From a virus (taxonomy: Duplodnaviria > Caudoviricetes): a DNA stretch of 64,000 nucleotides. Below the pieces are notes generated by a model, which had not been told where the DNA came from, ran no database searches, and saw only the letters and a program-made list of their open reading frames with translations. The translations under genes and the position numbers were made by a program. This document shows positions 1 to 64,000 of this stretch, piece after piece. The DNA lies in the IMG/VR virus record IMGVR_UViG_3300005686_000008; one strand, written 5' to 3'. Within the stretch, counting starts at the first letter, position 1. Every line of letters begins with the position of its first letter.

Positions 1-20
1 TTATTGCTGGCTTTTCATCT

Positions 21-437
21 ATGATTGGAGCAACATCTCCAGAAAAGCCTATGGTTGAAGAACAACCAACAGTAAGAACAGATGGGTTTGTACCATTCCC
101 GGCATGGGTTAATGAAACGTCTTCAACTGGAAGATATCAGACTTCAACATCGGGCGCTGACCTAAGAGCGATCATGCTTATGAGAGAAAGGGTTGTTGTT
201 CCAAACACAAACCCTGTTCAATATACTAGTAGACCTGTATGGGTTGATGCGAATTTGATTTCTGAAATTACCCCAGCTCCGTCTACCGGACCTCATGCAG
301 GTCATACTCATGTTATTATAGTTGAGCCTTACACTCAAACAAGGATTATGGAAGGCCCTCCAGAAAACTATGCTTGGGTTTGGGCAAGAATCACGCTTAA
401 GAAGGTTTATTCCGTACCAACAACTCCGATGCAGTAA
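21..437 (+). CDS. hypothetical protein (may begin upstream of window)
   Basis: ORF on the dominant strand, no recognisable motif. Confidence 0.55.
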   Translation: MIGATSPEKPMVEEQPTVRTDGFVPFPAWVNETSSTGRYQTSTSGADLRAIMLMRERVVVPNTNPVQYTSRPVWVDANLISEITPAPSTGPHAGHTHVIIVEPYTQTRIMEGPPENYAWVWARITLKKVYSVPTTPMQ

Positions 438-456
438 AGAAAGGGATGATAGACAT

Positions 457-708
457 ATGCCATACGATCCAAGACCCGTAAGCGAAGGCGGCAATCGTGG
501 CGCTGGCGAAGAGTTTCAGCTTAAAGCCCCAAAAGGCAAGTTTAGGGTCATTTCTGTTGATACGTTTGATGGCGGGGATTGTTGTCATGGAGAGAAAAAT
601 AATCTCAATGACGCTATTAAGTTAGCGCAACAGCATTGTGGAACAATGCTTAAGGCATATGTCTATGATGATAAGGGAAGACAGGTTTGGAGTGGAGGCT
701 CTTTTTGA
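457..708 (+). CDS. hypothetical protein
   Basis: Start moved to ATG 457 (MPYDPRP) after AAAGGGA; stop overlaps next start. Confidence 0.6.
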   Translation: MPYDPRPVSEGGNRGAGEEFQLKAPKGKFRVISVDTFDGGDCCHGEKNNLNDAIKLAQQHCGTMLKAYVYDDKGRQVWSGGSF

Positions 709-1202
709 TGGTAATGAAAAGGCGAGGCTTTTCTCTTATAGAAGTAATGATATCGCTGTTTATCCTTGTATTAGGATTAATGACGATAAGCTACGTTATG
801 TCTTCAGTAACTGCAAGGCTTGTACGAAATACTAATGAGTTTAGAACGGAAGTCATCTTTCGTTCTATGGATGATTTTCCAATAACTCAAGAACTTGTTT
901 TAGGATGGAACGTTTTGCCTTCTATGTTATGGAATGGTTATTCAGTAGGAAGAGCGGCATATCTATATGAAGACAACTCCAAAGAAATAATAACTTGGAC
1001 ATGGAATAGGCCCGGAGTAGAAGAAACATCAATAGTAAATCTGTCTTCTTATAGCCCTTCAAGCGGTGACATTCTTGTTTCTTGTTCTGGCAATATATTT
1101 TACATTGATAATGAGATGCCTTCTGCTAACGAGTTTGAATTAACTAATCCTTTCTTGTTGATAAAATCTCGAATAATATTGGTAAAGTCTAAAAGAGAGT
1201 GA
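708..1202 (+). CDS. prepilin-type N-terminal cleavage/methylation domain protein
   Basis: MKRRG|FSLIEVMISLFILVLGL type III signal; SD GGAGG upstream. Confidence 0.8.
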   Translation: MVMKRRGFSLIEVMISLFILVLGLMTISYVMSSVTARLVRNTNEFRTEVIFRSMDDFPITQELVLGWNVLPSMLWNGYSVGRAAYLYEDNSKEIITWTWNRPGVEETSIVNLSSYSPSSGDILVSCSGNIFYIDNEMPSANEFELTNPFLLIKSRIILVKSKRE

Positions 1203-1211
1203 GGAACTCTA

Positions 1212-1775
1212 ATGAAGATCGTTGTCCCCGAATTTGCTTTTAGCCATTTCGATGATTCAAAGCATTTTCCTGCTATCCCGTTTACCTCTCCTGCTGAGTT
1301 TGAACGAGATTTGAATGAACGGAAACCAGTTGCAGAAATGCCTGGTTATGCTCCATTCTGTAAGTTGTTGTTCTTTAAGAACTGGACTCATGCCAGAGTT
1401 GGCATTGTTCCTATTACCCATCAAAACGAAGCATGGATCAAAAGCGAATATGAAGCTCGTAGAGAAACCGAACTTCCAGTTCTTGTTCGCTATTTAGAGG
1501 GAACCTGGGTTCCTCTTGCTGAATATCTTTGCGTCATTGTTTATGACAAAGAACAAATGGCAAAAGAAGGCACTGCAATCGACGGAGACTTTGCAGTTGT
1601 TAATATCTTGAGACTCATGGAGGCTGTTGAGCCTCCCATTCCTCCTATCACAATGATGCGCAACGCCCTTGGTGTTAGCGAAGGCGGGTCAGGCGTTCCG
1701 CTCGATAGAGAGAAGTACATGGCTTCTGTTGAGTTTTGGAACAAACACGTTGCCGTCAAACCTAGAGAGTCATAA
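1212..1775 (+). CDS. DUF3228-like protein
   Basis: GYAPFCK, YEARRETELPVL, PPITMMRNALGVSEGGSGVPLDREKY motifs. Confidence 0.75.
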   Translation: MKIVVPEFAFSHFDDSKHFPAIPFTSPAEFERDLNERKPVAEMPGYAPFCKLLFFKNWTHARVGIVPITHQNEAWIKSEYEARRETELPVLVRYLEGTWVPLAEYLCVIVYDKEQMAKEGTAIDGDFAVVNILRLMEAVEPPIPPITMMRNALGVSEGGSGVPLDREKYMASVEFWNKHVAVKPRES

Positions 1776-1776
1776 A

Positions 1777-2346
1777 ATGAGAGAGAAAAAATTCTGGCGA
1801 GAGTTAATTCGCGTAGTAGCAAAAAATGATCACACTATTATTGTTGTTATTCCCTCATGGAGACCCGAAGAAGGAGTAGACTTCAGTATAGGGGAGATTG
1901 GCGAAGAAACATGGGAAGCCTTACAAGTTGGCGGAAGATATTTTGCAATGGTCAATTCTGATGCAGAATACATGGTTGACCTTGAAATAAGAGACATTGA
2001 AACGAAGAATATAACTCCCGTTTCTCAAATGAGTGATGATTACATTAGGCAAAATGCCAAATCTCTTCCAGTAGATGATCTTGTTAAAGAACTTATAAGA
2101 CTAAGAGATGCGATTTGGGAACATCGGCAGCAAACCGGCGATAACTTGTGCTGGATAAATGATCTCAAATTGTGGCAGGCGGTTGATCCGTTGGCTTGCT
2201 ATAGACATGATATGGTTCCGGGGAGAGAAGAGTTTTTGGGCAACTGCGCAAGATATCACGAAAGTAGGGTAAAAGGATTGCCTTATGACGAGGCTCCTCA
2301 GAAAACTAGCGCCGTCACGAAAGACGGGAAAAGGATTGATCAATGA
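1777..2346 (+). CDS. hypothetical protein
   Basis: ATG directly after previous stop; C-terminal GDNLCWINDLKLW motif. Confidence 0.6.
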   Translation: MREKKFWRELIRVVAKNDHTIIVVIPSWRPEEGVDFSIGEIGEETWEALQVGGRYFAMVNSDAEYMVDLEIRDIETKNITPVSQMSDDYIRQNAKSLPVDDLVKELIRLRDAIWEHRQQTGDNLCWINDLKLWQAVDPLACYRHDMVPGREEFLGNCARYHESRVKGLPYDEAPQKTSAVTKDGKRIDQ

Positions 2347-2738
2347 AGCAGGTATTTCAAGCAAGTAATGGTAAAGTATTCGAGCATGCGGAAGATGCCG
2401 CTCATGAGGAAAGATTTATCGAAGAGGTAAATGATATCCTCAAGCCTTTCAAGGATAAAAAAATAGAACCTGGCGAGTTTGTTCAAAGAAACAGCGAACT
2501 CGTACAAAACATGATTGACAAGACCTACAGGGTTCTTCTCAGGTACTACGGCAACAGTTCGGAAATTCCGAAGCTCTGGAAAAAAGAACCTAGAGGTTTT
2601 GTTGGTAGGTATCTTGACGACGGGAACAGTCCTGCATACTCTATATATGGAGTTCTTTTGTCAATAGATAACATGAATCGCCAATGGGAACAGCCGTATT
2701 ATGCCCTTGCTGCAAACAGAGGCGAGTACCCCAGATAA
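2343..2738 (+). CDS. hypothetical protein
   Basis: ATGA overlap with previous gene. Confidence 0.65.
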   Translation: MKQVFQASNGKVFEHAEDAAHEERFIEEVNDILKPFKDKKIEPGEFVQRNSELVQNMIDKTYRVLLRYYGNSSEIPKLWKKEPRGFVGRYLDDGNSPAYSIYGVLLSIDNMNRQWEQPYYALAANRGEYPR

Positions 2739-2748
2739 GGAGGGTATA

Positions 2749-3168
2749 ATGGGAACCGAAGAAGGCTTACGGGAATTAATGAACGAGGTTGAATCTCTTG
2801 CCAAAAGAGTTGAGTCAGGAGAAATCCCTGAAACAGCAATGCCTCGATTTTTTTACTGCGGACATAAGCATGTATGCAGTTATACGGGGACAGAATGGTT
2901 CAAGTGTTCATGCGGTCATACTTGGTCTGTAAGCGAGTCTCAATACATAGACGATTGGAGAAAAGACAATAAAGTTCAGTATTCATGTCCTGCTTGTAAA
3001 AAGTCTGAACTGCCTCAGAATATACACTGGTATCATGAATATAATCAAGAATCTCGATGGGAATGTCTTGGATGTAAGCATCAATGGAATGCAAAAAACG
3101 GAGAAGTATGCCCATCGTGCAACTTGAATCACAAGGATTTTAGGCAATGCCAGCCGCCGACGTTATAA
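2749..3168 (+). CDS. zinc-ribbon protein
   Basis: Multiple CxxC/CxC pairs; SD AGGAGG. Confidence 0.6.
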   Translation: MGTEEGLRELMNEVESLAKRVESGEIPETAMPRFFYCGHKHVCSYTGTEWFKCSCGHTWSVSESQYIDDWRKDNKVQYSCPACKKSELPQNIHWYHEYNQESRWECLGCKHQWNAKNGEVCPSCNLNHKDFRQCQPPTL

Positions 3169-4199
3169 CCCCTAAACTGCTAGAACGCGATGATTTTCGC
3201 AAAGCAGTTTTCCTACGCGATAAACATACTTGTGTTATCTGTAAGGCCCCAGCGGTTGACGCTCATCATATCTTAGAGCGTAGGTTGTTTTCTGATGGTG
3301 GTTATTATTTGAATAACGGAGCAAGTCTCTGTTCTGATTGCCATTTGAAGGCAGAAATGACAACCATTTCTGTTGAGGATATTAGAGCCGCTTGCGGTAT
3401 TTCTGAAAATAGCAAAGTTCTTCCTGAACACCTTTATGATGATCAGCCTTATGACAAATGGGGGAATCCTATTCTTCCAAATGGAAGAAGAATGAGAGGA
3501 GAGCTTTTTGACGATTCTTCTGTTCAGAAAATACTGAACGAAGCAAATGTTCTTTCTCTATTTAGTAAATACGTTAAATACCCTAGAACGTGGCATCTTC
3601 CCTGGTCTCCTGGCGCAACCAAAGATGACCGCATTATCAAGACCACTGATCAATTCAAGGGTCAAGAAGTTGTTGTAACTATTAAGATGGACGGCGAAAA
3701 TACTACAATGTACAATGACTACATTCATGCTCGCTCTTTGTCTGATAAGAAGCACTGGTCTAAAAGTTGGATTAAGAACTTTCATGGTAGCATTGCTCAT
3801 GATATTCCAGAAGACATGAGGCTTGTTGTAGAAAACCTGTATGCCAAGCATTCTATCAAATATATAGAACTTGAAAGTTATTGCTATGGCATTTCTGCAT
3901 GGATGAATATGACTTGCCTTGAGTGGGATACTTCGTGCGAATGGTTTGCTCTTTTGGGGATTCCTGTTGTTCCGGTTCTTTATAGAGGAGAATGGGACGA
4001 AGAAAAGATTAGCTCTATTTTTGTTGATTACGATCTAAATGAGGGATATGTTGTAAGACTTGTTAGGTCTTTTCATTATAAGGATTTCTCTAAGAGCGTT
4101 GCAAAGTTTGTTAGGAAAGGTCATGTAACATCTGATGACCACTGGTTCTATGGAAAAGCGGGAGAAGTGAATAGTCTCAAGGAATCTAAAAATGTCTAG
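3147..4199 (+). CDS. HNH domain + ATP-dependent RNA ligase (Rnl2-like) fusion
   Basis: N-terminal RDKHTCVIC..DAHH..NGASLCSDCH (HNH); C-terminal KYPRTWHLPWSPG, KMDGEN (motif I), EGYVVR, AKFVR. Confidence 0.8.
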   Translation: MPAADVITPKLLERDDFRKAVFLRDKHTCVICKAPAVDAHHILERRLFSDGGYYLNNGASLCSDCHLKAEMTTISVEDIRAACGISENSKVLPEHLYDDQPYDKWGNPILPNGRRMRGELFDDSSVQKILNEANVLSLFSKYVKYPRTWHLPWSPGATKDDRIIKTTDQFKGQEVVVTIKMDGENTTMYNDYIHARSLSDKKHWSKSWIKNFHGSIAHDIPEDMRLVVENLYAKHSIKYIELESYCYGISAWMNMTCLEWDTSCEWFALLGIPVVPVLYRGEWDEEKISSIFVDYDLNEGYVVRLVRSFHYKDFSKSVAKFVRKGHVTSDDHWFYGKAGEVNSLKESKNV

Positions 4200-4716
4200 A
4201 ATAGCTGCCAAAATAGCCCCCAAGAAGCTTCTTAAGAAAATTGAAGATGCCATACGAAATCATTCTCTTTTTGAGAATGAAGAAGGCAGTGAATCTTGTG
4301 ATTTTTTCTATACTAATAGACATATTCTACTGTCTTTGAATCAAAAGCTTCAGAAAGACCTAAGTAAGATTCAGTTTGATCTTGAAAACTTTTATAGCGC
4401 CCCATTCAATCCTCCCGGAGATTCTGCTGCGATATTGGGTTTGCATACCTCCTCTTCTGGTTTGACTTTTTTAGGATGCGAGGCAGGAGGAGACTGGGAA
4501 TATCCAATCTACTTCATTATTTATTGGGATGGAGAAATTCTTAGAGGTTATATCCCAAATAAAGGTAACTATTACAATAAGAAGACTAAAATGGCATTCG
4601 GAAATTGTGAAAAGTCGGATTTTGAACAAGGATACGAATACGGTAGCTTTGATAACAAAAATGATTTCAATGCCATGCTTGCAGATATTCAAGAAAGAAT
4701 AGTCGTGAAGGGTTGA
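4192..4716 (+). CDS. hypothetical phage protein
   Basis: AGGDWEYP..FIIYWDG..LRGYIP motif; overlapping start. Confidence 0.65.
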   Translation: MSRIAAKIAPKKLLKKIEDAIRNHSLFENEEGSESCDFFYTNRHILLSLNQKLQKDLSKIQFDLENFYSAPFNPPGDSAAILGLHTSSSGLTFLGCEAGGDWEYPIYFIIYWDGEILRGYIPNKGNYYNKKTKMAFGNCEKSDFEQGYEYGSFDNKNDFNAMLADIQERIVVKG

Positions 4717-4719
4717 GCA

Positions 4720-5028
4720 ATGGAAAAGAAGCCATTTTTAGTAAATGTTGAAATAGAGTTTGCTATTTTCGCGGAAAATGAAGACGCCATTTATAATCAT
4801 CCCGATCTTAGACGAGCAGTAGAGGAGGCTTTATACACAAGCGACTCTTGTATTTCTTTTATAGATCCTTTAGATAGAATACCTAATGGATGGAGCGGAG
4901 ATTGCCTTGTTTATGGAACGGATGAAGATATAACATTAGAAGAGGCTCTAAATTGGAAGCCTAAAGAATCTGAACCAATAGATAAGTATACAATGCTGTT
5001 TCCATTTATGACGATAGATCCAGCATGA
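4720..5028 (+). CDS. hypothetical protein
   Basis: Tightly packed ORF. Confidence 0.6.
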   Translation: MEKKPFLVNVEIEFAIFAENEDAIYNHPDLRRAVEEALYTSDSCISFIDPLDRIPNGWSGDCLVYGTDEDITLEEALNWKPKESEPIDKYTMLFPFMTIDPA

Positions 5029-5366
5029 ATAAACAACAATCAATACAATCCCTATTCCTTGATATCTGCGAAGATGCATACAACCAGGGATTGTATATGT
5101 TTGGCATACTATCTTCAACAAGAAAAGGGCCGGAGCATCCAATGAGACAGCCCGGCTATTTTTACAATAGGCTTAGCGAAGAAGTAAAAGAAAGAATAAG
5201 AAACGAACTAAAGCCAGAGCATATGCAGTCTCTTCTTTACAAGTTTGTTGCTTGGGGGCCTGTTATCCCTTGGGAAGAACAAAGAATCTTAGACGCCAAA
5301 GACGGTTTCAAACGAGAAAAACTGAAGTTTGAACTAGAGTTAATGAAGCACGGTTGGCGTCCATAA
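5025..5366 (+). CDS. hypothetical protein
   Basis: ATGA overlap. Confidence 0.6.
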   Translation: MNKQQSIQSLFLDICEDAYNQGLYMFGILSSTRKGPEHPMRQPGYFYNRLSEEVKERIRNELKPEHMQSLLYKFVAWGPVIPWEEQRILDAKDGFKREKLKFELELMKHGWRP

Positions 5367-5389
5367 TTAAATAATACCTGACAAGGTAA

Positions 5390-5432
5390 ATTGCGCAATT
5401 ATTTGTATACTTACAAATGGAGATTGCGCAAT
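5390..5432 (+). promoter_or_regulatory. hairpin sequestering RBS and start codon of tail-fibre gene
   Basis: ATTGCGCAAT-T-ATTTGTA-TACT-TACAAAT-GGAG-ATTGCGCAAT(G) inverted repeat. Confidence 0.6.
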
Positions 5433-8166
5433 GGCTACAAAAATACAATTAAGACATGATACGTCTGCTAACTGGGTTCTTTATAACCCGGTTCTTTTAA
5501 TTGGAGAACTTGGATACGAAACTGATACTCTTAAGTCTAAACTTGGAGATGGAGTTTCTCGTTGGATAGATCTTGATTACGTTGTTGCTAGTGGGGCTGG
5601 AGGTGGTTCTGGCTTTAGTGGTTATTCAGCAGACTCTGGCTTTAGTGGTTATTCAGGTTATGGAGATTCCGGGTTCTCTGGATATTCTTCGACTTCTGGT
5701 TTTAGCGGTTATTCTGGATTTAGTGGATATTCTGCTGAATCTGGTTTCTCAGGATATTCTGGTTATGGACAGAGTGGATATTCTGGATATTCAGGCTTTA
5801 GCGGTTATAGTGGTTTCTCTGGCTATTCTGGCTTCTCAGGCTACTCAGGTTTCTCAGGATATTCTGGTTTCTCTGGATATTCAGGACGTTCTGGTTTCTC
5901 AGGCTATTCAGGTCGTTCAGGATTTTCAGGCTACTCAGGAATAAGCGGATATTCAGGAATAGATTATCCTTATGTTGGAGCATGGTCTGGTGCTTCGGTA
6001 TCTTATGTTTTGAGAGATACAGTTTCTCATAACGGAAGTTCTTATGTTTGTACATCAGGGCACACTTCTGGAGCAAGCACTGAACCTGGCGTAGGTGGTT
6101 CTTGGACTACTGTTTGGGATCTTACAACAGCATCAGGTTATAGCGGTTATTCCGGTTATGGACAGAGCGGCTTTAGTGGTTATTCAGGCTATGGAACATC
6201 AGGTTTCTCGGGATATTCCGGTTTTAGCGGTTATTCCTCAACATCTGGCTTCTCAGGTTATAGCGGATTTTCTGGATATTCTGGTCGTTCAGGATTTAGT
6301 GGTTATTCTGGATTATTCGGTGGAGATAGTCAACTATTCTATTTTGATGACGTTGTTCAAGATATTACTAATGCAAATGGATACATGGGAAGCAATGCTG
6401 TTGCTGGCGGCTTAACGAATGCTACAACTCTTATATATCTACATCAAAATAATCTAAATGGAGTAAGTATAGCTGATTGGGTTCGTAATATGACTCTTTC
6501 TACCAATTCTGTTGGTGGAAGAATAAGAGCTTCTTTACTTAGCACGCCAACTACATTTATTGACTATACAGTTACAGGCTCTGGCTCTGCTTTAGCTTTA
6601 CAGGGTGGATATTATTATGCGGTTCCAGTTACTTATGTTGCCGGTTCAACCGTTTCCGGTCTCGAATATATAATAATTTCATTTGTGTATGCTGGAAATA
6701 GCGGTTTCTCGGGATATTCTGGCTATGGAACATCAGGTTTCTCGGGTTATTCCGGTTATGGACAAAGCGGTTTCTCGGGATATTCTGGCTATGGGCAAAG
6801 CGGTTTCTCTGGATATTCTGGCTATGGGACTTCTGGATTTTCAGGCTATTCTGGATATGGAGCATCTGGCTTCTCGGGTTATAGTGGCTTCTCAGGTTAT
6901 TCTTCAACTTCTGGTTTTAGTGGTTATTCTGGCTTCTCTGGCTATTCTGCTGAATCAGGCTTCTCGGGATATTCTGGCTATGGGCAAAGCGGCTTCTCTG
7001 GATATTCTGGCTATGGGCAAAGCGGCTTCTCGGGATATTCTGGCTATGGACAGAGCGGCTTCTCAGGTTATTCAGGTTATGGACAGAGCGGCTTCAGCGG
7101 TTATAGCGGTTTCAGTGGTTATTCTGGCTTCTCTGGCTATTCTGCTGAATCTGGCTTCTCTGGCTATTCTGCTGAATCTGGCTTCTCAGGTTATAGTGGT
7201 TTCTCTGGATATTCTTCGACTTCTGGTTTTAGCGGTTATTCTGGATTTAGTGGATATTCTGCTGAATCTGGTTTCTCAGGCTATTCAGGTTATGGAACGT
7301 CAGGTTTTAGTGGTTATTCAGGTTTTAGTGGTTATTCAGGTTCTAGTTTTTCTGGAGACGCTTCTGAAATAATAAGCGGAACAATAAATACAGCAAGGTT
7401 GGGTTCAGGAACCGCTAATAATAACAGTTTTTTAAGAGGAGATAGCACTTGGACAGCTGCTCAGGCATTAGATCCTGAATTAACTGCTATAGTAAACTTA
7501 TCATCAAATGGGATTATAGTAAGAACATCTTCTTCTACAGCATCTGCTAGAACCTTGCAACAAGGAACTGGAATCTCTATATCAAACGGAGATGGTGTAG
7601 CAGGTGACCCTGTTATTTCTTTGTCTGGTAATACTTCAGGCTTCAGTGGCTATTCTGGTTATGGACAATCCGGCTTTAGTGGTTATTCTGGTTTCTCTGG
7701 ATATTCTGGAGAATCAGGCTTTAGTGGTTATTCTGGTTCTGGACAAAGTGGCTTCTCAGGATATTCTTCAATTTCAGGCTTCTCAGGATATTCTGGATCT
7801 GGTTCTGGAACTTATACTAGGATTATATCAGCGATGTTAACATCGCAAGGCGATACTGCTTACATGGTTATTCCTACATCTTCAACTATAACAGCATCAT
7901 ACATTACTGGTCTTTCTTCATCAGGAGCTGCAACTTCTGGATCTGCTGTTGTTGATATATTAAAAAGCAATGACGCAGGTTATCCTCCAACAGCATCAAT
8001 AGCAGCATCAGCAAAACCAACATTATCATCATCTAACAAATCTGTTGATAATACGCTCACTGGCTGGACCACAAGTATAACAGCTGGAGATTGGCTTGGA
8101 TTTAAATTAGATTCAATATCTACAGTTGCTTATGTTATTGTTTCTCTTAAAATAACTGTTCCATAA
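5431..8166 (+). CDS. tail fibre-like protein with SG(F/Y) repeats and carbohydrate-binding-like module
   Basis: N-terminal KIQLRHDTSANW..NPVLLIGELGYETDT..KLGDG (phage fibre/hyaluronidase N-term type); SGFSGY tracts; W..VSY..DTVSHNGSSYVC..HTS..PG..W module. Confidence 0.75.
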   Translation: MATKIQLRHDTSANWVLYNPVLLIGELGYETDTLKSKLGDGVSRWIDLDYVVASGAGGGSGFSGYSADSGFSGYSGYGDSGFSGYSSTSGFSGYSGFSGYSAESGFSGYSGYGQSGYSGYSGFSGYSGFSGYSGFSGYSGFSGYSGFSGYSGRSGFSGYSGRSGFSGYSGISGYSGIDYPYVGAWSGASVSYVLRDTVSHNGSSYVCTSGHTSGASTEPGVGGSWTTVWDLTTASGYSGYSGYGQSGFSGYSGYGTSGFSGYSGFSGYSSTSGFSGYSGFSGYSGRSGFSGYSGLFGGDSQLFYFDDVVQDITNANGYMGSNAVAGGLTNATTLIYLHQNNLNGVSIADWVRNMTLSTNSVGGRIRASLLSTPTTFIDYTVTGSGSALALQGGYYYAVPVTYVAGSTVSGLEYIIISFVYAGNSGFSGYSGYGTSGFSGYSGYGQSGFSGYSGYGQSGFSGYSGYGTSGFSGYSGYGASGFSGYSGFSGYSSTSGFSGYSGFSGYSAESGFSGYSGYGQSGFSGYSGYGQSGFSGYSGYGQSGFSGYSGYGQSGFSGYSGFSGYSGFSGYSAESGFSGYSAESGFSGYSGFSGYSSTSGFSGYSGFSGYSAESGFSGYSGYGTSGFSGYSGFSGYSGSSFSGDASEIISGTINTARLGSGTANNNSFLRGDSTWTAAQALDPELTAIVNLSSNGIIVRTSSSTASARTLQQGTGISISNGDGVAGDPVISLSGNTSGFSGYSGYGQSGFSGYSGFSGYSGESGFSGYSGSGQSGFSGYSSISGFSGYSGSGSGTYTRIISAMLTSQGDTAYMVIPTSSTITASYITGLSSSGAATSGSAVVDILKSNDAGYPPTASIAASAKPTLSSSNKSVDNTLTGWTTSITAGDWLGFKLDSISTVAYVIVSLKITVP
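5608..7800 (+). repeat. degenerate 9-nt coding repeats (tct-ggN-ttt/tat) encoding Ser-Gly-Phe/Tyr, in several blocks
   Basis: Directly visible in sequence and translation. Confidence 0.9.
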
Positions 8167-8179
8167 AAAAAGGAATTAT

Positions 8180-9220
8180 ATGGCTTTAACATCAATAGTT
8201 GGTTCTTTTATTTTTCCAGATACAAATTATGTTCCAGCAAATAATCCTAACTCTTTGATTCTTGATGCAACAAGAGACAAGATTGCTATGCCATATGTTT
8301 GTACTAAAACTGGTAACATATCAAAAGTTAGATTTATGACTTCCAGTGTTACGACTAGTGATACATTGAAAGTTTCATTTCAAGACAGAGACCTTGCTAC
8401 AGGTTATCCAGATGGCATAGTAGACGAATATAGAACATTATCTGTAACTACAGGACAAACATGGTATCAAACAGGAATAATGAGTAGTGACGGAACGGAT
8501 AATGGAACAAAAAGGGCAGTTACAAAAGGAGATAGATTTTGGATTGTATTTGAATTTAATAGTAGAGTTGCAGGTAATATGATTATATACATGACAAATA
8601 CTCCAACTGGAGATACTAACGAAGCATATTGCTCGCTTTCTACATCATCAGTATGGAGTAAAATAACTGGATGCGCTTGTGTAGAAATAGAATATGATGA
8701 TGGTTCAACAGTTTTTTCTCCATTTGCAATTCCAAGCATTAATAATGCAGCAACAATTGCAAGTAATACTAATCCAGATGAAATTGCCCTTAAATTCAAG
8801 TTTCCAGTACAAGTAGAAGTTACGGGAGCTTATGTTTTCATTGACTTAGATGCTAATTGTGATATTGTTTTATATGATAAAGACGGAACAACTGCTTTAG
8901 AAACCGTGTCCTTAGATTCAGATCAAAGAAATGGAACATCAGTATCTGGAACCCAAATAGAATTTGTTTCTTCAAGAACTTTAGAAGCAAATTCATATTA
9001 TTACCTTTCTATTAAACCAACTACTACAACAACTATTGGATACAGAACTTATGATTTTTACAACGCATCAAGTTTAGATATGGCTTGTGGAGGTCAAAAT
9101 TTCCACTTGGCCCAGAGAACTGATGCAGGATCGTGGACTCCTACTACAAATAAAAGACCTAAAATCTTTTTAAGAATCTCTAAGATAACTGCTAATTTTC
9201 CAATAGCATATAGCGGATAA
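8180..9220 (+). CDS. putative virion structural protein
   Basis: Thr/Ser-rich beta-type composition, co-linear with fibre gene. Confidence 0.55.
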   Translation: MALTSIVGSFIFPDTNYVPANNPNSLILDATRDKIAMPYVCTKTGNISKVRFMTSSVTTSDTLKVSFQDRDLATGYPDGIVDEYRTLSVTTGQTWYQTGIMSSDGTDNGTKRAVTKGDRFWIVFEFNSRVAGNMIIYMTNTPTGDTNEAYCSLSTSSVWSKITGCACVEIEYDDGSTVFSPFAIPSINNAATIASNTNPDEIALKFKFPVQVEVTGAYVFIDLDANCDIVLYDKDGTTALETVSLDSDQRNGTSVSGTQIEFVSSRTLEANSYYYLSIKPTTTTTIGYRTYDFYNASSLDMACGGQNFHLAQRTDAGSWTPTTNKRPKIFLRISKITANFPIAYSG

Positions 9221-9245
9221 TATTTTCAACAATAAAGGATTATAA

Positions 9246-11915
9246 ATGTCAGCAGGAAGACCAAAAGGAAATTTTTCTATTGCTTGGGCTGGTGCGGTTA
9301 CAAATGATGCGGCATCTGGTTCTGTTGCGTGGACAAATCCTTCTAATGCTGGGTTGCAAGATGATTCTTGGGCTACAGCATCTTTAACAAATAATGATAC
9401 TCAATATCTAAAGGCAACAAACTTTAATTTAATTCCAAGCATTCCAGCTACTGCAACTATAATAAGATTGAGTCCTGTTGTAAAAGGAAAAAGGAATGTT
9501 ACTTCTCCTTCTATTACTGATGCAGAAATCAAGTTTATAAAATCTGGAGTAATATCTGGAAATAGCTTTTCCAATGGGTCTGAATTGGGATCTAGTCAGA
9601 ATGTTGGATCTCAAAGAAACACCGTTTATTATGGAAGAGATAATGATGAAACTGGTGGACTTTCCTGGTCTTATTCAGATTTGACAAATGATACAAATTT
9701 TGGATTTGCTTATAGAGTTCAATCAACAGGAACGGCAACTGCAAGCGTGGACGCTCTTGGATTAATGGTATATTGGCAAGACACTCCCTCTGCCGTATGT
9801 ACAGCAAAAAGCCCAACAACAGGACAGCCTTCGGGAACTTTTATTAATGTGGATGCTCATTCTAGTATTATTGGAGATTCTTCATGGGAAAGAGTAGGAT
9901 TTAGATGGACAATAAAAGGTCCAGATGGATGGTCTATGACCACATTAGATCCAAGAAGAGGAACTGATATTAATGGGATTTCTCATAAATGGTCAACAGA
10001 CCTTACTGGAAGAACCATTTCTATTTATGCAGATAGAGCTGGTTCGTATAAATTCTTTTTTGATATGTATTTAGAAAATGGAAGTGTATTACGAAGCAAT
10101 GTTGTAACAGTAATTATAGATGCTAAAGCAACAACAAAAAGATATCTGAAGCCATCTTCAGGAAATAATGGAAATGATGGATTAACTGAAAACACTGCAT
10201 GGCAAACATGGTCTTACGCATTAACAAACACTCCAAATGATTGTACACTAATACTAGTAGATGATGAGACAATAAATGTAACATCAACTTCATCAAAATC
10301 CAATTGGACAAGGGTTTTAGTAACAAGGTCTAATACCGGAACGAATAGGCCTACTTTTAATATATCTGCAAGTCAAGCGCTTGGTACATTTACTGGAGAC
10401 GTTGATCTTGTATTTAAGGATATCAATTTTGGAGATTATACTGCCTATTCTGAATCAACAGTTCCTTATTTGATAAATGGATATAGTCATACTAGGTTAG
10501 GTATTATAAACTGTATTGGAGATAGATTTAACTCGGTTGTAGAAATAACATCTTTAGGGTCTAGTGATGGTATATTCATAATAAATAACAACTTAGGTAA
10601 CTTTAGAAGATACGTTTTATTTGCAGGTGGAGACCGAGTAAAAAACGTAGTCATAGCTGGCAATATAGTAAAGAGCGCAACAACAACAGGAGGAGAAGCC
10701 GCAATACGATTAGCGGCAGCTACTACTATTGATTGTTCTACTGGATATGGAGCTAATATTTTCTGGAATACTGCTCAATATAATCAAGGAGTTGCAAATG
10801 CTCAATCTTTTGTAAGAGTTGGTTGGTCTGGAGTTGATATTTGGGCTAATAGAGTTGATAAAATGGCGTGGGCGTATGCAGAAGGAGCTAACGGGGATAC
10901 TGTAGTTTCTCATATTATGGGAAACAGATTTGACGGAAATGATATAACTCAATCTAACGTATCAATAACAAATCAAAGGAATTCTTTTGGGTCTTTTTTC
11001 TGCAATCAATTTTTTGACGAAATGGATAGACCTTGGATTGCATCAAAAGCACTTGATTCTCTTAATTGGATACAAATTGCAAATACAACATGGAAAACAA
11101 CAACAGGGACAACTAGCATTGTTAATATTGAAAACGCAGATGGGACAACAAATCCTGGAGATATTTGGGGATTAGAGTTCAAAAATAGTTTATTCATTGC
11201 TGGATCAAGTTGGAACAGTACATGGTTTAGAGACCCTTCTTCACAAGGAACATTTGGATCAAGAAGTGCTAATATATCAAGAAATGTTTATAATAAAGCG
11301 GCTTCTACTAACTGGAGAAATGCCGGAACTTCTTTGAATCTTTCTAGCTGGAATGCGCTAAGCACTGTTGCCAATGAAGCGGCTGAATCTACTTTAACTT
11401 TAGCAGATATAGATGCTTCTACAAACTGGCTTCCTTCATCTGGGTTTACTACGGCAAGAACAAATGCATCTCCAGAACCTGGAGTATATTGGGATTATAG
11501 ATTTGTAAATAGAGATAATTCCGCAATAACATGGTCAACTGGATGTACTGGAACAGAAAGCGTTCCGTCCGCTCCATCTTTTACTATTACTCCTGGTTCA
11601 AGTCAAAATACTTTAGTATTAGGAAGTATAGGTAGCCTATTGAAAAGATCCATTTTTAGGTCTCTTACTTTTAGCGGACCTTACAATTGGATAGCAGAAA
11701 CAACCTCAAGTAATTTTGTTGATAATTTAGATGACAATTTAGTTGCTAATGGATTGACAAATGGAGTGACTTACTATTATGTTGTAGTAAATATTGATTC
11801 AATAAGGAATGTTTCTCCTTTTAGTTCAGAAATGAGTGGAACTCCAAGTTCAGAAGGAAAAACTTTGTTTATAGGGAATAGAAGTGGAACTCCATATTTC
11901 ATTTTTAACTCATAA
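9246..11915 (+). CDS. putative tail/receptor-binding protein (beta-helix, C-terminal FN3-like)
   Basis: GNNGNDGLTENTAWQT motif typical of beta-helix starts; GLTNGVTYYYVV..S..S FN3-like end. Confidence 0.6.
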   Translation: MSAGRPKGNFSIAWAGAVTNDAASGSVAWTNPSNAGLQDDSWATASLTNNDTQYLKATNFNLIPSIPATATIIRLSPVVKGKRNVTSPSITDAEIKFIKSGVISGNSFSNGSELGSSQNVGSQRNTVYYGRDNDETGGLSWSYSDLTNDTNFGFAYRVQSTGTATASVDALGLMVYWQDTPSAVCTAKSPTTGQPSGTFINVDAHSSIIGDSSWERVGFRWTIKGPDGWSMTTLDPRRGTDINGISHKWSTDLTGRTISIYADRAGSYKFFFDMYLENGSVLRSNVVTVIIDAKATTKRYLKPSSGNNGNDGLTENTAWQTWSYALTNTPNDCTLILVDDETINVTSTSSKSNWTRVLVTRSNTGTNRPTFNISASQALGTFTGDVDLVFKDINFGDYTAYSESTVPYLINGYSHTRLGIINCIGDRFNSVVEITSLGSSDGIFIINNNLGNFRRYVLFAGGDRVKNVVIAGNIVKSATTTGGEAAIRLAAATTIDCSTGYGANIFWNTAQYNQGVANAQSFVRVGWSGVDIWANRVDKMAWAYAEGANGDTVVSHIMGNRFDGNDITQSNVSITNQRNSFGSFFCNQFFDEMDRPWIASKALDSLNWIQIANTTWKTTTGTTSIVNIENADGTTNPGDIWGLEFKNSLFIAGSSWNSTWFRDPSSQGTFGSRSANISRNVYNKAASTNWRNAGTSLNLSSWNALSTVANEAAESTLTLADIDASTNWLPSSGFTTARTNASPEPGVYWDYRFVNRDNSAITWSTGCTGTESVPSAPSFTITPGSSQNTLVLGSIGSLLKRSIFRSLTFSGPYNWIAETTSSNFVDNLDDNLVANGLTNGVTYYYVVVNIDSIRNVSPFSSEMSGTPSSEGKTLFIGNRSGTPYFIFNS

Positions 11916-11924
11916 GGATATTTT

Positions 11925-12233
11925 ATGCCAATTATAGATGGTGGAAATGCAAATGATTCTTTTACTCAAAGCGTTAACGGAGGGTCTGCTAATTCAAGAT
12001 TTAATGATAATCTTGTTGGAGGTAATGCTAACTATAATTATGCAACATCTAATGCAGATTTAATATTTTTTATGAACCTAAAATTAGATACAACAGATTG
12101 TTGGTCTAGCTTTAATAAAAAATATAAATATTATCAGTTTTTAGTTCAAAATTCTCAAATTAAAAGCTTTTATAGACCAGATAATTTACCAGAAGAACCA
12201 ATTCCATCCGATAACCCAATATTAACATGTTAG
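11925..12233 (+). CDS. hypothetical protein with D/N-GG-x-A-N repeats
   Basis: IDGGNAN, VNGGSAN, VGGNAN repeats. Confidence 0.55.
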   Translation: MPIIDGGNANDSFTQSVNGGSANSRFNDNLVGGNANYNYATSNADLIFFMNLKLDTTDCWSSFNKKYKYYQFLVQNSQIKSFYRPDNLPEEPIPSDNPILTC

Positions 12234-12241
12234 GATATAAA

Positions 12242-12589
12242 ATGATTAAAATACTGTTAGCAATTATTGCAATATTGATGGCTGGTCCAGAACAAGAAAA
12301 ACCATACGTCGTTATTTATCCTATACAAGATTTAGAAATGGTCCTTCCAAACTATACAGAGGCTCCTCAACTAGATTTGAGCGCTATTCTAAGCGGGAAT
12401 AATCAGGGAAGCATATTTAGAGATGGTCAACCTCAGAATATAGTTACTGAGAAAAACTCTCAAGCCATTATTGAACTCATAGAAAATATTGTTGAACCTG
12501 AAGTTTGGGGAACGGAGGCTACTATCCGTTATTGGAAAGGAAATCTTATAATAAACGCCCCAAAAAGAATTCATGACAAAATCTACTGA
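12242..12589 (+). CDS. secreted protein, secretin N-domain-like
   Basis: Signal peptide; YPIQDL..IIELIENIVEPEVW..GNLIINAPKRIHDKI pattern. Confidence 0.5.
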   Translation: MIKILLAIIAILMAGPEQEKPYVVIYPIQDLEMVLPNYTEAPQLDLSAILSGNNQGSIFRDGQPQNIVTEKNSQAIIELIENIVEPEVWGTEATIRYWKGNLIINAPKRIHDKIY

Positions 12590-12658
12590 TTCATTGTAGG
12601 AATATTGCTCGTTTGTCGTTAATCTATCTTGAGTCCCCAAACACAGGAGAAACGATAA

Positions 12659-13717
12659 ATGGCAATACTTGAATATTTGTGGTTAGATGGTTACGCTCAT
12701 AATGAAGAACATCCTCAAGATGTAGCAAACATTCGTTCCAAAGTAAAAGTTATTGAAGGCAATAAGATAGGAAGTATTGAGGATCTTCCTCTTTGGAGTT
12801 TTGACGGTTCTAGTACCATGCAGGCTTCTGGCAATAAAAGCGATTGCCTATTGAAGCCTGTTTTTGTTTGTAATAATCCTTTGCGTTTTTCTTCTAGTCA
12901 CTCAACTCATATTGTGATGTGCGAAGTTTTAAATGCGGATGGAACTCCGCATAAAAGCAATGCTAGAGCAAAACTGACTGAAGTATGGAATAAGCATAAA
13001 AAACATAAGATGTGGTTTGCTCTAGAACAAGAATATGCAATCTACGATCAATATGGAGAGAATCCTTATATGTGGCCAGATAATGGTTATCCCTCTCCGC
13101 AGGGTCGTTATTATTGCGGCGTTGGCTCTGATGTTGCTTGGGGACGACAAATAAGCGATGAACATCTTGAGGCTTGCATTGATGCCGGACTGCCAATATC
13201 AGGCACGAACGCAGAAGTTATGCCTTCTCAGTGGGAATATCAAATTGGACCTAGCGAGGCTCCAACAATCGCAGACCAACATTGGGTTTCTAGGTTCTTG
13301 TTAAATCGTATTGCTGAAAAATATAAGGCTACTATCAAGCTTGACCCAAAGCCAGTCAAGGGGGATTGGAATGGAACTGGTTGTCATATTAATTTCAGCA
13401 CTGAAGAGATGAGAAAAAATCTCAACATTCAAGATGTTGAAATCATTTGCAAGGCATTGGAAAACAATATTCCAAAACATCTTTCAATGTATGGCAAATG
13501 CAATGAACAAAGACTGACTGGCAAGCATGAAACCTGTTCTATTCATCAGTTTAGATACGGAGATGCAGATAGAGGCGCTTCTATTCGTATTCCGCCAGGC
13601 GTCCTAAAGGCTGGCAAGGGGTATTTGGAGGATAGAAGACCTGCCGCAAATATAGACCCATACGAGGCTTGCATGGTTCTTATGGATACTGTTTGCGGAG
13701 TGTATCAGCCTTCTTGA
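12659..13717 (+). CDS. glnII: glutamine synthetase type II
   Basis: EYLWLDG, WSFDGSST, EQEY, PQGRYYCGVG, NAEVMPSQWEYQIGP, GDWNGTGCH, RLTGKHET, RGASIRIP, YLEDRRPAAN. Confidence 0.95.
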   Translation: MAILEYLWLDGYAHNEEHPQDVANIRSKVKVIEGNKIGSIEDLPLWSFDGSSTMQASGNKSDCLLKPVFVCNNPLRFSSSHSTHIVMCEVLNADGTPHKSNARAKLTEVWNKHKKHKMWFALEQEYAIYDQYGENPYMWPDNGYPSPQGRYYCGVGSDVAWGRQISDEHLEACIDAGLPISGTNAEVMPSQWEYQIGPSEAPTIADQHWVSRFLLNRIAEKYKATIKLDPKPVKGDWNGTGCHINFSTEEMRKNLNIQDVEIICKALENNIPKHLSMYGKCNEQRLTGKHETCSIHQFRYGDADRGASIRIPPGVLKAGKGYLEDRRPAANIDPYEACMVLMDTVCGVYQPS

Positions 13718-13741
13718 CTTGTGAAATTTACCGACTACAAT
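13714..13741 (+). promoter_or_regulatory. sigma70-like promoter for RNase P RNA
   Basis: TTGACT-16 nt-TACAAT, ending 7 nt before P1. Confidence 0.6.
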
Positions 13742-13747
13742 AGATAA

Positions 13748-13959
13748 GACAACAAGGTTCGATCTATCGCTCTACCCCGTAAGGGATGAGAGGAAGTTCG
13801 CGACTGCACCACCTACCGTTGGAGGCCTAAACAGCCGTTCGGACAACGTAAGCAGCAACTCAAACAGTCTGAGAGCGTCGGTGGCTCTATGAGGACGGGT
13901 TGAGGCCATTAGAGAAATGATAGAATAGAACAGAATCGCGGCTACGGAATCTTGTTGTT
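13748..13959 (+). ncRNA. rnpB: minimal RNase P RNA
   Basis: P1 GACAACAAGGTTC/GAATCTTGTTGTT; CR-I GAGGAAGTTCGCGAC; CR-V AACAGAATCGCGGCTAC (P4-type pairing); P2 TCTATC/GATAGA; T-run after. Confidence 0.8.
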
Positions 13960-14036
13960 TTTTATTTCATTGTGAAGGAATTGGCGATGCTCCGATAGAA
14001 ATACGAAATAACCCATGTTAACGCAGGAGACCGATA

Positions 14037-14354
14037 ATGAGCGCCATACTTTACATTGACACAACAGATAAAAACGTTTACTCTTTCCTTCCAGATGTTA
14101 CTGGTAAGGCAGTTATCGGTCTCGATTTGCCGCCTGGCGTTCCTGTTCAACTGCTTATAACTCAAGTTCAAGCCTTTATAGCAGGAATAACTCGATTCCC
14201 TATTCCTGTCATAATTAAGGCAACGTTTGCAGATCCTCCGATGCCTCCTCCGCCAAGCCCATCTCCAAGTCCGGCTCCTGAACCTTCCCCATCTCCAAGC
14301 CCGGCTCCTGAGCCATCACCATCTCCGTCTCCTTCCCCAAGTCCTGCTCCATAA
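14037..14354 (+). CDS. hypothetical protein with Pro-Ser-rich tail
   Basis: SD AGGAG; PSPSPSPAPE repeats. Confidence 0.65.
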   Translation: MSAILYIDTTDKNVYSFLPDVTGKAVIGLDLPPGVPVQLLITQVQAFIAGITRFPIPVIIKATFADPPMPPPPSPSPSPAPEPSPSPSPAPEPSPSPSPSPSPAP

Positions 14355-14371
14355 CATAGATTGAATATAAA

Positions 14372-14677
14372 TTGAACGCAGGATATTATGATAGAAATGA
14401 ATCGCTAGAACTCTTCTTAGAAAGACAGAGAAGATATGCCCTTATAATGAAGGGAACTCCTGAAGAACAGTCCAAACTGAAAAAGTTATGGATAGAAGCT
14501 AGTAGGCTCGCTGGTAGTGATTGGTGCGAATATTCTAATGAAGAAACAACCGATAAGGGTATAGAGGAGTCTGCTAAATTATTGGGCGAGTTTAGGATTC
14601 TCCTTGCAAACATTCTTCATCGTGAGGAAACAAAATGGCAAAGCGAGAATCAAACAAAAAGCAGTTTGGAAGTATAG
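14372..14677 (+). CDS. hypothetical protein
   Basis: ORF, TTG start uncertain. Confidence 0.5.
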   Translation: MNAGYYDRNESLELFLERQRRYALIMKGTPEEQSKLKKLWIEASRLAGSDWCEYSNEETTDKGIEESAKLLGEFRILLANILHREETKWQSENQTKSSLEV

Positions 14678-14973
14678 ACACTGTTATATCTTTTTTACAA
14701 ACTAGACCTGATGTTGGCGGGTTTATCATACAAAAGAACGAAGATACCATAGAGTTTGATGGTTATTTTTCAGACGAGTTTTTGGGCAAAACACCAGAAG
14801 AGGCCTTTGGCACGCTTACCGTAGTCATAGCATCTATGAGAAACATGGCCGATACTCTTACGAAAAGACTCATAGCCTTATCTGGTGTGCCAGAAAATGA
14901 TGTCAAAAAAGGTATATCAGAAATGTATTATGAGATTTCTAAGACAGAACCAAACAAGAAAGATGACGACTAA
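14635..14973 (+). CDS. hypothetical protein
   Basis: SD GAGG; ORF. Confidence 0.6.
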   Translation: MAKRESNKKQFGSIDTVISFLQTRPDVGGFIIQKNEDTIEFDGYFSDEFLGKTPEEAFGTLTVVIASMRNMADTLTKRLIALSGVPENDVKKGISEMYYEISKTEPNKKDDD

Positions 14974-14988
14974 ATAAAAGGCTGTTAT

Positions 14989-15222
14989 ATGATAAAGGGA
15001 CTCGCTGCAACGATGGATACCTTTATGACTCTGATGATGTCGTTTGTTCTTTTTGTGACTTTTGGATTTCTTGGAACATTTGTAAATGGCTGGTTCTTTT
15101 TTGCGAACGCATTTCTGATTGTTTACTTGCTGTTTTTTATTCCGGCAAGAAATAAAGCTCTTCAAATGGAAGAAATCTTTGAAAGCGACTCCAAGAATAG
15201 CGGTCCCAAGCCCTCCCATTGA
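14989..15222 (+). CDS. small membrane protein
   Basis: Two hydrophobic segments. Confidence 0.55.
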   Translation: MIKGLAATMDTFMTLMMSFVLFVTFGFLGTFVNGWFFFANAFLIVYLLFFIPARNKALQMEEIFESDSKNSGPKPSH

Positions 15223-15237
15223 TGAAGAAAGCGGCTA

Positions 15238-15248
15238 GACTAAACTTT
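15238..15248 (+). promoter_or_regulatory. conserved GRCTAAACTTY motif (one of 9 copies)
   Basis: Copies at 15238, 21867, 27886, 34075, 41964, 46045, 48901, 51304, 61672, all at gene boundaries; several have TTGNNN 16-17 nt before TAAACT. Confidence 0.6.
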
Positions 15249-15258
15249 TGCCGCAGAG

Positions 15259-16305
15259 ATGAAGGATACTATGGAAGCGAAAGCGATCCTGTCAATACCT
15301 GAAAATCAACCTGAGAGAATCTTCCCGAATTCGGAAGATGAAGCAAAGAGTGTTTTCCGGAAGTTGATAAAAGAGTGGCATCCAGACCACAATAAGAGCA
15401 GCGAAGCTCAGCAGGTAACATCTCACTTGCAAAAACTCTATGACGAGGTAATCGGTCGTATTCAAAAAGGAACCTGGTCTCTTCCTAACACCCTAACTTT
15501 TAAGGGTGTTGATGGTAAAGTTAGAACGGTCAAGTATCGTCGTAAGCGCAGTTTTGAACTGGGAGATTTTGCATACGGCGATAGAGTTGTATGCTATGTA
15601 GTAAAACCTGATTGCAAAGACTTGTTTGGCAGGGGACTTGAAACTATCAAGCATGGATTCAAGTACGAAAACAAGGAAATGGAAGAGGAAATTTCCAGGT
15701 ATCTTCCTAATCCTCTTGATTCTTTCGAGACTCAAGACGGTCATATGGTTCTTGTTCTTTCAAAGACTCCTGACGTTTTCCTGCTTCAAGATGTGTTAGA
15801 CCATTTCGGCGGAACTATTGATCCGAAGCATGTGGCATGGATTGTAAGCTGCATGCTTAATCTTGCATGCTACATGAGATACGCCGGAATAACCCATAAC
15901 GCGCTGTCAACAACCAATCTCTTCATTTCTCCACAATTTCATAGCATGGTCATACTCGGAGGTTGGTGGTATTCACAAAAAGTAGGGAAAAAGCTTGAGG
16001 CACTTCCTAGAATGTCGGCAGATATCGCTCCTATGGAGATGTTGGCCGATAAGATTGCAGACCACAAACTAGACCTTATGCTTGTCAGGGATATTGGGCT
16101 GGAACTTCTTGGTGATTCTTCTGGTTCTACTTTGCTACATGATGGCAAGACTCCTCAACCGTTAGTCAATTTCTTTAGAAGCATTACTGATGGTAACGCT
16201 TTTCAAGAGTATGAACGTTGGACGAAAAAGATTCTGATTGACAGTTTCGGCAAACGTCGCTTTGTCGAAATGAAAATTGAAGCAAGCGACATTTATAAGG
16301 ATTGA
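15259..16305 (+). CDS. J-domain (HPD) + degenerate protein kinase-like domain protein
   Basis: FRKLIKEWHPDHN J-domain motif; C-terminal HVAWI..L..ITHNAL..NLFI kinase-like fold. Confidence 0.7.
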   Translation: MKDTMEAKAILSIPENQPERIFPNSEDEAKSVFRKLIKEWHPDHNKSSEAQQVTSHLQKLYDEVIGRIQKGTWSLPNTLTFKGVDGKVRTVKYRRKRSFELGDFAYGDRVVCYVVKPDCKDLFGRGLETIKHGFKYENKEMEEEISRYLPNPLDSFETQDGHMVLVLSKTPDVFLLQDVLDHFGGTIDPKHVAWIVSCMLNLACYMRYAGITHNALSTTNLFISPQFHSMVILGGWWYSQKVGKKLEALPRMSADIAPMEMLADKIADHKLDLMLVRDIGLELLGDSSGSTLLHDGKTPQPLVNFFRSITDGNAFQEYERWTKKILIDSFGKRRFVEMKIEASDIYKD

Positions 16306-16308
16306 ATA

Positions 16309-17217
16309 ATGGGAAATTCACGTTGGGATAGCGATAGTTGGACGAGTTATAGCGCTTCTGTTTCTTCGGCCCCTCGCGCAGCCATTTTTACCAGTAATGG
16401 AATGGATGATTCCCTTGATCCCAAGAAGATCAAGTTCCGTGAATCTGTTGATTCGGCTGCAAATCCGAATTCAACTCCCATTATGATTGGGGTTGATGAA
16501 ACTGGTTCAATGGGCGCTCTTGCTGAACAGATTATCAAGGAAGGCCTTGGAATCGTTATGAAGGAGATTTACGAGCGCAAGCCCGTTACTGATCCTCATT
16601 GCCTTTTGGCCGGCGTTGGCGATGCTGCTGCTGACCAGTCTCCTCTTCAGGTGACTCAGTTTGAGGCGGCTGTTGAGCCTTTGACAAAGCAGATTGAGAA
16701 GATTTACCTTGAAGGTAATGGCGGCGGCAACAACGGCGAGTCTTACAATCTCCTCTGGTACTTCGCTGCTCATAAGACGAAGTGCGATGCGATTAGCAAG
16801 CGCAAGCGCAAGGGGTATCTCTTCACTGTTGGTGACGAGAGGGTTCTTCCTAGCCTTACGAAGAGCCAGATCCAGAGGATTTTCGGCGATGATGTAGAGT
16901 CTGATATCAAGACCAAGGATCTTCTCAATCAGGTGAAGAAGCACTGGGAAGTCTTCCATATCATCGTTGAAACCAGCGCAACAAGGGATCAGGGCGCTAT
17001 TGAAAACTGGCGCGAGATTCTTGGCGAACGTGCTATCGTTATCCCCAACAAGGATAGTCTCGCAGAGATTATTGTTTCAACCATTCAGGTCAACGAAGGC
17101 GCTGACGCTGATAAGGTTGCTGATTCTTGGGACGGTTCAACTGCTGTTGTTGTTCGCGATGCTCTCAAGAACCTGAGTAAGTCATCCAGCGGTTCGAGCG
17201 ACCTGGTTCGCATGTAA
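16309..17217 (+). CDS. vWA domain protein
   Basis: MIDAS DETGSMG; GGGNNGESY; FTVGDE. Confidence 0.8.
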   Translation: MGNSRWDSDSWTSYSASVSSAPRAAIFTSNGMDDSLDPKKIKFRESVDSAANPNSTPIMIGVDETGSMGALAEQIIKEGLGIVMKEIYERKPVTDPHCLLAGVGDAAADQSPLQVTQFEAAVEPLTKQIEKIYLEGNGGGNNGESYNLLWYFAAHKTKCDAISKRKRKGYLFTVGDERVLPSLTKSQIQRIFGDDVESDIKTKDLLNQVKKHWEVFHIIVETSATRDQGAIENWREILGERAIVIPNKDSLAEIIVSTIQVNEGADADKVADSWDGSTAVVVRDALKNLSKSSSGSSDLVRM

Positions 17218-17242
17218 TCTCGCTTCAACAGGAGAATGTTAG

Positions 17243-18502
17243 ATGAACGTCACGGCAGTCATTGGCGCTAACTTCGGAGATGAAGGCAAGGGCCTAATGA
17301 CCGATTATTTCAGCGATAAAAAGACTGTCGTGGTACGACATAATGGCGGAGCGCAGGCTGGACACACTGTTGTTACTCCTGATGGTATTCGCCATGTATT
17401 TAGTCATTTTGGTAGCGGTACTCTTGCGGGTGCCGCTACCTTTCTTGGCCCTCGCTTTATTATCAATCCTCTTCTCTGGAAGAAAGAATTGGGGATTCTA
17501 AAGAAGATGGGTTTTGACCCAAAGGTTTTCTATGCTGGCGGGCTTGTAACCACTCCGTATGACATGCTAATTAACGAAGAGATCGAACGGTCTCGCGGAG
17601 ATGGTCGTCATGGCTCTTGCGGCGTTGGGATTAATGAGACAGTAACCCGTCATTATTCGGAAAAGTTTGCTTTTCCTCGTCTTAGGATTGACTCTAAGTG
17701 TAATATCCTGACTCGCAATAAAATTGTCAATACCGTAAAAAATATTCGCGACGAATATTGCGCTGCTCGCATCAAGGAGATTGGACTTTCTCCCAAGGCT
17801 TCATTCTACAGTATTTTCAATTCCGAAGCCTTACTTGAACGTTATGTTGACAATGTTATTGAGTTTGCCGAGCATTGCATCGAAATCAACACGGATGCCC
17901 AGGGTCTTAGAACTATGGGCATTCATCTTGGCGGCGAAGTCAATAACCTTGTGTTTGAAGGAGCGCAAGGTCTCCTTCTTGATGAAGAGCATTATTTCTT
18001 CCCTCATGTAACTAGAAGCAAGACTGGCCTAAATAACGTTCTTGATATTTGTCGCCAGTTTGAAATTAAAGAGGCTGATGCAACTTATGTTACTAGAGCG
18101 TATATGACCCGTCATGGACAAGGCCCATTTCCTAGCGAAGAAAAAGAACTCAAGTACGAAGATAAGACAAATGTTACTAATGAGTTTCAGGGAAGCCTTC
18201 GTTTTGGCTCTCTTGATGTTGACCTTACAAGCAAGGCTATTAGGAACGATCTTATCCTAGCTAGCGATAGGTTCTTTGAGCATACTGGTTGGGAACCCAT
18301 CAAGGTAAATCCTTCAATAGCTATTACCTGTCTTGATCAGGTCGGAAAAGAGATTTGTGTTTATGATGATGGAGAGAGATTTACTCTCAATGATGTTAAT
18401 GATCTGGTAGATATTTTTGTTGATAAGTGTAATATCCATGATTTTTATACAAGTTATGGCCCAACAAGAGCAAAAATATCTCCTCTATGCGTTGGAAAGT
18501 AA
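17243..18502 (+). CDS. purA: adenylosuccinate synthetase-like protein
   Basis: GANFGDEGKG, GGAQAGHT, FEGAQGLLLD, PHVTRS, RAYMTRHGQGPF. Confidence 0.85.
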   Translation: MNVTAVIGANFGDEGKGLMTDYFSDKKTVVVRHNGGAQAGHTVVTPDGIRHVFSHFGSGTLAGAATFLGPRFIINPLLWKKELGILKKMGFDPKVFYAGGLVTTPYDMLINEEIERSRGDGRHGSCGVGINETVTRHYSEKFAFPRLRIDSKCNILTRNKIVNTVKNIRDEYCAARIKEIGLSPKASFYSIFNSEALLERYVDNVIEFAEHCIEINTDAQGLRTMGIHLGGEVNNLVFEGAQGLLLDEEHYFFPHVTRSKTGLNNVLDICRQFEIKEADATYVTRAYMTRHGQGPFPSEEKELKYEDKTNVTNEFQGSLRFGSLDVDLTSKAIRNDLILASDRFFEHTGWEPIKVNPSIAITCLDQVGKEICVYDDGERFTLNDVNDLVDIFVDKCNIHDFYTSYGPTRAKISPLCVGK

Positions 18503-18505
18503 TAA

Positions 18506-18958
18506 ATGGATAACATACTGTTTGACATTCGAGGCGATAAAGGGCAGTTCAAAGCCGCAATGGATTATATCAAATCTATTGCTCCAGGCGGCAAAGCCGT
18601 TCGCTATGCTATTGTTCCCACAAAAGGATTGGTTCTTTTCTGGCATGAACAAGATGATAAAATTGTTAAACTAGACTTCCCGTATATAACAGATCCTAAA
18701 TGGAATAAGGATACTGCCAAATCTTTTAATGTTGAACTTAAAAAGTTTGATATTCCTTGGGAGAAGTTTGTAGAGGCGTGGGTTTTTTCTACAGATCCTA
18801 CTCAGTTTGAACTTGATGAATGGGAAAGAGACCTAGAAGATTTTGATGGTAGCACTGGTAATGGTTTTAGAATAACTTGCGATACATGGGGTCATGTTGG
18901 TGGAAACCATTATGCATTTGCTATCATAAAGCCGATTTTTGCATGGTATGGCAAATAA
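18506..18958 (+). CDS. hypothetical phage protein
   Basis: Packed ORF ending PIFAWYGK. Confidence 0.65.
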   Translation: MDNILFDIRGDKGQFKAAMDYIKSIAPGGKAVRYAIVPTKGLVLFWHEQDDKIVKLDFPYITDPKWNKDTAKSFNVELKKFDIPWEKFVEAWVFSTDPTQFELDEWERDLEDFDGSTGNGFRITCDTWGHVGGNHYAFAIIKPIFAWYGK

Positions 18959-18971
18959 AAGGAATTGAAAT

Positions 18972-19331
18972 ATGAGTATTGGAACCTCAGAAGCAAAGAG
19001 TATGCTCAAGAAATGGAACAGCCTTCAAAAGGTTGCTGATAAGCTAGGTCTTTACATTTCTGATGAATATTCAGATCAAGACTATGAATATGTAGTTGTC
19101 CCAAAGAATATGAAGAGGCATCTTCCTGTCCTTATTGGTCTTCATGATCAAAATGGGTTCCGCAACAATTTCCCAATTTGGTATCTTGAAAATATGGATA
19201 GCATTTTAGACTTCCTTGGAGGCATTGCGCTTTCTCAAGGGAAAGTCTTGACTGTAGAAGATAACGATCATGACAAATGGATTCTTGCAGATCCTGAAAA
19301 GTTTAGCGCTAAAGACCTGAACAGGGATTGA
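18972..19331 (+). CDS. hypothetical protein
   Basis: SD AAGGA; ORF. Confidence 0.6.
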   Translation: MSIGTSEAKSMLKKWNSLQKVADKLGLYISDEYSDQDYEYVVVPKNMKRHLPVLIGLHDQNGFRNNFPIWYLENMDSILDFLGGIALSQGKVLTVEDNDHDKWILADPEKFSAKDLNRD

Positions 19332-19336
19332 TATAA

Positions 19337-19410
19337 GCCCCCGTAAGCTCAATGGTAGAGTTAGGAGTCTCTAAAACTCTTTGTTGCAGGTTCGAGTCCT
19401 GCCGGGGGCG
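19337..19410 (+). tRNA. amber suppressor tRNA, anticodon CUA
   Basis: Acceptor GCCCCCG/CGGGGGC; D arm GCTC/GAGT; anticodon arm GGAGT-CTCTAAA-ACTCT; T arm GCAGG-TTCGAGT-CCTGC. Confidence 0.85.
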
Positions 19411-19413
19411 TTT

Positions 19414-19626
19414 ATGGATTTCAAGTATTTAGAACGAAAGCATGGGAGGGCTTTTGTTGTTCAATTGAGAAAAGATTTCAAGGATTTTGAAACTCATATT
19501 AACAATGGAGGCTTTGTTCCCGGCGGAGGCTGGTGCAGCTGTCACGAAAGATATGACTGTCCATGCTGGAAAGAAAGATGGCCTGACCTTGCAAACGAAC
19601 CTTATCCAAGAAAGAAACAATTATGA
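19414..19626 (+). CDS. hypothetical protein
   Basis: ATG just after tRNA; Cys cluster. Confidence 0.5.
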   Translation: MDFKYLERKHGRAFVVQLRKDFKDFETHINNGGFVPGGGWCSCHERYDCPCWKERWPDLANEPYPRKKQL

Positions 19627-19835
19627 TTTATGCATTTGCATGGGATTGCTATTCTAATCAGCCTTGGCTCTTTGTAGCTAAAGACGAACAAGAAATGCTT
19701 GAAAAGCTAAAGAGAGAGTTCAAAGAGATAGGTAATACTCTCAAAGAACTAAAAGAAAATCTTCGCAAGTCTGATTTTGGGCAGGGGTCTAGGGGTGGAA
19801 ATTTTGAAATCGTAACCCCAAGAGAACCAAAATGA
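19623..19835 (+). CDS. hypothetical protein
   Basis: ATGA overlaps. Confidence 0.55.
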   Translation: MIYAFAWDCYSNQPWLFVAKDEQEMLEKLKREFKEIGNTLKELKENLRKSDFGQGSRGGNFEIVTPREPK

Positions 19836-20071
19836 AATTTGAGATAGAAGGTAAAGTTCTTATTGCAAATCAACGGCAAGTAAACGGCCCGGATACTTGT
19901 CGGGAGTTAGATATTACTTACCTGTGTTCCATGCAAGATGCTGATGGCGATTTTATTGGAAATGATAATATCCATATTTCTCTTCCTTATAATATGAAGT
20001 TCAAAGAATCTGCTTTGATGAATATGGAAGGTAAAAGGATTAAAATAACAGTTGAATTGGAGACAGCGTAA
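19832..20071 (+). CDS. hypothetical protein
   Basis: ATGA overlap. Confidence 0.55.
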   Translation: MKFEIEGKVLIANQRQVNGPDTCRELDITYLCSMQDADGDFIGNDNIHISLPYNMKFKESALMNMEGKRIKITVELETA

Positions 20072-20515
20072 ATGTACACAACTCTTTCTCTCAAACAAGT
20101 TGACGAAGTTTTCAAGAACGATGGTCTTATTTTAATCATTCTTCATGAAAAACATGGGACTCGTAACGTTGTATCTGAATCTTCTGATGGTTTTTTCAAG
20201 TTCTTTCTTGAACTTCTTAAGGACCGCAAAGATTTTGGCTACTTCCATGAGCCTGATGAACCTCAGAGTCCAAGCATGTCAGAAGATGCTGCTAATGCAT
20301 TACCAGCTGGACCTGTCAAGAAAATGGCTTTGGCAGAAATTGAAAACTACAAGCAAAGTCTCAGGTTCTACAAAAATGATAGAAACGAGTTCTTGACTGT
20401 CAATAAGGCGCTGGAAGAGGGAAATGGTCGTCTTGCTTATTCTATACTTAAATCTCGTTCCGATATGGGAGCTGAGTACGAAGAAATGACAGTTGAAGAG
20501 CCGGAGTATGCCTAA
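20072..20515 (+). CDS. hypothetical protein
   Basis: Packed ORF. Confidence 0.6.
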   Translation: MYTTLSLKQVDEVFKNDGLILIILHEKHGTRNVVSESSDGFFKFFLELLKDRKDFGYFHEPDEPQSPSMSEDAANALPAGPVKKMALAEIENYKQSLRFYKNDRNEFLTVNKALEEGNGRLAYSILKSRSDMGAEYEEMTVEEPEYA

Positions 20516-20829
20516 TGGTTAAGACAACTATTGTTGAAGTGAGTCAGTTTCTTCCTCCGAATGGTAGAAGGATTGTGGCTCAAGTGGAACTCCCGTCTCA
20601 TATTAAAGAAAAATACGAATCTATTATAAGTAGCGGATGTAGACTGACTTATGAGGTTCTTGGCAATGGCGTGGCTTCTATGACAATAGAAGAACCCGCT
20701 CTTGGCGATTTCGTGATTAGGCTATCTCCGTCTGGTCAAAAAGCCGATTTGGTTCTTACCAAAATGATTGAGTCCTTTAACCAAGAGGAATTCGATAAAT
20801 GGAAGAACCAAAGAAAACAATTCATGTAA
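20515..20829 (+). CDS. hypothetical protein
   Basis: TAATG overlap. Confidence 0.6.
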   Translation: MVKTTIVEVSQFLPPNGRRIVAQVELPSHIKEKYESIISSGCRLTYEVLGNGVASMTIEEPALGDFVIRLSPSGQKADLVLTKMIESFNQEEFDKWKNQRKQFM

Positions 20830-20947
20830 AAGATTCCAAATCCGCCAGCGAACAAAAAACTCCGCAAGGCGGCAAATATCACAAGTATATCTTTAAGAAA
20901 ACTCGCCCAAATAGGTTTTCTGCTGCCAAAAATAATAGGCGAGATCA

Positions 20948-21895
20948 ATGACAAAATATGATCTTTACAAAAGAAATGAAAAAATGATAAGGGAAGAATG
21001 GTTCAAAAACCATATTCCTGAGCTTGTCATTTTTCAAGATGATTTTATCAAAATCAAATGGAAAGAACCCGGTACATGGAATATGGCCGTTGTTTACTAC
21101 ATTGACTGTAAGATGGCTTATCTTATGGTTGCTGGTGATCTTGGAGAAGCAACTTATCAATGGTCAGCCCCGATTAGTCTTGATTTCGTCGGCGGATGCA
21201 ACTTAGATTACTTCAATGGCAAATGCAGAGCGAGTTCATGCGGAGAACGAGGCCAAGAGTGGAGTCAGGAAGTTGCAGAAGATTGGGTTCGTTCCTATAT
21301 TGAAGATCATACTCTTGGAGAAGATCAAGGCGATTCTATTTTCGAGTCTTTGTTTTCAGATGGATATGTTGAAGGTCTTCTCAAAGAAAAAGACCCAGAG
21401 ATTGCTCGCTTCTATACAGAAGAAGACTACAAGAGTTGGCGAGAGATTTCTAGAGAAGAAAAAAACAGGTTTATTGCGATTGCCAAAGAATATCTAAGCA
21501 ATCTTGCTAAGACTTCTGAGTGGAAGAAGTTTAGTAAGGTTGATTATCGCAGAGAACTCATTGAAAAGCAAGAAAAGTTTGAGGATTTAGGCCCTGACGC
21601 TATTGGCGCTTGCGAATCTGAGTTTTCTTGGCTTAGGTGGATAGGTGATAATGGATACGAGTTCTTTGGTGATGACTACTACGAGTTTGGAGATATTGGA
21701 CGCACCATATCTCTTCGGGTTCAATCTCACCTAATTGGACTAAAAATGATTCGCGAAGGTATACTTGCCGGCAAGTATATGAATCCTAGTACCAGATGTC
21801 CCTGGCTAAAGTTTTCGAATTGGTTCAGGGGGAAGTTCAAAAAAATCACAAAAATCCGTGGTCCCAGGCTAAACTTTCTGCGGAAAAGCCGATAG
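20948..21895 (+). CDS. hypothetical phage protein
   Basis: 315-aa ORF; L.VAGDLGEA.Y..YF.GK motif. Confidence 0.7.
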   Translation: MTKYDLYKRNEKMIREEWFKNHIPELVIFQDDFIKIKWKEPGTWNMAVVYYIDCKMAYLMVAGDLGEATYQWSAPISLDFVGGCNLDYFNGKCRASSCGERGQEWSQEVAEDWVRSYIEDHTLGEDQGDSIFESLFSDGYVEGLLKEKDPEIARFYTEEDYKSWREISREEKNRFIAIAKEYLSNLAKTSEWKKFSKVDYRRELIEKQEKFEDLGPDAIGACESEFSWLRWIGDNGYEFFGDDYYEFGDIGRTISLRVQSHLIGLKMIREGILAGKYMNPSTRCPWLKFSNWFRGKFKKITKIRGPRLNFLRKSR

Positions 21896-21902
21896 AGTAA
21901 GA

Positions 21903-22065
21903 GTAGAGTTGTTCGGAAAGTCTGGTATATGTCTCGTATAAACCCTTTTGAAGGCGGGGCAAGCCGCCGCCCGTAAGAGGGGTAGGGTGTAAAAGTACAC
22001 CACCTATGATCAGGGTGGAAGTTGGCTCCCAACCAGCGTTTACCAGATTTTTCGAACAACTCTGC
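21903..22065 (+). ncRNA. structured RNA of unknown family (leader of Pth2-like gene)
   Basis: ~25-bp closing stem GTAGAGTTGTTCGGAAAGTCTGGTA/TACCAGATTTTTCGAACAACTCTGC enclosing GC-rich hairpins (GGCGG/CCGCC, GGTGTA/TACACC, ACCCT/AGGGT). Confidence 0.6.
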
Positions 22066-22081
22066 ATAAAAGGAGTTCAAA

Positions 22082-23281
22082 ATGACGTAGGTACAAACAC
22101 AACCCGTATACTTGTATGTTCTCGTAAGGGAAGACCTTACACCCGTTTCTCAAGTCGCCGTTCAATCGGCGCATGCGGTTATTGAGGCCATTCGAACCTT
22201 TGCTCCCGGCTAGAACCAGGAACATCCGCATCTTGTTCTTCTTTCCGTGAAAAACGAAGAAGAGCTACTGAAGGCCCATGATCGCCTTCAGTATTTTGGC
22301 ATTCAGGTCGCCAAGTTCCAAGAACCTGATTTACTTCGCAAAATTGATACAAAACTTCTTGTAGACCGAAGTAATCCAGTTTCTAAACTGATCAATGGTC
22401 ATCGAGAGTTTAGCAATGTTGCAAGTTTTGCAACATGGAACACAATTTTCTTTGGTATACCCCAAAGAATTGTCAGTTCTATCAATTCCATTATAAACAA
22501 ACCCTCTTTTGCTAAATGGCTTAAGTATTGTTGCTGGTTTTTGACCACAGTATATGCAATCGCTTTGTGTAAGCCTCTTAATATCTTCAAAAGACAAATT
22601 AAAAGATTTGTTTCGTTCTTTTGCACTCTTCTTGTAACTAGCAAACAAAATATTGAAAGGTCCATCAGGATTCCTGATCGAAGTTTTCCAACTACATCCG
22701 CAATTATCGGAAATTCCGCTTCTGAGATTGTGTCCAGAAACAATTTTTTGAGTTCCGCAGGAACATTTACAAAGAAAATACCTACCTCTTCCAGTTATAT
22801 GAGAGGGGCGAGGAACTACAGAAATGACCTTCCATTTCCCGTAAACTTTGCCTGTTTCATCTTTTCCAGTGTTTTGAGTTTGACCAAGGCAGCCACAACT
22901 TTTACTTGTTCCATTGCGAAGACTCTTGCCCATTACCATACGTTGTGTTTTATTAGGACATTGGCATTCGCAAAAGAAAAACTTTGCACTAGAAACAATC
23001 CCTTCAGGTTTTTTGCCTTCAGAAATAACCTTCCATCTACCAAAGATACTACCAATAGGAATTTCAATTTTCATATCCCCTCCAATAAAGTAGTATCGAC
23101 TGTTTCTTCAATAAACAATAATTGCGATAGTTACGAAATAACAGCTATCGCTACGGAACCGCTTCCTGCGGACTCCAAGCTGCGCCGCAAGTTTAGTTGC
23201 TACAACCTTCTCAATTTAGATCCTGGCGAAACCTCTCAAAAAGAGACTGAGCTATCCCCTGCGCGAAAGGAAACTATATGA
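22082..23281 (+). CDS. Pth2-like peptidyl-tRNA hydrolase with two in-frame TAG codons and a large in-frame insertion
   Basis: SD AAGGAG; MT*VQTQPVYLYVLVREDL..QVAVQSAHA..PG*NQEHPHLVLLSVKNEEELL..FQEPD[insert]EITAIATEP..RKFS..LL; TAG at 22088 and 22211. Confidence 0.7.
22331..23074 (-). CDS. HNH-type homing endonuclease (antisense, inside Pth2-like gene)
   Basis: Two G..GxWKVIS..CxCxC..LR.G.S..CGC repeats; CIYCG..NGIDRTDNSLGYTKENCVPCCKTCN; SD GGAGGG; only convincing minus-strand gene. Confidence 0.85.
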   Translation of the reverse strand: MKIEIPIGSIFGRWKVISEGKKPEGIVSSAKFFFCECQCPNKTQRMVMGKSLRNGTSKSCGCLGQTQNTGKDETGKVYGKWKVISVVPRPSHITGRGRYFLCKCSCGTQKIVSGHNLRSGISDNCGCSWKTSIRNPDGPFNILFASYKKSAKERNKSFNLSFEDIKRLTQSDCIYCGQKPATILKPFSKRGFVYNGIDRTDNSLGYTKENCVPCCKTCNIAKLSMTIDQFRNWITSVYKKFCINFAK

Positions 23282-23841
23282 ACAGTTTTCCCGTCATTGT
23301 TATCAGCCATATTCAAGATTGCGAACTTGGAAGTTATTTCAGAGGCGAATGCGATTGGAGGCACTGCAAAAGCGCCAACATGGAAACGGGCATTTTCAAC
23401 TCTCTTGAAGATATTGCCAATCATATCGTAAAGCTTGACAGACAATTCTTTGATGAAGTTCAAAGAACTAACTTCTATAGCGAGTTTGAAGAAAAGATCG
23501 CCAGGAACATTACCAAAGAACACGACCCAAAGTTTGAATATTCTCACTTGATTATTTCCAAGAACAGTTTTTCTGATGATAACTTCGGTATCAGCGGAGA
23601 AAACGGGACCATTAATACTCCGACAGACTGGGAATACACGGATGAACTTCTGAAACTCGTTGTTCAGAAAAAGAAAACCGCAACAGCAAATAGGCTTGCA
23701 AATGAGGAGAAACAAAAGATAGAAAAGGAGCAAAAGCAAAAACAACAAGAACAGCAAGAGCAAGAAAGAATGCGTTTGTTAAATGAGGAGCATGATAAAC
23801 AAGAATATGCTCGTCTCAAGGAAAAGTACGAAAACAAGTAA
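23278..23841 (+). CDS. hypothetical protein with coiled-coil tail
   Basis: ATGA overlap; Q/E/K-rich C-terminus. Confidence 0.6.
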   Translation: MNSFPVIVISHIQDCELGSYFRGECDWRHCKSANMETGIFNSLEDIANHIVKLDRQFFDEVQRTNFYSEFEEKIARNITKEHDPKFEYSHLIISKNSFSDDNFGISGENGTINTPTDWEYTDELLKLVVQKKKTATANRLANEEKQKIEKEQKQKQQEQQEQERMRLLNEEHDKQEYARLKEKYENK

Positions 23842-23866
23842 CCATTTTTAGAAAGGAAAACAGTTT

Positions 23867-24322
23867 ATGACTACGACTCAGAATATTCAGAAGAACAAGT
23901 TCAATCAGGACGCTTATCAAAGCCGTTGGGGTTTCCATGCTTGCGATTACCAGACTTTCCTCAAGATTAAGAAGCTTTATGGCTTCTATTGGAAGGCTCT
24001 TCGTCGTAATGGCGAATGGAATCGCTGGAATAGGAAGGAGCCTCAAAATAGGATTCTTCGCAAGTGGTATCGTAATGCTCAGGGACAAAAGACTGGATAC
24101 GAGATTGTTGGGCCTAAGCCTGAACCTAAGCTGTATCCTGTTTTCGGTGCTTTGAATTATGTTCTTCAGGGAGACCATGCTCTGAAGGCTATGGGAGTTG
24201 TTGATGCTTACTTGACTGCAAGGCATCCTTATCCAACTGCCGAAGAGGTTCCTCAACTTGGATTGACAATTGAGCAGATCAACAATATGCTCGCTCATCT
24301 TGAAGAGTTTGAGGCTCAATAA
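23867..24322 (+). CDS. hypothetical protein
   Basis: SD AAGGA; followed by terminator. Confidence 0.7.
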   Translation: MTTTQNIQKNKFNQDAYQSRWGFHACDYQTFLKIKKLYGFYWKALRRNGEWNRWNRKEPQNRILRKWYRNAQGQKTGYEIVGPKPEPKLYPVFGALNYVLQGDHALKAMGVVDAYLTARHPYPTAEEVPQLGLTIEQINNMLAHLEEFEAQ

Positions 24323-24327
24323 ATATA

Positions 24328-24359
24328 AGCCACCTAGGAGAAATCTTAGGTGGTTGTTT
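24328..24359 (+). terminator. intrinsic terminator
   Basis: AGCCACCTAGGA-GAAA-TCTTAGGTGGTT followed by GTTT. Confidence 0.6.
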
Positions 24360-24706
24360 GGTGAAAAGTTACAGGAAACCGTAAAAAGTGAAAAACGATT
24401 GCCTATGCTTGATAGGTCTTTGGCGATTTCCTAGTTCCCCATGATGGCGATATCCCTCCAGAAATGCGTTTTTAGGCCCCACAAGGGCTAAAAATCGAGT
24501 TTTCTCATATTTGCGACGTATAGACGCAAGTTTTAGATGAAACGAAATTACAGAAATAGAACGGCTTTAGACGATGGGTTATTGGTGAAACTCAAATGGT
24601 TAGCATCTACTACCTACCGATAAGGGTAGTTCATAGATAGGGTCAATGGCTAAGAAGCGGGTCATGACTCAAAACAGGTTCGCTTCATTCGAAAAGGATC
24701 GATGAA

Positions 24707-25897
24707 ATGTTGAAGATTAACACAATGCTTGCAGTTCTGGGTATGGCGCTCGCTACAACGAGCTATGGCCAGACGGCGGTTTCTAATGAAGACCGCTCTT
24801 TGACTACGGCTCTTATTGCTGATGCTCAGACCAGAACTGGCTGCGACAGCAATGGTGTAACCGGACATGATTCGTCCGGTTTCTTTCTTTCCGGCAATGA
24901 CGGTTTTAGGATGAATATTGGCGGCGACTTCCAGTTCCGCTATACCTATAACAACAGCGATGATGCTGATGCAGAGTATGGGTTTAATATTCCTCTTACC
25001 CGTCTTCGTTTCAACGGAACGATTCATAACAGTCTTGACTTTATGATCGAGCCGGGCTTTAACGATGACAGCGGCGACGTAGACCTGTATAATGCCTTCA
25101 TTGGTTGGCAGGCTATGGATAATGGAAGGTTGCAGTTTGGTCAGTTCCAGCTTCCTTTCTTGAGGGAAGATAGCACTCCCGACCGCTTCCAGCTTGCTGC
25201 TGATAAGTCCATCATGTCTTACATCTTTGGTCAGGGATACTCCCAGGGCGTTCAGTTTGCATATGACGCTGGCGATTTCCGCATGATTGGAGCCTTCTCT
25301 GACGGATTCAATTCTGCCAATACGGATTACACAGATCCTGCTGAGGCTGATTATTCCCTGACTGCAAGGGCTGAGTATCTTGTTGCTGGATCTAGGTCTG
25401 ATTTCTCAGACTTTACTGCTCAACAGAATCAGCAGAACTCCCTGCTCTTGGGCGGCGCTGTAAACTACCAGGACAGCGACCTTCAGAGTAATGTATTCTC
25501 CTATACGGGAGATGTTTCTTGGGAGAACAGCGGATGGAATGCCTATCTTGCTGGCGTAGGTCGTAATATGGACGATCTTGGCGAGAGCTTCAACGATTAC
25601 GGCGTTGAGCTTCAGGGCGGATATAGGGTTACTGAACAGATTGAGCCGTTCGTTCGTTACGATGCAATCTTTGCTGATAGCGCAAGGAATCTTGCGAACG
25701 ACGACATGAACTTCCTTACCGCTGGCGTAAACTATTACCTTTACGGTCATGCGGCCAAGTTTACTGCTGATGCGGTCTGGTCTCTGGATGACACTTCTGG
25801 TCTTAGCTCTTTGGGCGATTTCTCTCATACGGGAGTCCTCGGTTCACCTGAAGACAATGAGATCACTCTCCGTCTCCAGTTCCAAGTTCTCTTCTAA
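24707..25897 (+). CDS. outer-membrane porin (OprO/P-like, planctomycete-type)
   Basis: Signal peptide; FQFRY, RLRFNG, FGQFQLPF, GVNYY, C-terminal LRLQFQVLF beta-barrel signature. Confidence 0.8.
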   Translation: MLKINTMLAVLGMALATTSYGQTAVSNEDRSLTTALIADAQTRTGCDSNGVTGHDSSGFFLSGNDGFRMNIGGDFQFRYTYNNSDDADAEYGFNIPLTRLRFNGTIHNSLDFMIEPGFNDDSGDVDLYNAFIGWQAMDNGRLQFGQFQLPFLREDSTPDRFQLAADKSIMSYIFGQGYSQGVQFAYDAGDFRMIGAFSDGFNSANTDYTDPAEADYSLTARAEYLVAGSRSDFSDFTAQQNQQNSLLLGGAVNYQDSDLQSNVFSYTGDVSWENSGWNAYLAGVGRNMDDLGESFNDYGVELQGGYRVTEQIEPFVRYDAIFADSARNLANDDMNFLTAGVNYYLYGHAAKFTADAVWSLDDTSGLSSLGDFSHTGVLGSPEDNEITLRLQFQVLF

Positions 25898-25922
25898 ATC
25901 TACTTGAAGTTTGCACAAGTTC

Positions 25923-25951
25923 AAGGGCCGTCCACTCGGGCGGCCCTTTTT
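25923..25951 (+). terminator. intrinsic terminator
   Basis: AAGGGCCGTCC-ACTC-GGGCGGCCCTTTTT. Confidence 0.8.
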
Positions 25952-25971
25952 GCTTGATGCTATAATGTCTT

Positions 25972-26595
25972 ATGTCTATCTTTCAATATCAATGCACTAT
26001 TTGCAAGAAGTTTCACGATTCCATATCTGAGGCGTCCTCTTGTAAAGAAAACTGTCTCAAGAACAAAGACAGCAGGAATGTCATTGATATATACAAGTAT
26101 TGGAAAACAGAGGCAATAAAGGCAGACCTTGACAAGAAGCGCCACAATTTTTCTGTTTTGATTACAAATCACTTCCATGACTTCAATATTGGGGCTGTTA
26201 TTCGTAACGCAAACGCCTTTCTCGCTTCCAAGGTTTATATATTGGGCAAGAAAAAGTTTGACGCAAGAGGGGCGGTTGGAACAAACCACTATGAGAATCT
26301 GGTGAATATTGATTCGATGGACGATTTACCTCTTGGGAGCGTTATTATTGGATTTGATGATGTTCCTAAAGCAAAGCCGATAGATAGCTATTTGTGGAAT
26401 AAATCTCAACATATTATCATGTGTTTTGGGCAAGAAAGCGTTGGTCTTACCGAAAATGTCCTAAGTCGATGCAATGAAGTCTTGTATATAAGACAGTATG
26501 GCTCAGTAAGAAGCCTAAATGTTGGTTGCGCAAGCGCTATTGCAATGTTCTCGTATTGCCAGCAACTTATCGGAGGACAAAGGCTTGAAAAATAG
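25972..26595 (+). CDS. SpoU/TrmH family RNA methyltransferase
   Basis: NIGAVIRNA, FGQESVGL, IRQYGSVRSLNVGCASAI. Confidence 0.9.
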   Translation: MSIFQYQCTICKKFHDSISEASSCKENCLKNKDSRNVIDIYKYWKTEAIKADLDKKRHNFSVLITNHFHDFNIGAVIRNANAFLASKVYILGKKKFDARGAVGTNHYENLVNIDSMDDLPLGSVIIGFDDVPKAKPIDSYLWNKSQHIIMCFGQESVGLTENVLSRCNEVLYIRQYGSVRSLNVGCASAIAMFSYCQQLIGGQRLEK

Positions 26596-26621
26596 TAGGT
26601 AAGTAGAAAGAGAAACTTCAT

Positions 26622-26864
26622 ATGACAGATAACCTACCTTCCTTTGGTAAACCATTCAAACCTGTCGTTTTTGCAAGGTTCATGTTAGAAAACGGCGATT
26701 CGATATCAATAGAAGGAAACTCGATAACTCAAGTGTTTTTTGAAATGCACAAGAGATTTCCGGAAAACTTCAAATATAAGTCGATAGAGTTTTCTGGGAA
26801 AGACCATGAAGAAGCAAAAAAGAACATGGAAGAATTTTTCTTCCTTGTAAAGAAATATGGATAG
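26622..26864 (+). CDS. hypothetical protein (paralog of 27133..27447)
   Basis: Shared DSI..G..F....FPE..K...SG....AK.N pattern. Confidence 0.55.
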   Translation: MTDNLPSFGKPFKPVVFARFMLENGDSISIEGNSITQVFFEMHKRFPENFKYKSIEFSGKDHEEAKKNMEEFFFLVKKYG

Positions 26865-26869
26865 TAAAC

Positions 26870-27118
26870 ATGGAAAAGCACAGTAAAGCAGCATTGGATT
26901 CTATTTCATGTCCGTTCGCAGTAAACTTTGCTGATTTCAATTTTGGCAGCATACGGTCTGTTATTTCTGTAGACGATTATGCATGTTCCATAATCGTTGA
27001 AACAGAAGATAATCAAAGATTCCTTATTGAAATTCCGAAGAATATTTTTTCTGCAATATGGAGTGCAGGAGAGAAGAATGTTATCGAGCAGGATCCTGGA
27101 TTCAATGATATGTACTAA
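26870..27118 (+). CDS. hypothetical protein
   Basis: Packed ORF. Confidence 0.55.
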   Translation: MEKHSKAALDSISCPFAVNFADFNFGSIRSVISVDDYACSIIVETEDNQRFLIEIPKNIFSAIWSAGEKNVIEQDPGFNDMY

Positions 27119-27132
27119 ACGAGGGAGGAGCT

Positions 27133-27447
27133 ATGAAAAGGATGGCGGCATTTGATTTTGAAATAGTTAGATTACTAGGACCGCCAAGAATAAGCTGTAA
27201 GTTTATAACAGACACAAATGATTCTATTACTTTTTATGGCGATACCGTTGAAGACATATTTGAACAATGCAAAAACAAGTTTCCAGAAGGCATGAAAACT
27301 AAAGGCATTATACTAAGCGGAGCAAATCCGATAGATGCCAAATATAACTTCTGCGCTTTAATAAGTCTTGGCCTAAGTAGCGGTTATTTCAAAGATACCG
27401 ATTTCAATGGACAAGATGAAGAACAAGAAAACGAAGATGAGCAATAG
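27133..27447 (+). CDS. hypothetical protein (paralog of 26622..26864)
   Basis: SD GGAGGAG; shared motif. Confidence 0.6.
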   Translation: MKRMAAFDFEIVRLLGPPRISCKFITDTNDSITFYGDTVEDIFEQCKNKFPEGMKTKGIILSGANPIDAKYNFCALISLGLSSGYFKDTDFNGQDEEQENEDEQ

Positions 27448-27853
27448 CGACCAGCTAAGTTCTGAGCCTGAATTTTCTCAAGAATATGGATGTATTCCTA
27501 ACAATTATACTCTTTACGCTCATTCGTGGACATCAGAAATTCATGTAAGTAAAAGGGTTGAAGAAATGACATTCCCATCAGATATTTTTGCTCGTATATT
27601 CGAATATGATAAAGAGTCTGCTCTTACTCTTCTGTTTATGCAATCTTGTATAGATAGCAGAACCAATAAAGAGGTAACTCCAGAATTCCTAGAAAAAACC
27701 TACACAAAGGTTTCCGCTATAGCTAAAAAACTTGCCAGTCAGATGGAAGAGGCTCAGAGAAAGAAAAACCGAGATGTACTATCTACGCCTCAGCCCTGTT
27801 CTCCTCTTGAAAAAAATCCATGCAAGTCTTTGGAGATGAGAGTCCCAATGTGA
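27437..27853 (+). CDS. hypothetical protein
   Basis: Overlapping ORF. Confidence 0.55.
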   Translation: MSNSDQLSSEPEFSQEYGCIPNNYTLYAHSWTSEIHVSKRVEEMTFPSDIFARIFEYDKESALTLLFMQSCIDSRTNKEVTPEFLEKTYTKVSAIAKKLASQMEEAQRKKNRDVLSTPQPCSPLEKNPCKSLEMRVPM

Positions 27854-27947
27854 CTCTTTTGGTGCTTTGCTTTTTAGTAGACGCCGACTAAACTTTCTAT
27901 CTCTAACTGAATGGTGTCTCAGCAGACAAACATTGAGGATATACCAA

Positions 27948-38056: not shown

Positions 38057-38424
38057 AAAGGCTCATGGCTATATCATTAGTTTGTTTTGCTTCTCTTTTC
38101 GGTTGCGAAGATAAAGTCGAAATTCCGAATCCTCCATTGACAAAAGGGTGGGTTTGCGAAAAGAGGTTTATCCCATCTACAGCTTTGCAGCTTCAGCAGG
38201 CTTGCAAAACAACTGACGGTCTTGTTCATAACATACTGGTTGAATCACCTGAAATGTATGTTATTGTTATTTCTACCAGCGAAGAACTTCCTGCTTCAAA
38301 CAGGAAGCTACTTAAGTACGGTTTTTATCAGGTATCTCCCATCCTGTTTTCTGAGACTCAGTTAGGAGCAGAAATCGACGTAAAAACAAATGACGGTTTC
38401 AAGCCAATTTTGATCAGTCAGTAA
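38053..38424 (+). CDS. putative lipoprotein
   Basis: Signal peptide with LFG|C lipobox. Confidence 0.55.
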   Translation: MKRLMAISLVCFASLFGCEDKVEIPNPPLTKGWVCEKRFIPSTALQLQQACKTTDGLVHNILVESPEMYVIVISTSEELPASNRKLLKYGFYQVSPILFSETQLGAEIDVKTNDGFKPILISQ

Positions 38425-38443
38425 GATTTTTCGTGAAAAGTGC

Positions 38444-38472
38444 TTGACAGAGAAGGAATTGGCCGATAGACT
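38444..38472 (+). promoter_or_regulatory. sigma70-like promoter of tRNA cluster
   Basis: TTGACA-17 nt (ending GGCCGA)-TAGACT. Confidence 0.7.
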
Positions 38473-38614
38473 AAGTATAAGGTAAGAATCATGAACAGCA
38501 GCTTCAAATTTCTTGAACAGAGGAACTTCCAAGAGCGTCGATAAGACGCCAAGGAAGCTGCACCGGCTCGCCGTATAAGGCTTGAGCCAACCGATTCAAA
38601 ACCAAAATGCATTA

Positions 38615-38687
38615 GGCCCTGTCGTCTAGAGGTTTAGGACGTAAGACTTTCAATCTTTCAACCGGAGTTCGATTCTCCGCAGGGTCA
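38615..38687 (+). tRNA. tRNA-Glu(TTC)
   Basis: GGCCCTG/CAGGGTC; loop CTTTCAA; T loop TTCGATT. Confidence 0.9.
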
Positions 38688-38716
38688 TTTTAGTCAGGTT
38701 TTTTATCAGGAAAAAG

Positions 38717-39214
38717 ATGAGTAAGATTTGTACGAAATGCAAACAACCAGGAACCTTTTGCAAAGATAGCAAAAGCAAAGACGGGTTACAATCTCAATGT
38801 AAGATTTGCAAATCTAAACAGATTGTTTCTTACCTTCAAAAAAATAAGGACAAAAGATCAAAATCTGGTCCAGAAAAAAGATTACGTTACTACTATAAGC
38901 ATAAAATTTCTATGAATATGTCTCGCATAATTCGTAGATCATTGCAAGGCTTGAAGAAAGGAAATCATTGGGAACAGCTTGTAGGGTATTCGGTTGAAGA
39001 GTTAAAGCAACACCTAGAAAAACTCTTCAAAGAAGGAATGAATTGGGAAAATTATGGGAAATGGCATATTGATCATGTTATTCCAGTTTCTTCCTTCAAT
39101 ATTGTTTCTGTAAATTGTGAGGATTTTAAAAAATGTTGGGACATTAAGAATCTACAGCCTTTATGGGCTAAAGATAACTTGAGCAAATCAAATAAAATCG
39201 GCCCTATCTGCTAA
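38717..39214 (+). CDS. HNH homing endonuclease
   Basis: CTKC..CKIC; GMNWENYGKWHIDHVIP..NLQPLWAKDNLSK. Confidence 0.9.
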   Translation: MSKICTKCKQPGTFCKDSKSKDGLQSQCKICKSKQIVSYLQKNKDKRSKSGPEKRLRYYYKHKISMNMSRIIRRSLQGLKKGNHWEQLVGYSVEELKQHLEKLFKEGMNWENYGKWHIDHVIPVSSFNIVSVNCEDFKKCWDIKNLQPLWAKDNLSKSNKIGPIC

Positions 39215-39271
39215 CGGCTAGGCTCCCTGATTCTCAGTCAGGTAATACGAGTTCGAATCTCGTTAGGGTCA
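39200..39271 (+). tRNA. tRNA-Glu(CTC)
   Basis: GGCCCTA/TAGGGTC; CCTGA-TTCTCAG-TCAGG; overlaps HNH stop. Confidence 0.85.
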
Positions 39272-39285
39272 TTGAAAAGTTAAGA

Positions 39286-39357
39286 GGCTCCATCGTCTAA
39301 TTGGCAGGACACCACCCTCTCAAGGTGAAAATATGGGTTCAAATCCCATTGGAGTCA
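39286..39357 (+). tRNA. tRNA-Glu(CTC)
   Basis: GGCTCCA/TGGAGTC; CACC-CTCTCAA-GGTG. Confidence 0.85.
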
Positions 39358-39367
39358 TTATAAATGA

Positions 39368-39439
39368 GGCCCTGTAGCATTATGGGTAGATCGGAAGACT
39401 TTCAATCTTCAGGACCGGGTTCAAGCCCCGGCAGGGTCA
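39368..39439 (+). tRNA. tRNA-Glu(TTC)
   Basis: GGCCCTG/CAGGGTC; GAAGA-CTTTCAA-TCTTC; weak D arm. Confidence 0.8.
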
Positions 39440-39606
39440 TTTATGAAAAAGAACACCACTAAGAAGTATTGGTACTTTACTGAAAGAACCGAATGCGTAC
39501 TTTGCGGATATTGCGATACTGTCAAGTTTAGAAAGACTGGCAAAAAACCAAAAGATCCTAAGAAACGTAGCTCTTATAAGCAAATGGCATGTAGCGAGCA
39601 TTTCTT

Positions 39607-39852
39607 ATGAAAAAAGAACTCCTTAAGTTACTTGGGCAACTAGCAGACGAAGCAAAAAGCTTTGGAGTTTATGAACAATATAGCGAAGCAGGAGAAACCC
39701 TATCCGCCGCTTCTGACCGAGTTTATGAACTAACAGCAGAAATTGTTCAACTTGCTACAGGCAAGAAGCCAACAAAGAAAGAACTTGAAGAGGTTCTTTC
39801 TGTTAGCGTTGGCGAAAAAGGGATGTATGATTGTGAAGATGAAGAAGAGTAA
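39607..39852 (+). CDS. hypothetical protein
   Basis: ORF between tRNAs. Confidence 0.55.
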   Translation: MKKELLKLLGQLADEAKSFGVYEQYSEAGETLSAASDRVYELTAEIVQLATGKKPTKKELEEVLSVSVGEKGMYDCEDEEE

Positions 39853-39879
39853 GTAGTTTTGCCGATATAGCTAGATATT

Positions 39880-39953
39880 ACTCCCGTGGCTCGACTGGAT
39901 TAGGCGGAGGTTTTCTAAACCTCTCAAAGCGGGTTCGAATCCTGCCGGGAGTG
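39880..39953 (+). tRNA. tRNA-Arg(TCT)
   Basis: ACTCCCG/CGGGAGT; GAGGT-TTTCTAA-ACCTC; TTCGAAT. Confidence 0.85.
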
Positions 39954-39957
39954 CTTT

Positions 39958-40170
39958 ATGGGCTTTGAACTAATTCTCTTTCTGAAATTAGCAGCCATAT
40001 TATCATTGTTATTTCTTTTACGACGCGACCGTTACGCCGGTAAATGCAAACTACATCTTTGTGACCTGAAAGCATTTATAGGTCCAGACTGTGGCGGCTA
40101 TACCTATTGCCCTATATGTCACGGTGAAGAAAAGGAGATAACAAATGCCAGAACTAAAGAGAAGACCTGA
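39958..40170 (+). CDS. small membrane-anchored Cys-rich protein
   Basis: Hydrophobic N-terminus, CPIC. Confidence 0.45.
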   Translation: MGFELILFLKLAAILSLLFLLRRDRYAGKCKLHLCDLKAFIGPDCGGYTYCPICHGEEKEITNARTKEKT

Positions 40171-40369
40171 TTTGACAAGCATGGAATTGCAGAAATTCGT
40201 TGGAGAAGACTACCTGCGAATAAAGGCCGAACTTGAAAAGGCAGGCTTGAAAGTATTCTGCGGAGAACACCATGAGAAAAGAGAAATCACTTCTTCGCTT
40301 GACCGTCATGTAGATATCAGATACGATAAGGGTAATCGAGAGATCATACGCATTTGGCGAACAGGCTAG
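40145..40369 (+). CDS. hypothetical protein
   Basis: SD AAGGAG. Confidence 0.55.
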   Translation: MPELKRRPDLTSMELQKFVGEDYLRIKAELEKAGLKVFCGEHHEKREITSSLDRHVDIRYDKGNREIIRIWRTG

Positions 40370-40375
40370 GTCAAA

Positions 40376-40582
40376 ATGGCAAAAAAGAAACCCAAAACCT
40401 CTTGTTGCGAAGCCATGAAAGGGCAGATAGAACGGGAATGCCCGGTTCATCCGAATAAAATTGAATGTCCAGACTTTGTTGTAATCAAAACAAAGTCTGG
40501 TTTTGGTATTCCAATCCGAGATGGTGGTAGAAGCTTTCTTGCAATAAACTTTTGCCCTTGGTGCGGAACTCGTATTACTTAA
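40376..40582 (+). CDS. small zinc-binding protein
   Basis: CC..M..C..H..ECPD..IPIRDGG..INFCPWCG. Confidence 0.65.
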   Translation: MAKKKPKTSCCEAMKGQIERECPVHPNKIECPDFVVIKTKSGFGIPIRDGGRSFLAINFCPWCGTRIT

Positions 40583-40595
40583 TTCGGGTAGATAA

Positions 40596-41942
40596 ATGGA
40601 TACTAAAAGGGTTTACAAAAATCCTAACATGGAAAAAAGGAGGCAAGAATTGCTCAAGAAGGAGCAGGCTTCTTTTTTGTTAATTTCTAACAAGAACAGA
40701 TATGTCCATAAGCCCGAAAGAATCGATCTTGCCTTTGAAAAATCCAAAGAATACATTGCCAATGGCAAAATCCCCCACAGAGAAGATAAACTCGTAAATT
40801 TGTTTATTCCTCTTGGAAAAAGCAATTCTGCTTATCTTCTTCGTCTTCTCAAAACTGTTGAAAAAGAAACAGATTTCTTTGAAGATGAAAAGTATTGCTG
40901 GAAGTTTCTAAATGGATGCATGATAATGGCGTATTGGGGAGACTTCTGGGTAAGAGAGCCGGAAGTTTGGAAAAACAAAACCCATAATGTTGAAAAGCAG
41001 TTTACCAGCTTATTGCATTACCTTTTTGCCAAGTACCCCGTTCCTTCCTTCATGAACGAGGCTTTCTTGTCCAATGATGGAATGGGTTCGAAAAAGCAAG
41101 AATGGTTCTTGCATATGGGTAGCGGTCAAAACATAAGAACAGCGCATGGGTTGCCATACCCGATGACAAGAATGATGGCTCACCTGTTTTCTGAGGCTCC
41201 TTCAGATTTCAAAATCATGGAAGCCTTCAGGTTTGCTCATATCCGCTCTCTTGACGGCTCTATGCCCATAATCAAAGGGTGGCTTGAGTCCCCATTGGCT
41301 ATTGATTTTAGCAACATGGATTTCTGGGATTCCGTTGTTCGCTTTTTTATTGATAACCCGATGCTTGACCCCAGCAAGATTTCTTCCATTATTGATTACA
41401 TTTATAACCAAAAATACGTTGATACTCTTCTCGTAACTCCTGATGGCACAAGAATTAATCGGGGACCAGCGCAGCCTAACTTCACAATGAAGGGAAGGAA
41501 TCCCGAAGCGTTATTGACTCAAGTTGAGAAATGGCATACCCATACAGCTATCAGCAAAAAGAATTCTTTCTTGCAATGGAAGTCTTGCGGCATTCCTGGC
41601 GGTCGCATTGAAGAAGGTTCAGAAAAAGGCAGGAAAGTATACAGCATTGTTGAACTTCTTAACTCTACCGAGTTGAAAGAAGAAGGCAAAACAATGCACC
41701 ACTGCGTTGCAACATACGCATCTTCTTGTTCTTCTGGCAGAAATGCTGTTTACTCCGTTGCTCAGGTTGAAGGAAACGAATGCGGAAGAAAAGCCACAAT
41801 ATCGCTTAACCTTTCTGGCAAGCCAACCTTACAGGAAGCTCGCGGTAAATACAACGAAACACTAAGCGTCCCTGTTGCGAGGATAATTCGAACTTGGGCA
41901 AATTTGAGAAACGTTGCTATTTCAAATTGGGCAAAGTTGTGA
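40596..41942 (+). CDS. PcfJ-like domain protein
   Basis: LFAKYPVP.F; L.EEGKTMHHCVATY; QEARGKYN. Confidence 0.8.
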   Translation: MDTKRVYKNPNMEKRRQELLKKEQASFLLISNKNRYVHKPERIDLAFEKSKEYIANGKIPHREDKLVNLFIPLGKSNSAYLLRLLKTVEKETDFFEDEKYCWKFLNGCMIMAYWGDFWVREPEVWKNKTHNVEKQFTSLLHYLFAKYPVPSFMNEAFLSNDGMGSKKQEWFLHMGSGQNIRTAHGLPYPMTRMMAHLFSEAPSDFKIMEAFRFAHIRSLDGSMPIIKGWLESPLAIDFSNMDFWDSVVRFFIDNPMLDPSKISSIIDYIYNQKYVDTLLVTPDGTRINRGPAQPNFTMKGRNPEALLTQVEKWHTHTAISKKNSFLQWKSCGIPGGRIEEGSEKGRKVYSIVELLNSTELKEEGKTMHHCVATYASSCSSGRNAVYSVAQVEGNECGRKATISLNLSGKPTLQEARGKYNETLSVPVARIIRTWANLRNVAISNWAKL

Positions 41943-42007
41943 TTTGATAGGGTTGCGGCCTCAGACTAAACTTCTTTCGATTTCCGTATAGGTACAGGAC
42001 CGAGCGA

Positions 42008-42652
42008 ATGGGAACAGGCATAGGACAACAGTTTCAAAAGATGCTTAGCCACTTGGTGGCTTTTCATCGAATGGAAAAAGTCCTAGAAACAGGTACGTTT
42101 ACTGGTAATGGTTCTACAAAGTGCTTGTCCGATGCTTTGGAAATGGTAGGCCCTTCTTCTTTGTTATGGACTATTGAAATCAATCATAGATACCTGAAAA
42201 TTGCGCAAGACTTCTGTAAGGGAAAAGCGAACATCGTATACTGTTTAGGTTCTAGCGTTCCCAAGAACCTGGTTCCTACGGTAGAAGATACAAAACTTTG
42301 GATTGAAAGTAACCTTGCAGAGAATCCAAAGATAAGAGTTGACTATAAGGGGTCTCCAGAAAAGTATGTTGAGGAATCTTCTGGTCAGTATGTTATTTAT
42401 GATCTTCTTGGCCTACTAATTCCTAAAATCAAGTATGACCTTATACTCCTTGATTCAGCAGGTCATATAGGTTTTGTTGAGTTTTCCTACCTAATGACCA
42501 TTCTTAACTATCCTACATTTATCGCCTTGGACGATATCAATCATATCAAACACTGGAAAACGTCTCAACAGATTTTTTCAGACAAGAGATTTGAGGTTAT
42601 CTTCAAGACAGATGAAAGATACGGCTCGATGGTTGCCAAGTTTACCCCATGA
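42008..42652 (+). CDS. class I SAM-dependent methyltransferase-like protein
   Basis: VLETGTFTGNGST, TIEIN, LLDSAGH, LDD. Confidence 0.7.
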   Translation: MGTGIGQQFQKMLSHLVAFHRMEKVLETGTFTGNGSTKCLSDALEMVGPSSLLWTIEINHRYLKIAQDFCKGKANIVYCLGSSVPKNLVPTVEDTKLWIESNLAENPKIRVDYKGSPEKYVEESSGQYVIYDLLGLLIPKIKYDLILLDSAGHIGFVEFSYLMTILNYPTFIALDDINHIKHWKTSQQIFSDKRFEVIFKTDERYGSMVAKFTP

Positions 42653-42655
42653 TTT

Positions 42656-42859
42656 ATGCAAATAACTTCGCAAAAACTACTTGTACTTTTGAAAGCTAGC
42701 AAAGAAATGGCTAGACTGTATGAAATAACAGATTCCGATGCCATGCAAAAGGGATTGGAAATCATGGGCGATATAGCCTCTGAATTCTCATCAGATGAAT
42801 TGCAAAAGATGATTGAAGAGGTTGAGAAAGAAATTTGTCCCAGTAGCTCAGTTGAATAG
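42656..42859 (+). CDS. hypothetical protein
   Basis: ORF whose end runs into a tRNA 5' remnant. Confidence 0.45.
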   Translation: MQITSQKLLVLLKASKEMARLYEITDSDAMQKGLEIMGDIASEFSSDELQKMIEEVEKEICPSSSVE

Positions 42860-42861
42860 AG
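42837..42861 (+). pseudogene. 5' remnant of split tRNA-Arg
   Basis: GTCCCAG-TA-GCTC-AGTTGAATA-GAG; acceptor strand pairs with CTGGGAC at 43382-43388. Confidence 0.75.
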
Positions 42862-42874
42862 AGTGTATAAAAAT

Positions 42875-42947
42875 GTCCTCGTAGCTCAATTGGAAGAGCA
42901 ACAGCCTTCTAAGCTGTAGGTTACTGGTTCGAGTCCAGTCGGGGATG
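42875..42947 (+). tRNA. tRNA-Arg(TCT)
   Basis: GTCCTCG/CGGGGAT; ACAGC-CTTCTAA-GCTGT; TTCGAGT. Confidence 0.9.
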
Positions 42948-43006
42948 CTTGATTAGAAGAAGGATTTCTAAACAGTTCTTTGTATTTCACCTATAGGAGG
43001 TGAAAT

Positions 43007-43354
43007 ATGAGGAAATGTCAAAAATGTCAGGTAGAAAAAAATGAAGAAGAGTTTTATGCGACAACTCGCAAAAACAGCTATTGTAAAGTCTGTTTTAATG
43101 AGTATTGCATAAACAGATGGAAGCAAAGAAAAATTGATGCAGTTAACTACAAAGGTGGCAAATGCGTAATATGTGGATATAAAAAGAATCATTCCGCATT
43201 AGATTTCCACCACAGAAATCCTAAAGAAAAAGATGTTGATTGGAGTCAATTAAGACTTAGAAGTTGGAAAAAGATTATTGAGGAACTCAATAAATGCGAT
43301 CTAGTTTGTAGAAACTGTCATGCGGAAATCCATAATCCGCAGTCAAGCTTCTAA
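43007..43354 (+). CDS. HNH homing endonuclease
   Basis: YKGGKCVICGY..ALDFHH..KCDLVCRNCHAEIH; RBS in hairpin. Confidence 0.9.
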   Translation: MRKCQKCQVEKNEEEFYATTRKNSYCKVCFNEYCINRWKQRKIDAVNYKGGKCVICGYKKNHSALDFHHRNPKEKDVDWSQLRLRSWKKIIEELNKCDLVCRNCHAEIHNPQSSF

Positions 43355-43389
43355 GCGGCAGGTCACAGGTTTGAGTCCTGTCTGGGACG
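43347..43389 (+). pseudogene. 3' remnant of split tRNA-Arg(TCT)
   Basis: CTTCTAA loop, GCGGC, AGGTC, ACAGG-TTTGAGT-CCTGT, CTGGGAC-G. Confidence 0.75.
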
Positions 43390-43565
43390 TTTATGAAAGT
43401 TATTAGAAGCGAACATGGAATTGAATTAATTCCAGAAACGGAGTTCGAAAAAGAGTGCTTGAGGCTAATTGCCAATAGAGCAGTAACTCCTGTTTGGACA
43501 GACTCTTGGAACCGAAGCGGCAATCTCAAGATTGAAGCTAAAGAACCAGATTGGGGAACGTAGTC

Positions 43566-44039
43566 ATGTCAGAGATGCACGACTGTCCTCAATGTAATAA
43601 AAGGCATGTTTCATGGGACGCTCGATGCGGCTCATGGTTATGCCTAACAATTGGATGCGGATATTCTACGAAAGTTTATCCACGATTGAAGAAAGAGAAC
43701 GGAACAATGAACGGTCCCGAATCCCTTTATTCTCTCCGGTTTCCTAACGGATTCAAGATTGATGACGAATCAGCCCTGTCTGAAATGTATGTTAAGGACA
43801 GGATTGACTGCGAAGCGACTGGAAACATCAAGTTTCTCATTTCAAAATGGCAGTTTTTATGTCCTTCGATTCAAGGTAAAACCAATATCAACAACGATGA
43901 CGTTCTTGTTCCTCGCGAACTTTTGCATCTTGCTATATTCGCTCGTAAGTTTGGGGTTAGCGAAGGATTGATTTTCTTCCAACTCATTAATAGCGGTAAA
44001 TTAACTGTTGATCAAGATGGATTTGTAAGAAGCAAGTAA
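43566..44039 (+). CDS. hypothetical protein with N-terminal zinc ribbon
   Basis: CPQC..CLTIGC. Confidence 0.55.
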   Translation: MSEMHDCPQCNKRHVSWDARCGSWLCLTIGCGYSTKVYPRLKKENGTMNGPESLYSLRFPNGFKIDDESALSEMYVKDRIDCEATGNIKFLISKWQFLCPSIQGKTNINNDDVLVPRELLHLAIFARKFGVSEGLIFFQLINSGKLTVDQDGFVRSK

Positions 44040-44231
44040 GGATTTAGACATGAAATACCTTTGTTTTATCTTTGGAGTTCTTTTGATTGCCGGCGCTTTG
44101 GCCGCTTGGGTTTTCTATGGCAAGCCCGGTGAGGATGGGGGAGGCCATGCCTTTGTTGGCATTGCTGGCGCTGTTATTGCAGGTTGGGGCGTAAGTATTC
44201 ATGAACGGGAACTGGAAAAGAAATAAATCAA

Positions 44232-44305
44232 GCTCTCGTAGCTCAGTTGGATAGAGCAGCGGTTTCCTAAACCGCAGGTCGTGCGTTCGAGTCGCGCCGG
44301 GAGCG
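44232..44305 (+). tRNA. tRNA-Arg(CCT)
   Basis: GCTCTCG/CGGGAGC; GCGGT-TTCCTAA-ACCGC. Confidence 0.9.
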
Positions 44306-44324
44306 TTTAACTCAGGAGAGTACA

Positions 44325-44618
44325 ATGTTCAACCCTGTCGAGTGGATGAAAGAGCAGTATGCCGAATCATTTTGCCTTAGTATGGTAACTCTCATACTGT
44401 CAGTCCCTCTTTCTGTATTCGCATTGGGGCTTGAAATTGGCTGGTTGTTTTATGTTTCTGTTTTCGTAACACTCTTTGCTATTGTCTTGTTTATAACTAC
44501 GCTGGTCCTTTTTGTTCTCGAAGAAAAGCGTAAGGAAACGGAAGCAGCAGAAAGAAAGAAGAAATACTATGGAAATGCCGTTGACAAATCTGGAGAGAGT
44601 TCGTCAAGGAAGGCTTGA
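44325..44618 (+). CDS. membrane protein
   Basis: SD AGGAG; two TM segments. Confidence 0.6.
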   Translation: MFNPVEWMKEQYAESFCLSMVTLILSVPLSVFALGLEIGWLFYVSVFVTLFAIVLFITTLVLFVLEEKRKETEAAERKKKYYGNAVDKSGESSSRKA

Positions 44619-46050
44619 GAAGATTCGAGAACTTGGTATTGACCCATACGGAATTCCAGTTTTTGAAATAAAGCCTATTTATGAGGTTGTTGATTCGTTT
44701 ATAGGTAATGAATCTACAGCTTCTCCAGAGTATCTTGCAAGAGAATGGAGAACGCAAGGTCGCATTGTCTTACTAAGAGACAATGGCGGTCTTATTTGGC
44801 TTAAGATTCGAGATGATTCCAGAGAGGTTCAAATTGCCATTAGCAAGAAGGATGTAGTTGGAGAGAAGACTTTTCAACTTGCCAAGCTTCTTGACCTTGG
44901 AGATATTGTATTTGTTGTAGGCACGTTGCGCAGGACAAAGACTGGCGAAATTACTATATGGGCGACGGATGTTGGATTGGCCTGTAAGAGCCTCGCCCAT
45001 CCTCCTGATAAGGTTGCAGGACTTCAGGATGTTGAATTGAGATATCGTAAGCGGTACATTGATATGGCCTTTAATGAAGGCTTTATCAAGACTCTTAAGA
45101 TTCGTTCAAGAATCATTCAACTTTTACGTTCAGAGTTTGAAGATAGGCGTTATATCGAAGTTGAAACGCCGATGCTTCATCCTATTGCTGGCGGCGCTGC
45201 GGCAAGACCATTCAAGACCCATCTAAACGCCCTTGATATTCCTCTTTATATGAGAGTTGCTCCAGAACTCTATCTCAAGAGGCTCATTGTTGGAGGAATG
45301 AGAAGAGTCTTTGAAATCAATCGCAACTTCCGTAATGAGGGGATTGATGCAACTCACAATCCTGAGTTTACCGCCCTTGAAGCGTATGCTATCAATGAAG
45401 ATGTATTCTCATTGATGAATCTGGTTGAAAGCATTATTAAGGACGTAGCCCGTAACCTTTTCAGGAGTCCCCCTTCAAGCAATCCGCTCCCGGATCCTGT
45501 TCATGTTTACAATTACGATGGATACGAAATTGACTTGCGTTCTCCGTTCAAGATTGTCAGCTATAGCGAACTCTATCATAGAGCAACAGGTCTTACTTTG
45601 ACCGAGGATACGGACTTTGTAAAGGCCAATGAAATATTTGAAGAGAAGGCAGAAGTCCTTATTGACCCAAGAATTCCTACGTTTGTTCATGGATATCCTG
45701 CCGCTATTTCTCCTCTTACAAAGGTTGCTTCCAAGCAGTCAATTATTGCGCAAAGAGCAGATTTGTTTATTGGCGGCATGGAAATTGGAACTATCTATAC
45801 TGAGCAAAACGATCCGAATGTTCAATATAACGTGTTTACCAATCAACTTGCCGGGGACGATGACGAAGAATCTACCCATAGAACCTTAGATGAAGATTTC
45901 ATTGAAGCCTTGAAGGTTGGTATGCCTCCTACCGGAGGACTTGGAATCGGCATTGATAGGTTAGTAATGCTTTTGACTGGAAACACAAGTGTTAGAGACG
46001 TTATCGCATTCCCGTTTATGAGGCCGCTTCACTCAGCAGTGGCCGACTAA
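44569..46050 (+). CDS. lysS: lysyl-tRNA synthetase, class II
   Basis: OB-fold GRIV..LDLGDIV; RYRKRYID, EVETPML, GGAAARPF, APELYLKRL, FRNEGID.THNPEFT, GMPPTGGLGIGIDRL. Confidence 0.95.
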   Translation: MEMPLTNLERVRQGRLEKIRELGIDPYGIPVFEIKPIYEVVDSFIGNESTASPEYLAREWRTQGRIVLLRDNGGLIWLKIRDDSREVQIAISKKDVVGEKTFQLAKLLDLGDIVFVVGTLRRTKTGEITIWATDVGLACKSLAHPPDKVAGLQDVELRYRKRYIDMAFNEGFIKTLKIRSRIIQLLRSEFEDRRYIEVETPMLHPIAGGAAARPFKTHLNALDIPLYMRVAPELYLKRLIVGGMRRVFEINRNFRNEGIDATHNPEFTALEAYAINEDVFSLMNLVESIIKDVARNLFRSPPSSNPLPDPVHVYNYDGYEIDLRSPFKIVSYSELYHRATGLTLTEDTDFVKANEIFEEKAEVLIDPRIPTFVHGYPAAISPLTKVASKQSIIAQRADLFIGGMEIGTIYTEQNDPNVQYNVFTNQLAGDDDEESTHRTLDEDFIEALKVGMPPTGGLGIGIDRLVMLLTGNTSVRDVIAFPFMRPLHSAVAD

Positions 46051-46086
46051 ACTTTTGAATCAAGACTCGTTAAAAAGGAGCAGTAT

Positions 46087-46713
46087 ATGAGTATGAGCAT
46101 GCAAGCGGCAATCCAGAAGTTTCGTTCCGAGTACAAAGGCCCTCCGATCTATTTCTTTATCACTGGCGGCGGGCATTCCTGCCTTGATTTCCGTCGTTTC
46201 CCGGGAGCGAGCAAGTTGCTTCGCGGAGCGTTTGAACCTTACGCTTCTGAGGAAATTGCAGAATTCATGAATGGATTTCACCAGGGCGGACAACATATCG
46301 ACCCTAGCAATTTTTCATTCTGTACTGAACAGATGACGATTGATGCGCTTAGCGCTTTGAGCGGTTTTGTTCATGATACCATCGCCTTAATGGTAGTTGT
46401 CAATTCCGCCCTTACTACTGACCGTTGGCGCAGGGGAGATAATCGCTCCTATATCGCAACCAGTCGCGGCAACCTCTTCAAGTTCAATATTAACAAGTTG
46501 GACGAGGAAACCTACGGAGTCCTCCAGAGGAATAAGCCGGCGCTCATTGATGATATTCGTCATATGGAAGATGCGAAAGTTGGGCAAGTTGTCTTGGCGA
46601 TTATCATGAATGATCCAACCATGATGCCATCTCTTGATGCTGGCGAAAGTTTGGACGTTATTTGTCGCGGCGATATCTATCAGAATCACGTTGACCACTT
46701 TGCATCTTGCTAA
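46087..46713 (+). CDS. CinA-like domain protein
   Basis: ITGGG....PGASKLL....PY; SALTTDRWRRGDNR. Confidence 0.55.
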   Translation: MSMSMQAAIQKFRSEYKGPPIYFFITGGGHSCLDFRRFPGASKLLRGAFEPYASEEIAEFMNGFHQGGQHIDPSNFSFCTEQMTIDALSALSGFVHDTIALMVVVNSALTTDRWRRGDNRSYIATSRGNLFKFNINKLDEETYGVLQRNKPALIDDIRHMEDAKVGQVVLAIIMNDPTMMPSLDAGESLDVICRGDIYQNHVDHFASC

Positions 46714-46720
46714 GTCAAAC

Positions 46721-47371
46721 ATGAACACTGATCTCATTAAGACCTTTTACGAGACGACTGCGGGCGACCGCAACCGTCTCTTTTCATTCGTAGTAAAGCC
46801 TGACGGAACTCCTATGGAGTTTCATCAATTCATTGCCGAGCAAAAACTTCAAATATCTATAATTGAAGATTCTTTTGTAGTAATACCAGGAAGTTTCAAT
46901 CCCCTTCATGACGCTCATAGAAGGTTTTTTGATAATGCTCCAAAAAACTATGGGAATAGTTGGCGCAAAGTTGTAGCAGTTTTTGAATTGTCTATTCATA
47001 GAAAAGATAAAGAATTTCTTCCTTTTGAAGAGATGGCAAAGAGAATTGAACAGTTTAGAGGATATGCGCCTGTTTGGGTAACAAATGCCTGCTATTTCAT
47101 TGAAAAAGCAGGACTTAGTATTCCTATTTGTCCTTTTTTTGAAATTGGATTTGATACTGCTGAAAGATTAATTTCTGACCACGGGGTAATTGGAGTTCAA
47201 GGTATAGATGCTAAATTTACAGTCAATCCAAGAGAAATTAATGGAAAACTTTGGACTATTGATGATTTGAAAGTTCAGTTTGGAATTACTCCTTACAATA
47301 TGCATCCTTCTCTTACTGTTTATGATACAGTAGGGATAAGTTCAACGGGTATTAGGAATGGTGTAAAATGA
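46721..47371 (+). CDS. HxGH nucleotidyltransferase (NadD/NMNAT-like)
   Basis: PGSFNPLHDAH, FELS...DK, IGFDTAERL, ISSTGIR. Confidence 0.7.
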   Translation: MNTDLIKTFYETTAGDRNRLFSFVVKPDGTPMEFHQFIAEQKLQISIIEDSFVVIPGSFNPLHDAHRRFFDNAPKNYGNSWRKVVAVFELSIHRKDKEFLPFEEMAKRIEQFRGYAPVWVTNACYFIEKAGLSIPICPFFEIGFDTAERLISDHGVIGVQGIDAKFTVNPREINGKLWTIDDLKVQFGITPYNMHPSLTVYDTVGISSTGIRNGVK

Positions 47372-47988
47372 TTATTGGCGAATCCCCATATAGTGTTGTT
47401 GCAACGAAATGGCATACATGGTTCTGCGAAGGACCGTACCAGAGCGGTAAGCAATGGAAAACCGAAAAAGAAGCCATTGATGAATGCAATCTTCTTAATT
47501 CTGTATATAACACTGGAGCAGCTAAAACGCATTCTGTTTCAGATGTTATGGTTTGTAAACTTCCTTATCAGGATGATTTCTTTGTTCATGCCCAAATGGA
47601 CGGGAAAGATGTATGGCTTTGTCAAGATGGAACTTGGACATTCAATGAAACTGATGAAAAAGTTTCTCTTCCGGGAAATACTGGCTTGAAGATGCTGGTT
47701 GAAAATAAAGACCTTGCCAAACTTGAAAGTGACATTGCCAACGCCTATCGTTGTGCTAAAGAGTACGTTCCAGATTACCCTTGGGACGATTCTCGCCAAA
47801 CTGCCTCCCAAGCGGTTTGGGCTTGCGGAGAATCGTATAGCGGAGTATGTAAGGCTTGCGAGGATTGGCAAAGACTTTTCAAGCATTTTGCCCCTGATGC
47901 TTATTCTAGGCTTTTGAGTACAAGTACCAGAGAGTATATTGAACTAGTCAAAAAACTAGAAGAGCAGGAAAAAAAGAATGAATCGTAA
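47368..47988 (+). CDS. hypothetical protein
   Basis: ATGA overlap. Confidence 0.6.
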   Translation: MIIGESPYSVVATKWHTWFCEGPYQSGKQWKTEKEAIDECNLLNSVYNTGAAKTHSVSDVMVCKLPYQDDFFVHAQMDGKDVWLCQDGTWTFNETDEKVSLPGNTGLKMLVENKDLAKLESDIANAYRCAKEYVPDYPWDDSRQTASQAVWACGESYSGVCKACEDWQRLFKHFAPDAYSRLLSTSTREYIELVKKLEEQEKKNES

Positions 47989-48913
47989 AGGCCTATGTTG
48001 TATTCATGTCGGATTACAAAAGTCTGGCTCCAAGTTTCAAACGATGACTTGGAGCAGATTTTCTCAAATAGGCCGAACCGCTGCCCTACCTATTTTGGCG
48101 GAAAGATATAAAAACAACCTTTCTATTATTTTGAAGATTCTTCATTGTTGCGCGCAAAAGGGCTGGTGCTATAGAGTTAGCAGCGATATCTTTCCCCTCA
48201 TGACTCATCCAGAGGCTAATCTAAAATGGGAAGATATTCCCAATCATGATGAACTAACCCGTCTTTTTCTTTCTTGCGCAAAAGAAATCTATACCAATAA
48301 TATTCGAGTTTCATGTCATCCAGACCAATTCAATGTTCTCGCTAGTCTAAATGACAAGTCTGTTGCTCAAACTATTACCGAACTTAATCATCATGGCTGG
48401 TTCATGGAACGCTTAGATAGCACAGGCTATCATTCTCCCATCAACATCCACCTTAATTGTTCTAGCGGAGACCCCAAAGAAATAGCCAAAAGGTTTAAGG
48501 ATGGTTTAGATAGGCTTGATAAGCATACTAAGCCTCGGTTGGTTATTGAAAACGAAGATAAAGGCATTTGGAATGTTCGCAATCTTATTGAACATATCCA
48601 CGAACTCACTGGAGTTCCCATTACATTTGATTATTTACATCATAAATGTAATGATGGCGGTTTGACAGAAAAAGAGGCTTTTGAGCTTTGTATTCAGACA
48701 TGGGGTAAGACTAGACCATTGTTTCATTTCTCAGAATCTTTACCTGGTCAGAAGAATCTTAGGAAGCACGCTGACTATCCGACCTATGTACCTGATACTT
48801 ATGGGTATGAAATTGACCTAGATTACGAGTTCAAGCAAAAAGATTTAGCTCTCGAAAGAGCAGAAAAAATAGCCCAAAACCTTGCAGGTGAAGAGTTGCA
48901 GGCTAAACTTTAG
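47978..48913 (+). CDS. uvsE: UV DNA damage endonuclease
   Basis: YRVSSDIFP, HPDQFNVL, INIH, LVIENED, FDYLHH, HFSES, HAD, EFKQKD. Confidence 0.92.
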   Translation: MNRKGLCCIHVGLQKSGSKFQTMTWSRFSQIGRTAALPILAERYKNNLSIILKILHCCAQKGWCYRVSSDIFPLMTHPEANLKWEDIPNHDELTRLFLSCAKEIYTNNIRVSCHPDQFNVLASLNDKSVAQTITELNHHGWFMERLDSTGYHSPINIHLNCSSGDPKEIAKRFKDGLDRLDKHTKPRLVIENEDKGIWNVRNLIEHIHELTGVPITFDYLHHKCNDGGLTEKEAFELCIQTWGKTRPLFHFSESLPGQKNLRKHADYPTYVPDTYGYEIDLDYEFKQKDLALERAEKIAQNLAGEELQAKL

Positions 48914-49005
48914 ACGGAAAAATGGTGAGCAGATTCAAGTTCTACAGAAAACTAGCCGATAGAGACTACGAGGACGCCTACCAACGCACTCAAGACAATC
49001 AAAAA

Positions 49006-49092
49006 GGCTTTGGCCGAAGGAATGACGGTTAACAACCCCACCACTTAGGAGTTCTGCCGTAAGGCTTCCGTTGTCCACCCCTTGCCTCAGCC
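49006..49092 (+). ncRNA. Y RNA-like element 1
   Basis: GGCT..GGC-CG-AAG / CTT-GCC..AGCC bulged terminal helix; second stem GGAATGACGG/CCGTTGTCC; GGTTAAC. Confidence 0.7.
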
Positions 49093-49133
49093 ATTTCTTG
49101 CTGATTCAGGTCTAACGATCTGGAAGAAGCATT

Positions 49134-49264
49134 AGTTCCGAGTCGAAGCATTTTAGGTTAACAACGTTTGGGTTTCAGTAGCTTTCTATGACGCAGATAA
49201 AGAAGGTAATCCCGAAAGGGCTTCCCAATACTCTGCACTCCTAAAGGCATCCCTTACTCGGACT
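49134..49264 (+). ncRNA. Y RNA-like element 2
   Basis: TCCGAGT-CG-AAG / CTT-ACTCGGA; second stem GCATTTTAGG/CCTAAAGGC; GGTTAAC. Confidence 0.75.
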
Positions 49265-49308
49265 TTGAATAGCAAGGCTCTAAAAGAGAAATCTAATAGA
49301 GCTTATTT

Positions 49309-49386
49309 GAGAAGATAGAAGTCGAAGGTAGAAGGTTAACATATTGCAAAAAAGACCTTTTGCCACCAACTTACTTCTAGCTTTTC
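49309..49386 (+). ncRNA. Y RNA-like element 3
   Basis: TAGAAGT-CG-AAG / CTT-ACTTCTA; second stem GGTAGAAGGTT/GACCTTTTGCC; GGTTAAC. Confidence 0.75.
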
Positions 49387-49402
49387 TTGACAATTGAATA
49401 AT

Positions 49403-49525
49403 GCGCCTGTAGTGTAATGGCTAGCACGCTAAAACATCCTGACCAATTACTTACCGAACAGGTCGAACGGAAAGGGTTATCTCTATATCCCAGAGGTAGT
49501 TTGGGTTCGAATCCCAACGGGCGCT
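49403..49525 (+). ncRNA. tRNA-like Y RNA (YrlA-like, circularly permuted)
   Basis: Acceptor GCGCCTG/CGGGCGC, D arm GTG..TAATGGCTAG..CAC, T arm TTGGG-TTCGAAT-CCCAA; anticodon arm replaced by CTTACC-GAACA-GGTCGAACGG module. Confidence 0.75.
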
Positions 49526-49550
49526 TTGTAAACGAATGTTGGAAGTTACA

Positions 49551-49585
49551 TACTTCAGTAATAGTTACTGAAGTCGAATAAGGAG
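49551..49585 (+). promoter_or_regulatory. Ro-site-like hairpin abutting the ro60 Shine-Dalgarno
   Basis: ACTTCAGTAA-TAG-TTACTGAAGT-CGAA-T-AAGGAG. Confidence 0.5.
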
Positions 49586-49592
49586 ATTGCAA

Positions 49593-51293
49593 ATGGCAAA
49601 CTATGGAAAGTTGACTGGTTCTCTTAGCTCCAAGACCCCAAAGGCTACCCCTCAGACGGTACAGACTCCTGGAACCGTTCAGAATAACGCCGGTGGTTTC
49701 GTTTTTGAGATTAATAAGTGGGACCGCCTGGACCGCTTCCTGATCCTCGGTACGGATGGGGCAACCTATTACTGTACTGAGCGCAAGATGACTCTTGATA
49801 ATGCTAAGAACGTTATTGAGTGCATTAAGGAGGATGGTCTGCGCACCGTTCAGCGCATCGTTGAAATCAGCGATGCTGGTCGCGCTCCAAAGAACGACCC
49901 TGCCTTGTTTGCTCTTGCGCTTTGCGCAGGTCATGATTCGGCTACGCCCGAGACTCGTCGCGCTGCTCTTGCTGCGCTTCCGAAGGTTGCTCGTATTGGA
50001 ACTCACTTGTTCCAGTTCGCGCACTTCGTTGACGGTTTCCGTGGTTGGGGTTCTGGTCTTCGTAACGCTATCGCCAACTGGTATAACGGTATGAAGCCTG
50101 ACCGCTTGGCTCTTCAGGTTGTCAAGTATCCTCAGCGCACCGCAGAAGAGGGTAACTCCAAGTCTTCCTGGTCGCATGATGACTTGCTTCGCAAGTGTCA
50201 CGCAAGGGGCGACGAGCTTCACAATATGATCTATGCTTATGTAACTCGCGAAGGCAAGTTGCCTGACCCTGTACCTGAGCAGCTTGTTATCCTTGAGGGT
50301 GCAAGCAAGATCAAGGGTCAGACTAACCCGAGCATCGTTGCTTCTCTTGTCGAGGAGTACCAGCTTCCTCACGAGCTGATCCCGAAGGAAGTCGCTAACG
50401 ATCCGAAGGTATGGCAGGCTCTCTTGCCTCACATGCCTATCACCGCTACTATGCGCGTTCTCAACCGCCTTACTTCGTATGGAGTTCTTAAGCCGTTCTC
50501 CAGCGAACTCAAGATGGTTACTGAGCGCTTGACCAACGTTGAGCAGATCAAGAAGGGTCGCGTTCACCCGTTGGCCGTTCTTGGCGCTCTCAAGACTTAC
50601 TCCGCAGGTCGCGGAGTTCGCGGAAGCCTTACCTGGTCGCCAATCGCCCAGGTATCTGACGCTCTCAACGAGATGCTTTACCTTGCGTTCGACGCAATCG
50701 AGCCAACTGGTAAGAACATCCTTTTGGGTCTTGACGTTTCTGGTTCTATGACCGGCGGTAGCGTTGGTGGACTTGACTTCGTTACGCCTCGCGAGGCATC
50801 TGCTGTTATGGCGATGGTTACGGCGCGCAGCGAAAAGAACTGGCACGTTATCGGCTTCACTTCTGGCGGATATTCCTACGAGAAGGGAACTTCTGGTAGG
50901 TATGGTTTCGGCGGGAACTACGGAGTTACCGAAATCAATATCAGCCCGAAGGACAAGCTTGATACGGTTTGCAACAAGATTGAGAAGCTTCCAATGGGAG
51001 GTACTGATTGTGCCCTGCCGATCATGTATGCTCTTGAGAAGGGTCTTAATGTTGACGCCTTCGTTACCTACACGGATAACGAGACTTGGGCTGGTTCTAT
51101 CAAGCCTCACGAGGCTTTGAAGATGTATCGCAATCAGCGTAACCCGCAGGCGAAGGTGATTGCGGTTGGTATGACGGCTACGGAGTACAGCATCGTTGAC
51201 GAGAACGACGCAGGTTCTATGAACTTCGTTGGATTCGACACGAGCGCCCCGGCTCTCATGGCGGACTTCATCCGTAAGGATTTGCGCCGCTAA
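49593..51293 (+). CDS. rsr: Ro60/TROVE-domain RNA-binding protein (Rsr)
   Basis: NNAGGFVF..RFLILGT.G.TYY, RIGTHLF.F..RGWG, LLRKCH, MPITATMRVL, vWA LDVSGSM, GGTDCALP, TDNETW, GFD; SD AAGGAG. Confidence 0.95.
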   Translation: MANYGKLTGSLSSKTPKATPQTVQTPGTVQNNAGGFVFEINKWDRLDRFLILGTDGATYYCTERKMTLDNAKNVIECIKEDGLRTVQRIVEISDAGRAPKNDPALFALALCAGHDSATPETRRAALAALPKVARIGTHLFQFAHFVDGFRGWGSGLRNAIANWYNGMKPDRLALQVVKYPQRTAEEGNSKSSWSHDDLLRKCHARGDELHNMIYAYVTREGKLPDPVPEQLVILEGASKIKGQTNPSIVASLVEEYQLPHELIPKEVANDPKVWQALLPHMPITATMRVLNRLTSYGVLKPFSSELKMVTERLTNVEQIKKGRVHPLAVLGALKTYSAGRGVRGSLTWSPIAQVSDALNEMLYLAFDAIEPTGKNILLGLDVSGSMTGGSVGGLDFVTPREASAVMAMVTARSEKNWHVIGFTSGGYSYEKGTSGRYGFGGNYGVTEINISPKDKLDTVCNKIEKLPMGGTDCALPIMYALEKGLNVDAFVTYTDNETWAGSIKPHEALKMYRNQRNPQAKVIAVGMTATEYSIVDENDAGSMNFVGFDTSAPALMADFIRKDLRR

Positions 51294-51319
51294 CCGTTCT
51301 ACAGGCTAAACTTTCACAT

Positions 51320-51350
51320 GCCCCTCGGTGGACTCCATCGAGGGGCTTTT
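51320..51350 (+). terminator. intrinsic terminator
   Basis: GCCCCTCGGTGG-ACT-CCATCGAGGGGC-TTTT. Confidence 0.8.
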
Positions 51351-51372
51351 CATTTAAGCCGACAATTTTGCA

Positions 51373-51774
51373 ATGCTACCTCCATATAAACCCTTTGACT
51401 TTAATTCACCTGAAAAGGCGATGATTTACTATGCTAATGACGGCAAAAGCCCTCCCTGGGGTTCTTATCCTTGCGTAGCATGCAGAGGAAAGGGATGGGA
51501 TTATGACCCAGACGACCCTCCCGATCCAGTCGAAGGATATAAACTTGTACGAAGATTGAAATGCAGCAAGTGTAAAGGTCAAAAATATTCAACCTCGGCA
51601 GAAGATAAAGCTGGCTTTGAAAACTTCATAGAAGAAAGCAGAAGAAACTATGAAGCCAAAGTAAAAGAATATGAAAATCACACCAAAACTGTAGCAGAAG
51701 CTTTATCCAAACTTAACGAAGTCGAAATAAACGCTCTTAAGAAAGAATGGACCAAAAGGAATTTTCAATTATGA
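51373..51774 (+). CDS. protein with DnaJ-type zinc-finger motifs
   Basis: CVACRGKG, CSKCKG. Confidence 0.55.
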   Translation: MLPPYKPFDFNSPEKAMIYYANDGKSPPWGSYPCVACRGKGWDYDPDDPPDPVEGYKLVRRLKCSKCKGQKYSTSAEDKAGFENFIEESRRNYEAKVKEYENHTKTVAEALSKLNEVEINALKKEWTKRNFQL

Positions 51775-52169
51775 AAACCACTAGATGTCAAGACTGCTTA
51801 TCTGAGTTTACGGATAAAGAAATAGAGGGAGCAACAAGTTGCCCTTCTTGTAACTCGACTAGAAGGCCTATTTGGATATCTGAAGATGTTCTTCTTCCTA
51901 TAAACTGGCATGAGCTTCGCTGTTTGACCATATGGGCATCAAACTGGGCAGAAACCTTTCCAGATGATGAAGATCATAATGACTCAAAGATTTGGTTCCA
52001 GAGACTTCTAAACAGGATTAATAAGCTCAGACCTCCCGGTGGAGGGGCTTTAACTTTGGTACAGGAAGTGAAAGAACTCCAAAGGTTCTTTCCTTCTGCC
52101 GAGTTGATAGATGGAAAAGGAACAACCATAGTTCCTCCAAAAGAAGAAATAGAAAGGAAAGAAGAATGA
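51771..52169 (+). CDS. zinc-ribbon protein
   Basis: CQDC..CPSC. Confidence 0.55.
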   Translation: MKTTRCQDCLSEFTDKEIEGATSCPSCNSTRRPIWISEDVLLPINWHELRCLTIWASNWAETFPDDEDHNDSKIWFQRLLNRINKLRPPGGGALTLVQEVKELQRFFPSAELIDGKGTTIVPPKEEIERKEE

Positions 52170-52402
52170 AAATTGCTATTGTTGTAACCAAAAAGGGTAG
52201 GATTTGCCCTGATTATGGATTTTGGCCCGATCCTGAAGAGGCTTTCAGAAGTCTTGTTGAAATGAGTGAAAATGGCAATAAAGCCTTAGAGAAACATAAT
52301 GTTATTGTTTATGATCTCAAGAAGCTTGTTAGCTTTCTTGCTCCCGATAAAACAATTCCTGGCGTTGATTCAGACTATTATGAAGTAGAGGAAGAAGAAT
52401 GA
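52166..52402 (+). CDS. hypothetical protein
   Basis: ATGA overlap. Confidence 0.55.
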   Translation: MKIAIVVTKKGRICPDYGFWPDPEEAFRSLVEMSENGNKALEKHNVIVYDLKKLVSFLAPDKTIPGVDSDYYEVEEEE

Positions 52403-52716
52403 AAAAGATTCTTGCAGTTTCGTTTTTGGCTATTCTAATTTCTGGTTGTATATCTGCCAAAAAACAAAAGAATCCTCTTGAAGATATTGCAAACCCGCAT
52501 GTTATTGTAAAACCAGGAAGCGTTGTAACAATAAGCGTAGAAAATATGTTTATTTATGATGCCAAAGATGTCTGTATTGATATATGTAAAGACGGAGAAA
52601 TAGTTGTTACTTTTACTGAAGTTTCTACAGGCAATAGATGCTCGGTATGGGGTGACGTACAAGTTGTTAACTTGTCTGAGAGCGAATGGAAAGTTAGAGA
52701 TTATTCGAGAGAATAA
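52399..52716 (+). CDS. putative lipoprotein
   Basis: MKKILAVSFLAILISG|C lipobox. Confidence 0.6.
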   Translation: MKKILAVSFLAILISGCISAKKQKNPLEDIANPHVIVKPGSVVTISVENMFIYDAKDVCIDICKDGEIVVTFTEVSTGNRCSVWGDVQVVNLSESEWKVRDYSRE

Positions 52717-52718
52717 AA

Positions 52719-53384
52719 ATGAAATGCAAAGTTGTACGAAAAGAGAAATGGAATGTATGGGGAATGAATGATGGTTCCCTTTATATATTTCATGAAGACG
52801 ACTTCGATGGAGACGTATTCAAAAATCTCAAGGTCGGGGATGAAATAAATAACAAAAACTATTGGTATAAGATGAACCGCAAAACGCTTAGCAAGGTTCT
52901 TAAATCAATAAAGCCAAAGAAAAAGAAAAACTACAACAAGGCTATGGTCTTTCTTGATAATCCAATAAAGGTCCAACATAAGACAAATTCTTTTGGCGGC
53001 ATTCCTGACGGTTCTGTAGTTAAAGCCTACCTTATCGCCTCAAAGGGCGGGCAGCACCTTATTTATTGCGCGAAAGACTGTTTCTTTGATGGAGAAATTG
53101 ATAGCGGAACAGGTTCTGTAAATATATGCGTAAAGAGGGGAAACTACTACTATGGCAAATACAAAAATGACAACATTATGAGAGGATGGAGGAATGTTGG
53201 CGAAGAAAGCATTGCCGAATTCCTTAACCGATTCCTTGATGGTTTACTTGGAGACTATTATGAAGAAGAGGATCTTGTAAGCAAATACACAGATACTCAG
53301 CTCAATAAGGTCTTCAAGAAGATTGATGCTATTGAGTTAGCTGAAGCAAAAAAGCAACTGGCAAAGCATAAAAAGGAAGAATAA
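52719..53384 (+). CDS. hypothetical protein
   Basis: Packed ORF. Confidence 0.6.
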   Translation: MKCKVVRKEKWNVWGMNDGSLYIFHEDDFDGDVFKNLKVGDEINNKNYWYKMNRKTLSKVLKSIKPKKKKNYNKAMVFLDNPIKVQHKTNSFGGIPDGSVVKAYLIASKGGQHLIYCAKDCFFDGEIDSGTGSVNICVKRGNYYYGKYKNDNIMRGWRNVGEESIAEFLNRFLDGLLGDYYEEEDLVSKYTDTQLNKVFKKIDAIELAEAKKQLAKHKKEE

Positions 53385-53614
53385 TGATAGTCGCAAAAAC
53401 TACGCCTACAGATCAAGGTGTTATAATTGACTTCTTTGATGAAGATGGCGATTCCGTATCAATATGTTTGTCGGTAGAAGATGCATCTAAGTTCAAAGAA
53501 GACCTATCAGTGGCGATAGAAGAGGCAAAGAGATTGGTTCCAAGAACAGACAATCCAACTCCCGGATATGCGGGGGAGCCAACAGATATAAACTTTGGAG
53601 GGAGTGATTTCTAA
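53384..53614 (+). CDS. hypothetical protein
   Basis: TAATG overlap. Confidence 0.55.
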   Translation: MIVAKTTPTDQGVIIDFFDEDGDSVSICLSVEDASKFKEDLSVAIEEAKRLVPRTDNPTPGYAGEPTDINFGGSDF

Positions 53615-53829
53615 TGTCATTTACGATTCTTGTTACATGCGAAAATATTGGCGGAGTAGAATTCAAGAACTATGAAGGCATAGTTACTCTTGAAAAGGTT
53701 CAAAACGTAGACATTGATAGTTACAATATTGAAGCCCTTGTTGAAATGATAGGTCAAGATAGAGTTCTTGATGCTATTGGTAGAGAAGCGGTTATAAAGT
53801 ATTTTGACATTGAAGAAAAGGATGAATAA
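53614..53829 (+). CDS. hypothetical protein
   Basis: TAATG overlap. Confidence 0.55.
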   Translation: MSFTILVTCENIGGVEFKNYEGIVTLEKVQNVDIDSYNIEALVEMIGQDRVLDAIGREAVIKYFDIEEKDE

Positions 53830-54269
53830 TGGATTTGCGCAAGAAAATAAAGGTGTCTTCGTATCATCGAATCAATATTCCGCTTGGAGAGTCTTATACC
53901 GTTGACGATGAAGATGGTAATGAAACAACTGAATACGGGACAGTTGATAGGACTACTTTATCTGAGATTCTTTCTGAAATTGAAACATTAGGTATTCCTA
54001 GTTCAGAGTTTGAAAATATTCACATTTTTATTGATTATGAAAACCGTCATGATCCATCAATAACAGTTGAATATAGAAAACAAAAGACTCAAGAAGAGAT
54101 GGACAAGGAAATGGAATCCCTGCGTAAGGAATACGAAAAGAAACAGAAAGATAAAGAAAGAGCGCATCAGGAAAAGATGAAGAAGAAATCTGAAAAGCAG
54201 AAGATTATTGCTTCTCTTACGCCAGAACAGAGAAAGGCTTTAGGGTACGATGGCAACTCCTTATCCTAA
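53829..54269 (+). CDS. hypothetical protein
   Basis: TAATG overlap; C-terminal LTPEQRKALG. Confidence 0.6.
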   Translation: MDLRKKIKVSSYHRINIPLGESYTVDDEDGNETTEYGTVDRTTLSEILSEIETLGIPSSEFENIHIFIDYENRHDPSITVEYRKQKTQEEMDKEMESLRKEYEKKQKDKERAHQEKMKKKSEKQKIIASLTPEQRKALGYDGNSLS

Positions 54270-54576
54270 ACTAGTGGCATCTCTAACTCACATGCATGAT
54301 GCTTGGGTTGTTGGTAGCGCCGCAGACCCAGGAAATGAGAAGCCGAGAGATTGGGATGTTATGGTTCCTTTTTCCCAGTGGAATGCCGCTTCACAACTCA
54401 TTCCAAAAGATGCAAAACCAAACACCTTTGGTGGTTGGAAGGTAAAAACGGAAGAAGGCGACGAAATTGATGTATGGCCCGGAGAACTAGGGGTTCTGAT
54501 GCAAAATGCCAAAGCGAGGTATGCGTGGCACGTTAGGACCGGAACGAGGCTATTAGTTCAAAGAGATTCTCAATGA
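54250..54576 (+). CDS. minimal Pol-beta-type nucleotidyltransferase-like protein
   Basis: WVVGSAA..PRDWDV..EIDVW (GS, DxD, D). Confidence 0.55.
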   Translation: MATPYPKLVASLTHMHDAWVVGSAADPGNEKPRDWDVMVPFSQWNAASQLIPKDAKPNTFGGWKVKTEEGDEIDVWPGELGVLMQNAKARYAWHVRTGTRLLVQRDSQ

Positions 54577-54992
54577 TTTTTACAAGAGAAAAGCTCACAG
54601 ATGAGTTTTGCAACATTGCCGCCTTTATGGACGAAAATGCAGAACTGGTATTAGAATTGTACAATAAAGCCTTGATGTTGAACCTTGATGCACCAGAAAC
54701 TGGAGCAGAAAGTCACGGCATTCTTTGCACAATTGTGGCTGTTTGTTTGCTTTCAAACGAAGAAGACCCCAAGTATCCTCTTTCTTATGAAGAAGAAGAT
54801 TTACAACGCATTGCTGAGGTTGCCGAGGGTGTTGACTTCTTAGTTACTCTTCAAAGTATGGTTAATAACGGTTCTATTATAGAGAGTAAAATAGACGGCA
54901 GGATTCATTACACAACAGCCCCGGAGAAGATTGCAAATGGCAACAAGAAAGCCCGTAAAAGCAAAACCAGTAGCAAGAAAAAGAAGAAGTAA
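54573..54992 (+). CDS. hypothetical protein
   Basis: ATGA overlap. Confidence 0.55.
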   Translation: MIFTREKLTDEFCNIAAFMDENAELVLELYNKALMLNLDAPETGAESHGILCTIVAVCLLSNEEDPKYPLSYEEEDLQRIAEVAEGVDFLVTLQSMVNNGSIIESKIDGRIHYTTAPEKIANGNKKARKSKTSSKKKKK

Positions 54993-55233
54993 TACAAAGT
55001 TCAAGTGGTACGACAAGAAAGATACTTCCTTTCTTGCCATAAAGAACAAATACGGCGATGAATACAATGTTCCCATCTACAGAGTAGATGGAGAAACTAT
55101 ATATACTTTCGAGATAATAGGCCCCATTTCTGCTATTGATAGCGGCGAAGGAAAAACTATCAAGGAATGCAAAATGAAGGCCATTAAAATCCTCGCCTCC
55201 TTTTTGAACATCAAGAACATGGTGAACGCATGA
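54937..55233 (+). CDS. hypothetical protein
   Basis: SD GGAG; basic N-terminus. Confidence 0.5.
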   Translation: MATRKPVKAKPVARKRRSNTKFKWYDKKDTSFLAIKNKYGDEYNVPIYRVDGETIYTFEIIGPISAIDSGEGKTIKECKMKAIKILASFLNIKNMVNA

Positions 55234-55514
55234 GTAGGGTCAAGAAGAACATACAAGTTGGACAGTATTGGCGAGTCAAGTACAGGAAGTATGAAGATAT
55301 TGTTCTCGTAAAAGAAGTCGTTCCCGAAGAAGACGGATTTTCATGTATCGTTTCTCAGGATATTGATAGACCATATGTTAACTACTTTTCTGGAGAACTC
55401 TTCAAGGAACAAGACTTTGTTGAGCAGTTAGATAAAAAGTGCTTTTATATATCAAGGTCTAAATTCCTTATGGAAGAAACAACAAAATGCTTAAAAATAG
55501 CAGCAAAGGAGTAA
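55230..55514 (+). CDS. hypothetical protein
   Basis: ATGA overlap. Confidence 0.55.
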   Translation: MSRVKKNIQVGQYWRVKYRKYEDIVLVKEVVPEEDGFSCIVSQDIDRPYVNYFSGELFKEQDFVEQLDKKCFYISRSKFLMEETTKCLKIAAKE

Positions 55515-55517
55515 GTT

Positions 55518-55796
55518 ATGTTTGAGTTCTTTATAGTAAAAGGCAGCAAAGATGAACCTTTTTACAAAGCATCTGATGATATCTGCTTTCCGGATATACT
55601 GAAAGCTTGGCAACAGATCGCCTATCTCGCTGAAACAAATAATAAAAGGATAACGGATTATTACATAGTAAGACTTGCGGCTACTAACCATGAAGAGATT
55701 ACGCAATGCTTCTGGGCTGCTGCTAATGGACAGGGAGCGAAGATAAAATCGTATAAGGTTCTGAATTCTATAGCCATACATGAGGGAGACCCATGA
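55518..55796 (+). CDS. hypothetical protein
   Basis: SD AAGGAG. Confidence 0.55.
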   Translation: MFEFFIVKGSKDEPFYKASDDICFPDILKAWQQIAYLAETNNKRITDYYIVRLAATNHEEITQCFWAAANGQGAKIKSYKVLNSIAIHEGDP

Positions 55797-56350
55797 TTAG
55801 AAGAAGAGTAAATTTCTATGCAGGGCCTGGCGTAGGTAAATCAACAACCGCTTCTTTTGTTTTTGCCGCGATAAAGAACAAGATTATCCATGAAGGATTA
55901 GATGTTCAGGTTGAACTTGTTCAAGAATACATAAAGTCTTGGGCTTGGGAAGGACGAAAACCAAGAGGATTTGATCAAGTTTATGTTTGCGCAAAGCAAA
56001 TGAGAAGAGAAGAAATTCCTTTACGCAACGGCGTTGATATGGTTATATCAGACTCTCCTCTTCTTCTTCAGTGCGCTTATGCCAAGAAAAACGATGTTCC
56101 ATGCTGGGAACATCTTGTTGGAATGGTTGAAGAGTTTGAAAAGGAATATCCATCTATTCATATCTTCTTGGAAAGGGGGGATAGACCATACGTTGCTAAG
56201 GGTAGATATGAAACCCCAGAGCAGGCGAGAATAATGGATAATTACGTTAGAAGTATGTTGACTCTGTATGCTCCATTTTTTACGAGTGTAAGCTATACAG
56301 ATACGGATAGAATTGTCGAAATGATTATGCCAGAAATAAGGAGCAAATAA
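55793..56350 (+). CDS. P-loop kinase (NadR/AAA_28-like)
   Basis: AGPGVGKST, EYIK.WAW, SDSPLL, GRYET. Confidence 0.7.
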   Translation: MIRRRVNFYAGPGVGKSTTASFVFAAIKNKIIHEGLDVQVELVQEYIKSWAWEGRKPRGFDQVYVCAKQMRREEIPLRNGVDMVISDSPLLLQCAYAKKNDVPCWEHLVGMVEEFEKEYPSIHIFLERGDRPYVAKGRYETPEQARIMDNYVRSMLTLYAPFFTSVSYTDTDRIVEMIMPEIRSK

Positions 56351-56881
56351 ATGTTTAGTATGAATCTTGCAGAAATGATGGTAAGACTTAGCTTTGATCT
56401 TCACGAAATGCAGGCTGGATTTCTCAATCAAGATGAGCAAATCGTTAGAGATAGCATCGTTAAGATGATGATGTCTTTGGAAGAGATTTACACCGAATTC
56501 AGTATCACAGACAGGCAAATGCAAGAGAACCTTGCTCAGTCTCAAGCCTGTTGCGGCGGCGGATGTAGCTGCCAGCCATCTAGCGGAAATGTTCACCCCG
56601 GCTTTTCTGCATACAGTTCAGTTAAACCTCAATCGCCTACTCCCGTTACTCAGCCAACGAAAACTGATAGCGATTGGATAATGGTAGTAAGCTCTAATAT
56701 TGCTGCTATCAAATACGATGATGAGTCAGAGACTCTTTCAGTTAGATTTAAGGACGGAGATGAATATGAATATTTTGATGTTCCTTCCGGTCTATATGAT
56801 GATTTTATGAGCGCTTCGTCTAAGGGAAGATTCTTCCATCAGAATATCAAGGATAATTACTTTTACAACAGGCTGAATTAA
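56351..56881 (+). CDS. KTSC domain protein
   Basis: VVSSNIAAIKYD..LSVRFKDG.EYEYFDVP....MSASSKGRFF. Confidence 0.85.
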   Translation: MFSMNLAEMMVRLSFDLHEMQAGFLNQDEQIVRDSIVKMMMSLEEIYTEFSITDRQMQENLAQSQACCGGGCSCQPSSGNVHPGFSAYSSVKPQSPTPVTQPTKTDSDWIMVVSSNIAAIKYDDESETLSVRFKDGDEYEYFDVPSGLYDDFMSASSKGRFFHQNIKDNYFYNRLN

Positions 56882-57507
56882 TGGAAACGTCAGATATCAT
56901 CATGCGAGCGGCTTTGGCTATGGTTGAAATGGACCCATCTATCAATATAGATGAAGCCAAAAAGAGAATAATGAAGCATACCGGGTTTCCTGCCACAAAG
57001 GAAAACAGAGACAGATCTTATACTCGCCTAAGTTGGGACTCGTATTTTATGTCTCTGGCTTTCCTTGTGGCGATGAGGTCTCCTGATTCTCAAACCCAGC
57101 ATGGTTGCGTTATAGTTGATCCTGATAATAGAGTCATTTCAACTGGCTATAATGGTTTCCTACAAGGCGCTAACGATCTTGAGATGCCAAATAAAAGGCC
57201 CGAGAAATATCAACACATAATCCATTCAGAAGTAAACGCCATACTTGCAGCAAAACAGGATTTGAAAGATTGCATGCTTTATGTTACTGGGCCTCCGTGC
57301 AACGAATGTCTTAAGTTGATAGCGAAGGTTGGAATTAAAAACATTGTGATTGGCGATAGAGGGCATGTAACCTCAGACGGATACTTGGAACTTCATACTC
57401 TTATTTGTTCAATGCATAATATCAATGTAAGAAAGTTTATTGGCAAACTTGCTTATCTTGATGGCAGAGAGATAGAAAAGGACGATTCTGGTTATGCGAA
57501 GCAGTGA
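56881..57507 (+). CDS. dCMP deaminase
   Basis: WDSYFM, RSPD..TQHGC, TGYNG, HSEVNA, PCNEC. Confidence 0.9.
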   Translation: METSDIIMRAALAMVEMDPSINIDEAKKRIMKHTGFPATKENRDRSYTRLSWDSYFMSLAFLVAMRSPDSQTQHGCVIVDPDNRVISTGYNGFLQGANDLEMPNKRPEKYQHIIHSEVNAILAAKQDLKDCMLYVTGPPCNECLKLIAKVGIKNIVIGDRGHVTSDGYLELHTLICSMHNINVRKFIGKLAYLDGREIEKDDSGYAKQ

Positions 57508-57572
57508 GATGTCAACAAGAAGGCTTCTTGAACTAAGAGATCTAGATTCTCTGGTTCTAGACATAGTGCTAA

Positions 57573-57920
57573 ATGGTGAAAAAAACTGTCGATTGGAAAA
57601 TCGGAGTTCCACCTTTTTCGTCAAAAATCGAGTATTCTTGGGCTGTAGCCGAGAAAGTGAATCTGTTTGACACTATAATCGTTGCGAAAAAGGGGTTGGA
57701 ATGGTGGGCTTTCCGTAAGGGAACCGAACAACCAACTCTCTTTGGAGAAGGTCTTGAAAAGGAAATAGACTTGTTAGGACTCAAACCTGTTGCAATGGGT
57801 TTATCCTTTGAAGAAGTAGTTTGTAGAGCATCTCTTGTTTTGGCATCGGATAAGAAAAATGAGCAAACCAGTCGGTCCAATCAACAGTGTAATCGAGAAC
57901 CTGAGAAGGTTAGTTCCTGA
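57573..57920 (+). CDS. hypothetical protein
   Basis: PPFS..I..SWAVAEK..VCRASL pattern. Confidence 0.5.
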   Translation: MVKKTVDWKIGVPPFSSKIEYSWAVAEKVNLFDTIIVAKKGLEWWAFRKGTEQPTLFGEGLEKEIDLLGLKPVAMGLSFEEVVCRASLVLASDKKNEQTSRSNQQCNREPEKVSS

Positions 57921-58842
57921 CCGCGAAGAAAAAATTGCAATCTGTTGTTCAGGCGGGGCTGATTCTATGGCCCTGCTTTTTTGCGCGCAAAAATCAGGTT
58001 ACAACCTTCTTGTTATTCATTGCATGCATGACATGAGGCCATTGACTGAATCTCAAAAAGATAGAGACCTTGTAAGAGACTATTGCAAGTCTCACGATCT
58101 TCCATTTCATGAAGTGAATGTCTTCCTGAAAAACAAGATTCAAAATCCCACGGAAGAAGCGTATAGAGATTGTAGATATGATACAATCAAGAGGATTGCA
58201 AGCTTATATAGAGTAAGCTACGTTGCAACTGGACACCATGCTGATGATCAAATTGAAACAATGATCATGAAACTTTGCAGGGGTTCAGGACTGAGAGGTT
58301 TATCAGGCATTTCTGATAGACTCGTTGATGACGGTTTAATATATATTCGTCCTATGCTAGATATCTCTAAGCAAGATACTTACGATATTTGTAGTTTCAA
58401 CAAAATCCCATATAATGAAGATTCTACTAACAAGGATGTTGACTATACAAGAAATGCTATTCGGCAAAAAGTCCTACCTGTTCTAAAGGGGCTTTTCCCT
58501 AATTGCGCGCAGAAATCAAGCGATGCCGCAAGGATTCTTAGCAACGCGCAAGACCTTGCAAAGAGGTCTTGTTTAGACCTTGCAAAATATGAAACTGTTA
58601 GAGACCACTCCGTAAGCATTCCTACTGCTGCTATGGTTTTGTCTAATGATATTACGATTTATGAATGGCTTAGGGACGCATTCTCTAAAGTCGCAAGTAA
58701 GTCATATGATTCTATTAACAAAGAAAACGTGGATAAGGTAGTTTCAACAATCAGGACAAAAGGTTCAAAGAAGTTTGATTGGCCTTGCAAAGTAAAGGTT
58801 GTTGTAAACAGGAATGAGGTAAAACTAGAGTGTAAAGAATAG
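57859..58842 (+). CDS. tilS: tRNA(Ile)-lysidine synthetase
   Basis: SGGADSMAL, H.MR, R..RY, TGHHADDQIET, RGSGLRGL, RPML, DSTN..YTRNAIR. Confidence 0.9.
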   Translation: MSKPVGPINSVIENLRRLVPDREEKIAICCSGGADSMALLFCAQKSGYNLLVIHCMHDMRPLTESQKDRDLVRDYCKSHDLPFHEVNVFLKNKIQNPTEEAYRDCRYDTIKRIASLYRVSYVATGHHADDQIETMIMKLCRGSGLRGLSGISDRLVDDGLIYIRPMLDISKQDTYDICSFNKIPYNEDSTNKDVDYTRNAIRQKVLPVLKGLFPNCAQKSSDAARILSNAQDLAKRSCLDLAKYETVRDHSVSIPTAAMVLSNDITIYEWLRDAFSKVASKSYDSINKENVDKVVSTIRTKGSKKFDWPCKVKVVVNRNEVKLECKE

Positions 58843-58857
58843 AGTTTTGGAGAAACT

Positions 58858-59766
58858 ATGGAAATCGCATATAAAGAACTATGGGACAACAGGCCTAAAT
58901 CTACAGAAGAATTGATTGATAAATATCTTTATATGACTAATCATACTGACAAAGAAAACTTGTCAGATGCTTTTTTGGGACTTCATGAAGCTATAACTAA
59001 ATTCGATCCTAATAAGGGGATTATGTTTGAAAAATTTGCTCCCCTTTATATCAAAGGAAGAGTTACGGATGGAGTACGTCAAGAAAAGAGATTGAGGGGC
59101 AATGCTATAATCTCTAAGAAAATGAAAGAAAAAGCAAAGGCAGATCAACTTTACAAAGAAACTGGAATAAGAGAACATAGCTCCACTTTCTATATCCAAA
59201 GCATTGATGGGAAAGCGGACTTTGGAGATGAAGACAAAACATTACTTCGTTCTCTTTCTGTAAAAAGAAGTTTGCCCCATCATTCTTTGTGTATTAAGGA
59301 GCTGGAAGATTTTGAATACAAAGTGTATACTCTTGTTACGGAGGGTCATTCTTTACTAAATGTAAGCGAGAGACTTGGAACAACAGAGTTTCATGTAACA
59401 GAGACTGTCAACTCTATCTATTCAAAGTTTTCTGGCAATCTTGAAAATAAACGAATAATAGATCCAAAAGCTAATAGGAAATCCGGTAAAAACTGGATTG
59501 ACTTTGATAAACTAGAAGACTTTTTTGTTTCAGATGTTTTTGATTGTCTGTCTGAAAGAGATAAAAAGATAATTACGCTTATTGTTCAAGGGTATACTTT
59601 TGCAAAGATTTGTAAGATATTCAACATGACACCATCTGGGATTGGCGCTGTTTACAAAAGATGTATGGATTCTCTTACAGATGAAAACGAAAGAAATAAA
59701 ATCATAAACTCTCATAGAAGAAGGATAGCTAATGGAACAAAAGAAGAAAGTCTCGCCAGTTGTTAA
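58858..59766 (+). CDS. RNA polymerase sigma factor-like protein
   Basis: GLHEAITKFDPNKG..FEKFA..YIKG (region 2); two region-4-like HTH segments (LSERDKKII). Confidence 0.7.
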   Translation: MEIAYKELWDNRPKSTEELIDKYLYMTNHTDKENLSDAFLGLHEAITKFDPNKGIMFEKFAPLYIKGRVTDGVRQEKRLRGNAIISKKMKEKAKADQLYKETGIREHSSTFYIQSIDGKADFGDEDKTLLRSLSVKRSLPHHSLCIKELEDFEYKVYTLVTEGHSLLNVSERLGTTEFHVTETVNSIYSKFSGNLENKRIIDPKANRKSGKNWIDFDKLEDFFVSDVFDCLSERDKKIITLIVQGYTFAKICKIFNMTPSGIGAVYKRCMDSLTDENERNKIINSHRRRIANGTKEESLASC

Positions 59767-60598
59767 ATGGCTCATAGAAGAAGGCACCTTCTCCGAAGAC
59801 ATAACCCCTATTGTTGAAGAGATTCGCAATCAAGGAATGGTTGCAGAAACAACTCGCTATAAGCCATTTGAAAGTGGAGAGTACAATCAGTTTGGGGACG
59901 ACGACTGCGTTATAGTTCTTGGTTCTATTAACCTCATTCGTCAAATACAAAAGCAAAAACCCTGGATTCCTGGGTACTTTGCGAACTTCCACAATTTTGA
60001 TTGTCTTTGTTACTATGCTTATTTCGGCGAGTTTCTTTGGAACAAAGACTATTACATCATGCCGCTTGGAGATGTAAAAAGAAGGTTCGATTCCTTACAG
60101 CTCAAGCATGGAAGGCTGTTTATCCGTCCATGTAGCGGAACTAAGAACTTTACTGGTCAGATTCTGGACTACGGAGAACTACTTAGGTATCAAGACCAAT
60201 ACGGTAAACCGGACCTTCCTGTGGTAATTGCTCCTGCATTCGACATAAAGAGCGAGTTCCGTATCTTCTGCTCAGGAAACAGCGTTATTGCTGGTTCGAT
60301 GTATTATAATCAAAATGCGGACTATGAAACGGCTCCTATAGATTTGTCATCCGATGAGAAATATTCTTCTATAGCCGTAAAATACGCCCAGCATATCCTT
60401 GAAAACGTTTCCTGGAGGCCTGATAAGGTTTTCGCTATGGATATCGGGTTAGGTTGCGAAAGATTTGGAGCAGTACCCCAGCTTATCGAGATTAACAGTT
60501 TTAGCTGTAGCGGATGGTATAAGACCCCTCCTGCAAAATTAGTTGCAGAAGCGGCTCGCCTGGCTCGCGAAGAATGGGAAGAAATTAATAATATATAG
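59732..60598 (+). CDS. ATP-grasp domain protein (R2K/DUF4343-like)
   Basis: FIRP...KNFTG, EFRIF, MDIG, IEINSFSCSGWY. Confidence 0.75.
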   Translation: MEQKKKVSPVVKWLIEEGTFSEDITPIVEEIRNQGMVAETTRYKPFESGEYNQFGDDDCVIVLGSINLIRQIQKQKPWIPGYFANFHNFDCLCYYAYFGEFLWNKDYYIMPLGDVKRRFDSLQLKHGRLFIRPCSGTKNFTGQILDYGELLRYQDQYGKPDLPVVIAPAFDIKSEFRIFCSGNSVIAGSMYYNQNADYETAPIDLSSDEKYSSIAVKYAQHILENVSWRPDKVFAMDIGLGCERFGAVPQLIEINSFSCSGWYKTPPAKLVAEAARLAREEWEEINNI

Positions 60599-60668
60599 AA
60601 GGATATTTAACCCTCCTCTGTGAACCAAATTAATAACAATTTGGTGGCTTTTTTACAGAGGAGATACA

Positions 60669-61622
60669 ATGAGGCCGATACCTTGTCTCTTGTCGATTAT
60701 CCTTACTTTCTTAGCCGTATTTTCTGTTGCCAAAGCCGGGGTGACAGTAATACCGTTAAATAGCAATGATAAAAATGCTCAAGACTTCCCGTTTGTTGGA
60801 AGCCTTGTCAATATAAACACTGGAGCATCTGGCTCTGCTGTTGTTATAGGCGATGGAAGTCATATTATTACCGCAAGGCATGTTATAACTCATGATGGAA
60901 CTCAGGAAGGCCTTGTTCTCGAAGGCGCAAACTTCGTATTCACTCTTGAAGGAGAAGGCTTCTTAGTAGAGAGAGTTTTTGCAAACGAATCTTCAGATGT
61001 TGCTATACTTAAACTAATCAAAAAAGCTCCTTGCTCTATAAAGCTTTATAATTCAGAAGATTCTTTGAATAAAGATTTCTACGGAGTTGGATTTGGAAAA
61101 GGCTCAACTATGGCGTGTTCTAATCTTATCATATGGGATCTTCCATATGGAACTAAGAGAATATTTAAGAACACTATCTTGGGTTCCAGGTATGAAATTC
61201 GAATAAGTAATAATAAAATAACGTTAGAGAAAAAACTGTTTTTTGTGCTTAGAGAATCTGGTAATTCTTTTTACAAGCCAATAGAAGGAGAGGGAATGCA
61301 TGGTCCCGGAGACTCTGGCGGCGGTATCTTTATCAACAACAACGGAAATATGGAATTGGTTGCTATTATAAATTCCATCCTCCCTCAGTCTCCTATTGCC
61401 GGTTTTGTAGCTGATCTGTATTACTGTAAGAGTTGGATAGAATCCATTGTTCCAAACTCATTTGCGGATAAGCAATCTATAAAACTAAAAATTGATCCAT
61501 CTATTGTTGCTGGAACAGCAGTTTTTTCTGTTCTTTGTATAAAAAGAGAACAGGTATACGCTATTTATACTTTTACTCGTCGCAAAAAACTTACACTATT
61601 GAAGTCTCGAAGAGTCGCATAA
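60669..61622 (+). CDS. secreted trypsin-like serine protease
   Basis: Signal peptide; ITARH, DVAIL, GDSGGG. Confidence 0.85.
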   Translation: MRPIPCLLSIILTFLAVFSVAKAGVTVIPLNSNDKNAQDFPFVGSLVNINTGASGSAVVIGDGSHIITARHVITHDGTQEGLVLEGANFVFTLEGEGFLVERVFANESSDVAILKLIKKAPCSIKLYNSEDSLNKDFYGVGFGKGSTMACSNLIIWDLPYGTKRIFKNTILGSRYEIRISNNKITLEKKLFFVLRESGNSFYKPIEGEGMHGPGDSGGGIFINNNGNMELVAIINSILPQSPIAGFVADLYYCKSWIESIVPNSFADKQSIKLKIDPSIVAGTAVFSVLCIKREQVYAIYTFTRRKKLTLLKSRRVA

Positions 61623-61720
61623 CCACTTGAAAACAAACGTATTTGCATCGCTTGCCTAAGATTCCTTTGCAGGCTAAACTTTCCTAGAAGAAATGGGAAA
61701 TAGCCTTGAAAGGAATTGCA

Positions 61721-63661
61721 ATGGCAGACACACCCCCAACAAACGCCTATACCGGAGCAAAAATCCAAGTCCTTAAAGGATTGGAAGCGGTGAGGCATCG
61801 TCCAGCGATGTACATTGGTGATACGGAGAAGAAAGGTCTTCATCATCTTATCTGGGAGATTCTTGATAACTCCGTAGATGAAGCAATGGCAGGTTTCGCA
61901 AAGAACATCAATATCGTAATTGAAAAAGATGGAGAAACAATCTCTGTAGAGGATGATGGAAGAGGTATTCCTGTTGATATGCATCCAACGGAGCATAAGT
62001 CTTCGCTGGAAGTCGCAATGACGGTTCTCCATGCTGGCGGAAAGATGACTTCTGATTCCAGCGGCTATGTTGCTTCTGGCGGTCTACATGGCGTTGGAGC
62101 GTCTTGCGTAAATGCTTTGTCTGACAAAATGACTGTTGAAGTCTGGAGAGATGGTCATTTATGGAAACAGGAATATTCTAGAGGAGAACCTTTGGCTAAG
62201 GTGTCAAAGGTTTGTAAACTCGATAAGCACGATAAGCAAAATGGCACTAAATCAACTTGGCATGCTGATGGCCAGATTTTCAAGCATAGCGTAAAACTTG
62301 ATGAAAGCGAAATCCTTCGTCGTCTTCGTGAAACTGCATTCTTGAATCGTGGCCTTAAGATTTCATTCAATAATCTTGCAACAGGCACGAAACTCGATTT
62401 CAAGTTTGATGGAGGCATTGGCGATTATGTTCTCTATCTTGTTCAAGGCAAGAATGGCATTTATCCAGACGCTCCTATTTATGGACAGAAAACATTGGAT
62501 GGGATGCAAGTAGAAGTGGCCCTGTCCTGGACGGATGAAGATGATAGTTTGATTTTTTCTTATGCCAACAACATTCATACTGTTGATGGAGGAACCCATC
62601 TATCTGGTTTCAAAACATCTTTGACCAGAACGATCAATAAGATTGGGTATTCGAGCGGAAACCTCAAAGAAAAAGATGAAAGCCTTGAAGGTAGAGACAT
62701 TCAAGAGGGTCTAACAGCTATTGTTAGCATTCGCCTTCCTCAACCTCAATTCGTTGGTCAAACGAAGGCAAAACTAGGTACAGTTGAAGCAGAAGCCATT
62801 GTTAGTACGGTTACTGCTGATGTTCTTACTGACTTCCTTGAACGCAATCCAAAATCTCTTGAGAGAATCGTTGAAAGAGCGCAACTTTCCCAACGCGCAA
62901 GAAAAGCAGCAAAGGATGCCGCTTCTGCTTTGAAGAAGAAAAGTTTCCTTGGAAGTAGCGGAAGAATTCCTGGTAAACTTAGGGATTGCCGTAGTGGAGA
63001 CGTAACTATCAATGAACTCTTCATTGTAGAAGGCGACTCTGCTGCTGGTTCTGCCAGCGGCGGAAGAGATAGCGAAGTACAAGCGATCTTGTCCAATAAA
63101 GGCAAGATTATCAACGCTGAAAAGTGTACAATCAATGACCTGTTCAAGAATGATGAAATTATCAATTTGATGCTTTGCATCGGTACTGGCGTAAGAGACC
63201 AGTTTGATCTTAGCAAGTTGAAGTACGGCAAAATCATCATCATGTCGGACGCCGATGATGACGGCTACCATATCCGTACATTGTTGCTTACGTTCTTCTA
63301 CCGCTTTATGCGTCCGCTTGTTGAGCATGGTCATGTTTATGTTGCTCAGGCCCCGCTTTATATGATTGATAGGAAGAATGATCCGGTTTACTGCTGGACA
63401 GATAAAGAACTTCAAGAAAGTCTTTCTACCATTGGCGCTAAGCATGACGTTAAGCGTTTCAAGGGTCTTGGCGAAATGGATGCCGAGCAGCTTGCGGAAA
63501 CAACAATGAGGAAGGGGAAGAGAAGGCTTTTGCAGGTTACTATGGAAGACGCCGCAGAAGCCGAACGACTTTTGACCGTACTCATGGGGAAAAATGTCGC
63601 TCTTCGCAGGCAACACATCACTGAGAATGTAAATAATTCCGCCGTTAACGTTGAGGTATAA
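61721..63661 (+). CDS. gyrB: DNA gyrase/type IIA topoisomerase subunit B
   Basis: RPAMYIG, EILDNSVDE, DDGRGIP, GGLHGVG, VEGDSA, SDADDDG, RFKGLGEM. Confidence 0.95.
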   Translation: MADTPPTNAYTGAKIQVLKGLEAVRHRPAMYIGDTEKKGLHHLIWEILDNSVDEAMAGFAKNINIVIEKDGETISVEDDGRGIPVDMHPTEHKSSLEVAMTVLHAGGKMTSDSSGYVASGGLHGVGASCVNALSDKMTVEVWRDGHLWKQEYSRGEPLAKVSKVCKLDKHDKQNGTKSTWHADGQIFKHSVKLDESEILRRLRETAFLNRGLKISFNNLATGTKLDFKFDGGIGDYVLYLVQGKNGIYPDAPIYGQKTLDGMQVEVALSWTDEDDSLIFSYANNIHTVDGGTHLSGFKTSLTRTINKIGYSSGNLKEKDESLEGRDIQEGLTAIVSIRLPQPQFVGQTKAKLGTVEAEAIVSTVTADVLTDFLERNPKSLERIVERAQLSQRARKAAKDAASALKKKSFLGSSGRIPGKLRDCRSGDVTINELFIVEGDSAAGSASGGRDSEVQAILSNKGKIINAEKCTINDLFKNDEIINLMLCIGTGVRDQFDLSKLKYGKIIIMSDADDDGYHIRTLLLTFFYRFMRPLVEHGHVYVAQAPLYMIDRKNDPVYCWTDKELQESLSTIGAKHDVKRFKGLGEMDAEQLAETTMRKGKRRLLQVTMEDAAEAERLLTVLMGKNVALRRQHITENVNNSAVNVEV

Positions 63662-63665
63662 TAAG

Positions 63666-64000
63666 ATGGCAAAGAGAAAGCCCCACAACCCCGAACTAGA
63701 CCTTCCTGATACCATTGAGCAGATGGAATTCAGCAAAGTCATTGATGGAGCGTTTACAAAATACGCTTATAAGGTCATTGAAGACCGAGCGATTCCTGAT
63801 GCTCGCGACGGAATGAAACCGTCTCAGCGCAGGATTTTGTACGCTATGGACCAACTTGGATTGGCTCCAACAAAGAAGCATATGAAGTGCGCCAAGATCG
63901 TCGGCGAGACGATGGGTAACTACCACCCGCATGGAAACTTGGCCCTTTATGGAACGCTTGTGGGCATGGCTCAGCCTTGGGGGATTAGGACTCCCCTCGT
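63666..64000 (+). CDS. gyrA: DNA gyrase/type IIA topoisomerase subunit A (5' part, truncated by window)
   Basis: RAIPDARDGMKPSQRRILYAM..KCAKIVGETMGNYHPHG (read by hand; not in ORF track). Confidence 0.92.
   Translation, partial: MAKRKPHNPELDLPDTIEQMEFSKVIDGAFTKYAYKVIEDRAIPDARDGMKPSQRRILYAMDQLGLAPTKKHMKCAKIVGETMGNYHPHGNLALYGTLVGMAQPWGIRTPL

Follow-up and report, generated by a model that had tools for sequence, protein, structure and literature searches.

A probable minimal RNase P RNA of bacterial type encoded by phages

Introduction

RNase P RNA, the ribozyme that processes the precursors of tRNAs, counts as a hallmark of cellular life. In the literature, no paper was found that describes a phage-encoded RNase P RNA or the family of phage RNAs presented here. 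Among described systems, the type A RNA of E. coli (M1; Rfam model RF00010) is one of the closest. The phage RNA shares with it P1-P5, the bulge in P4, P6, P16/P17, the CAA linker, the GGU of L15, the J18/2 sequence UAGAnAAAUG, an 11-nt J2/4 ending in ACAGAA and a P2 of 7 bp. It differs in being encoded by a phage, in a P7-P14 domain of 38 nt instead of the 157 nt of E. coli, in the absence of P18 from the copy analyzed here, in a P15 of 3 bp rather than 4, and in a CR-I with two A, not three, before the G.

Natural RNAs of about 200 nt in which the catalytic domain is kept and the specificity domain is mostly gone have been described as archaeal type T, and these were also missed by the full-length covariance models existing at that time (PMC3579882). 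Type T is built on an archaeal core, with 3 bp in P2 and a linker of 2 nt between P5 and P15 (PMC3579882), whereas in the phage RNA P2 measures 7 bp, the linker 3 nt, and P6, P16 and P17 are bacterial; its reduction looks independent of type T. The catalytic domain (C-domain) alone is described as catalytic at reduced efficiency (PMC5839562), and the phage RNA amounts to a natural counterpart of engineered C-domain ribozymes such as the E. coli CP RPR. Those are laboratory truncations, whereas the gene of the phage RNA is natural and conserved, and the RNA, unlike them, retains a conserved stub in which a P7-like stem is combined with a GGAG motif and the strand GUUnnnA.

Two further systems are encoded by viruses. 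Camelpox virus has an RNA that resembles RNase P RNA and for which a decoy role has been discussed as possible, along with only a small influence on the RNase P of the host (PMC3001073); it belongs to a eukaryotic virus, is not of bacterial type and has no association with viral tRNA arrays. The theta ribozymes (minimal HDV-like) are described as phage-encoded, as neighbours of phage tRNA genes and as having a link to tRNA-based recoding (PMC10879173), but they are small, self-cleaving in cis and of unrelated fold, whereas the phage RNA is homologous to RNase P, which acts in trans.

The RNA gene

The window, a 64-kb stretch of DNA from a large sludge phage, contains a 319-bp gap between protein genes that houses one structured RNA gene:

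13746-13961, + strand: whole RNA gene, about 210-216 nt, bounded by P1; putative minimal bacterial-type RNase P RNA

This phage gene probably encodes a minimal RNase P RNA that descends from bacterial type A. In the original prediction it had been called an RNase P RNA whose specificity domain is reduced, and this identity is supported by a nucleotide-level match to the core of E. coli rnpB, by the covariation of every helix, the P4 and P6 pseudoknots included, and by significant matches of RF00010 to two members of the phage RNA family. The elements noted by that prediction in the sequence are real.

The RNA was 91.7% identical to its relative at locus L015, against 37-55% in the flanks, and all of the substitutions between the two copies lie in loops or preserve pairing, the latter mostly through compensating changes. 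A megablast search with 11 kb around the locus gave no match among GenBank phages. The thermodynamic fold of the window RNA alone was not distinctive (z-score -0.86), pseudoknots being outside such prediction. The stretch is present in four DNA sequencing runs of one bioreactor-sludge study, with no RNA run listed.

The catalytic core

The catalytic domain was found to be complete, comprising P1-P5, the P4 and P6 pseudoknots, P15-P17, J18/2 and J2/4. Apart from P1, its elements are the following:

13763-13769, + strand: 5' strand of P2, UCUAUCG, partner 13918-13924; 7 bp, the bacterial length
13770-13790, + strand: P3 hairpin with GUAA loop; closing pair C13770-G13790 invariant
13790-13803, + strand: CR-I, consisting of J3/4 and the 5' strand of P4, GAGGAAGUUCGCGA
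13804-13807, + strand: 5' strand of P5, CUGC, partner GCAG at 13852-13855
13810-13813, + strand: 5' strand of the P6 pseudoknot, CACC, partner GGUG at 13880-13883 in the P17 loop
13856-13858, + strand: J5/15 linker CAA, equivalent of E. coli C247 A248 A249
13859-13861 with 13902-13904, + strand: P15, 98% paired, double changes in 3/3 pairs
13867-13896, + strand: P16/P17; P16 89% paired
Within 13859-13904, + strand: L15 strand GGGUU; G13898, G13899 and U13900 are the equivalents of E. coli G292, G293 and U294
13910-13935, + strand: J18/2 UAGAGAAAU, the 3' strand of P2 and J2/4 AUAGAACAGAA
13936-13945, + strand: 3' strand of P4, UCGCGGCU, then AC, completing CR-V

Both conserved motifs reported at the outset were present, CR-I at 13790-13803 and CR-V at 13930-13945 (ACAGAAUCGCGGCUAC). 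CR-I aligned without gaps to E. coli 61-74, with U13798 as the equivalent of the bulged U69, and its positions G39-G45 and U47 (core numbering from window position 13752) were invariant in 17 sequences. On the 3' side, ACAGAAUCGCGGCUA shares its length and conserved positions with E. coli 347-361. The P4 helix formed by these two regions, whose co-variation had been claimed, indeed forms (A-U, G-C, U.G, bulged U, C-G, G-C, C-G, G-C, A-U), with the length and bulge position of E. coli P4. Over its 8 pairs, 97.8% of the alignment cells were paired, and 4 pairs were changed on both sides, as in L002, where GCGA/UCGC is replaced by GACG/CGUC.

The P1, P2 and P3 helices of the original prediction are likewise all present and covary across the relatives. 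In P2, 99% of cells were paired and double changes were observed in 5 of 6 pairs, the seventh being an invariant G.U according to RNAalifold; the length of P3 differs widely within the family. P5 has the 4-bp length and the position of E. coli 75-78/243-246 and was 97% paired, with double changes in 4/4 pairs. P6 is specific to type A; among the sequences it is built from six different complementary pairs of strands, again with double changes in 4/4 pairs.

Positions equivalent to substrate contacts were strictly kept. Both A residues of J5/15 were invariant across the 17 sequences; for A248, a contact with residue -1 of the pre-tRNA has been proposed (PMC10465520). The L15 strand (GGGUA in E. 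coli, GGGUU in the phage) aligned without gaps, and its GGU, the equivalent of the CCA-binding site of E. coli, is invariant in the phage RNA family. P5, C247-A249, J18/2, J2/4 and the 3' strand of P4 could likewise be aligned to E. coli rnpB without gaps. In J18/2, 8 of the 10 positions are identical to E. coli 327-336, and most positions of the stretch from J18/2 through P2 to J2/4 are invariant in the family.

Reduced domains

The specificity domain is represented by a remnant with the following parts:

13814-13851, + strand: specificity-domain remnant, 38 nt, in the place of E. coli 86-242
13817-13821 with 13844-13848, + strand: P7-like stem of 5 bp, 88% paired, 3 pairs with double changes
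G13821, A13823 and G13824, + strand: invariant positions of the GGAG in the remnant
13824-13836, + strand: stub hairpin of 3 bp, in addition to which the remnant holds the 7-nt strand GUUCGGA

The strong reduction deduced earlier from the size of the RNA is thus borne out, at 38 nt against 157 nt in E. coli. By eye, no CR-II or CR-III motif was seen in 13814-13851, between P6 and the 3' strand of P5. P18 is absent from the window copy, in which about 5 nt separate the 3' strand of P15 from J18/2; at the same position, hairpins were found in L001, L003, L007 and L017, some relatives having one or two. An RNA that lacks the tRNA-elbow reader and P18 may differ from cellular RNase P in efficiency and specificity.

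Ends of the RNA

Three features are located at the ends of the gene:

13714-13741, + strand: sigma-70-like promoter candidate, TTGACT-16 nt-TACAAT
13746-13760, + strand: 5' strand of P1, partner 13947-13961
13958-13963, + strand: six T in a row, which overlap the P1 3' strand at its outermost pairs

A site corresponding to the predicted promoter is present. The candidate fits 10 of 12 positions, but its frequency is that of shuffled sequence (1 site found against 1.1 expected, or one such site per 700 bp), and the match alone is no better than chance. The copy at L015 keeps the -35 element and, in the -10 element, TAnAnT, while the remaining flank diverges, so that identity is 72% across the candidate against 37-55% in the other flanks. 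Transcription from this site would begin at about 13747-13749, on the first bases of P1. The inner three pairs of P1 showed 7-10 double changes each in the 17 sequences and were also predicted independently by RNAalifold. The T-run of the original prediction exists and is a possible transcription stop; no canonical terminator hairpin was detected by a scan of the + strand, and the run is not conserved in L015.

Conservation in the phage RNA family

About 20 distinct relatives were found, in IMG/VR phage contigs, in published phage genomes of 595-735 kb and in the cultured Stenotrophomonas phage DLP6. Covariation was measured in a MAFFT alignment of 17 distinct sequences that had not been fitted to the structure. 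The 52 proposed pairs, in 11 helices, were paired in 88.7% of cases, compared with 30-47% in slid registers, and changes on both sides were observed in 42 of them; the observed values were reached by none of 500 shuffles. P1, P2, P5, the P7-like stem, P15 and P16 were also found independently by RNAalifold. A covariance model built from the phage relatives and spanning CR-I to CR-V (R1) matched the window copy with 148.7 bits (E 6e-39), its sole match in the 64 kb, and each of five genomes checked carries a single copy of the RNA.

Matches to RNase P models

Covariance models had been proposed as the check on the identity of the RNA, and their outcome was divided: RF00010 misses the window copy but matches two relatives. 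Rfam cmscan gave no RNase P match in the window at gathering thresholds, and none in 13500-14200 up to E 10. The same cmscan also misses the DLP6 copy, though RF00010 scores that copy at 54.7 bits (E 3.3e-17) in a genome search, and the missing hit for the window copy, an outcome that the original prediction had named as counting against the identity, is therefore uninformative. The second match of RF00010 was to the G007 member (39.9 bits, E 1.3e-12), with coordinates confirmed by R1. The curated cut-off of RF00010, 100 bits, was reached by neither the window copy nor any family member. Conversely, when R1 was run on a 2-kb E. coli locus, rnpB was the top match (17 bits, E 9e-5), and J5/15 through CR-V were aligned correctly.

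Of the Rfam RNase P models, RF00010 matched family members best. The type T model RF02357 had no match in five carrier records. The best match of the archaeal model RF00373 was also to the G007 member (21.2 bits, E 1e-5); an archaeal type was rejected, this score being weaker than that of RF00010 on the same RNA and below the cut-off of 84 bits. Full-length RNase P models are known to fail on RNAs that have lost the specificity domain, an example being archaeal type T (PMC3579882). Current Rfam models leave the phage RNA unannotated, and it goes unnoticed in phage genomes.

Genomic context

tRNA genes were found at 14 of 20 related loci (13 without the weak match at L013), and six copies of the RNA lie 0-16 nt from a tRNA gene on the same strand. 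The copy of DLP6 (KU682439.2, about 105774-106022) adjoins a tRNA-Arg gene; its RNA is predicted to be about 245 nt long, with a 3' end generated by RNase P at this tRNA. Genes for tmRNA are located near some relatives (L012, L025). In the window, ARAGORN detected eight tRNA genes, one of them an amber suppressor, and Rfam alone identified a 123-nt tRNA-like RNA at 49403-49525, directly upstream of a Ro60/TROVE gene. Also encoded in the window are a class II aminoacyl-tRNA synthetase and a SpoU methylase. The tRNA genes of the window do not encode CCA; the GGU of L15 could engage only after CCA addition, or may serve another role.

As stated in the original prediction, rnpA is missing from the 64-kb window: tblastn, phmmer and a profile of 120 phage-type RnpA proteins were all negative, with TAG taken as a stop or read through. 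By contrast, an RnpA of 99-115 aa is encoded by two huge phages that carry the RNA, G001 (476 kb) and LR745206 (634 kb); that of G001 contains the RNR motif, and its gene lies next to phage genes. No rnpA was found in the records of DLP6, LR756501, LR756511 and G008, of which those of DLP6 and G008 (a 357-kb contig) are complete. Given its absence from the window and from these four records, most carriers would depend on the host protein.

Proposed function and alternative explanations

On the basis of these comparisons, the RNA would be transcribed on its own, probably from the promoter-like site at 13714-13741, and would bind an RnpA protein, either that of the host or one encoded elsewhere in the phage genome. 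Together they would cleave the 5' leaders of the phage's own pre-tRNAs, with the A248 equivalent contacting residue -1, the GGU of L15 the CCA end and RnpA the leader, so that the substrate would be bound without reading of the tRNA elbow. The phage would thereby have RNase P capacity under its own control during infection. Catalysis is what we infer from the pattern of conservation: the invariant positions include substrate or metal-ion contacts (the bulged U, the A248/A249 equivalents, the GGU of L15 and J2/4), and invariance at such positions, beyond the protein-binding surface, is a sign of retained catalysis. The RNA may serve the maturation of phage tRNAs and possibly also of the tRNA-like RNA beside the Ro60 gene, as originally suggested; the tRNA arrays around the relatives and the RnpA encoded by two carriers lend support to this proposal.

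A different use of the same RNA would be as a decoy or sponge that sequesters host RnpA, or competes with the host RNase P RNA, and lowers host tRNA maturation without being an enzyme. The lack of an own rnpA in most carrier genomes and the high conservation of the protein-contacting regions (P2/P3, J18/2, J2/4) would fit such a role, which has a precedent in the possibly decoy-like RNA of camelpox virus (PMC3001073). We consider it unlikely, since a decoy has no need of the bulged U of P4, the A248/A249 equivalents or the GGU of L15, all of which are invariant, and would hurt the tRNA supply of phages with large tRNA sets; moreover, the RnpA of two carriers fits a holoenzyme and not sequestration. 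Decay is far less probable still: the view of the RNA as a functionless relic of a captured host rnpB can draw on the large deletion relative to cellular rnpB and on the absence of an Rfam match above the curated cut-off, but about 20 divergent copies preserve every core helix by compensatory changes, the contrast with L015 is between an RNA kept at 91.7% and flanks at 37-55%, with substitutions in loops or keeping pairs, and there is one copy in each of the five genomes.

The RNA could also be an active ribozyme whose main substrates are other than ordinary pre-tRNAs, such as the tRNA-like RNA upstream of Ro60, tmRNA precursors, polycistronic mRNAs, further RNAs of phage or host, or a mere subset such as suppressor tRNAs. 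Loss of the specificity domain removes the measurement of the T-loop and D-loop, and this reading can draw on the 123-nt element and the amber suppressor tRNA of the window and on the tmRNA genes near L012 and L025. The strongest genomic association, however, is with ordinary tRNA arrays, the elements for recognition of the acceptor end are canonical, and no test in the analysis identified a candidate substrate other than tRNA, which leaves this about as improbable as the decoy. The reading as an RNase P RNA that matures phage tRNAs is preferred as the likely one. It can be extended, as a tentative and rather doubtful proposal, to large phages that assemble an RNase P of their own from a ribozyme without elbow reader and a phage or host RnpA, with relaxed or altered substrate selection, and in this way could do without host RNase P in maturing their tRNA arrays as well as suppressor tRNAs and tRNA-like RNAs, among them the one beside the Ro60 gene. 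If true, a phage RNase P might time translation and code switching late in infection, and a viral catalytic RNA would act in trans on the translation apparatus.

A conserved, natural bacterial-type RNase P RNA that is almost purely catalytic domain would show the minimal functional core reached in nature. It would also add a trans-acting ribozyme to the translation genes of large phages, which include tRNAs, synthetases and, in some genomes, RnpA. One carrier, the Stenotrophomonas phage DLP6, is in culture, which makes activity, protein partner and contribution to fitness directly testable.

Other RNAs and loci

The stable RNAs rnaC and rnaD of the T4 tRNA cluster were also considered and are unrelated, R1 giving no match to them with filters off. 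Additionally, genome contigs were scanned with a pattern covering J18/2 to CR-V, and five loci were obtained. Two of these gave weak matches, in line with the 1-2 chance matches estimated, and a third, L035, is a 264-nt RNase P RNA according to the archaeal model. The other two, L034 (111 bits) and L037 (49 bits, within a tRNA array), were matched strongly by R1, and may represent phage DNA binned into MAGs.

The Locus and Its Signals

In the window, the mini RNase P RNA lies in a 319-bp intergenic gap (13718-14036) between a glutamine-synthetase-like gene directly upstream (12659-13717; Pfam Gln-synt_C and Gln-synt_N), encoding a short protein, and a small ORF starting at 14037. All of the RNA elements named in the original prediction were present in the sequence:

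Elements of the mini RNase P RNA in the window (+ strand)
13714-13741, promoter-like site TTGACT-16-TACAAT, 10/12 matches
13746-13760 with 13947-13961, long terminal helix
13790-13803, CR-I, GAGGAAGUUCGCGA
13930-13945, CR-V, ACAGAAUCGCGGCUAC
13958-13963, run of six T

The proposal that the gene has its own promoter and T-run held for the presence of both sequences, but 10/12 promoter matches are no better than shuffled sequence yields, and the terminator scan detected no terminator hairpin for this RNA on the + strand. The window DNA originates from a bioreactor-sludge metagenome, with no RNA run among the sequencing runs listed for it.

Comparison With E. coli rnpB and RNase P Models

The core of the window RNA was aligned with E. 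coli rnpB without any gap:

Corresponding core elements of E. coli rnpB and the window RNA
J3/4 and P4 5' strand: E. coli 61-74, GAGGAAAGUCCGGG; window 13790-13803, GAGGAAGUUCGCGA; U13798 is the bulged U69
P5: E. coli 75-78/243-246; window 13804-13807/13852-13855
J5/15 linker: E. coli C247 A248 A249; window 13856-13858, CAA
P15 5' strand and loop: E. coli GGCC AAAUAG; window CUC AAACAG
L15 3' strand: E. coli 291-295, GGGUA; window 13897-13901, GGGUU
J18/2: E. coli 327-336, UAGAUGAAUG; window 13910-13919, UAGAGAAAUG
J2/4: 11 nt ending ACAGAA in both
P4 3' strand: E. coli 353-360; window 13936-13943

The differences are large but simple. The specificity domain of E. coli (86-242) is replaced by 38 nt (13814-13851), as strongly reduced as had been predicted; P18 is absent from this copy and P15 has 3 bp. 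The covariance model R1, which extends from CR-I to CR-V and was built from phage sequences only, returned rnpB as its top match in a 2-kb E. coli locus (17 bits, E 9e-5) and aligned it correctly from J5/15 through CR-V. The window copy was the sole match of R1 in the 64 kb (148.7 bits, E 6e-39), and one copy was found in each of five carrier genomes.

A check with bacterial and archaeal models had been suggested. Rfam cmscan detected no RNase P RNA in the window at gathering thresholds, or on 700 bases of it at E up to 10; this result carries no weight, because the same search also missed the homologue in the cultured Stenotrophomonas phage DLP6, which the bacterial type A model RF00010 scores at 54.7 bits (E 3.3e-17, model 1-367). 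RF00010 was also significant on a second family member, G007 (39.9 bits, E 1.3e-12, at coordinates identical to the R1 match). The archaeal RF00373 scored the latter more weakly (21.2 bits) and the type T model RF02357 matched nothing in five RNA carrier records; therefore, bacterial type A is the best-fitting model. No phage copy attains the curated RF00010 cut-off of 100 bits; archaeal type T RNAs were likewise missed by models until given their own (PMC3579882).

Relatives and Covariation

The RNA was detected by blastn of GenBank phages in published genomes of 735, 634, and 595 kb (LR756501/LR756503, LR745206, and LR756511) and in DLP6, which is T4-like. The J18/2 plus CR-V pattern matched 25 IMG/VR contigs, 24 of them with GAGGAA 116-197 nt upstream, the exception being the weak match L013. 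In all, about 20 distinct sequences were obtained from IMG/VR contigs, three GenBank loci and the window. T4 rnaC and rnaD were rejected as relatives, being unrelated.

The closely related contig L015 shares 91.7% identity with the window in the RNA, 37-55% in the flanks and 72% in the promoter stretch. The 20 differing columns fall in loops and linkers, apart from compensatory pairs in P1 and P2 and one change in P17, a single C-to-U that retains a G.U pair.

The type A layout (P1, P2, P3, pseudoknot P4, P5, pseudoknot P6, a P7-like stem with a stub hairpin, P15, P16, and P17) was placed on 17 distinct sequences that MAFFT had aligned without fitting to any structure. Standard pairs filled 88.7% of 870 cells, compared with 30-47% when the 3' partners were slid by 1-3 columns; both sides had changed in 42 of 52 pairs, and none of 500 shuffles attained the observed values. 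Pairing was nearly perfect in P2 (99%), P5 (97.1%), P15 (98%), and P4 (97.8%), the last bearing out the co-varied P4 first proposed, and six different complementary strand pairs formed P6 among the relatives. RNAalifold independently recovered P1, a 7-bp P2, P5, the P7-like stem, P15, and P16. The window RNA is almost certainly a homologue of RNase P RNA.

The specificity-domain stub (13814-13851) is itself conserved across the alignment: the P7-like stem is followed by GGAG, which contains invariant G, A, and G residues, and the stub also has a hairpin loop often of GNRA type and a 7-8-nt strand GUUnnnA. It could make a tertiary contact or retain some contact with the substrate.

Phage-type RNAs were also detected on a contig binned as a Bacteroidetes MAG (L034 3679-3886, 111 bits) and on an Opitutus-MAG contig, inside a dense tRNA array (L037 3425-3572, 49 bits); both contigs may be of phage origin and have been assigned to the bacterial MAGs during binning. 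The archaeal RNase P model accepts a 264-nt RNA (102.7 bits) encoded on a 3.4-kb contig labelled "uncultured archaeon" (L035 1164-1427). This RNA also reaches 46 bits with the phage-derived model and has in common with the phage RNA a two-A CR-I (GAGGAAGCUC) and the motifs UAGAcAAAUG and ACAGAA.

The Proposed Protein Partner and tRNA Context

As originally noted, no RnpA was found within the window by tblastn, phmmer or profile search, whether TAG was treated as a stop codon or read through. In the phage contig G001 (476 kb), a 99-aa ORF with an RNR motif and a Pfam Ribonuclease_P (PF00825) match lies 85 kb from the mini RNase P RNA:

L031 1498-1797 (-), equal to G001:440379-440669, RnpA

It is flanked by a ClpP-like gene and hypothetical phage genes rather than by rpmH or yidC. 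A second PF00825 match, a 115-aa open frame with the RNR motif, lies in the RNA carrier LR745206 (76444-76752). Metagenomes contain 156 relatives of this RnpA type, and some of their contigs measure 481-642 kb. RnpA was not found in LR756501, LR756511, DLP6, G008 (357 kb, with terminal repeats) or the other, partial contigs.

tRNA genes occur in 14 of the 20 loci scanned (13 without L013), and six copies lie 0-16 nt from a same-strand tRNA (L003, L004, L005, L017, L022, and L025). These copies are probably transcribed within tRNA-operon transcripts, and RNase P would then free their 3' end by cutting the tRNA that follows. The window copy, with its promoter-like site, is isolated: an amber-suppressor tRNA follows 5.4 kb downstream, and the main tRNA group is 25-30 kb away. 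Its region is rich in translation-related genes (class II aminoacyl-tRNA synthetase, SpoU methylase, and a Ro60/TROVE gene with a tRNA-like RNA in front), and CCA is encoded in none of the window tRNA genes.

Proposed Function

The RNA is likely to be an active enzyme that acts with RnpA to mature the 5' ends of phage tRNAs, since RnpA is encoded by some of the carriers themselves, tRNA genes are neighbors of the RNA, and such a core can work, as indicated by archaeal type T RNAs (PMC3579882) and by C-domain-only constructs (PMC5839562). A relic of RNase P RNA is contradicted by the covariation. Less probably, the RNA is a decoy for RnpA, or a ribozyme redirected to non-tRNA substrates. The invariant family positions are those contacting substrate or metal ions, beyond the protein-binding surface alone, which also speaks for the active enzyme. 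Full-text searches turned up no description of an RNase P RNA encoded by a phage, nor is one mentioned in the DLP6 genome paper; among viruses, the closest precedent is the RNase P-like RNA of camelpox.

Other Elements of the Carrier Loci

The amber-suppressor tRNA of the window (anticodon CTA, 19337-19410) has two tandem counterparts at the same relative position in L015 (5497-5648), and one lies within the tRNA array of L025 (9933-10005). tmRNA genes share tRNA-rich regions with the mini RNase P RNA in L012 (1263-1644) and L025 (5069-5412). A 123-nt tRNA-like element with a long insertion (window 49403-49525; Rfam tRNA, 39.6 bits), which ARAGORN does not call, immediately precedes a Ro60 homologue (49587-51293; Pfam TROVE and vWA_Ro60), and the two look like a phage Ro60/Y-RNA (YrlA-like) pair. 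The unusual auxiliary gene set of the window includes, besides the glutamine-synthetase-like gene, those for a WGR-domain PARP-like protein (27867-29525), an APS kinase with a fused cytidylyltransferase-like domain (36395-37363) and an adenylosuccinate-synthetase-like protein (17243-18502).

What the first reader, a model, noticed from the sequence alone, without database searches (positions are those of the whole stretch)
19337..23281. Amber-gated peptidyl-tRNA hydrolase plus amber suppressor tRNA
Seen: after SD AAGGAG, ATG 22082 opens a frame reading MT*VQTQPVYLYVLVREDL..QVAVQSAHA..*..LVLLSVKNEEELL..FQEPD..EITAIATEP. This is the Pth2-like motif series, but TAG sits at codons 3 and 44, both outside the conserved motifs. 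A tRNA with CUA anticodon lies 2.7 kb upstream. Other genes still end in TAG, so the code is not globally reassigned. Inference: the hydrolase is made only when UAG is read through, either by the suppressor tRNA or when RF1 is limiting or inhibited. This would be a stop-codon-gated switch producing an enzyme that recycles peptidyl-tRNAs, analogous in logic to prfB autoregulation.
Basis: partly seen in the sequence, partly recalled or inferred. Interest (0 to 1): 0.88.

Follow-up and report, generated by a model that had tools for sequence, protein, structure and literature searches.

The report
Amber-gated phage Pth2 gene, endonuclease-split
A giant sludge phage keeps two UAG stop codons inside a small tRNA-hydrolase-like gene and carries its own UAG-reading tRNA, so the enzyme is most likely made only when that tRNA overrides the stop; this copy is also split by a selfish DNA-cutting-enzyme gene that oddly keeps the host gene's reading frame open.

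Summary
A tRNA(CUA) lies at 19337-19410. A PTH2-fold gene starts at ATG 22082 behind AAGGAG and has TAG at codons 3 and 44. An 804-nt insertion (22331-23134) carries a minus-strand HNH endonuclease gene and separates FQEPD from EITAIATEP.

The TAGs are not decay or assembly error.
- Eleven relatives (65-99% identical, independent assemblies) all have TAG at exactly these two codons.
- Five of the six conserved sense-Gln columns vary between CAA and CAG, and no other TAG appears.
- Distant homologues, including cultured Acinetobacter phage ME3, again start ATG-x-TAG.

Linkage to the tRNA is strong. In 36 of 49 loci a tRNA(CUA) lies within 3.2 kb of the gene, on the same strand in 35.

The window otherwise uses the standard code. 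No other convincing in-frame TAG gene turned up, and 15 of 92 ORFs end in TAG.

Best reading: suppressor-dependent translation within a conserved tRNA(CUA)/Pth2-like module. What the enzyme acts on, and which amino acid is inserted, remain unknown.

Second result: in five diverged copies the antisense endonuclease gene has no TTA, CTA or TCA codon, so the pth2 frame stays open through it.

This scan has noted the amber-gated Pth2 on other DNA before (115 notes, at least 71 genomes). I found no paper describing it.

The parts
19337..19410 (+). tRNA with anticodon CUA (amber suppressor candidate). Anticodon loop CU-CUA-AA, discriminator G, one extra base between acceptor and D stems, no encoded CCA. 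It is packed between two ORFs.
   Evidence: ARAGORN; Rfam RF00005 54.8 bits; sequence. Relatives L011-L016 hold a CUA tRNA 2-3 kb upstream of pth2 as well.
21903..22066 (+). Structured RNA element in the 186-nt spacer before the pth2 SD. A closing helix of about 25 bp encloses a multibranch of GC-rich hairpins. It is optional among relatives.
   Evidence: RNA fold -81.2 kcal/mol, z -6.35, 0 of 200 shuffles as stable. Present in L015 (93.5%) and L014 (85.7%), absent from other relatives. No Rfam family.
22070..22075 (+). Shine-Dalgarno AAGGAG, 6 nt before ATG 22082.
   Evidence: Sequence. TAG-bearing homologues have equally good SDs before their ATG-x-TAG.
22082..22330 (+). pth2-like gene, 5' part (codons 1-83), ending FQEPD.
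   Evidence: Pfam PF01981 E 4e-6; 97.7% identical to the uninterrupted allele L001; AF2 and Foldseek PTH2 fold.
22088..22090 (+). In-frame TAG, codon 3, followed by G.
   Evidence: TAG in 11 of 11 close relatives and in L017, L018, L019, L022, L024, L045 and phage ME3.
22211..22213 (+). In-frame TAG, codon 44, followed by A, in the loop between helix 1 and strand 2.
   Evidence: TAG in 11 of 11 close relatives. Loop position from the AF2 model.
22331..23134 (.). 804-nt insertion (268 codons in the pth2 frame) that replaces the three codons R-N-N of the uninterrupted allele. It holds the endonuclease gene plus about 60 nt with that gene's SD.
   Evidence: Alignment to L001. A contig of independent run X5 joins 22330 to 23133 with CGCAACA between. 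No intron family in Rfam.
22331..23074 (-). HNH homing-type endonuclease gene (247 aa), antisense to pth2 and in codon register with it. It contains no TTA, CTA or TCA codon.
   Evidence: Translation; phrog_374 HNH endonuclease E 1.5e-21; codon counts; 43 homologues.
23135..23281 (+). pth2-like gene, 3' part (EITAIATEP... to TGA 23279-23281). It is in frame with the 5' part through the insertion.
   Evidence: Only 79.5% identical to L001, against 97.7% for the 5' part, a co-conversion-like asymmetry also seen against X5.
23278..23841 (+). Downstream ORF (187 aa, no family) whose ATG overlaps the pth2 stop (ATGA), so it may be translationally coupled.
   Evidence: ORF list; sequence; no Pfam or PHROG hit.

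Best explanation
The gene encodes a divergent PTH2-fold hydrolase whose mRNA carries two deliberately kept UAG codons, at codon 3 and codon 44. A ribosome starting at ATG 22082 meets UAG after two codons. Without a UAG reader, only a dipeptide is released. With the phage's own tRNA(CUA), encoded 2.7 kb upstream on the same strand, both UAGs are decoded and the full protein is made. Output of the enzyme therefore follows suppressor activity, and two gates in series sharpen the response. Shown by sequence and comparison: the stops are conserved as TAG, the gene is otherwise under coding constraint, the tRNA is genomically linked, and the surrounding code is standard. In this phage the gene was also invaded by a free-standing HNH endonuclease gene in antisense orientation. 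The element is neither intron nor intein. Instead its coding sequence avoids the three codons that would read as stops on the pth2 strand, so ribosomes can translate through it into the 3' part of pth2.
For: Conservation as TAG:
- TAG sits at both positions in 11 of 11 close relatives from independent assemblies. Five of six conserved sense-Gln columns vary CAA/CAG, and no TAG occurs elsewhere in the gene.
- Codons 4-10 show synonymous changes.
- Codon 11 is TTG, GTT, GTC, CTG or ATG, so no conserved downstream start exists.

Recurrence in distant lineages:
- ATG-x-TAG behind good SDs recurs in homologues 32-54% identical and in cultured Acinetobacter phage ME3, where a tRNA-CTA lies about 410 nt upstream.
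- Every in-frame TAG, in about 12 lineages, is followed by a purine. Natural TAG stops in the window are followed by A7 G2 T5 C1.

Linkage to the tRNA:
- A tRNA(CUA) lies within 3.2 kb in 36 of 49 loci, on the same strand in 35 and within 600 nt in 25.
- This holds for 16 of 18 TAG-bearing genes.

Standard code around it:
- Neighbours of the gene in relatives have no in-frame TAG.
- Coding density in the window and loci is high under the standard code, and treating TAG as sense adds no more than the TGA control.

Fold: pLDDT 90, Foldseek probability 1.0 to Pth2 structures.

Insertion:
- Five diverged copies (58-87% aa identity) all have zero TTA/CTA/TCA codons and an open pth2 frame. P is about 1e-3 and 5e-4 for the two copies computed (window and L016), given the window's codon usage.
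- Endonuclease relatives elsewhere have 21 and 24 such codons.
- The uninterrupted allele exists in an independent metagenome.
Against: - There are no expression, proteomic or biochemical data. No RNA run is on record for this DNA.
- tRNA identity could not be assigned: similarity to Arg, Trp, Asn, Met and Lys tRNAs was about equal. The tRNA also has an odd extra base before the D stem.
- Many homologues (20 of 31) sit beside a tRNA(CUA) yet carry no TAG. The gate is therefore not essential to the partnership.
- XacN1 and Xoo-sp13 carry the domain fused to an HD-like domain, without TAG.
- The canonical Pth2 G-K lysine is replaced by S-Q, so peptidyl-tRNA hydrolase activity is not assured.
- Fifteen window ORFs end in TAG, so a strong suppressor would be costly.
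- Only 64 kb of a far larger genome was seen, so recoded genes elsewhere cannot be excluded.
- The 268-residue read-through insert is modelled at low confidence, so this particular copy may be impaired.
Confidence: 0.72

Rival explanations
1. General recoding. The phage reads TAG as an amino acid in part of its genome (code 15 style, as in crAss-like and Lak phages), and pth2 is just one recoded gene among many outside this window.
For: Phage suppressor tRNAs with stop-codon recoding are well documented (bioRxiv 10.1101/2021.08.26.457843, PMC9523058; listed). Only 64 kb of a much larger genome was visible: a contig of at least 212 kb holds the window.
Against: I found no other convincing in-frame TAG gene in 64 kb, which includes a tail-fibre-like late gene. 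Fifteen of 92 ORFs end in TAG. The TAG columns never swap with CAA/CAG, although five of the six sense-Gln columns do. Neighbourhoods of 49 homologues gain no more coding from TAG-sense than from the TGA-sense control. The XacN1 authors found no read-through targets for its CUA tRNAs (PMC5852040).
Confidence: 0.1
2. Leaky stops as a throttle, independent of the phage tRNA. The UAGs only keep a potentially toxic hydrolase at a very low level. They are read by host near-cognate tRNAs or when RF1 is scarce, and the neighbouring tRNA(CUA) has another job.
For: The purine after each TAG also favours natural read-through. Many homologues pair with the tRNA without any TAG, so the tRNA clearly has a role beyond this gene.
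Against: 16 of 18 TAG-bearing genes have a CUA tRNA in the fetched stretch, usually upstream on the same strand. Two stops in series would leave almost nothing at natural read-through rates (established knowledge, not tested here).
Confidence: 0.1
3. Pseudogene. The TAGs and the endonuclease insertion mark a dead gene.
For: This copy is interrupted by 804 nt. One relative with the insertion (L072) also shows a frameshift in the 5' part at low coverage.
Against: The TAGs lie at identical codons in 11 of 11 relatives with coding-type substitutions around them. The 3' part is intact, conserved and in frame in all five interrupted copies. No TAA or TGA occurs anywhere in the 399 codons.
Confidence: 0.03
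4. Two-codon minigene plus reinitiation. ATG-ACG-TAG is a tiny upstream ORF, and the protein starts downstream.
For: The distant homologue P0012 starts at the residue aligned to codon 11. The window has TTG there.
Against: Codon 11 is GTT, GTC or CTG in relatives, and codons 4-10 evolve as coding sequence. Residues 9-10 belong to strand 1. The second TAG at codon 44 lies between conserved motifs and cannot be bypassed.
Confidence: 0.03

Closest known systems
Stop-codon recoding in phages with phage-encoded suppressor tRNAs (TAG read as Gln, 'code 15'; crAss-like, Lak and others; bioRxiv 10.1101/2021.08.26.457843, PMC9523058, PMC10879173)
   Same: A phage-encoded tRNA(CUA) in a host with the standard code. 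In-frame TAG inside a phage gene. The idea that suppression times or gates expression.
   Different: There, TAG is spread over many late genes and behaves as a sense codon. Here the surroundings use the standard code and TAG is a normal stop for 15 ORFs. Only one small translation-related gene carries TAGs, fixed at the same two codons, and the gene is physically linked to the tRNA across many phage lineages.
prfB (RF2) autoregulation through an in-frame UGA
   Same: A translation-factor-type gene carries an early in-frame stop, so the decoding state of the cell sets its own synthesis.
   Different: prfB uses a +1 frameshift at UGA and senses its own product. Here there is plain read-through of UAG by a separate tRNA, and no evidence yet that the product feeds back on suppression.
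Peptidyl-tRNA hydrolase 2 (Pfam PF01981; PDB 2zv3, 1q7s, 1wn2, 3erj, 1xty)
   Same: The same fold (TM 0.65-0.74). The R-D-L ... Q..HA motifs and an acidic residue before the last strands are kept.
   Different: Sequence identity is only 15-25%. The G-K lysine of canonical Pth2 is S-Q here. NCBIfam gives no hit, and the two best PHROG families are of unknown function, with a weak third hit named only 'hydrolase'. This is a phage-borne family of about 2,400 cluster representatives, and its activity is untested.
Free-standing homing endonuclease that splits a phage gene (mobE in nrdA of Aeromonas phage Aeh1, recalled from the literature; T4-type mobile elements reviewed in PMC2988022)
   Same: An endonuclease gene without an intron or intein is inserted inside a conserved phage gene. 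Endonuclease-free alleles coexist. Flank divergence is asymmetric, as after co-conversion.
   Different: In Aeh1 the host gene becomes two separately translated pieces. Here the endonuclease lies antisense, in codon register, and lacks every codon that would stop the host frame, in five diverged copies. The host ORF therefore runs through it as one 399-codon frame.
Xanthomonas jumbo phage XacN1 suppressor tRNAs (PMC5852040)
   Same: A standard-code jumbo phage with CUA tRNAs and a Pth2-like domain.
   Different: In XacN1 the domain is the C-terminal part of ORF364, fused to an HD-like domain and without TAG. The authors reported that they could not find targets for the suppressor tRNAs.

Membership tests
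PTH2 (PF01981) peptidyl-tRNA hydrolase 2 | Profile match above Pfam's gathering score | tested here: met
   27.4 bits against a cut-off of 23 for residues 1-83; 23.5 bits for the whole 399-aa read-through. This is marginal. Precomputed PF01981 is recorded for 8 of 10 homologues.
PTH2 (PF01981) peptidyl-tRNA hydrolase 2 | Pth2 alpha/beta fold | tested here: met
   AF2 model with pLDDT 90.1. Foldseek probability 1.0 and TM 0.65-0.74 to 2zv3, 1q7s, 1wn2, 3erj and 1xty; the next unrelated hit has E 0.14.
PTH2 (PF01981) peptidyl-tRNA hydrolase 2 | Conserved active-site residues (Lys of the G-K motif; Asp of D-A-G; residue roles recalled from the Sulfolobus and human Pth2 literature) | tested here: inconclusive
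   In the HMM alignment to 1rzw and 2zv3, G-K aligns to S-Q, so the lysine is lost. Q28, H31 and A32 are kept. The D of D-A-G aligns to E81/D83, both nearly invariant in the family.
PTH2 (PF01981) peptidyl-tRNA hydrolase 2 | Hydrolysis of the ester bond of peptidyl-tRNA | not testable with these tools
   Needs an enzyme assay.
Amber suppressor tRNA | Cloverleaf tRNA with anticodon CUA | tested here: met
   ARAGORN; Rfam 54.8 bits against a gathering score of 29.
Amber suppressor tRNA | Is charged and decodes UAG on the ribosome | not testable with these tools
   Indirect evidence only: conserved in-frame TAGs in the linked gene, each followed by a purine.
Code-15-type recoded phage | TAG used as a sense codon across many genes and rarely as a stop | tested here: not met
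   No other convincing in-frame TAG gene in 64 kb. 15 of 92 ORFs end in TAG. There is no coding gain from TAG-sense beyond the TGA control. The rest of the genome was not seen.
Group I / group II intron or intein | Ribozyme core or splicing motifs flanking the endonuclease ORF | tested here: not met
   Rfam found nothing at E up to 10 over 21700-23500. Only about 60 nt of the insertion lie outside the ORF. The insertion ends lack intein Cys/Ser ... His-Asn motifs.
HNH homing endonuclease | HNH nuclease motif, and presence/absence polymorphism at a fixed site in a conserved gene | tested here: met
   phrog_374 E 1.5e-21. The same site (after EPD) is occupied in the window, L016, L071, L072 and L073 and empty in L001-L015 and run X5. 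Cleavage itself was not tested.

The most novel reading that the evidence does not exclude
The tRNA(CUA) and the Pth2-like enzyme form a self-contained, self-measuring module of standard-code jumbo phages. The enzyme acts on the suppressor tRNA's own acylated or peptidyl form, and the UAGs in its mRNA report suppressor activity, so the phage holds stop-codon read-through at a set level. This would be a new class of translational homeostat. Separately, the homing endonuclease has evolved a stop-free antisense frame, so its host protein is translated straight through it. That would be a third way, besides introns and inteins, for such an element to spare its host gene.
Probability: 0.3. Interest if true: 0.9.

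Novelty: new variant of a known kind. Interest (0 to 1): 0.74.

Why it matters
Suppressor tRNAs in phages that use the standard code have had no known target; the XacN1 authors say so explicitly. A conserved, physically linked gene that needs UAG read-through gives the first concrete target. It also gives a testable circuit: a natural, portable "AND gate" made of one tRNA and one leader. The module occurs in a cultured phage (ME3), so the question can be taken to the bench.

The enzyme family is large, with about 2,400 cluster representatives, and its best-matching PHROG families have no assigned function. Its constant company with tRNA(CUA) hints at an unrecognised step in handling suppressor tRNAs.

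The antisense endonuclease gene with a stop-free host frame is a clean natural case of constrained dual-strand coding. It may be a new strategy by which selfish DNA lowers its cost.

Tried and rejected
- No whole genome is held for this window. Megablast of 10 kb against cultured-phage records found nothing.
- The Rfam gathering and E-value scans gave no intron, ribozyme or riboswitch in 21700-23500, only chance miRNA-model hits.
- The promoter and terminator scan of 18800-23900 gave fewer sites than shuffles.
- tRNA identity by global similarity to 226 other phage tRNAs was undecided; Arg, Trp, Asn, Met and Lys all scored alike.
- An error of mine: the print routine showed sense Gln and TAG alike in the upstream text. 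My first reading, that TAG aligns to sense Q in 'PAQYVLV' and that MNQ/MKQ starts carry TAG, was therefore wrong. It was redone and withdrawn. What remains is a weak hint that several TAG-less homologues have CAG/CAA Gln at codon 3.
- Back-up stops after TAG-ending ORFs: the extension is 5 codons or fewer in 7 of 15, against 17 of 77 for TAA/TGA. This is a trend only, and I did not use it.
- Translational coupling to the downstream ORF (the ATGA overlap) as the reason for the open frame was rejected as a general cause, because in L071 the next called gene starts about 20 nt past the pth2 stop. The downstream junctions of L016, L072 and L073 were not checked.
- AF2 of the 399-residue read-through product keeps the PTH2 core (pLDDT 93-98) but gives the insert 32-76. 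This does not decide whether the protein works.
- No RNA holder is listed for this DNA, so neither expression nor splicing could be checked.
- Laid contigs show presence only.
- Complex prediction was not used: there is no protein partner to test.

Full report
**1. What is in the sequence**

The window is phage DNA from a bioreactor-sludge metagenome. One contig of at least 212 kb holds it.
- Nearly all genes lie on the + strand and are tightly packed under the standard code.
- ARAGORN and Rfam find a tRNA with anticodon CUA at 19337-19410.
- At 22082 an ATG behind AAGGAG opens a frame reading M-T-TAG-VQTQPVYLYVLVREDL..., with a second TAG at codon 44.
- Residues 11-81 match Pfam PTH2 just above threshold.

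After FQEPD (22330) come 804 nt, and the frame then resumes with EITAIATEP at 23135. These 804 nt hold a 247-codon minus-strand ORF (22331-23074) for an HNH endonuclease.

**2. Are the TAGs real and selected?**

A protein search with the 5' part returned nine close homologues of 119-137 residues, plus the more distant P0012, all without the insertion.
- Every close-homologue contig I fetched translates to the database protein only with TAG=Q, and the TAGs sit at codons 3 and 43/44.
- A scan of viral contigs added six more close relatives with the same two TAGs.
- A codon alignment of 11 sequences, 65-99% identical to the window's gene, shows TAG in 11 of 11 at both columns. Five of the six conserved sense-Gln columns vary between CAA and CAG, and no TAG occurs elsewhere.
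- If TAG were just another Gln codon, it should exchange with CAG. It does not.
- Codons 4-10 show synonymous changes, so they are translated.
- Codon 11 is TTG, GTT, GTC, CTG or ATG, so a conserved downstream start is excluded.
- The neighbours of the gene in the relatives carry no in-frame TAG.
- An independent 2024 metagenome contig covers both TAG positions unchanged.

Decay and assembly error are thus excluded.

**3. The wider family**

The profile finds 2,395 cluster representatives at E up to 1e-3. In 49 non-redundant loci with DNA in hand:
- 18 genes carry an in-frame TAG. In the close clade, five distant loci (L017, L018, L019, L024, L045) and phage ME3 it is ATG-x-TAG behind a good SD. 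L022 has that plus an internal TAG, L028 has TAG at codon 4, and three others (L021, L033, L038) have an internal TAG only.
- Cultured Acinetobacter phage ME3 reads ATG ACT TAG, with a tRNA-CTA about 410 nt upstream. Its annotators started the gene at an internal codon.
- Every in-frame TAG is followed by a purine. From established work on amber suppression, this is the context that favours suppression.

I must flag an error. My first listing confused sense Gln with TAG in upstream text. The figures above come from the corrected run.

**4. Linkage to the tRNA**

A tRNA(CUA) lies within 3.2 kb of the gene in 36 of 49 loci, on the same strand in 35 and within 600 nt in 25.
- Of the TAG-bearing genes, 16 of 18 have one, mostly upstream.
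- Twenty of the 31 TAG-less genes also have one, typically starting 12-64 nt after the end of the matched stretch.

The partnership of this enzyme with the suppressor tRNA is therefore broader than the gate, which argues that the enzyme's job concerns the tRNA. The close clade even holds two different CUA tRNA types: L015 has both in tandem and L016 has only the second. The two TAGs stay put throughout.

**5. Is the phage recoded?**

Not in what I could see.
- Under the standard code the + strand is almost fully coding.
- Treating TAG as sense adds no more than treating TGA as sense, here and in the 49 loci.
- Fifteen of 92 ORFs end in TAG. One is a TilS-like gene whose in-frame neighbour, a sigma factor, has its own SD.
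- A tail-fibre-like late gene has no TAG.
- For XacN1, the authors found no read-through targets (PMC5852040).

The rest of this large genome was not available.

**6. What the protein is**

AF2 with an 80-sequence alignment gives pLDDT 90, and Foldseek matches only Pth2 structures with confidence.
- Residue 3 lies in the free N-terminal tail.
- Residue 44 lies in the loop between helix 1 and strand 2.
- The insertion site lies in the hairpin between strands 76-81 and 87-93.
- Against canonical Pth2, the R-D-L and Q..HA motifs and an acidic residue are kept, but the G-K lysine is S-Q.

I therefore file it as PTH2-fold and PTH2-like, with activity untested.

**7. Which amino acid?**

Unknown.
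- The tRNA has loop CU-CUA-AA, discriminator G and an extra base before the D stem. Similarity to other phage tRNAs does not decide its origin.
- Hints for Gln: four TAG-less homologues have CAG or CAA at codon 3.
- Hint for Lys: P0012 has Lys at the place of codon 44, and the window encodes a full lysyl-tRNA synthetase.

**8. The insertion**

It consists of the endonuclease ORF plus about 60 nt with that ORF's SD. There is no room for a ribozyme, and nothing turned up in Rfam.
- The uninterrupted allele exists. L001 is 97.7% identical over the 5' part but only 79.5% over the 3' part.
- A contig of an independent sludge metagenome joins 22330 to 23133 with CGCAACA between, restoring D-RNN-E. 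It has no differences on the 5' side and 17 of 83 on the 3' side. That asymmetry is what co-conversion during homing would leave.

The surprising point is that the endonuclease codons are in register with the pth2 codons and include no TTA, CTA or TCA, the three codons that would read as stops on the pth2 strand.
- This holds in five copies sharing 58-87% protein identity with the window's endonuclease (window, L071, L016, L073, L072). In all five the pth2 frame runs open into a conserved ...TA(I/L)ATEP... 3' part.
- Given the window's codon usage, the chance is about 1e-3 and 5e-4 for the two copies computed, the window's and L016's.
- Related endonuclease genes in other contexts have 21 and 24 such codons.
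- AF2 of the 399-residue product keeps the PTH2 core and leaves the insert at low confidence.

I conclude that the open frame is selected. Whether the long product works is open.

**9. Mechanism, with steps marked**

Shown:
- Two conserved UAGs.
- A coding constraint around them.
- The linked tRNA(CUA).
- A standard code nearby.

Inferred:
- The phage tRNA reads them, so the enzyme appears only when suppression is active. With UAG at codon 3, failure costs only a dipeptide.
- The enzyme handles by-products of suppression or the suppressor tRNA itself, giving a demand-matched or self-limiting loop.

The rivals (general recoding, a tRNA-independent throttle, a pseudogene, a minigene with reinitiation) are weighed in their own sections.

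**10. Novelty**

Three full-text searches found no paper that links Pth2-type genes with phage suppressor tRNAs, or that describes an antisense endonuclease keeping a host frame open.

This scan's own notebook holds 115 notes from at least 71 genomes on the amber-gated Pth2 module. The pattern has therefore been seen repeatedly on other DNA within this project. Those are unchecked AI notes, and I re-derived the points I use. New here are:
- the two-TAG clade, with its test of codon turnover;
- the purine context;
- the upstream versus downstream placement rule for the tRNA;
- the endonuclease finding.

Noticed in passing
window 21903-22066: Very stable structured RNA (closing helix of about 25 bp, multibranch; z -6.35) between the upstream gene and the pth2 SD. 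It is present only in L015 and L014 among relatives, and no Rfam family matches. It may be a small mobile or processing element.
   Followed up: partly
window 44569-46050: Full-length lysyl-tRNA synthetase (NCBIfam PRK00484, 496.5 bits against a cut-off of 468). It is a candidate charger of CUA-anticodon tRNAs, but no test was possible.
   Followed up: partly
window 49403-49525 and 49593-51293: A Ro60/TROVE protein gene preceded by a 123-nt tRNA-like Rfam hit (39.6 bits), possibly a Y-RNA-like partner. The Ro60 gene has no TTA/CTA/TCA in 566 codons, so its antisense in-register frame is fully open. The reason is unknown.
   Followed up: no
window 57859-58842, 25972-26595, 12659-13717, 3147-4199, 27948-29525: A rich RNA and translation toolkit: TilS-like lysidine synthetase, SpoU-type 2'-O-methyltransferase, GlnII-type glutamine synthetase, an HNH-RNA ligase fusion, and a WGR-PARP-like protein.
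   Followed up: partly
L066 964-1803 (Xanthomonas phage XacN1 ORF364) and L068 964-1806 (Xoo-sp13): In these cultured jumbo phages the Pth2-like domain is the C-terminal third of a 279-aa protein. Its N-terminal part has an HD-like motif (HDIGKP), there is no in-frame TAG, and a glutamyl-tRNA amidotransferase gene lies a few genes upstream.
   Followed up: partly
L015 5497-5648: Two different tRNA(CUA) genes in tandem. The second type is the only one in L016 and L065, so the suppressor has been duplicated or replaced within the clade while the two TAGs in pth2 stayed fixed.
   Followed up: partly
L072 about 10740-11300 (minus strand): A 212-kb phage contig whose pth2 (MKFT-TAG...) carries the same antisense endonuclease and also a frame change between ...PQQA and VQSGHA. 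This may be a real frameshift or an assembly error at coverage of about 7x. Two CUA tRNAs lie upstream on the same strand.
   Followed up: no
window 23278-23281: The ATG of the next ORF overlaps the pth2 stop (ATGA), so in this phage the downstream 187-aa protein of unknown function may also depend on read-through of the two TAGs.
   Followed up: partly
window 24707-25897: A phosphate-selective porin O/P-like gene (Pfam E 1.8e-13) inside a phage. It is conserved next to the SpoU gene in relative L002.
   Followed up: no

What the first reader, a model, noticed from the sequence alone, without database searches (positions are those of the whole stretch)
22331..23135. Antisense HNH gene inserted in frame inside the Pth2-like gene with both strands open
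Seen: a 247-aa HNH gene with its own SD sits on the minus strand between the Pth2 motifs FQEPD and EITAIATEP. It is codon-aligned with the host frame and the + frame has no stop across about 800 nt. The HNH therefore uses no TTA, CTA or TCA codon among roughly 10 Leu and 24 Ser residues despite being AT-rich. I see no group I intron core or intein termini. Inference: selection may keep the host frame open, so the element persists without splicing as a ~265-aa antisense-encoded insertion. Alternatively it is removed by an unknown splicing or ribosome-bypass route.
Basis: partly seen in the sequence, partly recalled or inferred. Interest (0 to 1): 0.8.

Follow-up and report, generated by a model that had tools for sequence, protein, structure and literature searches.

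The report
Backwards nuclease gene, translated straight through
A selfish DNA-cutting (HNH) gene sits backwards, codon for codon, inside a phage peptidyl-tRNA hydrolase gene, and its synonymous codons are chosen so that it never puts a stop codon into the host gene; this looks like a way of living inside a gene without an intron or an intein.

Summary
An 804-nt insert (22331-23134) interrupts a PTH2-like gene (22082-23281) between ...FQEPD and EITAIATEP. It carries a 247-aa PacI-like HNH gene on the minus strand, in codon register, and the host frame has no stop.

Five other metagenomic loci carry diverged copies (49-87% aa identity, synonymous sites mostly saturated) at the same PTH2 site. 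All six copies have 0 TTA/CTA/TCA among 80 Leu and 112 Ser codons. All 81 other family members have such codons (median 11 in the 67 with under 45% GC). Other A-ending codons are used freely in the six copies (Fisher p about 1e-17).

Indels in the parts not coding for HNH are all multiples of three. No group I intron, intein or bypass signal was found.

Insert-free alleles identical up to base 22330 occur in other samples, and HNH and flanks diverge discordantly, so the element looks mobile.

Best reading: ribosomes read through the insert, giving PTH2 with a ~265-aa loop. The two PTH2 halves model as a complete PTH2 fold; the insert has low confidence.

The closest published case is the same-strand "ShiLan" hidden HNH. 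This scan has noted antisense cases in other genes on other DNA. No RNA or protein data are available.

The parts
22082..22330 (+). N-terminal part of the PTH2-like gene: 83 codons, preceded by AAGGAG, with in-frame TAG at 22088-22090 and 22211-22213. It ends with ...FQEPD.
   Evidence: Pfam PF01981 PTH2 at 27.4 bits, above the cut-off of 23, profile positions 3-81 of 115. It is 99% identical to the insert-free 125-aa protein P0001. The TAG codons stand at the same two positions in all close relatives.
22331..23134 (.). The inserted element: 804 nt = 268 codons in the host frame. It replaces 9 nt (RNN) of the insert-free allele, a net gain of 265 codons, and has no stop in the host frame.
   Evidence: DNA alignment with the insert-free loci L003 and L004. 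A contig in run X6 joins 22330 to 23133 with 7 other letters between, and a contig in X5 continues after 22330 with the RNNEITAI coding sequence.
22331..23074 (-). HNH (PacI-like, beta-beta-alpha-metal) homing-type endonuclease gene of 247 aa, stop TAA at 22331-22333. It is codon-aligned with the host frame and has no TTA, CTA or TCA.
   Evidence: phrog_374 at 1.5e-21 and phrog_1035 at 7e-16. The family profile hits PacI 3ldy at 7.6e-9. AF2 mean pLDDT is 90.1, and the best Foldseek hits are PacI and the Gme HNH nicking endonuclease. dN/dS is 0.12-0.20 among copies.
23075..23134 (.). 60-nt spacer between the HNH start and the C-terminal PTH2 part. On the minus strand it holds the HNH ribosome-binding site (complement of 23079-23083) and a conserved block (23090-23111). 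On the + strand it reads IPSNKVVSTVSSINNNCDSY.
   Evidence: Spacer lengths in five loci are 60, 60, 63, 60 and 81 nt, all multiples of three. In the VSTVSSI block, changes between loci fall mostly on the third codon position of the host frame. The block occurs once in the window. No sigma-70-like promoter was found in it.
23135..23281 (+). C-terminal part of the PTH2-like gene (EITAIATEPLPADSK...; stop TGA 23279-23281), in frame with the insert.
   Evidence: It aligns to residues 87-115 of P0001. The motif TA(I/L)ATEP is kept in all insert-bearing loci. In the AF2 model, residues 348-381 pack with residues 1-88 into a PTH2 fold.
23278..23841 (+). Downstream 187-aa gene of unknown function. Its ATG overlaps the PTH2 stop (ATGA). 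Among close relatives it is found only in the insert-bearing loci.
   Evidence: It is present directly after PTH2 in the window, L005 and L006. It is absent from the nine close insert-free loci L003, L004, L090, L091 and L166-L170.
19337..19410 (+). tRNA with anticodon CUA (amber suppressor). This is context: the host gene needs TAG read as a sense codon.
   Evidence: ARAGORN; Rfam tRNA at 54.8 bits.

Best explanation
A mobile HNH homing-endonuclease gene has settled on the opposite strand of a phage PTH2-like gene, between the codons for Asp83 and Arg84, in exact codon register.

It is not removed from the RNA or the protein. Ribosomes translating the PTH2 message read straight through the reverse complement of the nuclease gene. 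The product would be a 399-residue protein in which a ~265-residue, probably unstructured excursion loops out between two strands of an otherwise complete PTH2 fold.

This works only because the nuclease gene never uses TTA, CTA or TCA, the three codons that read as stops on the other strand, and because all length changes in the element are multiples of three. Both features are kept by selection.

The nuclease is made from its own ribosome-binding site on the minus strand. It presumably cuts insert-free alleles at the ...GAT|CGCAACAACGAA... site. Repair from an insert-bearing phage then copies in the element together with right-hand flanking DNA (the C-terminal PTH2 part and the 187-aa gene).

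Shown: the anatomy, the specific codon avoidance, the frame-preserving indels, the presence/absence polymorphism and the discordant divergence.

Inferred: that the message is translated through, that the fusion keeps PTH2 activity, and that the nuclease cleaves the empty site.
For: 1. Six copies (window, L005, L006, L008, L009, L215; 49-87% aa identity) lie antisense at the same PTH2 site, and every one has a stop-free in-register host frame.

2. Together they hold 80 Leu and 112 Ser codons with 0 TTA, CTA or TCA. At 28 of 41 shared Leu/Ser columns the synonymous codon has changed, never to a forbidden one. dS is 0.43 between window and L005, 1.3 between window and L006, and saturated for the rest.

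3. Controls:
- 0 of 81 other family members lack these codons; the median is 11 per gene among the 67 with under 45% GC.
- Fisher 6/6 against 0/81 gives 2e-9.
- P(zero) per copy is 3e-8 to 3e-6 under the codon usage of the control family members.
- P(zero) for five copies (L215 not computed) is 4e-4 to 7e-2 under local usage.

4. Internal control: A-ending codons are 122/388 in the other four-fold boxes but 0/125 in TCN+CTN (p = 7e-18). They are 227/306 in other A/G pairs but TTA is 0/23 (p = 3e-13).

5. Insert lengths are 804, 816, 804 and 837 nt. Left gaps are 0, 18, 6 and 18 nt. Right spacers are 60, 60, 63, 60 and 81 nt. All are multiples of three.

6. The C-terminal motif is conserved and in frame in all copies. 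N-part dN/dS between the two insert-bearing phages, window and L006, is 0.07 at dS 1.27.

7. In the AF2 model of the read-through protein, residues 1-88 plus 348-381 reach pLDDT of about 85-90 over most of their length. They match PTH2 structures (3erj Z 14.8, rmsd 2.5 A, 110 of 116 residues). The insert has pLDDT below 50. The same DNA read as HNH gives pLDDT 90.

8. Mobility:
- Insert-free alleles are identical to the window up to 22330 in two other studies.
- Against L003, identity is 97.7% left of the insert and 79.5% right of it.
- HNH window-L005 dS is 0.43, but the 187-aa gene has dS 1.1 and the C part is saturated. The C-part tree differs from the HNH tree.
Against: There are no RNA or protein data. 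No RNA run holds the stretch, so translation through the insert is inferred only from selection signatures.

The insert follows directly on the conserved Asp of the EPD motif, which by recalled literature may be catalytic in Pth2. A 265-residue hydrophobic insert there could well abolish activity.

In L008 the N part carries a 1-nt frameshift (a pseudogene or a low-coverage assembly error), yet the frame across the HNH gene is still open.

In L215 an intact, uninterrupted PTH2 precedes the HNH gene, so read-through from PTH2 does not occur there. Even so, that copy has no forbidden codons, which could be a relic or a different benefit.

Purifying selection on the PTH2 parts may have acted mostly in insert-free alleles that are repeatedly re-invaded.

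One other gene in the window (Ro60-like, 49587-51293) also has a fully open in-register antisense frame. That gene has 53% GC and is poor in A-ending codons generally.

The copies are related by descent, so the joint probabilities overstate independence.
Confidence: 0.78

Rival explanations
1. Anti-polarity only. PTH2 is inactivated by the insert. The frame is kept open merely so that ribosomes stay on the message across 800 nt. This would avoid Rho-type termination or decay and deliver ribosomes to the downstream gene, whose start overlaps the PTH2 stop.
For: ATGA stop/start overlap with the next gene occurs in the window, L006 and L008. Insert-free relatives have a 72-85-nt spacer instead. 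Nearly all genes in the window are on the + strand, in long co-directional runs. L215 keeps the open frame although PTH2 is intact upstream, and an ATG opens that frame just after the PTH2 stop.
Against: L009 has an ~83-nt gap and L005 a ~20-nt gap to the next gene, so coupling is not universal. Indels in the right spacer are all multiples of three, and the C-terminal PTH2 motif is strictly kept and in frame, which polarity alone would not require. N-part dN/dS is 0.07 between two insert-bearing phages.
Confidence: 0.17
2. The insert is removed before or during translation by an unrecognised intron, an intein-like reaction or long-range ribosome bypass, and the open frame is incidental.
For: The PTH2 parts stay conserved, as they would around a spliced element. 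T4 gene 60 shows that a homing-endonuclease cassette can be paired with bypassing (own knowledge).
Against: No RNA family matches at E<=10. Only 60 nt of the insert do not code for HNH, which is too little for a ribozyme core. The host-frame insert has no Pfam domain. Its ends (L...Y, then E) lack the intein Cys/Ser/Thr and His-Asn residues. There is no stop after a take-off codon, and no matched take-off and landing codons are shared by all loci. Removal would leave no selection against antisense stops or for indels in multiples of three.
Confidence: 0.03
3. Chance or generic codon bias: the antisense frame is open by accident and PTH2 is simply a gene killed by a recent insertion.
For: In-register antisense frames are the likeliest to be open. 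48 of 4138 windows of 247 codons in this window's genes are open, and the Ro60-like gene is open over 577 codons.
Against: Six out of six diverged copies are open against 0 of 81 relatives. The avoidance is specific within genes that are rich in A-ending codons (p about 1e-17). All indels preserve the frame.
Confidence: 0.01
4. The host-frame polypeptide encoded opposite the HNH gene is itself a useful domain, so the DNA is doubly coding for two functional proteins.
For: The VSTVSSI block in the spacer changes mainly at host-frame third positions.
Against: The insert has pLDDT of 25-42, no family hit and no database homologue as a protein. HNH synonymous sites evolve as fast as those of the flanking PTH2 part (dS 1.29 against 1.27), so there is no sign of extra constraint.
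Confidence: 0.01

Closest known systems
ShiLan domain / 'hidden HNH' insertions in actinophage DNA methylases (Arsenault, Gosselin & Gogarten 2025, PMC11855218; Gosselin et al. 2023, PMC9957025)
   Same: Both are actively spreading insertions placed between codons of a conserved phage gene. Neither has a stop codon in the host frame or any intron or intein motif. In both, the host-frame translation models poorly while an HNH nuclease is encoded in another reading of the same DNA. Both are proposed to be retained in the host protein as a loop.
   Different: In ShiLan the HNH ORF is on the same strand, in the third frame, with no detectable ribosome-binding site. Here it is on the opposite strand, in exact codon register, with its own GGAGG. 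The words 'antisense', 'reverse' and 'opposite' do not occur in that paper. The host gene is PTH2, not a methylase. Here the selection is also shown at codon level, with family and internal controls.
Free-standing homing endonuclease genes of T4-like phages (seg and mob genes; intronless homing; the mobA / gene 60 bypass cassette)
   Same: Both are nuclease genes without an intron or intein. Both show presence/absence polymorphism between close relatives and a sharp change of flank identity at the insertion site, consistent with co-conversion. The family knowledge is my own and from the review PMC2988022 listed, which I did not read.
   Different: Those genes sit between genes, or split a gene into separately translated pieces, or rely on a 50-nt ribosomal hop. 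Here the element lies inside the coding sequence and is apparently translated through.
Group I introns and inteins carrying homing endonucleases, including antisense endonuclease genes in nuclear rDNA introns (PMC9548176, title only)
   Same: All are endonuclease genes housed inside a host gene at a conserved site with little damage to the host.
   Different: There is no ribozyme and no Hint domain here. Harm is limited by codon choice, not by splicing.
Restriction endonuclease PacI (PDB 3ldy)
   Same: The nuclease domain shares CxxC ... D-R ... G-Y ... N ... CxxC-N with PacI (profile E 7.6e-9; best Foldseek hit). PacI is reported to use a tyrosine in place of the usual histidine base (PMC3384342).
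   Different: PacI is a 142-residue restriction enzyme. This protein adds two N-terminal repeated Cys-rich modules and behaves like a homing element.

Membership tests
HNH / His-Me finger (beta-beta-alpha-metal) nucleases | Significant sequence or fold similarity to known members | tested here: met
   phrog_374 at 1.5e-21. The profile hits PacI at 7.6e-9 and the Gme HNH at 4.6e-3. In the Foldseek search, PacI has prob 1.00 and 4h9d prob 0.95-0.97. There is no Pfam hit at E<=0.1.
HNH / His-Me finger (beta-beta-alpha-metal) nucleases | Two CxxC zinc pairs flanking the core, and a conserved metal-binding Asn | tested here: met
   C173, C176, C215, C218, N210 and N219 are nearly invariant in the 29-sequence alignment A2.
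HNH / His-Me finger (beta-beta-alpha-metal) nucleases | Catalytic histidine general base | tested here: not met
   The position reads D198-R199, not D-H. As in PacI, an invariant G205-Y206 follows. PacI is reported to use Tyr as the base. The gene is therefore a PacI-like variant and not a canonical HNH.
Homing endonuclease gene (mobile, site-specific) | Presence/absence at one precise site among otherwise near-identical alleles | tested here: met
   L003, X5 and X6 are identical or 97.7% identical up to 22330 and lack the insert. Of 125 PTH2 loci retrieved, only one carries the HNH gene.
Homing endonuclease gene (mobile, site-specific) | History of the element differs from that of its flanks | tested here: met
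   HNH window-L005 dS is 0.43, against 1.1 for the 187-aa gene and saturation for the C part. The C-part tree groups L005 with L006, while the HNH tree groups the window with L005.
Homing endonuclease gene (mobile, site-specific) | Cleaves the insert-free target site | not testable with these tools
   This needs the purified protein and a substrate carrying the empty site.
Group I intron | Ribozyme core (P3-P9) detectable and room for it | tested here: not met
   No Rfam match in 21300-23500 at E<=10. Only 60 nt of the 804 lie outside the HNH ORF.
Intein | Hint-domain blocks; Cys/Ser/Thr at the intein start and at +1; His-Asn at the intein end | tested here: not met
   The host-frame insert starts with L or R and ends with Y or N, and the next residue is E or Q. 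No Pfam family other than PTH2 matches the 399-aa product.
ShiLan-type hidden-HNH insertion | In-frame, stop-free, non-splicing insert that encodes an HNH nuclease in another reading of the same DNA | tested here: met
   compared with PMC11855218.
ShiLan-type hidden-HNH insertion | HNH ORF on the same strand, out of frame; host gene is a DNA methylase | tested here: not met
   The HNH gene is on the opposite strand in codon register, and the host is PTH2.
PTH2 peptidyl-tRNA hydrolase (PF01981) | Profile match above the curated threshold, and the PTH2 fold | tested here: met
   PF01981 at 27.4 bits against a cut-off of 23, on the N part alone. The model matches 3erj at Z 14.8, 1wn2 at 13.4 and 1q7s at 13.3, over residues 8-380.
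PTH2 peptidyl-tRNA hydrolase (PF01981) | Equivalog-level match to archaeal Pth2; hydrolase activity | tested here: not met
   NF003314 scores 18.8 bits against a cut-off of 126, and TIGR00283 scores 17.3 against 82. 'PTH2-like' is therefore the safe name. Activity cannot be tested here.
Programmed translational bypass (T4 gene 60 type) | Matched take-off and landing codons, with a stop directly after take-off | tested here: not met
   The codon after GAT is TTA, AGA or TTG, not a stop. A nearby matching GAT is present in the window, L005 and L006 but absent in L008 and L009.

The most novel reading that the evidence does not exclude
Antisense, codon-registered residence with purged antisense stops may be a general third strategy, beside introns and inteins, by which homing endonuclease genes live inside coding sequences. 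The element pays its way by staying translationally transparent. In this lineage the host protein would still work with a 265-residue loop next to its active site. The phage reads TAG as sense, yet TAG is also purged from the insert: CTA is 0 of 80 Leu codons, against about 10-12% expected. This hints that amber decoding is costly or timed.
Probability: 0.55. Interest if true: 0.85.

Novelty: new variant of a known kind. Interest (0 to 1): 0.74.

Why it matters
Homing endonuclease genes are thought to survive inside genes only by hiding in self-splicing introns or inteins, or by sitting between genes. Here the evidence points to a different solution. The element lies on the opposite strand, and natural selection edits its synonymous codons so that the host ribosome can read through it.

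If this is right, several things follow:
- Many "hypothetical" insertions and odd long ORFs in phage genes may hide unannotated nuclease genes. Gene callers report only one strand: here they called the HNH gene and dropped PTH2.
- It would be a clean natural example of selection acting on one strand for the sake of the other.
- It would show how large an insertion a small enzyme fold can carry.

The host gene is itself unusual. It is a peptidyl-tRNA hydrolase with two conserved amber codons in a phage that carries an amber suppressor tRNA. The case therefore also touches on how recoded phages time translation.

Tried and rejected
Rfam scans at gathering and at E<=10 found no intron or other RNA family in 21300-23500.

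Pfam found nothing on the HNH ORF or on the host-frame insert.

RNA evidence: no RNA holder is listed for the stretch, so expression could not be examined.

A protein search with the 344-aa host-frame ORF found no scored relative. Gene callers evidently report the HNH strand.

Scans with the PTH2 N part (125 loci from the metagenome and viral collections) added no new insert-bearing locus beyond the contig of L006. The search in the 'phages' collection gave only an 87-nt match inside the HNH gene to a 595-kb uncultured phage.

No whole genome is held for this window.

The sigma-70 promoter scan found no promoter for the HNH gene in the spacer. The conserved spacer block is not repeated elsewhere in the window.

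I first thought the HNH gene of L009 was frameshifted. It is intact, and the gene caller had used an internal Met.

Bypass with matched GAT codons was considered and dropped because L008 and L009 lack the second GAT.

A 4-nt repeat (TTAC) at both ends of the window's insert is not shared by the other loci.

The amino acid inserted at TAG was not determined. Gln was assumed for the translations. The tRNA has G1-C72 and G73, which does not settle it.
Full report
**What is there.** The window looks like part of a very large phage from a bioreactor-sludge metagenome. It has 40.8% GC, almost every gene is on the + strand, and it carries eight tRNA genes, one with anticodon CUA.

A PTH2-like gene starts at ATG 22082, behind AAGGAG. 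Its first 83 codons match Pfam PF01981 above the curated cut-off (27.4 bits against 23). They contain two in-frame TAG codons, at 22088 and 22211.

Insert-free homologues of 119-137 aa exist in other metagenomes. The closest, P0001, is 99% identical and reads ...FQEPDRNNEITAIASEP.... Their DNA has TAG at the same two codons. These phages therefore read amber as a sense codon. I assumed Gln for the translations.

In the window, FQEPD is followed by 804 nt (22331-23134) and then by EITAIATEP... up to the stop at 23279-23281. The insert holds a 247-aa ORF on the minus strand (22331-23074) with GGAGG upstream. Only 60 nt of the insert lie outside that ORF.

**Checking the observation.**
- The two frames are codon-aligned.
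- The + frame has no stop of any kind from 22247 (22082 if TAG is read as sense) to 23281.
- The HNH gene has 10 Leu and 24 Ser codons with no TTA, CTA or TCA, at 36.6% GC.

The minus-strand protein is a real nuclease-family member. It matches phrog_374 "HNH endonuclease" at 1.5e-21. A profile of the family hits restriction enzyme PacI at 7.6e-9. It models at pLDDT 90, with PacI and an HNH nicking enzyme as the best structural matches. Like PacI it has D-R ... G-Y where canonical HNH enzymes have the histidine base. PacI is reported to use a tyrosine there (PMC3384342).

No Rfam family, group I introns included, matches the region even at E<=10. The host-frame insert has no Pfam domain, and its ends do not carry intein residues.

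**Is it more than chance?** For this copy alone the evidence is only moderate. P is 6.9e-4 from the window's codon usage, or 2.4e-3 if TAG is not counted as a stop. Empirically, 48 of 4138 windows of 247 codons in the window's genes are open in the in-register antisense frame. One other gene, a Ro60-like gene of 53% GC, is open on its antisense frame over 577 codons.

The decisive evidence is comparative. The closest HNH homologues in the protein collection are P0011 (87% identical), P0012 (66%), P0013 (58%), P0014 (61%) and P0015 (51%). All lie antisense at the same place in a PTH2-like gene, on independent metagenomic contigs (L005, L006/L007, L008, L009, L215). In every one the in-register host frame is stop-free.

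Together the six copies contain 80 Leu and 112 Ser codons and not one TTA, CTA or TCA. At 28 of 41 columns where copies share a Leu or Ser, the synonymous codon differs, but never to a forbidden codon. Synonymous divergence is 0.43 between the window and L005, 1.3 between the window and L006, and saturated for the others. dN/dS is 0.12-0.20, so the nuclease is under purifying selection.

**Controls.** I extracted 81 other members of the family (28-44% identical) from viral contigs. None lacks the three codons. The median is 11 per gene among the 67 with under 45% GC. A Fisher test of 6/6 against 0/81 gives 2e-9.

An internal control gives the same answer. In the six copies, A-ending codons make up 122/388 of the other four-fold boxes but 0/125 of TCN+CTN (p = 7e-18). 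They make up 227/306 of other A/G pairs, while TTA is 0/23 (p = 3e-13). The avoidance is therefore specific to exactly the codons that are stops on the other strand.

**Frame continuity.** Lengths have changed in the parts that do not code for HNH:
- The gap between the Asp codon and the HNH stop is 0, 18, 6 and 18 nt.
- The spacer between the HNH start and the C-terminal PTH2 part is 60, 60, 63, 60 and 81 nt.
- Whole inserts are 804, 816, 804 and 837 nt.

All are multiples of three. L009 still has the original RNN codons after its insert, which places the insertion point between the Asp and Arg codons. In the spacer, the block read as VSTVSSI in the host frame varies between loci mainly at host third positions. 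This is a small sample.

**Mobility.** Contigs from two unrelated studies (runs X5 and X6) are identical to the window up to base 22330 and then continue without the insert. Against the insert-free L003, identity is 97.7% left of the insert and 79.5% right of it.

The HNH genes of the window and L005 are much closer (dS 0.43) than their flanking 187-aa genes (dS 1.1) or their C-terminal PTH2 parts. The C parts group L005 with L006 and not with the window.

Among close relatives, the 187-aa gene (23278-23841) is present in all three insert-bearing loci and in none of nine insert-free ones. This fits a co-conversion tract that carries right-hand flank.

L215 is a variant. It has an intact PTH2, whose stop overlaps the HNH 3' end, followed by the antisense HNH gene and a second, different C-terminal PTH2 copy in frame with the HNH-antisense frame. 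Again the HNH gene and the C part seem to travel together.

**How it most likely works.** If the insert were spliced, bypassed or cut out of the protein, nothing would select against antisense stops or for frame-preserving indels. I therefore conclude that ribosomes traverse it.

An AlphaFold model of the 399-residue read-through product brings residues 1-88 and 348-381 together with high confidence. They form a complete PTH2 fold (3erj Z 14.8, rmsd 2.5 A, 110 of 116 residues aligned). Residues 89-347 are modelled with pLDDT of 25-42.

The conserved, in-frame C part and the low dN/dS of the N part between two insert-bearing phages (0.07 at dS 1.27) favour a still-useful PTH2. Repeated re-invasion of intact alleles could mimic this.

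The main rival is that only ribosome coverage matters. The stop of the interrupted gene overlaps the start of the next gene in the window, L006 and L008, and L215 keeps the open frame without any fusion. L005 and L009 are not coupled in this way.

CTA is avoided too, although TAG is apparently decoded in these phages. I cannot explain this with confidence.

**Comparison with what is known.** The nearest published case is the ShiLan domain of mycobacteriophage DNA methylases. It is an in-frame, stop-free, non-splicing insert that hides an HNH gene in the third frame of the same strand (PMC11855218). That paper does not mention antisense arrangements, and my literature searches found none in phages.

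Earlier notes of this scan describe antisense, codon-aligned HNH genes in virion, protease-scaffold and methylase genes of other phages. So the scan has found this layout before on other DNA. Those notes led me to the ShiLan paper, but I did not re-test them.

This case adds a new host gene (PTH2-like, amber-gated), a PacI-like nuclease clade dedicated to one site, and a codon-level demonstration of selection with family and internal controls.

**Limits.** There are no expression data. The copies share ancestry, so the multiplied probabilities overstate independence. L008 has an apparent frameshift in its N part. The nuclease's activity and target, and the activity of the fusion protein, are inferred.

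Noticed in passing
window 21896-22081 (+): The 186-nt spacer just upstream of the PTH2 start folds far better than shuffles: -80.6 against -48.6 +/- 4.6 kcal/mol, z = -7.0. A closing stem of about 25 bp surrounds several hairpins. It has no Rfam match. It is present at the same place in L170 (93.5% identical) and L168 (86%) but absent from L004, so it is a variable structured element of unknown kind.
   Followed up: partly
window 22088-22090 and 22211-22213; tRNA at 19337-19410: The PTH2-like gene has amber codons at codons 3 and 44. They are conserved at these positions in all close relatives, with or without the insert, and even in the distant L008, L009 and L215 (the codon before G-Q-x-HP). 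A tRNA with anticodon CUA lies 2.7 kb upstream. This looks like a hydrolase whose synthesis depends on amber suppression.
   Followed up: partly
window 49403-49525 (+) and 49587-51293 (+); antisense ORF 49377-51110 (-): A Ro60/TROVE-like RNA-binding protein gene (phrog_850, 1.4e-79) is preceded by a 123-nt tRNA-like RNA (Rfam tRNA, 39.6 bits), possibly a Y-RNA-like partner. The gene has 53% GC and also has no TTA, CTA or TCA in 568 codons, so its in-register antisense frame is open for 577 codons. General avoidance of A-ending codons explains this only partly.
   Followed up: partly
window 23278-23841 (+): A 187-aa gene of unknown function (weak Mom-family hit, E 0.017) has a start that overlaps the PTH2 stop. 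Among close relatives it occurs only where the HNH insert occurs (3 of 3 against 0 of 9). It may be a passenger of co-conversion or part of the mobile unit.
   Followed up: partly
L215 (rc 826-1365 and flanks): This is a variant architecture. An uninterrupted PTH2 gene, whose stop overlaps the HNH 3' end by 22 nt, is followed by the antisense 179-aa HNH gene and a second, divergent copy of the C-terminal PTH2 part, in frame with the HNH-antisense frame. An ATG in that frame lies 2 nt after the PTH2 stop.
   Followed up: partly
L008 (rc about 2700-2810): The N part of the PTH2-like gene in this GC-richer phage needs a 1-nt frame correction (...QQA / VQSGH...). This is either a pseudogene or an error in a 6.8x assembly. 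The frame across its HNH gene is nevertheless open.
   Followed up: no
six HNH copies (window, L005, L006, L008, L009, L215): CTA, which reads TAG in the host frame, is 0 of 80 Leu codons although these phages appear to decode TAG. About 10-12% would be expected. Amber codons seem to be unwelcome in the insert, even though two are conserved in the first part of the gene.
   Followed up: no
window 38615-44305: A cluster of tRNA genes covers only two amino acids: four tRNA-Glu (UUC x2, CUC x2) and three tRNA-Arg (UCU x2, CCU).
   Followed up: no

Follow-up and report, generated by a model that had tools for sequence, protein, structure and literature searches.

Introduction

Selfish nucleases usually spare their host: they lie between genes, reside within a self-splicing intron or an intein, or split a protein whose pieces reassemble. 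Here we describe a locus in a 64,000-nt stretch of phage DNA (the window) that differs from these arrangements, in that the cost of a broken RNA gene appears to be paid with a carried spare copy, presumably one without the cut site.

The closest described systems each share part of this anatomy. SegB is a free-standing GIY-YIG homing endonuclease encoded in the tRNA gene cluster of phage T4 (PMC2330249, PMC13096335). Like the nuclease of the window, it lies among phage tRNA genes, outside any intron, and is missing from close relatives. SegB cuts the tRNA genes of phages that lack it, which leads to its preferential inheritance and to rearrangement within the tRNA region; for the HNH protein of the window, comparable cleavage is predicted from sequence. 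Unlike that HNH protein, SegB belongs to the GIY-YIG family, sits between tRNA genes and splits none of them; it recognises a T-arm motif common to many tRNAs and comes without a dedicated replacement tRNA. Intron-less homing and genes in pieces are described for SegF and MobE of T4-like phages (Belle et al. 2002, via PMC5871332; PMC2790892; PMC2988022). There, as proposed for the window, a free-standing endonuclease is inherited with its flanks, and a carrier is protected because the element, lodged within its target or next to it, has destroyed the recognition site. Where such elements are known to split a gene, the broken gene still works since the protein pieces reassemble, whereas in the window an RNA gene is abandoned and the second copy in the cassette would substitute for it.

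Group I introns, together with their endonucleases, are described from the anticodon loops of bacterial tRNA genes (PMC3984707; I-Ssp6803I family, PF11645). Elements of this kind enter the same type of gene at nearly the same site (L035 and L021 at 34/35; L041, with a PF11645 nuclease, at 33/34). Such introns splice themselves out; the window has no ribozyme, so nothing splices, and neutrality would be bought by the spare gene. Devoto et al. (2019, PMC6784885) described 'enigmatic' tRNA introns in Lak megaphages, one of them with a predicted tRNA gene inside; these phages share with the window a tRNA gene nested in another tRNA gene of a ~0.5-Mb phage. The Lak insert is short, was read as an intron and comes with no mention of a nuclease (PMC6784885), whereas an HNH gene forms part of the insert described here and the outer tRNA gene is demonstrably incomplete.

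Results

Remnants of a tRNA-Arg gene flank a second tRNA-Arg gene and an HNH gene

The window comes from a phage of ~505 kb found in sludge, including JGI samples 3300005675, 3300038816 and 3300013771, and the locus lies just 5′ of the lysyl-tRNA synthetase (LysRS) gene. At its upstream edge, a 67-aa ORF (42656-42859) runs into the 5′ remnant of an old tRNA-Arg(UCU) gene, which we read in the sequence at 42837-42861 on the plus strand (25 nt, tRNA positions 1-24; GTCCCAG TA GCTC AGTTGAATA GAG). This remnant retains the acceptor 5′ strand GTCCCAG, U8-A9, and the D stem and loop. The 3′ remnant, read in the same way, lies on the same strand at 43348-43389 (42 nt, positions 32-73; CTTCTAA GCGGC AGGTC ACAGG TTTGAGT CCTGT CTGGGAC G). 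It retains the anticodon loop CTTCTAA, the stem strand GCGGC, the variable loop, the T arm, the acceptor strand CTGGGAC and the discriminator G. Directly behind it comes TTTATG, with which the next ORF starts; L035 and L039 show the same arrangement. An insert of 486 nt separates the two remnants. An earlier note on this DNA had described two tRNA halves with complementary acceptor strands, and both are present: the acceptor strand of the remnant at 42837 pairs with 43382-43388 at 7/7 positions. The 5′ remnant matches at 25/25 positions the 5′ exon of an intact, intron-containing tRNA-Arg(UCU) gene on an unrelated contig (L021), and both the old gene of the window and the L021 gene combine a D-loop A19 with a T-loop U56, a paired change that is rare. 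Because of this identity and the joint A19/U56 change, we conclude that the pairing of the remnants is not due to chance. Exact-match searches of IMG/VR with either remnant gave no hit, and a single metagenome scan gave L021 only.

The old gene is broken, as the earlier note held, but it is not cleanly split: ~7 nt, covering positions 25-31 (the last part of the D stem, nucleotide 26 and the anticodon-stem 5′ strand), are missing or overwritten, with TCAAG in place of GCCGC. Hence, the two remnants of the window cannot rebuild the whole old tRNA. The cassette between them opens with an AT-rich leader, followed by a complete tRNA-Arg(UCU) gene; a conserved spacer then leads to an HNH gene. ARAGORN, Rfam and PHROG 2255 agree with the earlier description of an intact, different tRNA-Arg(UCU) and an HNH gene between the halves. 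This tRNA had been called an isoacceptor; its anticodon is the same, and it is therefore an isodecoder.

The leader (AGTGTATAAAAAT; 42862-42874, plus strand, 13 nt) joins the 5′ remnant to the new tRNA, and in L022, L039, L040 and L041 the spare tRNA likewise follows a comparable AT-rich stretch. It may include a -10-like element. A scan of the locus for consensus promoters and terminators gave nothing above chance and no match in the leader, so that a promoter role for the leader is something we only infer. The replacement tRNA (42875-42947, plus strand) was identified by ARAGORN and by Rfam (tRNA, 69.1 bits, E 7e-14) and has the anticodon stem ACAGC/GCTGT. In 6/6 cassette-bearing lineages, an intact tRNA-Arg(UCU) lies 55-62 nt 5′ of the HNH start.

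The conserved spacer (42949-43006, plus strand; alignment A3) contains the motif AGGATTTCTAAAC at 42961-42973, unchanged across six lineages, and the 5′ arm of a hairpin. The invariant motif does not recur as a general motif across the window. We rejected the idea that AGGATTTCTAARC, from the spacer, is a promoter in general use by the phage, since its 8 matches in the window compare with 5.6 expected and give no enrichment. The hairpin, obtained by folding the window sequence (15 bp; 42978-43012, plus strand; -16.3 kcal/mol, z -5.0), buries the HNH Shine-Dalgarno sequence GGAGGTG and the ATG. Equivalent hairpins with altered sequence are formed in L022, L023, L039, L040 and L042 (z -3.1 to -4.5); the hairpin over the Shine-Dalgarno sequence and ATG emerges from single-sequence folds only, RNAalifold giving a weak consensus of -4 kcal/mol for the whole spacer. 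These predicted folds suggest that the hairpin is likely to repress translation of the HNH gene. Similar translational control is known for phage homing endonucleases, for example I-TevI.

The HNH gene (43007-43354, plus strand; 115 aa) matches PHROG 2255, 'HNH endonuclease', with E 3.7e-31. Its stop codon TAA (43352-43354) coincides with U36-A37-A38 of the old anticodon loop, just as the earlier note had it. The protein has an N-terminal zinc ribbon (CxxC...CxxC; C53, C56, C101 and C104 invariant) and the catalytic His...Asn...His motif, with H68, H69, N103, H105 and H109 invariant in the 9 clade members aligned (alignment A4). The Pfam HNH model PF01844 scored below threshold (E 1.5; 9.5 bits, cut-off 21.4), and a search of PDB sequences with the clade profile gave no match; we therefore assign the family from the motif and the PHROG profiles.

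The locus is not an assembly artefact: gene order is identical in L015, L024, L033 and L034, which come from different samples, and 24/24 contigs read with an identical LysRS, counted as independent, give the gene order of the window. The cassette is fixed in every sampled strain of this phage, and because it is present in all of them no recent homing event was caught. A search of GenBank phages did not recover any relative of the locus; its matches were generic ones to tRNAs and one to a Yersinia phage HNH gene (72% DNA match).

Relatives carry four alternative states of the locus

Orthologous loci were located through the LysRS gene, and all of those compared lie upstream of an orthologous LysRS. 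As a single-protein query LysRS gave no match in IMG/VR; the loci were recovered with a LysRS alignment. The 214-aa upstream neighbour was rejected as a synteny probe, its relatives of 47% identity not being syntenic. Four states were found: an intact intron-less tRNA gene, a gene with a group I intron, the tRNA and HNH cassette, and a PD-(D/E)XK nuclease with a spare tRNA. The HNH gene is polymorphic for presence and absence, being present in the window, L022, L023, L039, L040 and L042 and absent from L035, L043 and L041.

The earlier note had proposed a comparison with relatives, and two of them hold the uninterrupted gene without a nuclease. The L043 gene, at 4813-4888 (Rfam, 64.3 bits) and ~1.1 kb 5′ of LysRS, is an intact tRNA-Arg(UCU) that has no intron and whose anticodon stem reads GCCGC/GTGGC. 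In L035, an intact tRNA-Arg(UCU) with a GCCGC/GCGGC stem has an ORF-less group I intron after U34 (34/35; Rfam Intron_gpI, E 2.5e-6, 31.4 bits, compared with 47.9 bits for the L021 intron). In L041, a PD-(D/E)XK nuclease (PF11645) and a spare tRNA are nested in another tRNA-Arg gene, split exactly at 33/34, and two stacked 5′ pieces are present.

HNH homologues of 55-74% identity occupy the same cassette in the relatives. The right junction (HNH tail, TAA, GCGGC AGGT) is common to the window, L022, L040 and L042, and the L042 HNH tail retains GCAGC CTTCTAA; we therefore conclude that the element had entered between the D and anticodon stems and that the anticodon-stem 5′ strand later drifted as coding sequence. 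The string TAA-GCGGC-AGGT, common to these 3′ remnants, also occurs in the intact L035 gene and in ~31 IMG/VR contigs. The cassette recurs with varied flanks: the outer parts of the remnants differ between lineages and match within them (GTCCCAG/CTGGGAC, GGGACCG/CGGTCCC and GTCCTCG/CGAGGAC), the old gene of the window resembles the L021 and L113 genes, and the old gene of L040 resembles the new tRNA of the window. Such lineage-specific outer parts are what invasion of different resident alleles would leave.

The group I introns raise the alternative that the insert descends from a mobile group I intron that encoded the HNH protein and decayed by losing its ribozyme, a loss that the phage would have survived because a second tRNA-Arg gene had been recruited alongside. 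Introns after U34 are present both in the L035 orthologue and in L021, the allele nearest to the old gene of the window; this intron site is 3 nt from the right junction of the window (31/32); and the L041 nuclease, whose family is named for an intron-encoded tRNA-gene endonuclease, splits tRNA-Arg at 33/34. However, the introns known here are ORF-less, and a ribozyme remnant was detected neither in the window nor in the five other HNH cassettes: an Rfam search of 42700-43500 at E<=10 returned the nested tRNA only, and the same search recovers the L021 and L035 introns. Moreover, the left junction is at positions 22-26 and not at 34/35, the 3′ piece of the window has CTT and CTAA contiguous, as in the intron-less form, and tRNA, spacer and HNH gene are conserved as a unit in six lineages. 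We consider an origin from a decayed intron unlikely. A mobile group I intron still present in the window was rejected, that search detecting no ribozyme core between the exons, and the exons cannot give a complete gene (25-31 absent).

The remnants are best read as DNA scars

Since the remnants could pair across the insert as a tRNA-like RNA, we weighed the alternatives that they form a split or spliced tRNA, or a signal for RNase P/Z processing or stability of the HNH transcript. Pairing of the acceptor strands is complete (7/7) in four cases with four different sequences, namely the window, L022, L040 and piece A of L041; the T stems are perfect in all retained 3′ pieces, at HNH identities down to 55%; and the window retains the A19/U56 tertiary pair. 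Several observations argue against a function in RNA. The anticodon-stem 5′ strand is absent or mutated in the window, and in L022 the anticodon loop is ruined (GCAATAA) and the anticodon lost. The window has no ribozyme detectable by Rfam at E<=10, and the 13 nt after the 5′ piece are not complementary to the 20 nt before the 3′ piece, with no bulge-helix-bulge. The pieces themselves decay: L023 lacks the 3′ piece, L042 has no clear 5′ piece, L039 retains the last ~10 nt of an L035-type tRNA, unpaired with its own 5′ piece, and in L032 pairing falls to 5/7. Intact alleles elsewhere match the pieces, so that the pairing is explained without selection.

We also know of no bacterial mechanism that joins such tRNA halves. 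A function of the paired remnants in RNA is thus very improbable, and joining of the halves at the RNA level is unlikely; a split tRNA of the Nanoarchaeum type was rejected on the seven missing positions, the flanks that are not complementary and the loss of the L022 anticodon. We suggest that the remnants are DNA scars, possibly doubling as homology arms, and not parts of a spliced tRNA.

A further reading, which we regard as improbable, is that the remnants are actively maintained, either as a tRNA-like clamp in the transcript (acceptor, D and T arms) or as selected homology arms, with a single tRNA position contested, in huge phages, by three kinds of element and the intron giving immunity to the nucleases. 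If there were a clamp, tRNA-processing enzymes would cut out or stabilise the nuclease message. If there were a contest, its elements would be the group I intron, the HNH and tRNA cassette, and the PD-(D/E)XK and tRNA cassette.

One anticodon arm distinguishes broken genes from their intact neighbours

The GCCGC/GCGGC anticodon stem is absent from 9/9 intact tRNAs adjacent to an HNH gene. It is found in 4/5 broken genes that keep that part, and in the nuclease-free L035 and L043 (the latter with one G-U wobble). In the window, there is no copy of the GCCGC...GCGGC arm at <=3 mismatches. Intact alleles with this arm occur in ~31/80 sampled viral loci (IMG/VR), and the commonest phage allele reads GAGC-A-GCCGC-CTTCTAA-GCGGC-AGGT. 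This distribution suggests that the arm may belong to the HNH target and that the new tRNA may be resistant to cleavage. The HNH clade numbers 77 members, and those at greater distance (53-61% identity; L025, L026-31 and L032) also adjoin tRNA-Arg(UCU) in unrelated phages, in other geometries, and two of these contigs contain tRNA fragments as well.

These patterns bear on a less specific explanation, in which the remnants are debris of tRNA-cluster turnover and the HNH protein is a bystander or a general promoter of recombination with no specific tRNA-Arg target. On this explanation, phage tRNA-Arg variants would be swapped under selection, for example for escape from host anticodon nucleases, with the fragments left over from recombination between tRNAs, and the HNH protein would resemble SegB, which drives amplification in T-even phages. 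SegB, with its relaxed specificity, cuts many tRNA genes and drives rearrangements (PMC2330249; PMC13096335). The tRNAs of these loci are mosaic: the new ones of the window and L023 agree fully over the part that runs from D stem through variable loop and differ in the T arm and acceptor, the roles of 'old' and 'new' allele are reversed between L040 and the window, and the stacked pieces of L041 would also fit turnover. However, at least nine lineages, in four geometries, have a member of the HNH clade next to tRNA-Arg(UCU) specifically, and the junctions fall close together within the tRNA. In addition, a single anticodon arm is common to the broken alleles and is never carried by intact neighbours, and the fusion to the stop codon is conserved. 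We think it unlikely, if still worth weighing, that the remnants are debris.

The HNH and LysRS trees conflict

The HNH tree (six taxa, 118 columns) separates the window, L022 and L023 from L039, L040 and L042 with support of 98/98. It conflicts with the LysRS tree, which separates L022 and L042 from the rest with support of 96/93. The cassette flanks are mosaic among lineages. HNH and LysRS have diverged to a similar degree (55-74% and 58-76%, respectively), and much of the history of the cassette could therefore be vertical. If the cassette is old, the perfect acceptor and T stems in three or four lineages need explaining; repeated re-invasion, selection on homology arms and RNA function are candidates.

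A model for intron-less homing into tRNA-Arg(UCU) genes

The nuclease-free alleles, the recurrence in five further lineages and the tree conflict support a mobile, intron-less cassette with a substitute tRNA, and we consider it probable that the locus is a homing cassette that destroys its target tRNA gene and supplies the replacement. Comparison of relatives bears out the broken tRNA gene and the substitute tRNA of the earlier reading; cleavage of the old type of gene, and the resistance that the reading ascribed to the new tRNA, are properties that we infer. On this model, during co-infection with a relative that has the uninterrupted gene, the HNH protein would cut or nick that gene in or near the anticodon arm. 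Repair would then copy the cassette, using homology in the flanking tRNA pieces and the neighbouring genes. The insertion would remove the recognition site and make the carrier immune, and the passenger tRNA would restore the lost decoding, its different anticodon stem being expected to escape cleavage. HNH synthesis would be held low by the ribosome-binding site and start codon buried in the hairpin. The remnants are short for homology arms (25 and 42 nt), which counts against homing.

At one orthologous locus of ~0.5-Mb phages, naive, intron-protected, HNH-occupied, second-nuclease and decaying stages are thus seen side by side, and because every stage is seen at one locus, competition between the strategies is directly testable. 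Homing of this kind would offer an ordinary explanation for the redundant, fast-diverging tRNA isodecoders of huge phages, and for tRNA fragments that annotation pipelines miss or misread; it possibly also explains the puzzling megaphage tRNA 'intron' published with a tRNA inside it. For practical use, the HNH clade offers candidate sequence-specific nucleases, for which the predicted target spans ~26 bp of a conserved tRNA gene.

We also considered an integrase site of the attP type, which was rejected because the locus has both halves of the tRNA gene and lacks an integrase, in a phage of ~505 kb. In a separate IMG/VR locus, L094, an integrase ORF ends within a tRNA piece.

An HNH gene and an intact tRNA-Arg lie inside a broken tRNA-Arg gene

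The window is a strand-uniform part of a very large phage; sludge-type metagenomes have yielded contigs of up to 505 kb with an identical lysyl-tRNA synthetase (LysRS) gene. The earlier note described two tRNA-Arg pieces with paired acceptor strands, enclosing an intact tRNA-Arg(TCT) and an HNH gene, and our analysis confirmed this arrangement. The old 5′ piece (42837-42861; GTCCCAG TA GCTC AGTTGAATA GAG; tRNA positions 1-24) is followed by a 13-nt AT-rich stretch, a complete tRNA-Arg(UCU) (42875-42947; detected by ARAGORN and scoring 69.1 bits with Rfam), a 58-nt spacer, a 115-codon ORF (43007-43354) and the old 3′ piece (43348-43389; CTTCTAA GCGGC AGGTC ACAGG TTTGAGT CCTGT CTGGGAC G; tRNA positions 32-73). 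The acceptor strands of the two pieces are complementary at 7/7 positions, and the ORF stop codon is T36-A37-A38 of the old anticodon loop, as the note had also proposed. However, the old gene has not been cleanly cut in two: both pieces are present, but neither includes positions 25-31 (the last part of the D stem, position 26 and the anticodon stem's 5′ strand), and the window has TCAAG in place of the GCCGC needed for the anticodon stem. A 67-aa ORF (42656-42859, plus strand) has its TAG stop within the D loop of the old 5′ piece, and a small ORF also runs through the 5′ piece of L022, a related cassette carrier; the 67-aa ORF is probably incidental read-through produced by the insertion.

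The arrangement is real. It recurs in independent assemblies of other samples (L015, L024, L033 and L034), and all 24 of the contigs with an identical LysRS that we read collapse to it. L021, an unrelated AT-rich contig, carries an intact tRNA-Arg(UCU) whose 5′ exon matches the old 5′ piece at 25/25 positions, and both genes carry a rare paired change, A19 in the D loop (AGTTGAATA) and U56 in the T loop (TTTGA..). Hence, the old pieces descend from a working tRNA of the L021 type.

The HNH gene and its upstream hairpin

The ORF matches PHROG 2255 (E 3.7e-31), and its catalytic His-His/Asn/His residues and two CxxC pairs do not vary across nine relatives. It falls below the HNH cut-off in a Pfam search, and a sequence search of solved structures returned no relative. 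Judged by its sequence, the ORF encodes an HNH endonuclease. In each of the six cassettes, the 38 nt that end just 3′ of the HNH start codon are predicted to fold into a 14-15-bp hairpin (−11.8 to −16.7 kcal/mol; z-scores −3.1 to −5.0) that covers the Shine-Dalgarno sequence and ATG, with arm sequences that vary from lineage to lineage. Phage homing endonucleases such as I-TevI are known to be kept at low expression by sequestration of the ribosome-binding site.

Upstream of the hairpin, the spacer contains an invariant motif, AGGATTTCTAARC, that resembles a UCU anticodon loop; a scan of the motif led us to reject it as a general promoter of the phage. The invariant spacer string GGATTTCTAA (42961-42973) also occurs in L021, in a short tRNA-like piece (L021:633-687) just upstream of that contig's intron-bearing tRNA-Arg. 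This piece has a T arm and an acceptor-like end, lacks a D arm, and contains the string GGGGGATTTCTAACCC (UCU loop).

The orthologous locus exists in four states

Relatives were reached via the HNH and LysRS genes, the upstream 214-aa gene being a poor synteny probe. Every relative has the tRNA-Arg(UCU) locus 1.1-1.4 kb upstream of LysRS, and in several the next ORF begins with the same TTTATG. Four states were seen. The uninterrupted allele, which the earlier note had suggested looking for, is present in L043: an intact, intron-less tRNA-Arg(UCU) with a GCCGC/GTGGC stem and no nuclease. In L035, the gene is intact (stem GCCGC/GCGGC) and its sole interruption, between U34 and C35, is a ~190-nt group I intron without an ORF; an intron of this kind also occupies that position in L021. 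These two genes (L035:3392-3655 and L021:688-963) are missed by ARAGORN and annotation pipelines because their Intron_gpI scores, 31.4 and 47.9 bits, are below the gathering score of 50. A literature search found no report of a group I intron in a phage tRNA-Arg.

The third state, in L022, L039, L040, L042 and L023, matches the window's own cassette in make-up: an intact tRNA-Arg(UCU), a conserved 55-62-nt spacer and an HNH gene (55-74% identity). L039 is sister to the intron-bearing L035, and DNA homology between them restarts right at the end of the tRNA; this fits a cassette replacing an L035-like gene. The fourth state is that of L041 (IMG/VR 3300033121_001458), which shares ~86% DNA identity with L022 across the LysRS region and has the same spare tRNA; the gene downstream of that tRNA encodes a PD-(D/E)XK endonuclease (Pfam PF11645, E 6e-28) rather than an HNH protein. 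Its nested locus (L041:4230-4897) reads 5′ piece A (positions 1-33), 5′ piece B, intact tRNA-Arg(UCU), nuclease, 3′ piece A (positions 34-73), with two 5′ pieces stacked upstream of the spare tRNA. The outer 5′ piece and the 3′ piece together make a complete tRNA-Arg split at 33/34, and the nuclease stop is again the anticodon-loop TAA. Thus, a second nuclease family exploits the group I intron site in the same manner. An origin of the cassette as a decayed intron-borne endonuclease is suggested by the L035 and L021 introns and by L041's PF11645 nuclease, but there is no ribozyme remnant and the left junctions lend no support, and we consider this origin improbable.

Junctions and decay of the old pieces

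The right junction, in which the HNH tail runs through TAA into GCGGC AGGT, is homologous in the window, L022, L040 and L042, and the final HNH codons of L042 still read GCAGC CTTCTAA, which preserves the loop and, with 4/5 pairs, the stem's 5′ strand. Therefore, the D stem and the anticodon stem originally flanked the cassette. That 5′ strand was then taken over as the C-terminal tail of the HNH protein and drifted, which accounts for both the 7 nt missing from the window and the ruined anticodon of L022 (GCAATAA). Left junctions fall at tRNA positions 22-26.

Outside the junctions, the old pieces differ wholly between lineages but match inside each one, with acceptor pairs GTCCCAG/CTGGGAC in the window, GGGACCG/CGGTCCC in L022 and GTCCTCG/CGAGGAC in L040. 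Matched pieces resemble alleles that are intact elsewhere: the window's old gene is similar to those of L021 and IMG/VR contig L113, and the old gene of L040 to the window's new tRNA. In other carriers the pieces are decayed. What L039 retains at the 3′ side is just the final ~10 nt of an L035-type tRNA, which do not pair with the 5′ piece of the same locus; L023 lacks the 3′ piece, L042 has no clear 5′ piece, and pairing in L032, a more distant locus, is only 5/7. If the fusion is old, perfectly paired pieces in three or four lineages are the main puzzle. Repeated invasion of fresh alleles, element-level selection for usable homology arms and an RNA role are all possible. That the old pieces are joined as RNA or form a tRNA-like clamp is highly improbable, given that the anticodon stem is unable to form, L022 has lost its anticodon, no ribozyme is present and several lineages dispense with the pieces.

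Mobility and target specificity

In a tree of the HNH proteins of six phages, the window, L022 and L023 separate from L039, L040 and L042 (support 98/98), whereas the LysRS tree of the same phages separates L022 and L042 from the rest (96/93). The two splits are mutually incompatible, suggesting, though not proving, horizontal movement; we regard this evidence as moderate, since the HNH alignment is limited to 118 columns and the two genes show pairwise divergences of similar size.

In unrelated phages, more distant members of the HNH clade (53-61% identity) likewise adjoin tRNA-Arg(UCU) genes very closely, with different geometries. In L032 the HNH gene and then the intact tRNA come between the old 5′ and 3′ pieces; in L025 an opposite-strand tRNA lies 10 nt before the HNH gene, whose stop falls within a reverse-complement tRNA 5′ piece; in L026-L031 the HNH stop and the 3′ end of an opposite-strand tRNA overlap. 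Still more remote homologues lie beside other tRNAs. The GCGGC strand is present in 4/5 broken genes that retain that part, and the GCCGC arm is found in nuclease-free alleles of the orthologous locus. Viral contigs frequently contain the 26-bp string GAGCAGCCGCCTTCTAAGCGGCAGGT (~31/80 loci sampled with the 3′-arm pattern). None of the nine intact tRNAs adjoining an HNH gene has the GCCGC/GCGGC stem, and the window contains no copy of an anticodon arm with the GCCGC stem at ≤3 mismatches. This pattern fits recognition of the anticodon arm by the HNH protein and resistance of the passenger tRNA, although it could partly reflect common descent of the cassettes.

The locus is probably an intron-less homing cassette, which partly supports the interpretation in the earlier note, with the amendment that the gene was not simply cut in two. 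The anatomy, locus polymorphism, cassette recurrence and tree conflict are observed steps of this reading. The HNH enzyme would cleave the target tRNA gene, the passenger tRNA would resist cleavage, and repair would copy the cassette into the break.

Relationship to known systems

Among characterised systems, T4 SegB comes closest: this free-standing GIY-YIG endonuclease, encoded in the tRNA cluster, cuts tRNA genes of phages without SegB (PMC2330249) and can cause tRNA loci to rearrange (PMC13096335); the concept that applies to the window's cassette is intron-less homing. The mosaic tRNAs also fit a non-specific, SegB-like promoter of recombination in a tRNA cluster under other selection, but the tight, repeated tie to one tRNA species and one site makes that account unlikely. 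The nearest structural analogy to a homing cassette of this kind is the 'genes in pieces' of T4-like phages, split by a nuclease, whose protein fragments reassemble (PMC2988022); in contrast, the window's broken tRNA gene is abandoned and replaced. Nested replacement could also apply to the tRNA 'intron' that Devoto et al. 2019 (PMC6784885) reported in a Lak megaphage and that may contain a tRNA gene of its own. A full-text literature search found no published description of a nuclease-plus-replacement-tRNA cassette. The window's locus contributes the full set of alternative states at orthologous positions, together with a second nuclease family that uses this site.

Other tRNA-linked features

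In L094 (IMG/VR 3300042923_001574; minus strand, ~840-870), a tyrosine-integrase ORF stops at a TAA within the anticodon loop of a tRNA-Arg(UCU) 3′ fragment; this look-alike, to be kept apart from the nuclease cassettes, is the usual attP/attL situation of a temperate phage. A second nuclease gene in the window, unrelated to the HNH gene (38717-39214, plus strand; 165 aa; PHROG 1035 'endonuclease VII', E 2e-18; HNH-like tail), lies between tRNA-Glu(ttc) (38615-38687) and tRNA-Glu(ctc) (39200-39271), and its stop overlaps the first bases of the latter. Relatives have tRNA-Glu genes ~20 nt apart and no nuclease (L022:3502-3667 and L035:2793-3056), so this looks like another tRNA-associated homing gene, with its neighbour unbroken. 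An atypical tRNA-Arg(UCU)-like gene (39880-39953, plus strand; Rfam 42.7 bits), whose D arm and anticodon loop context (TTTTCTAAA) are unusual, is kept at the same relative position in L035 (3092-3167), L043 (2856-2930) and L040 (1616-1690). Finally, ARAGORN reports a tRNA with anticodon CTA ('tRNA-Pyl') at 19337-19410 (plus strand), a possible amber suppressor; the window's ORFs read well under table 11.
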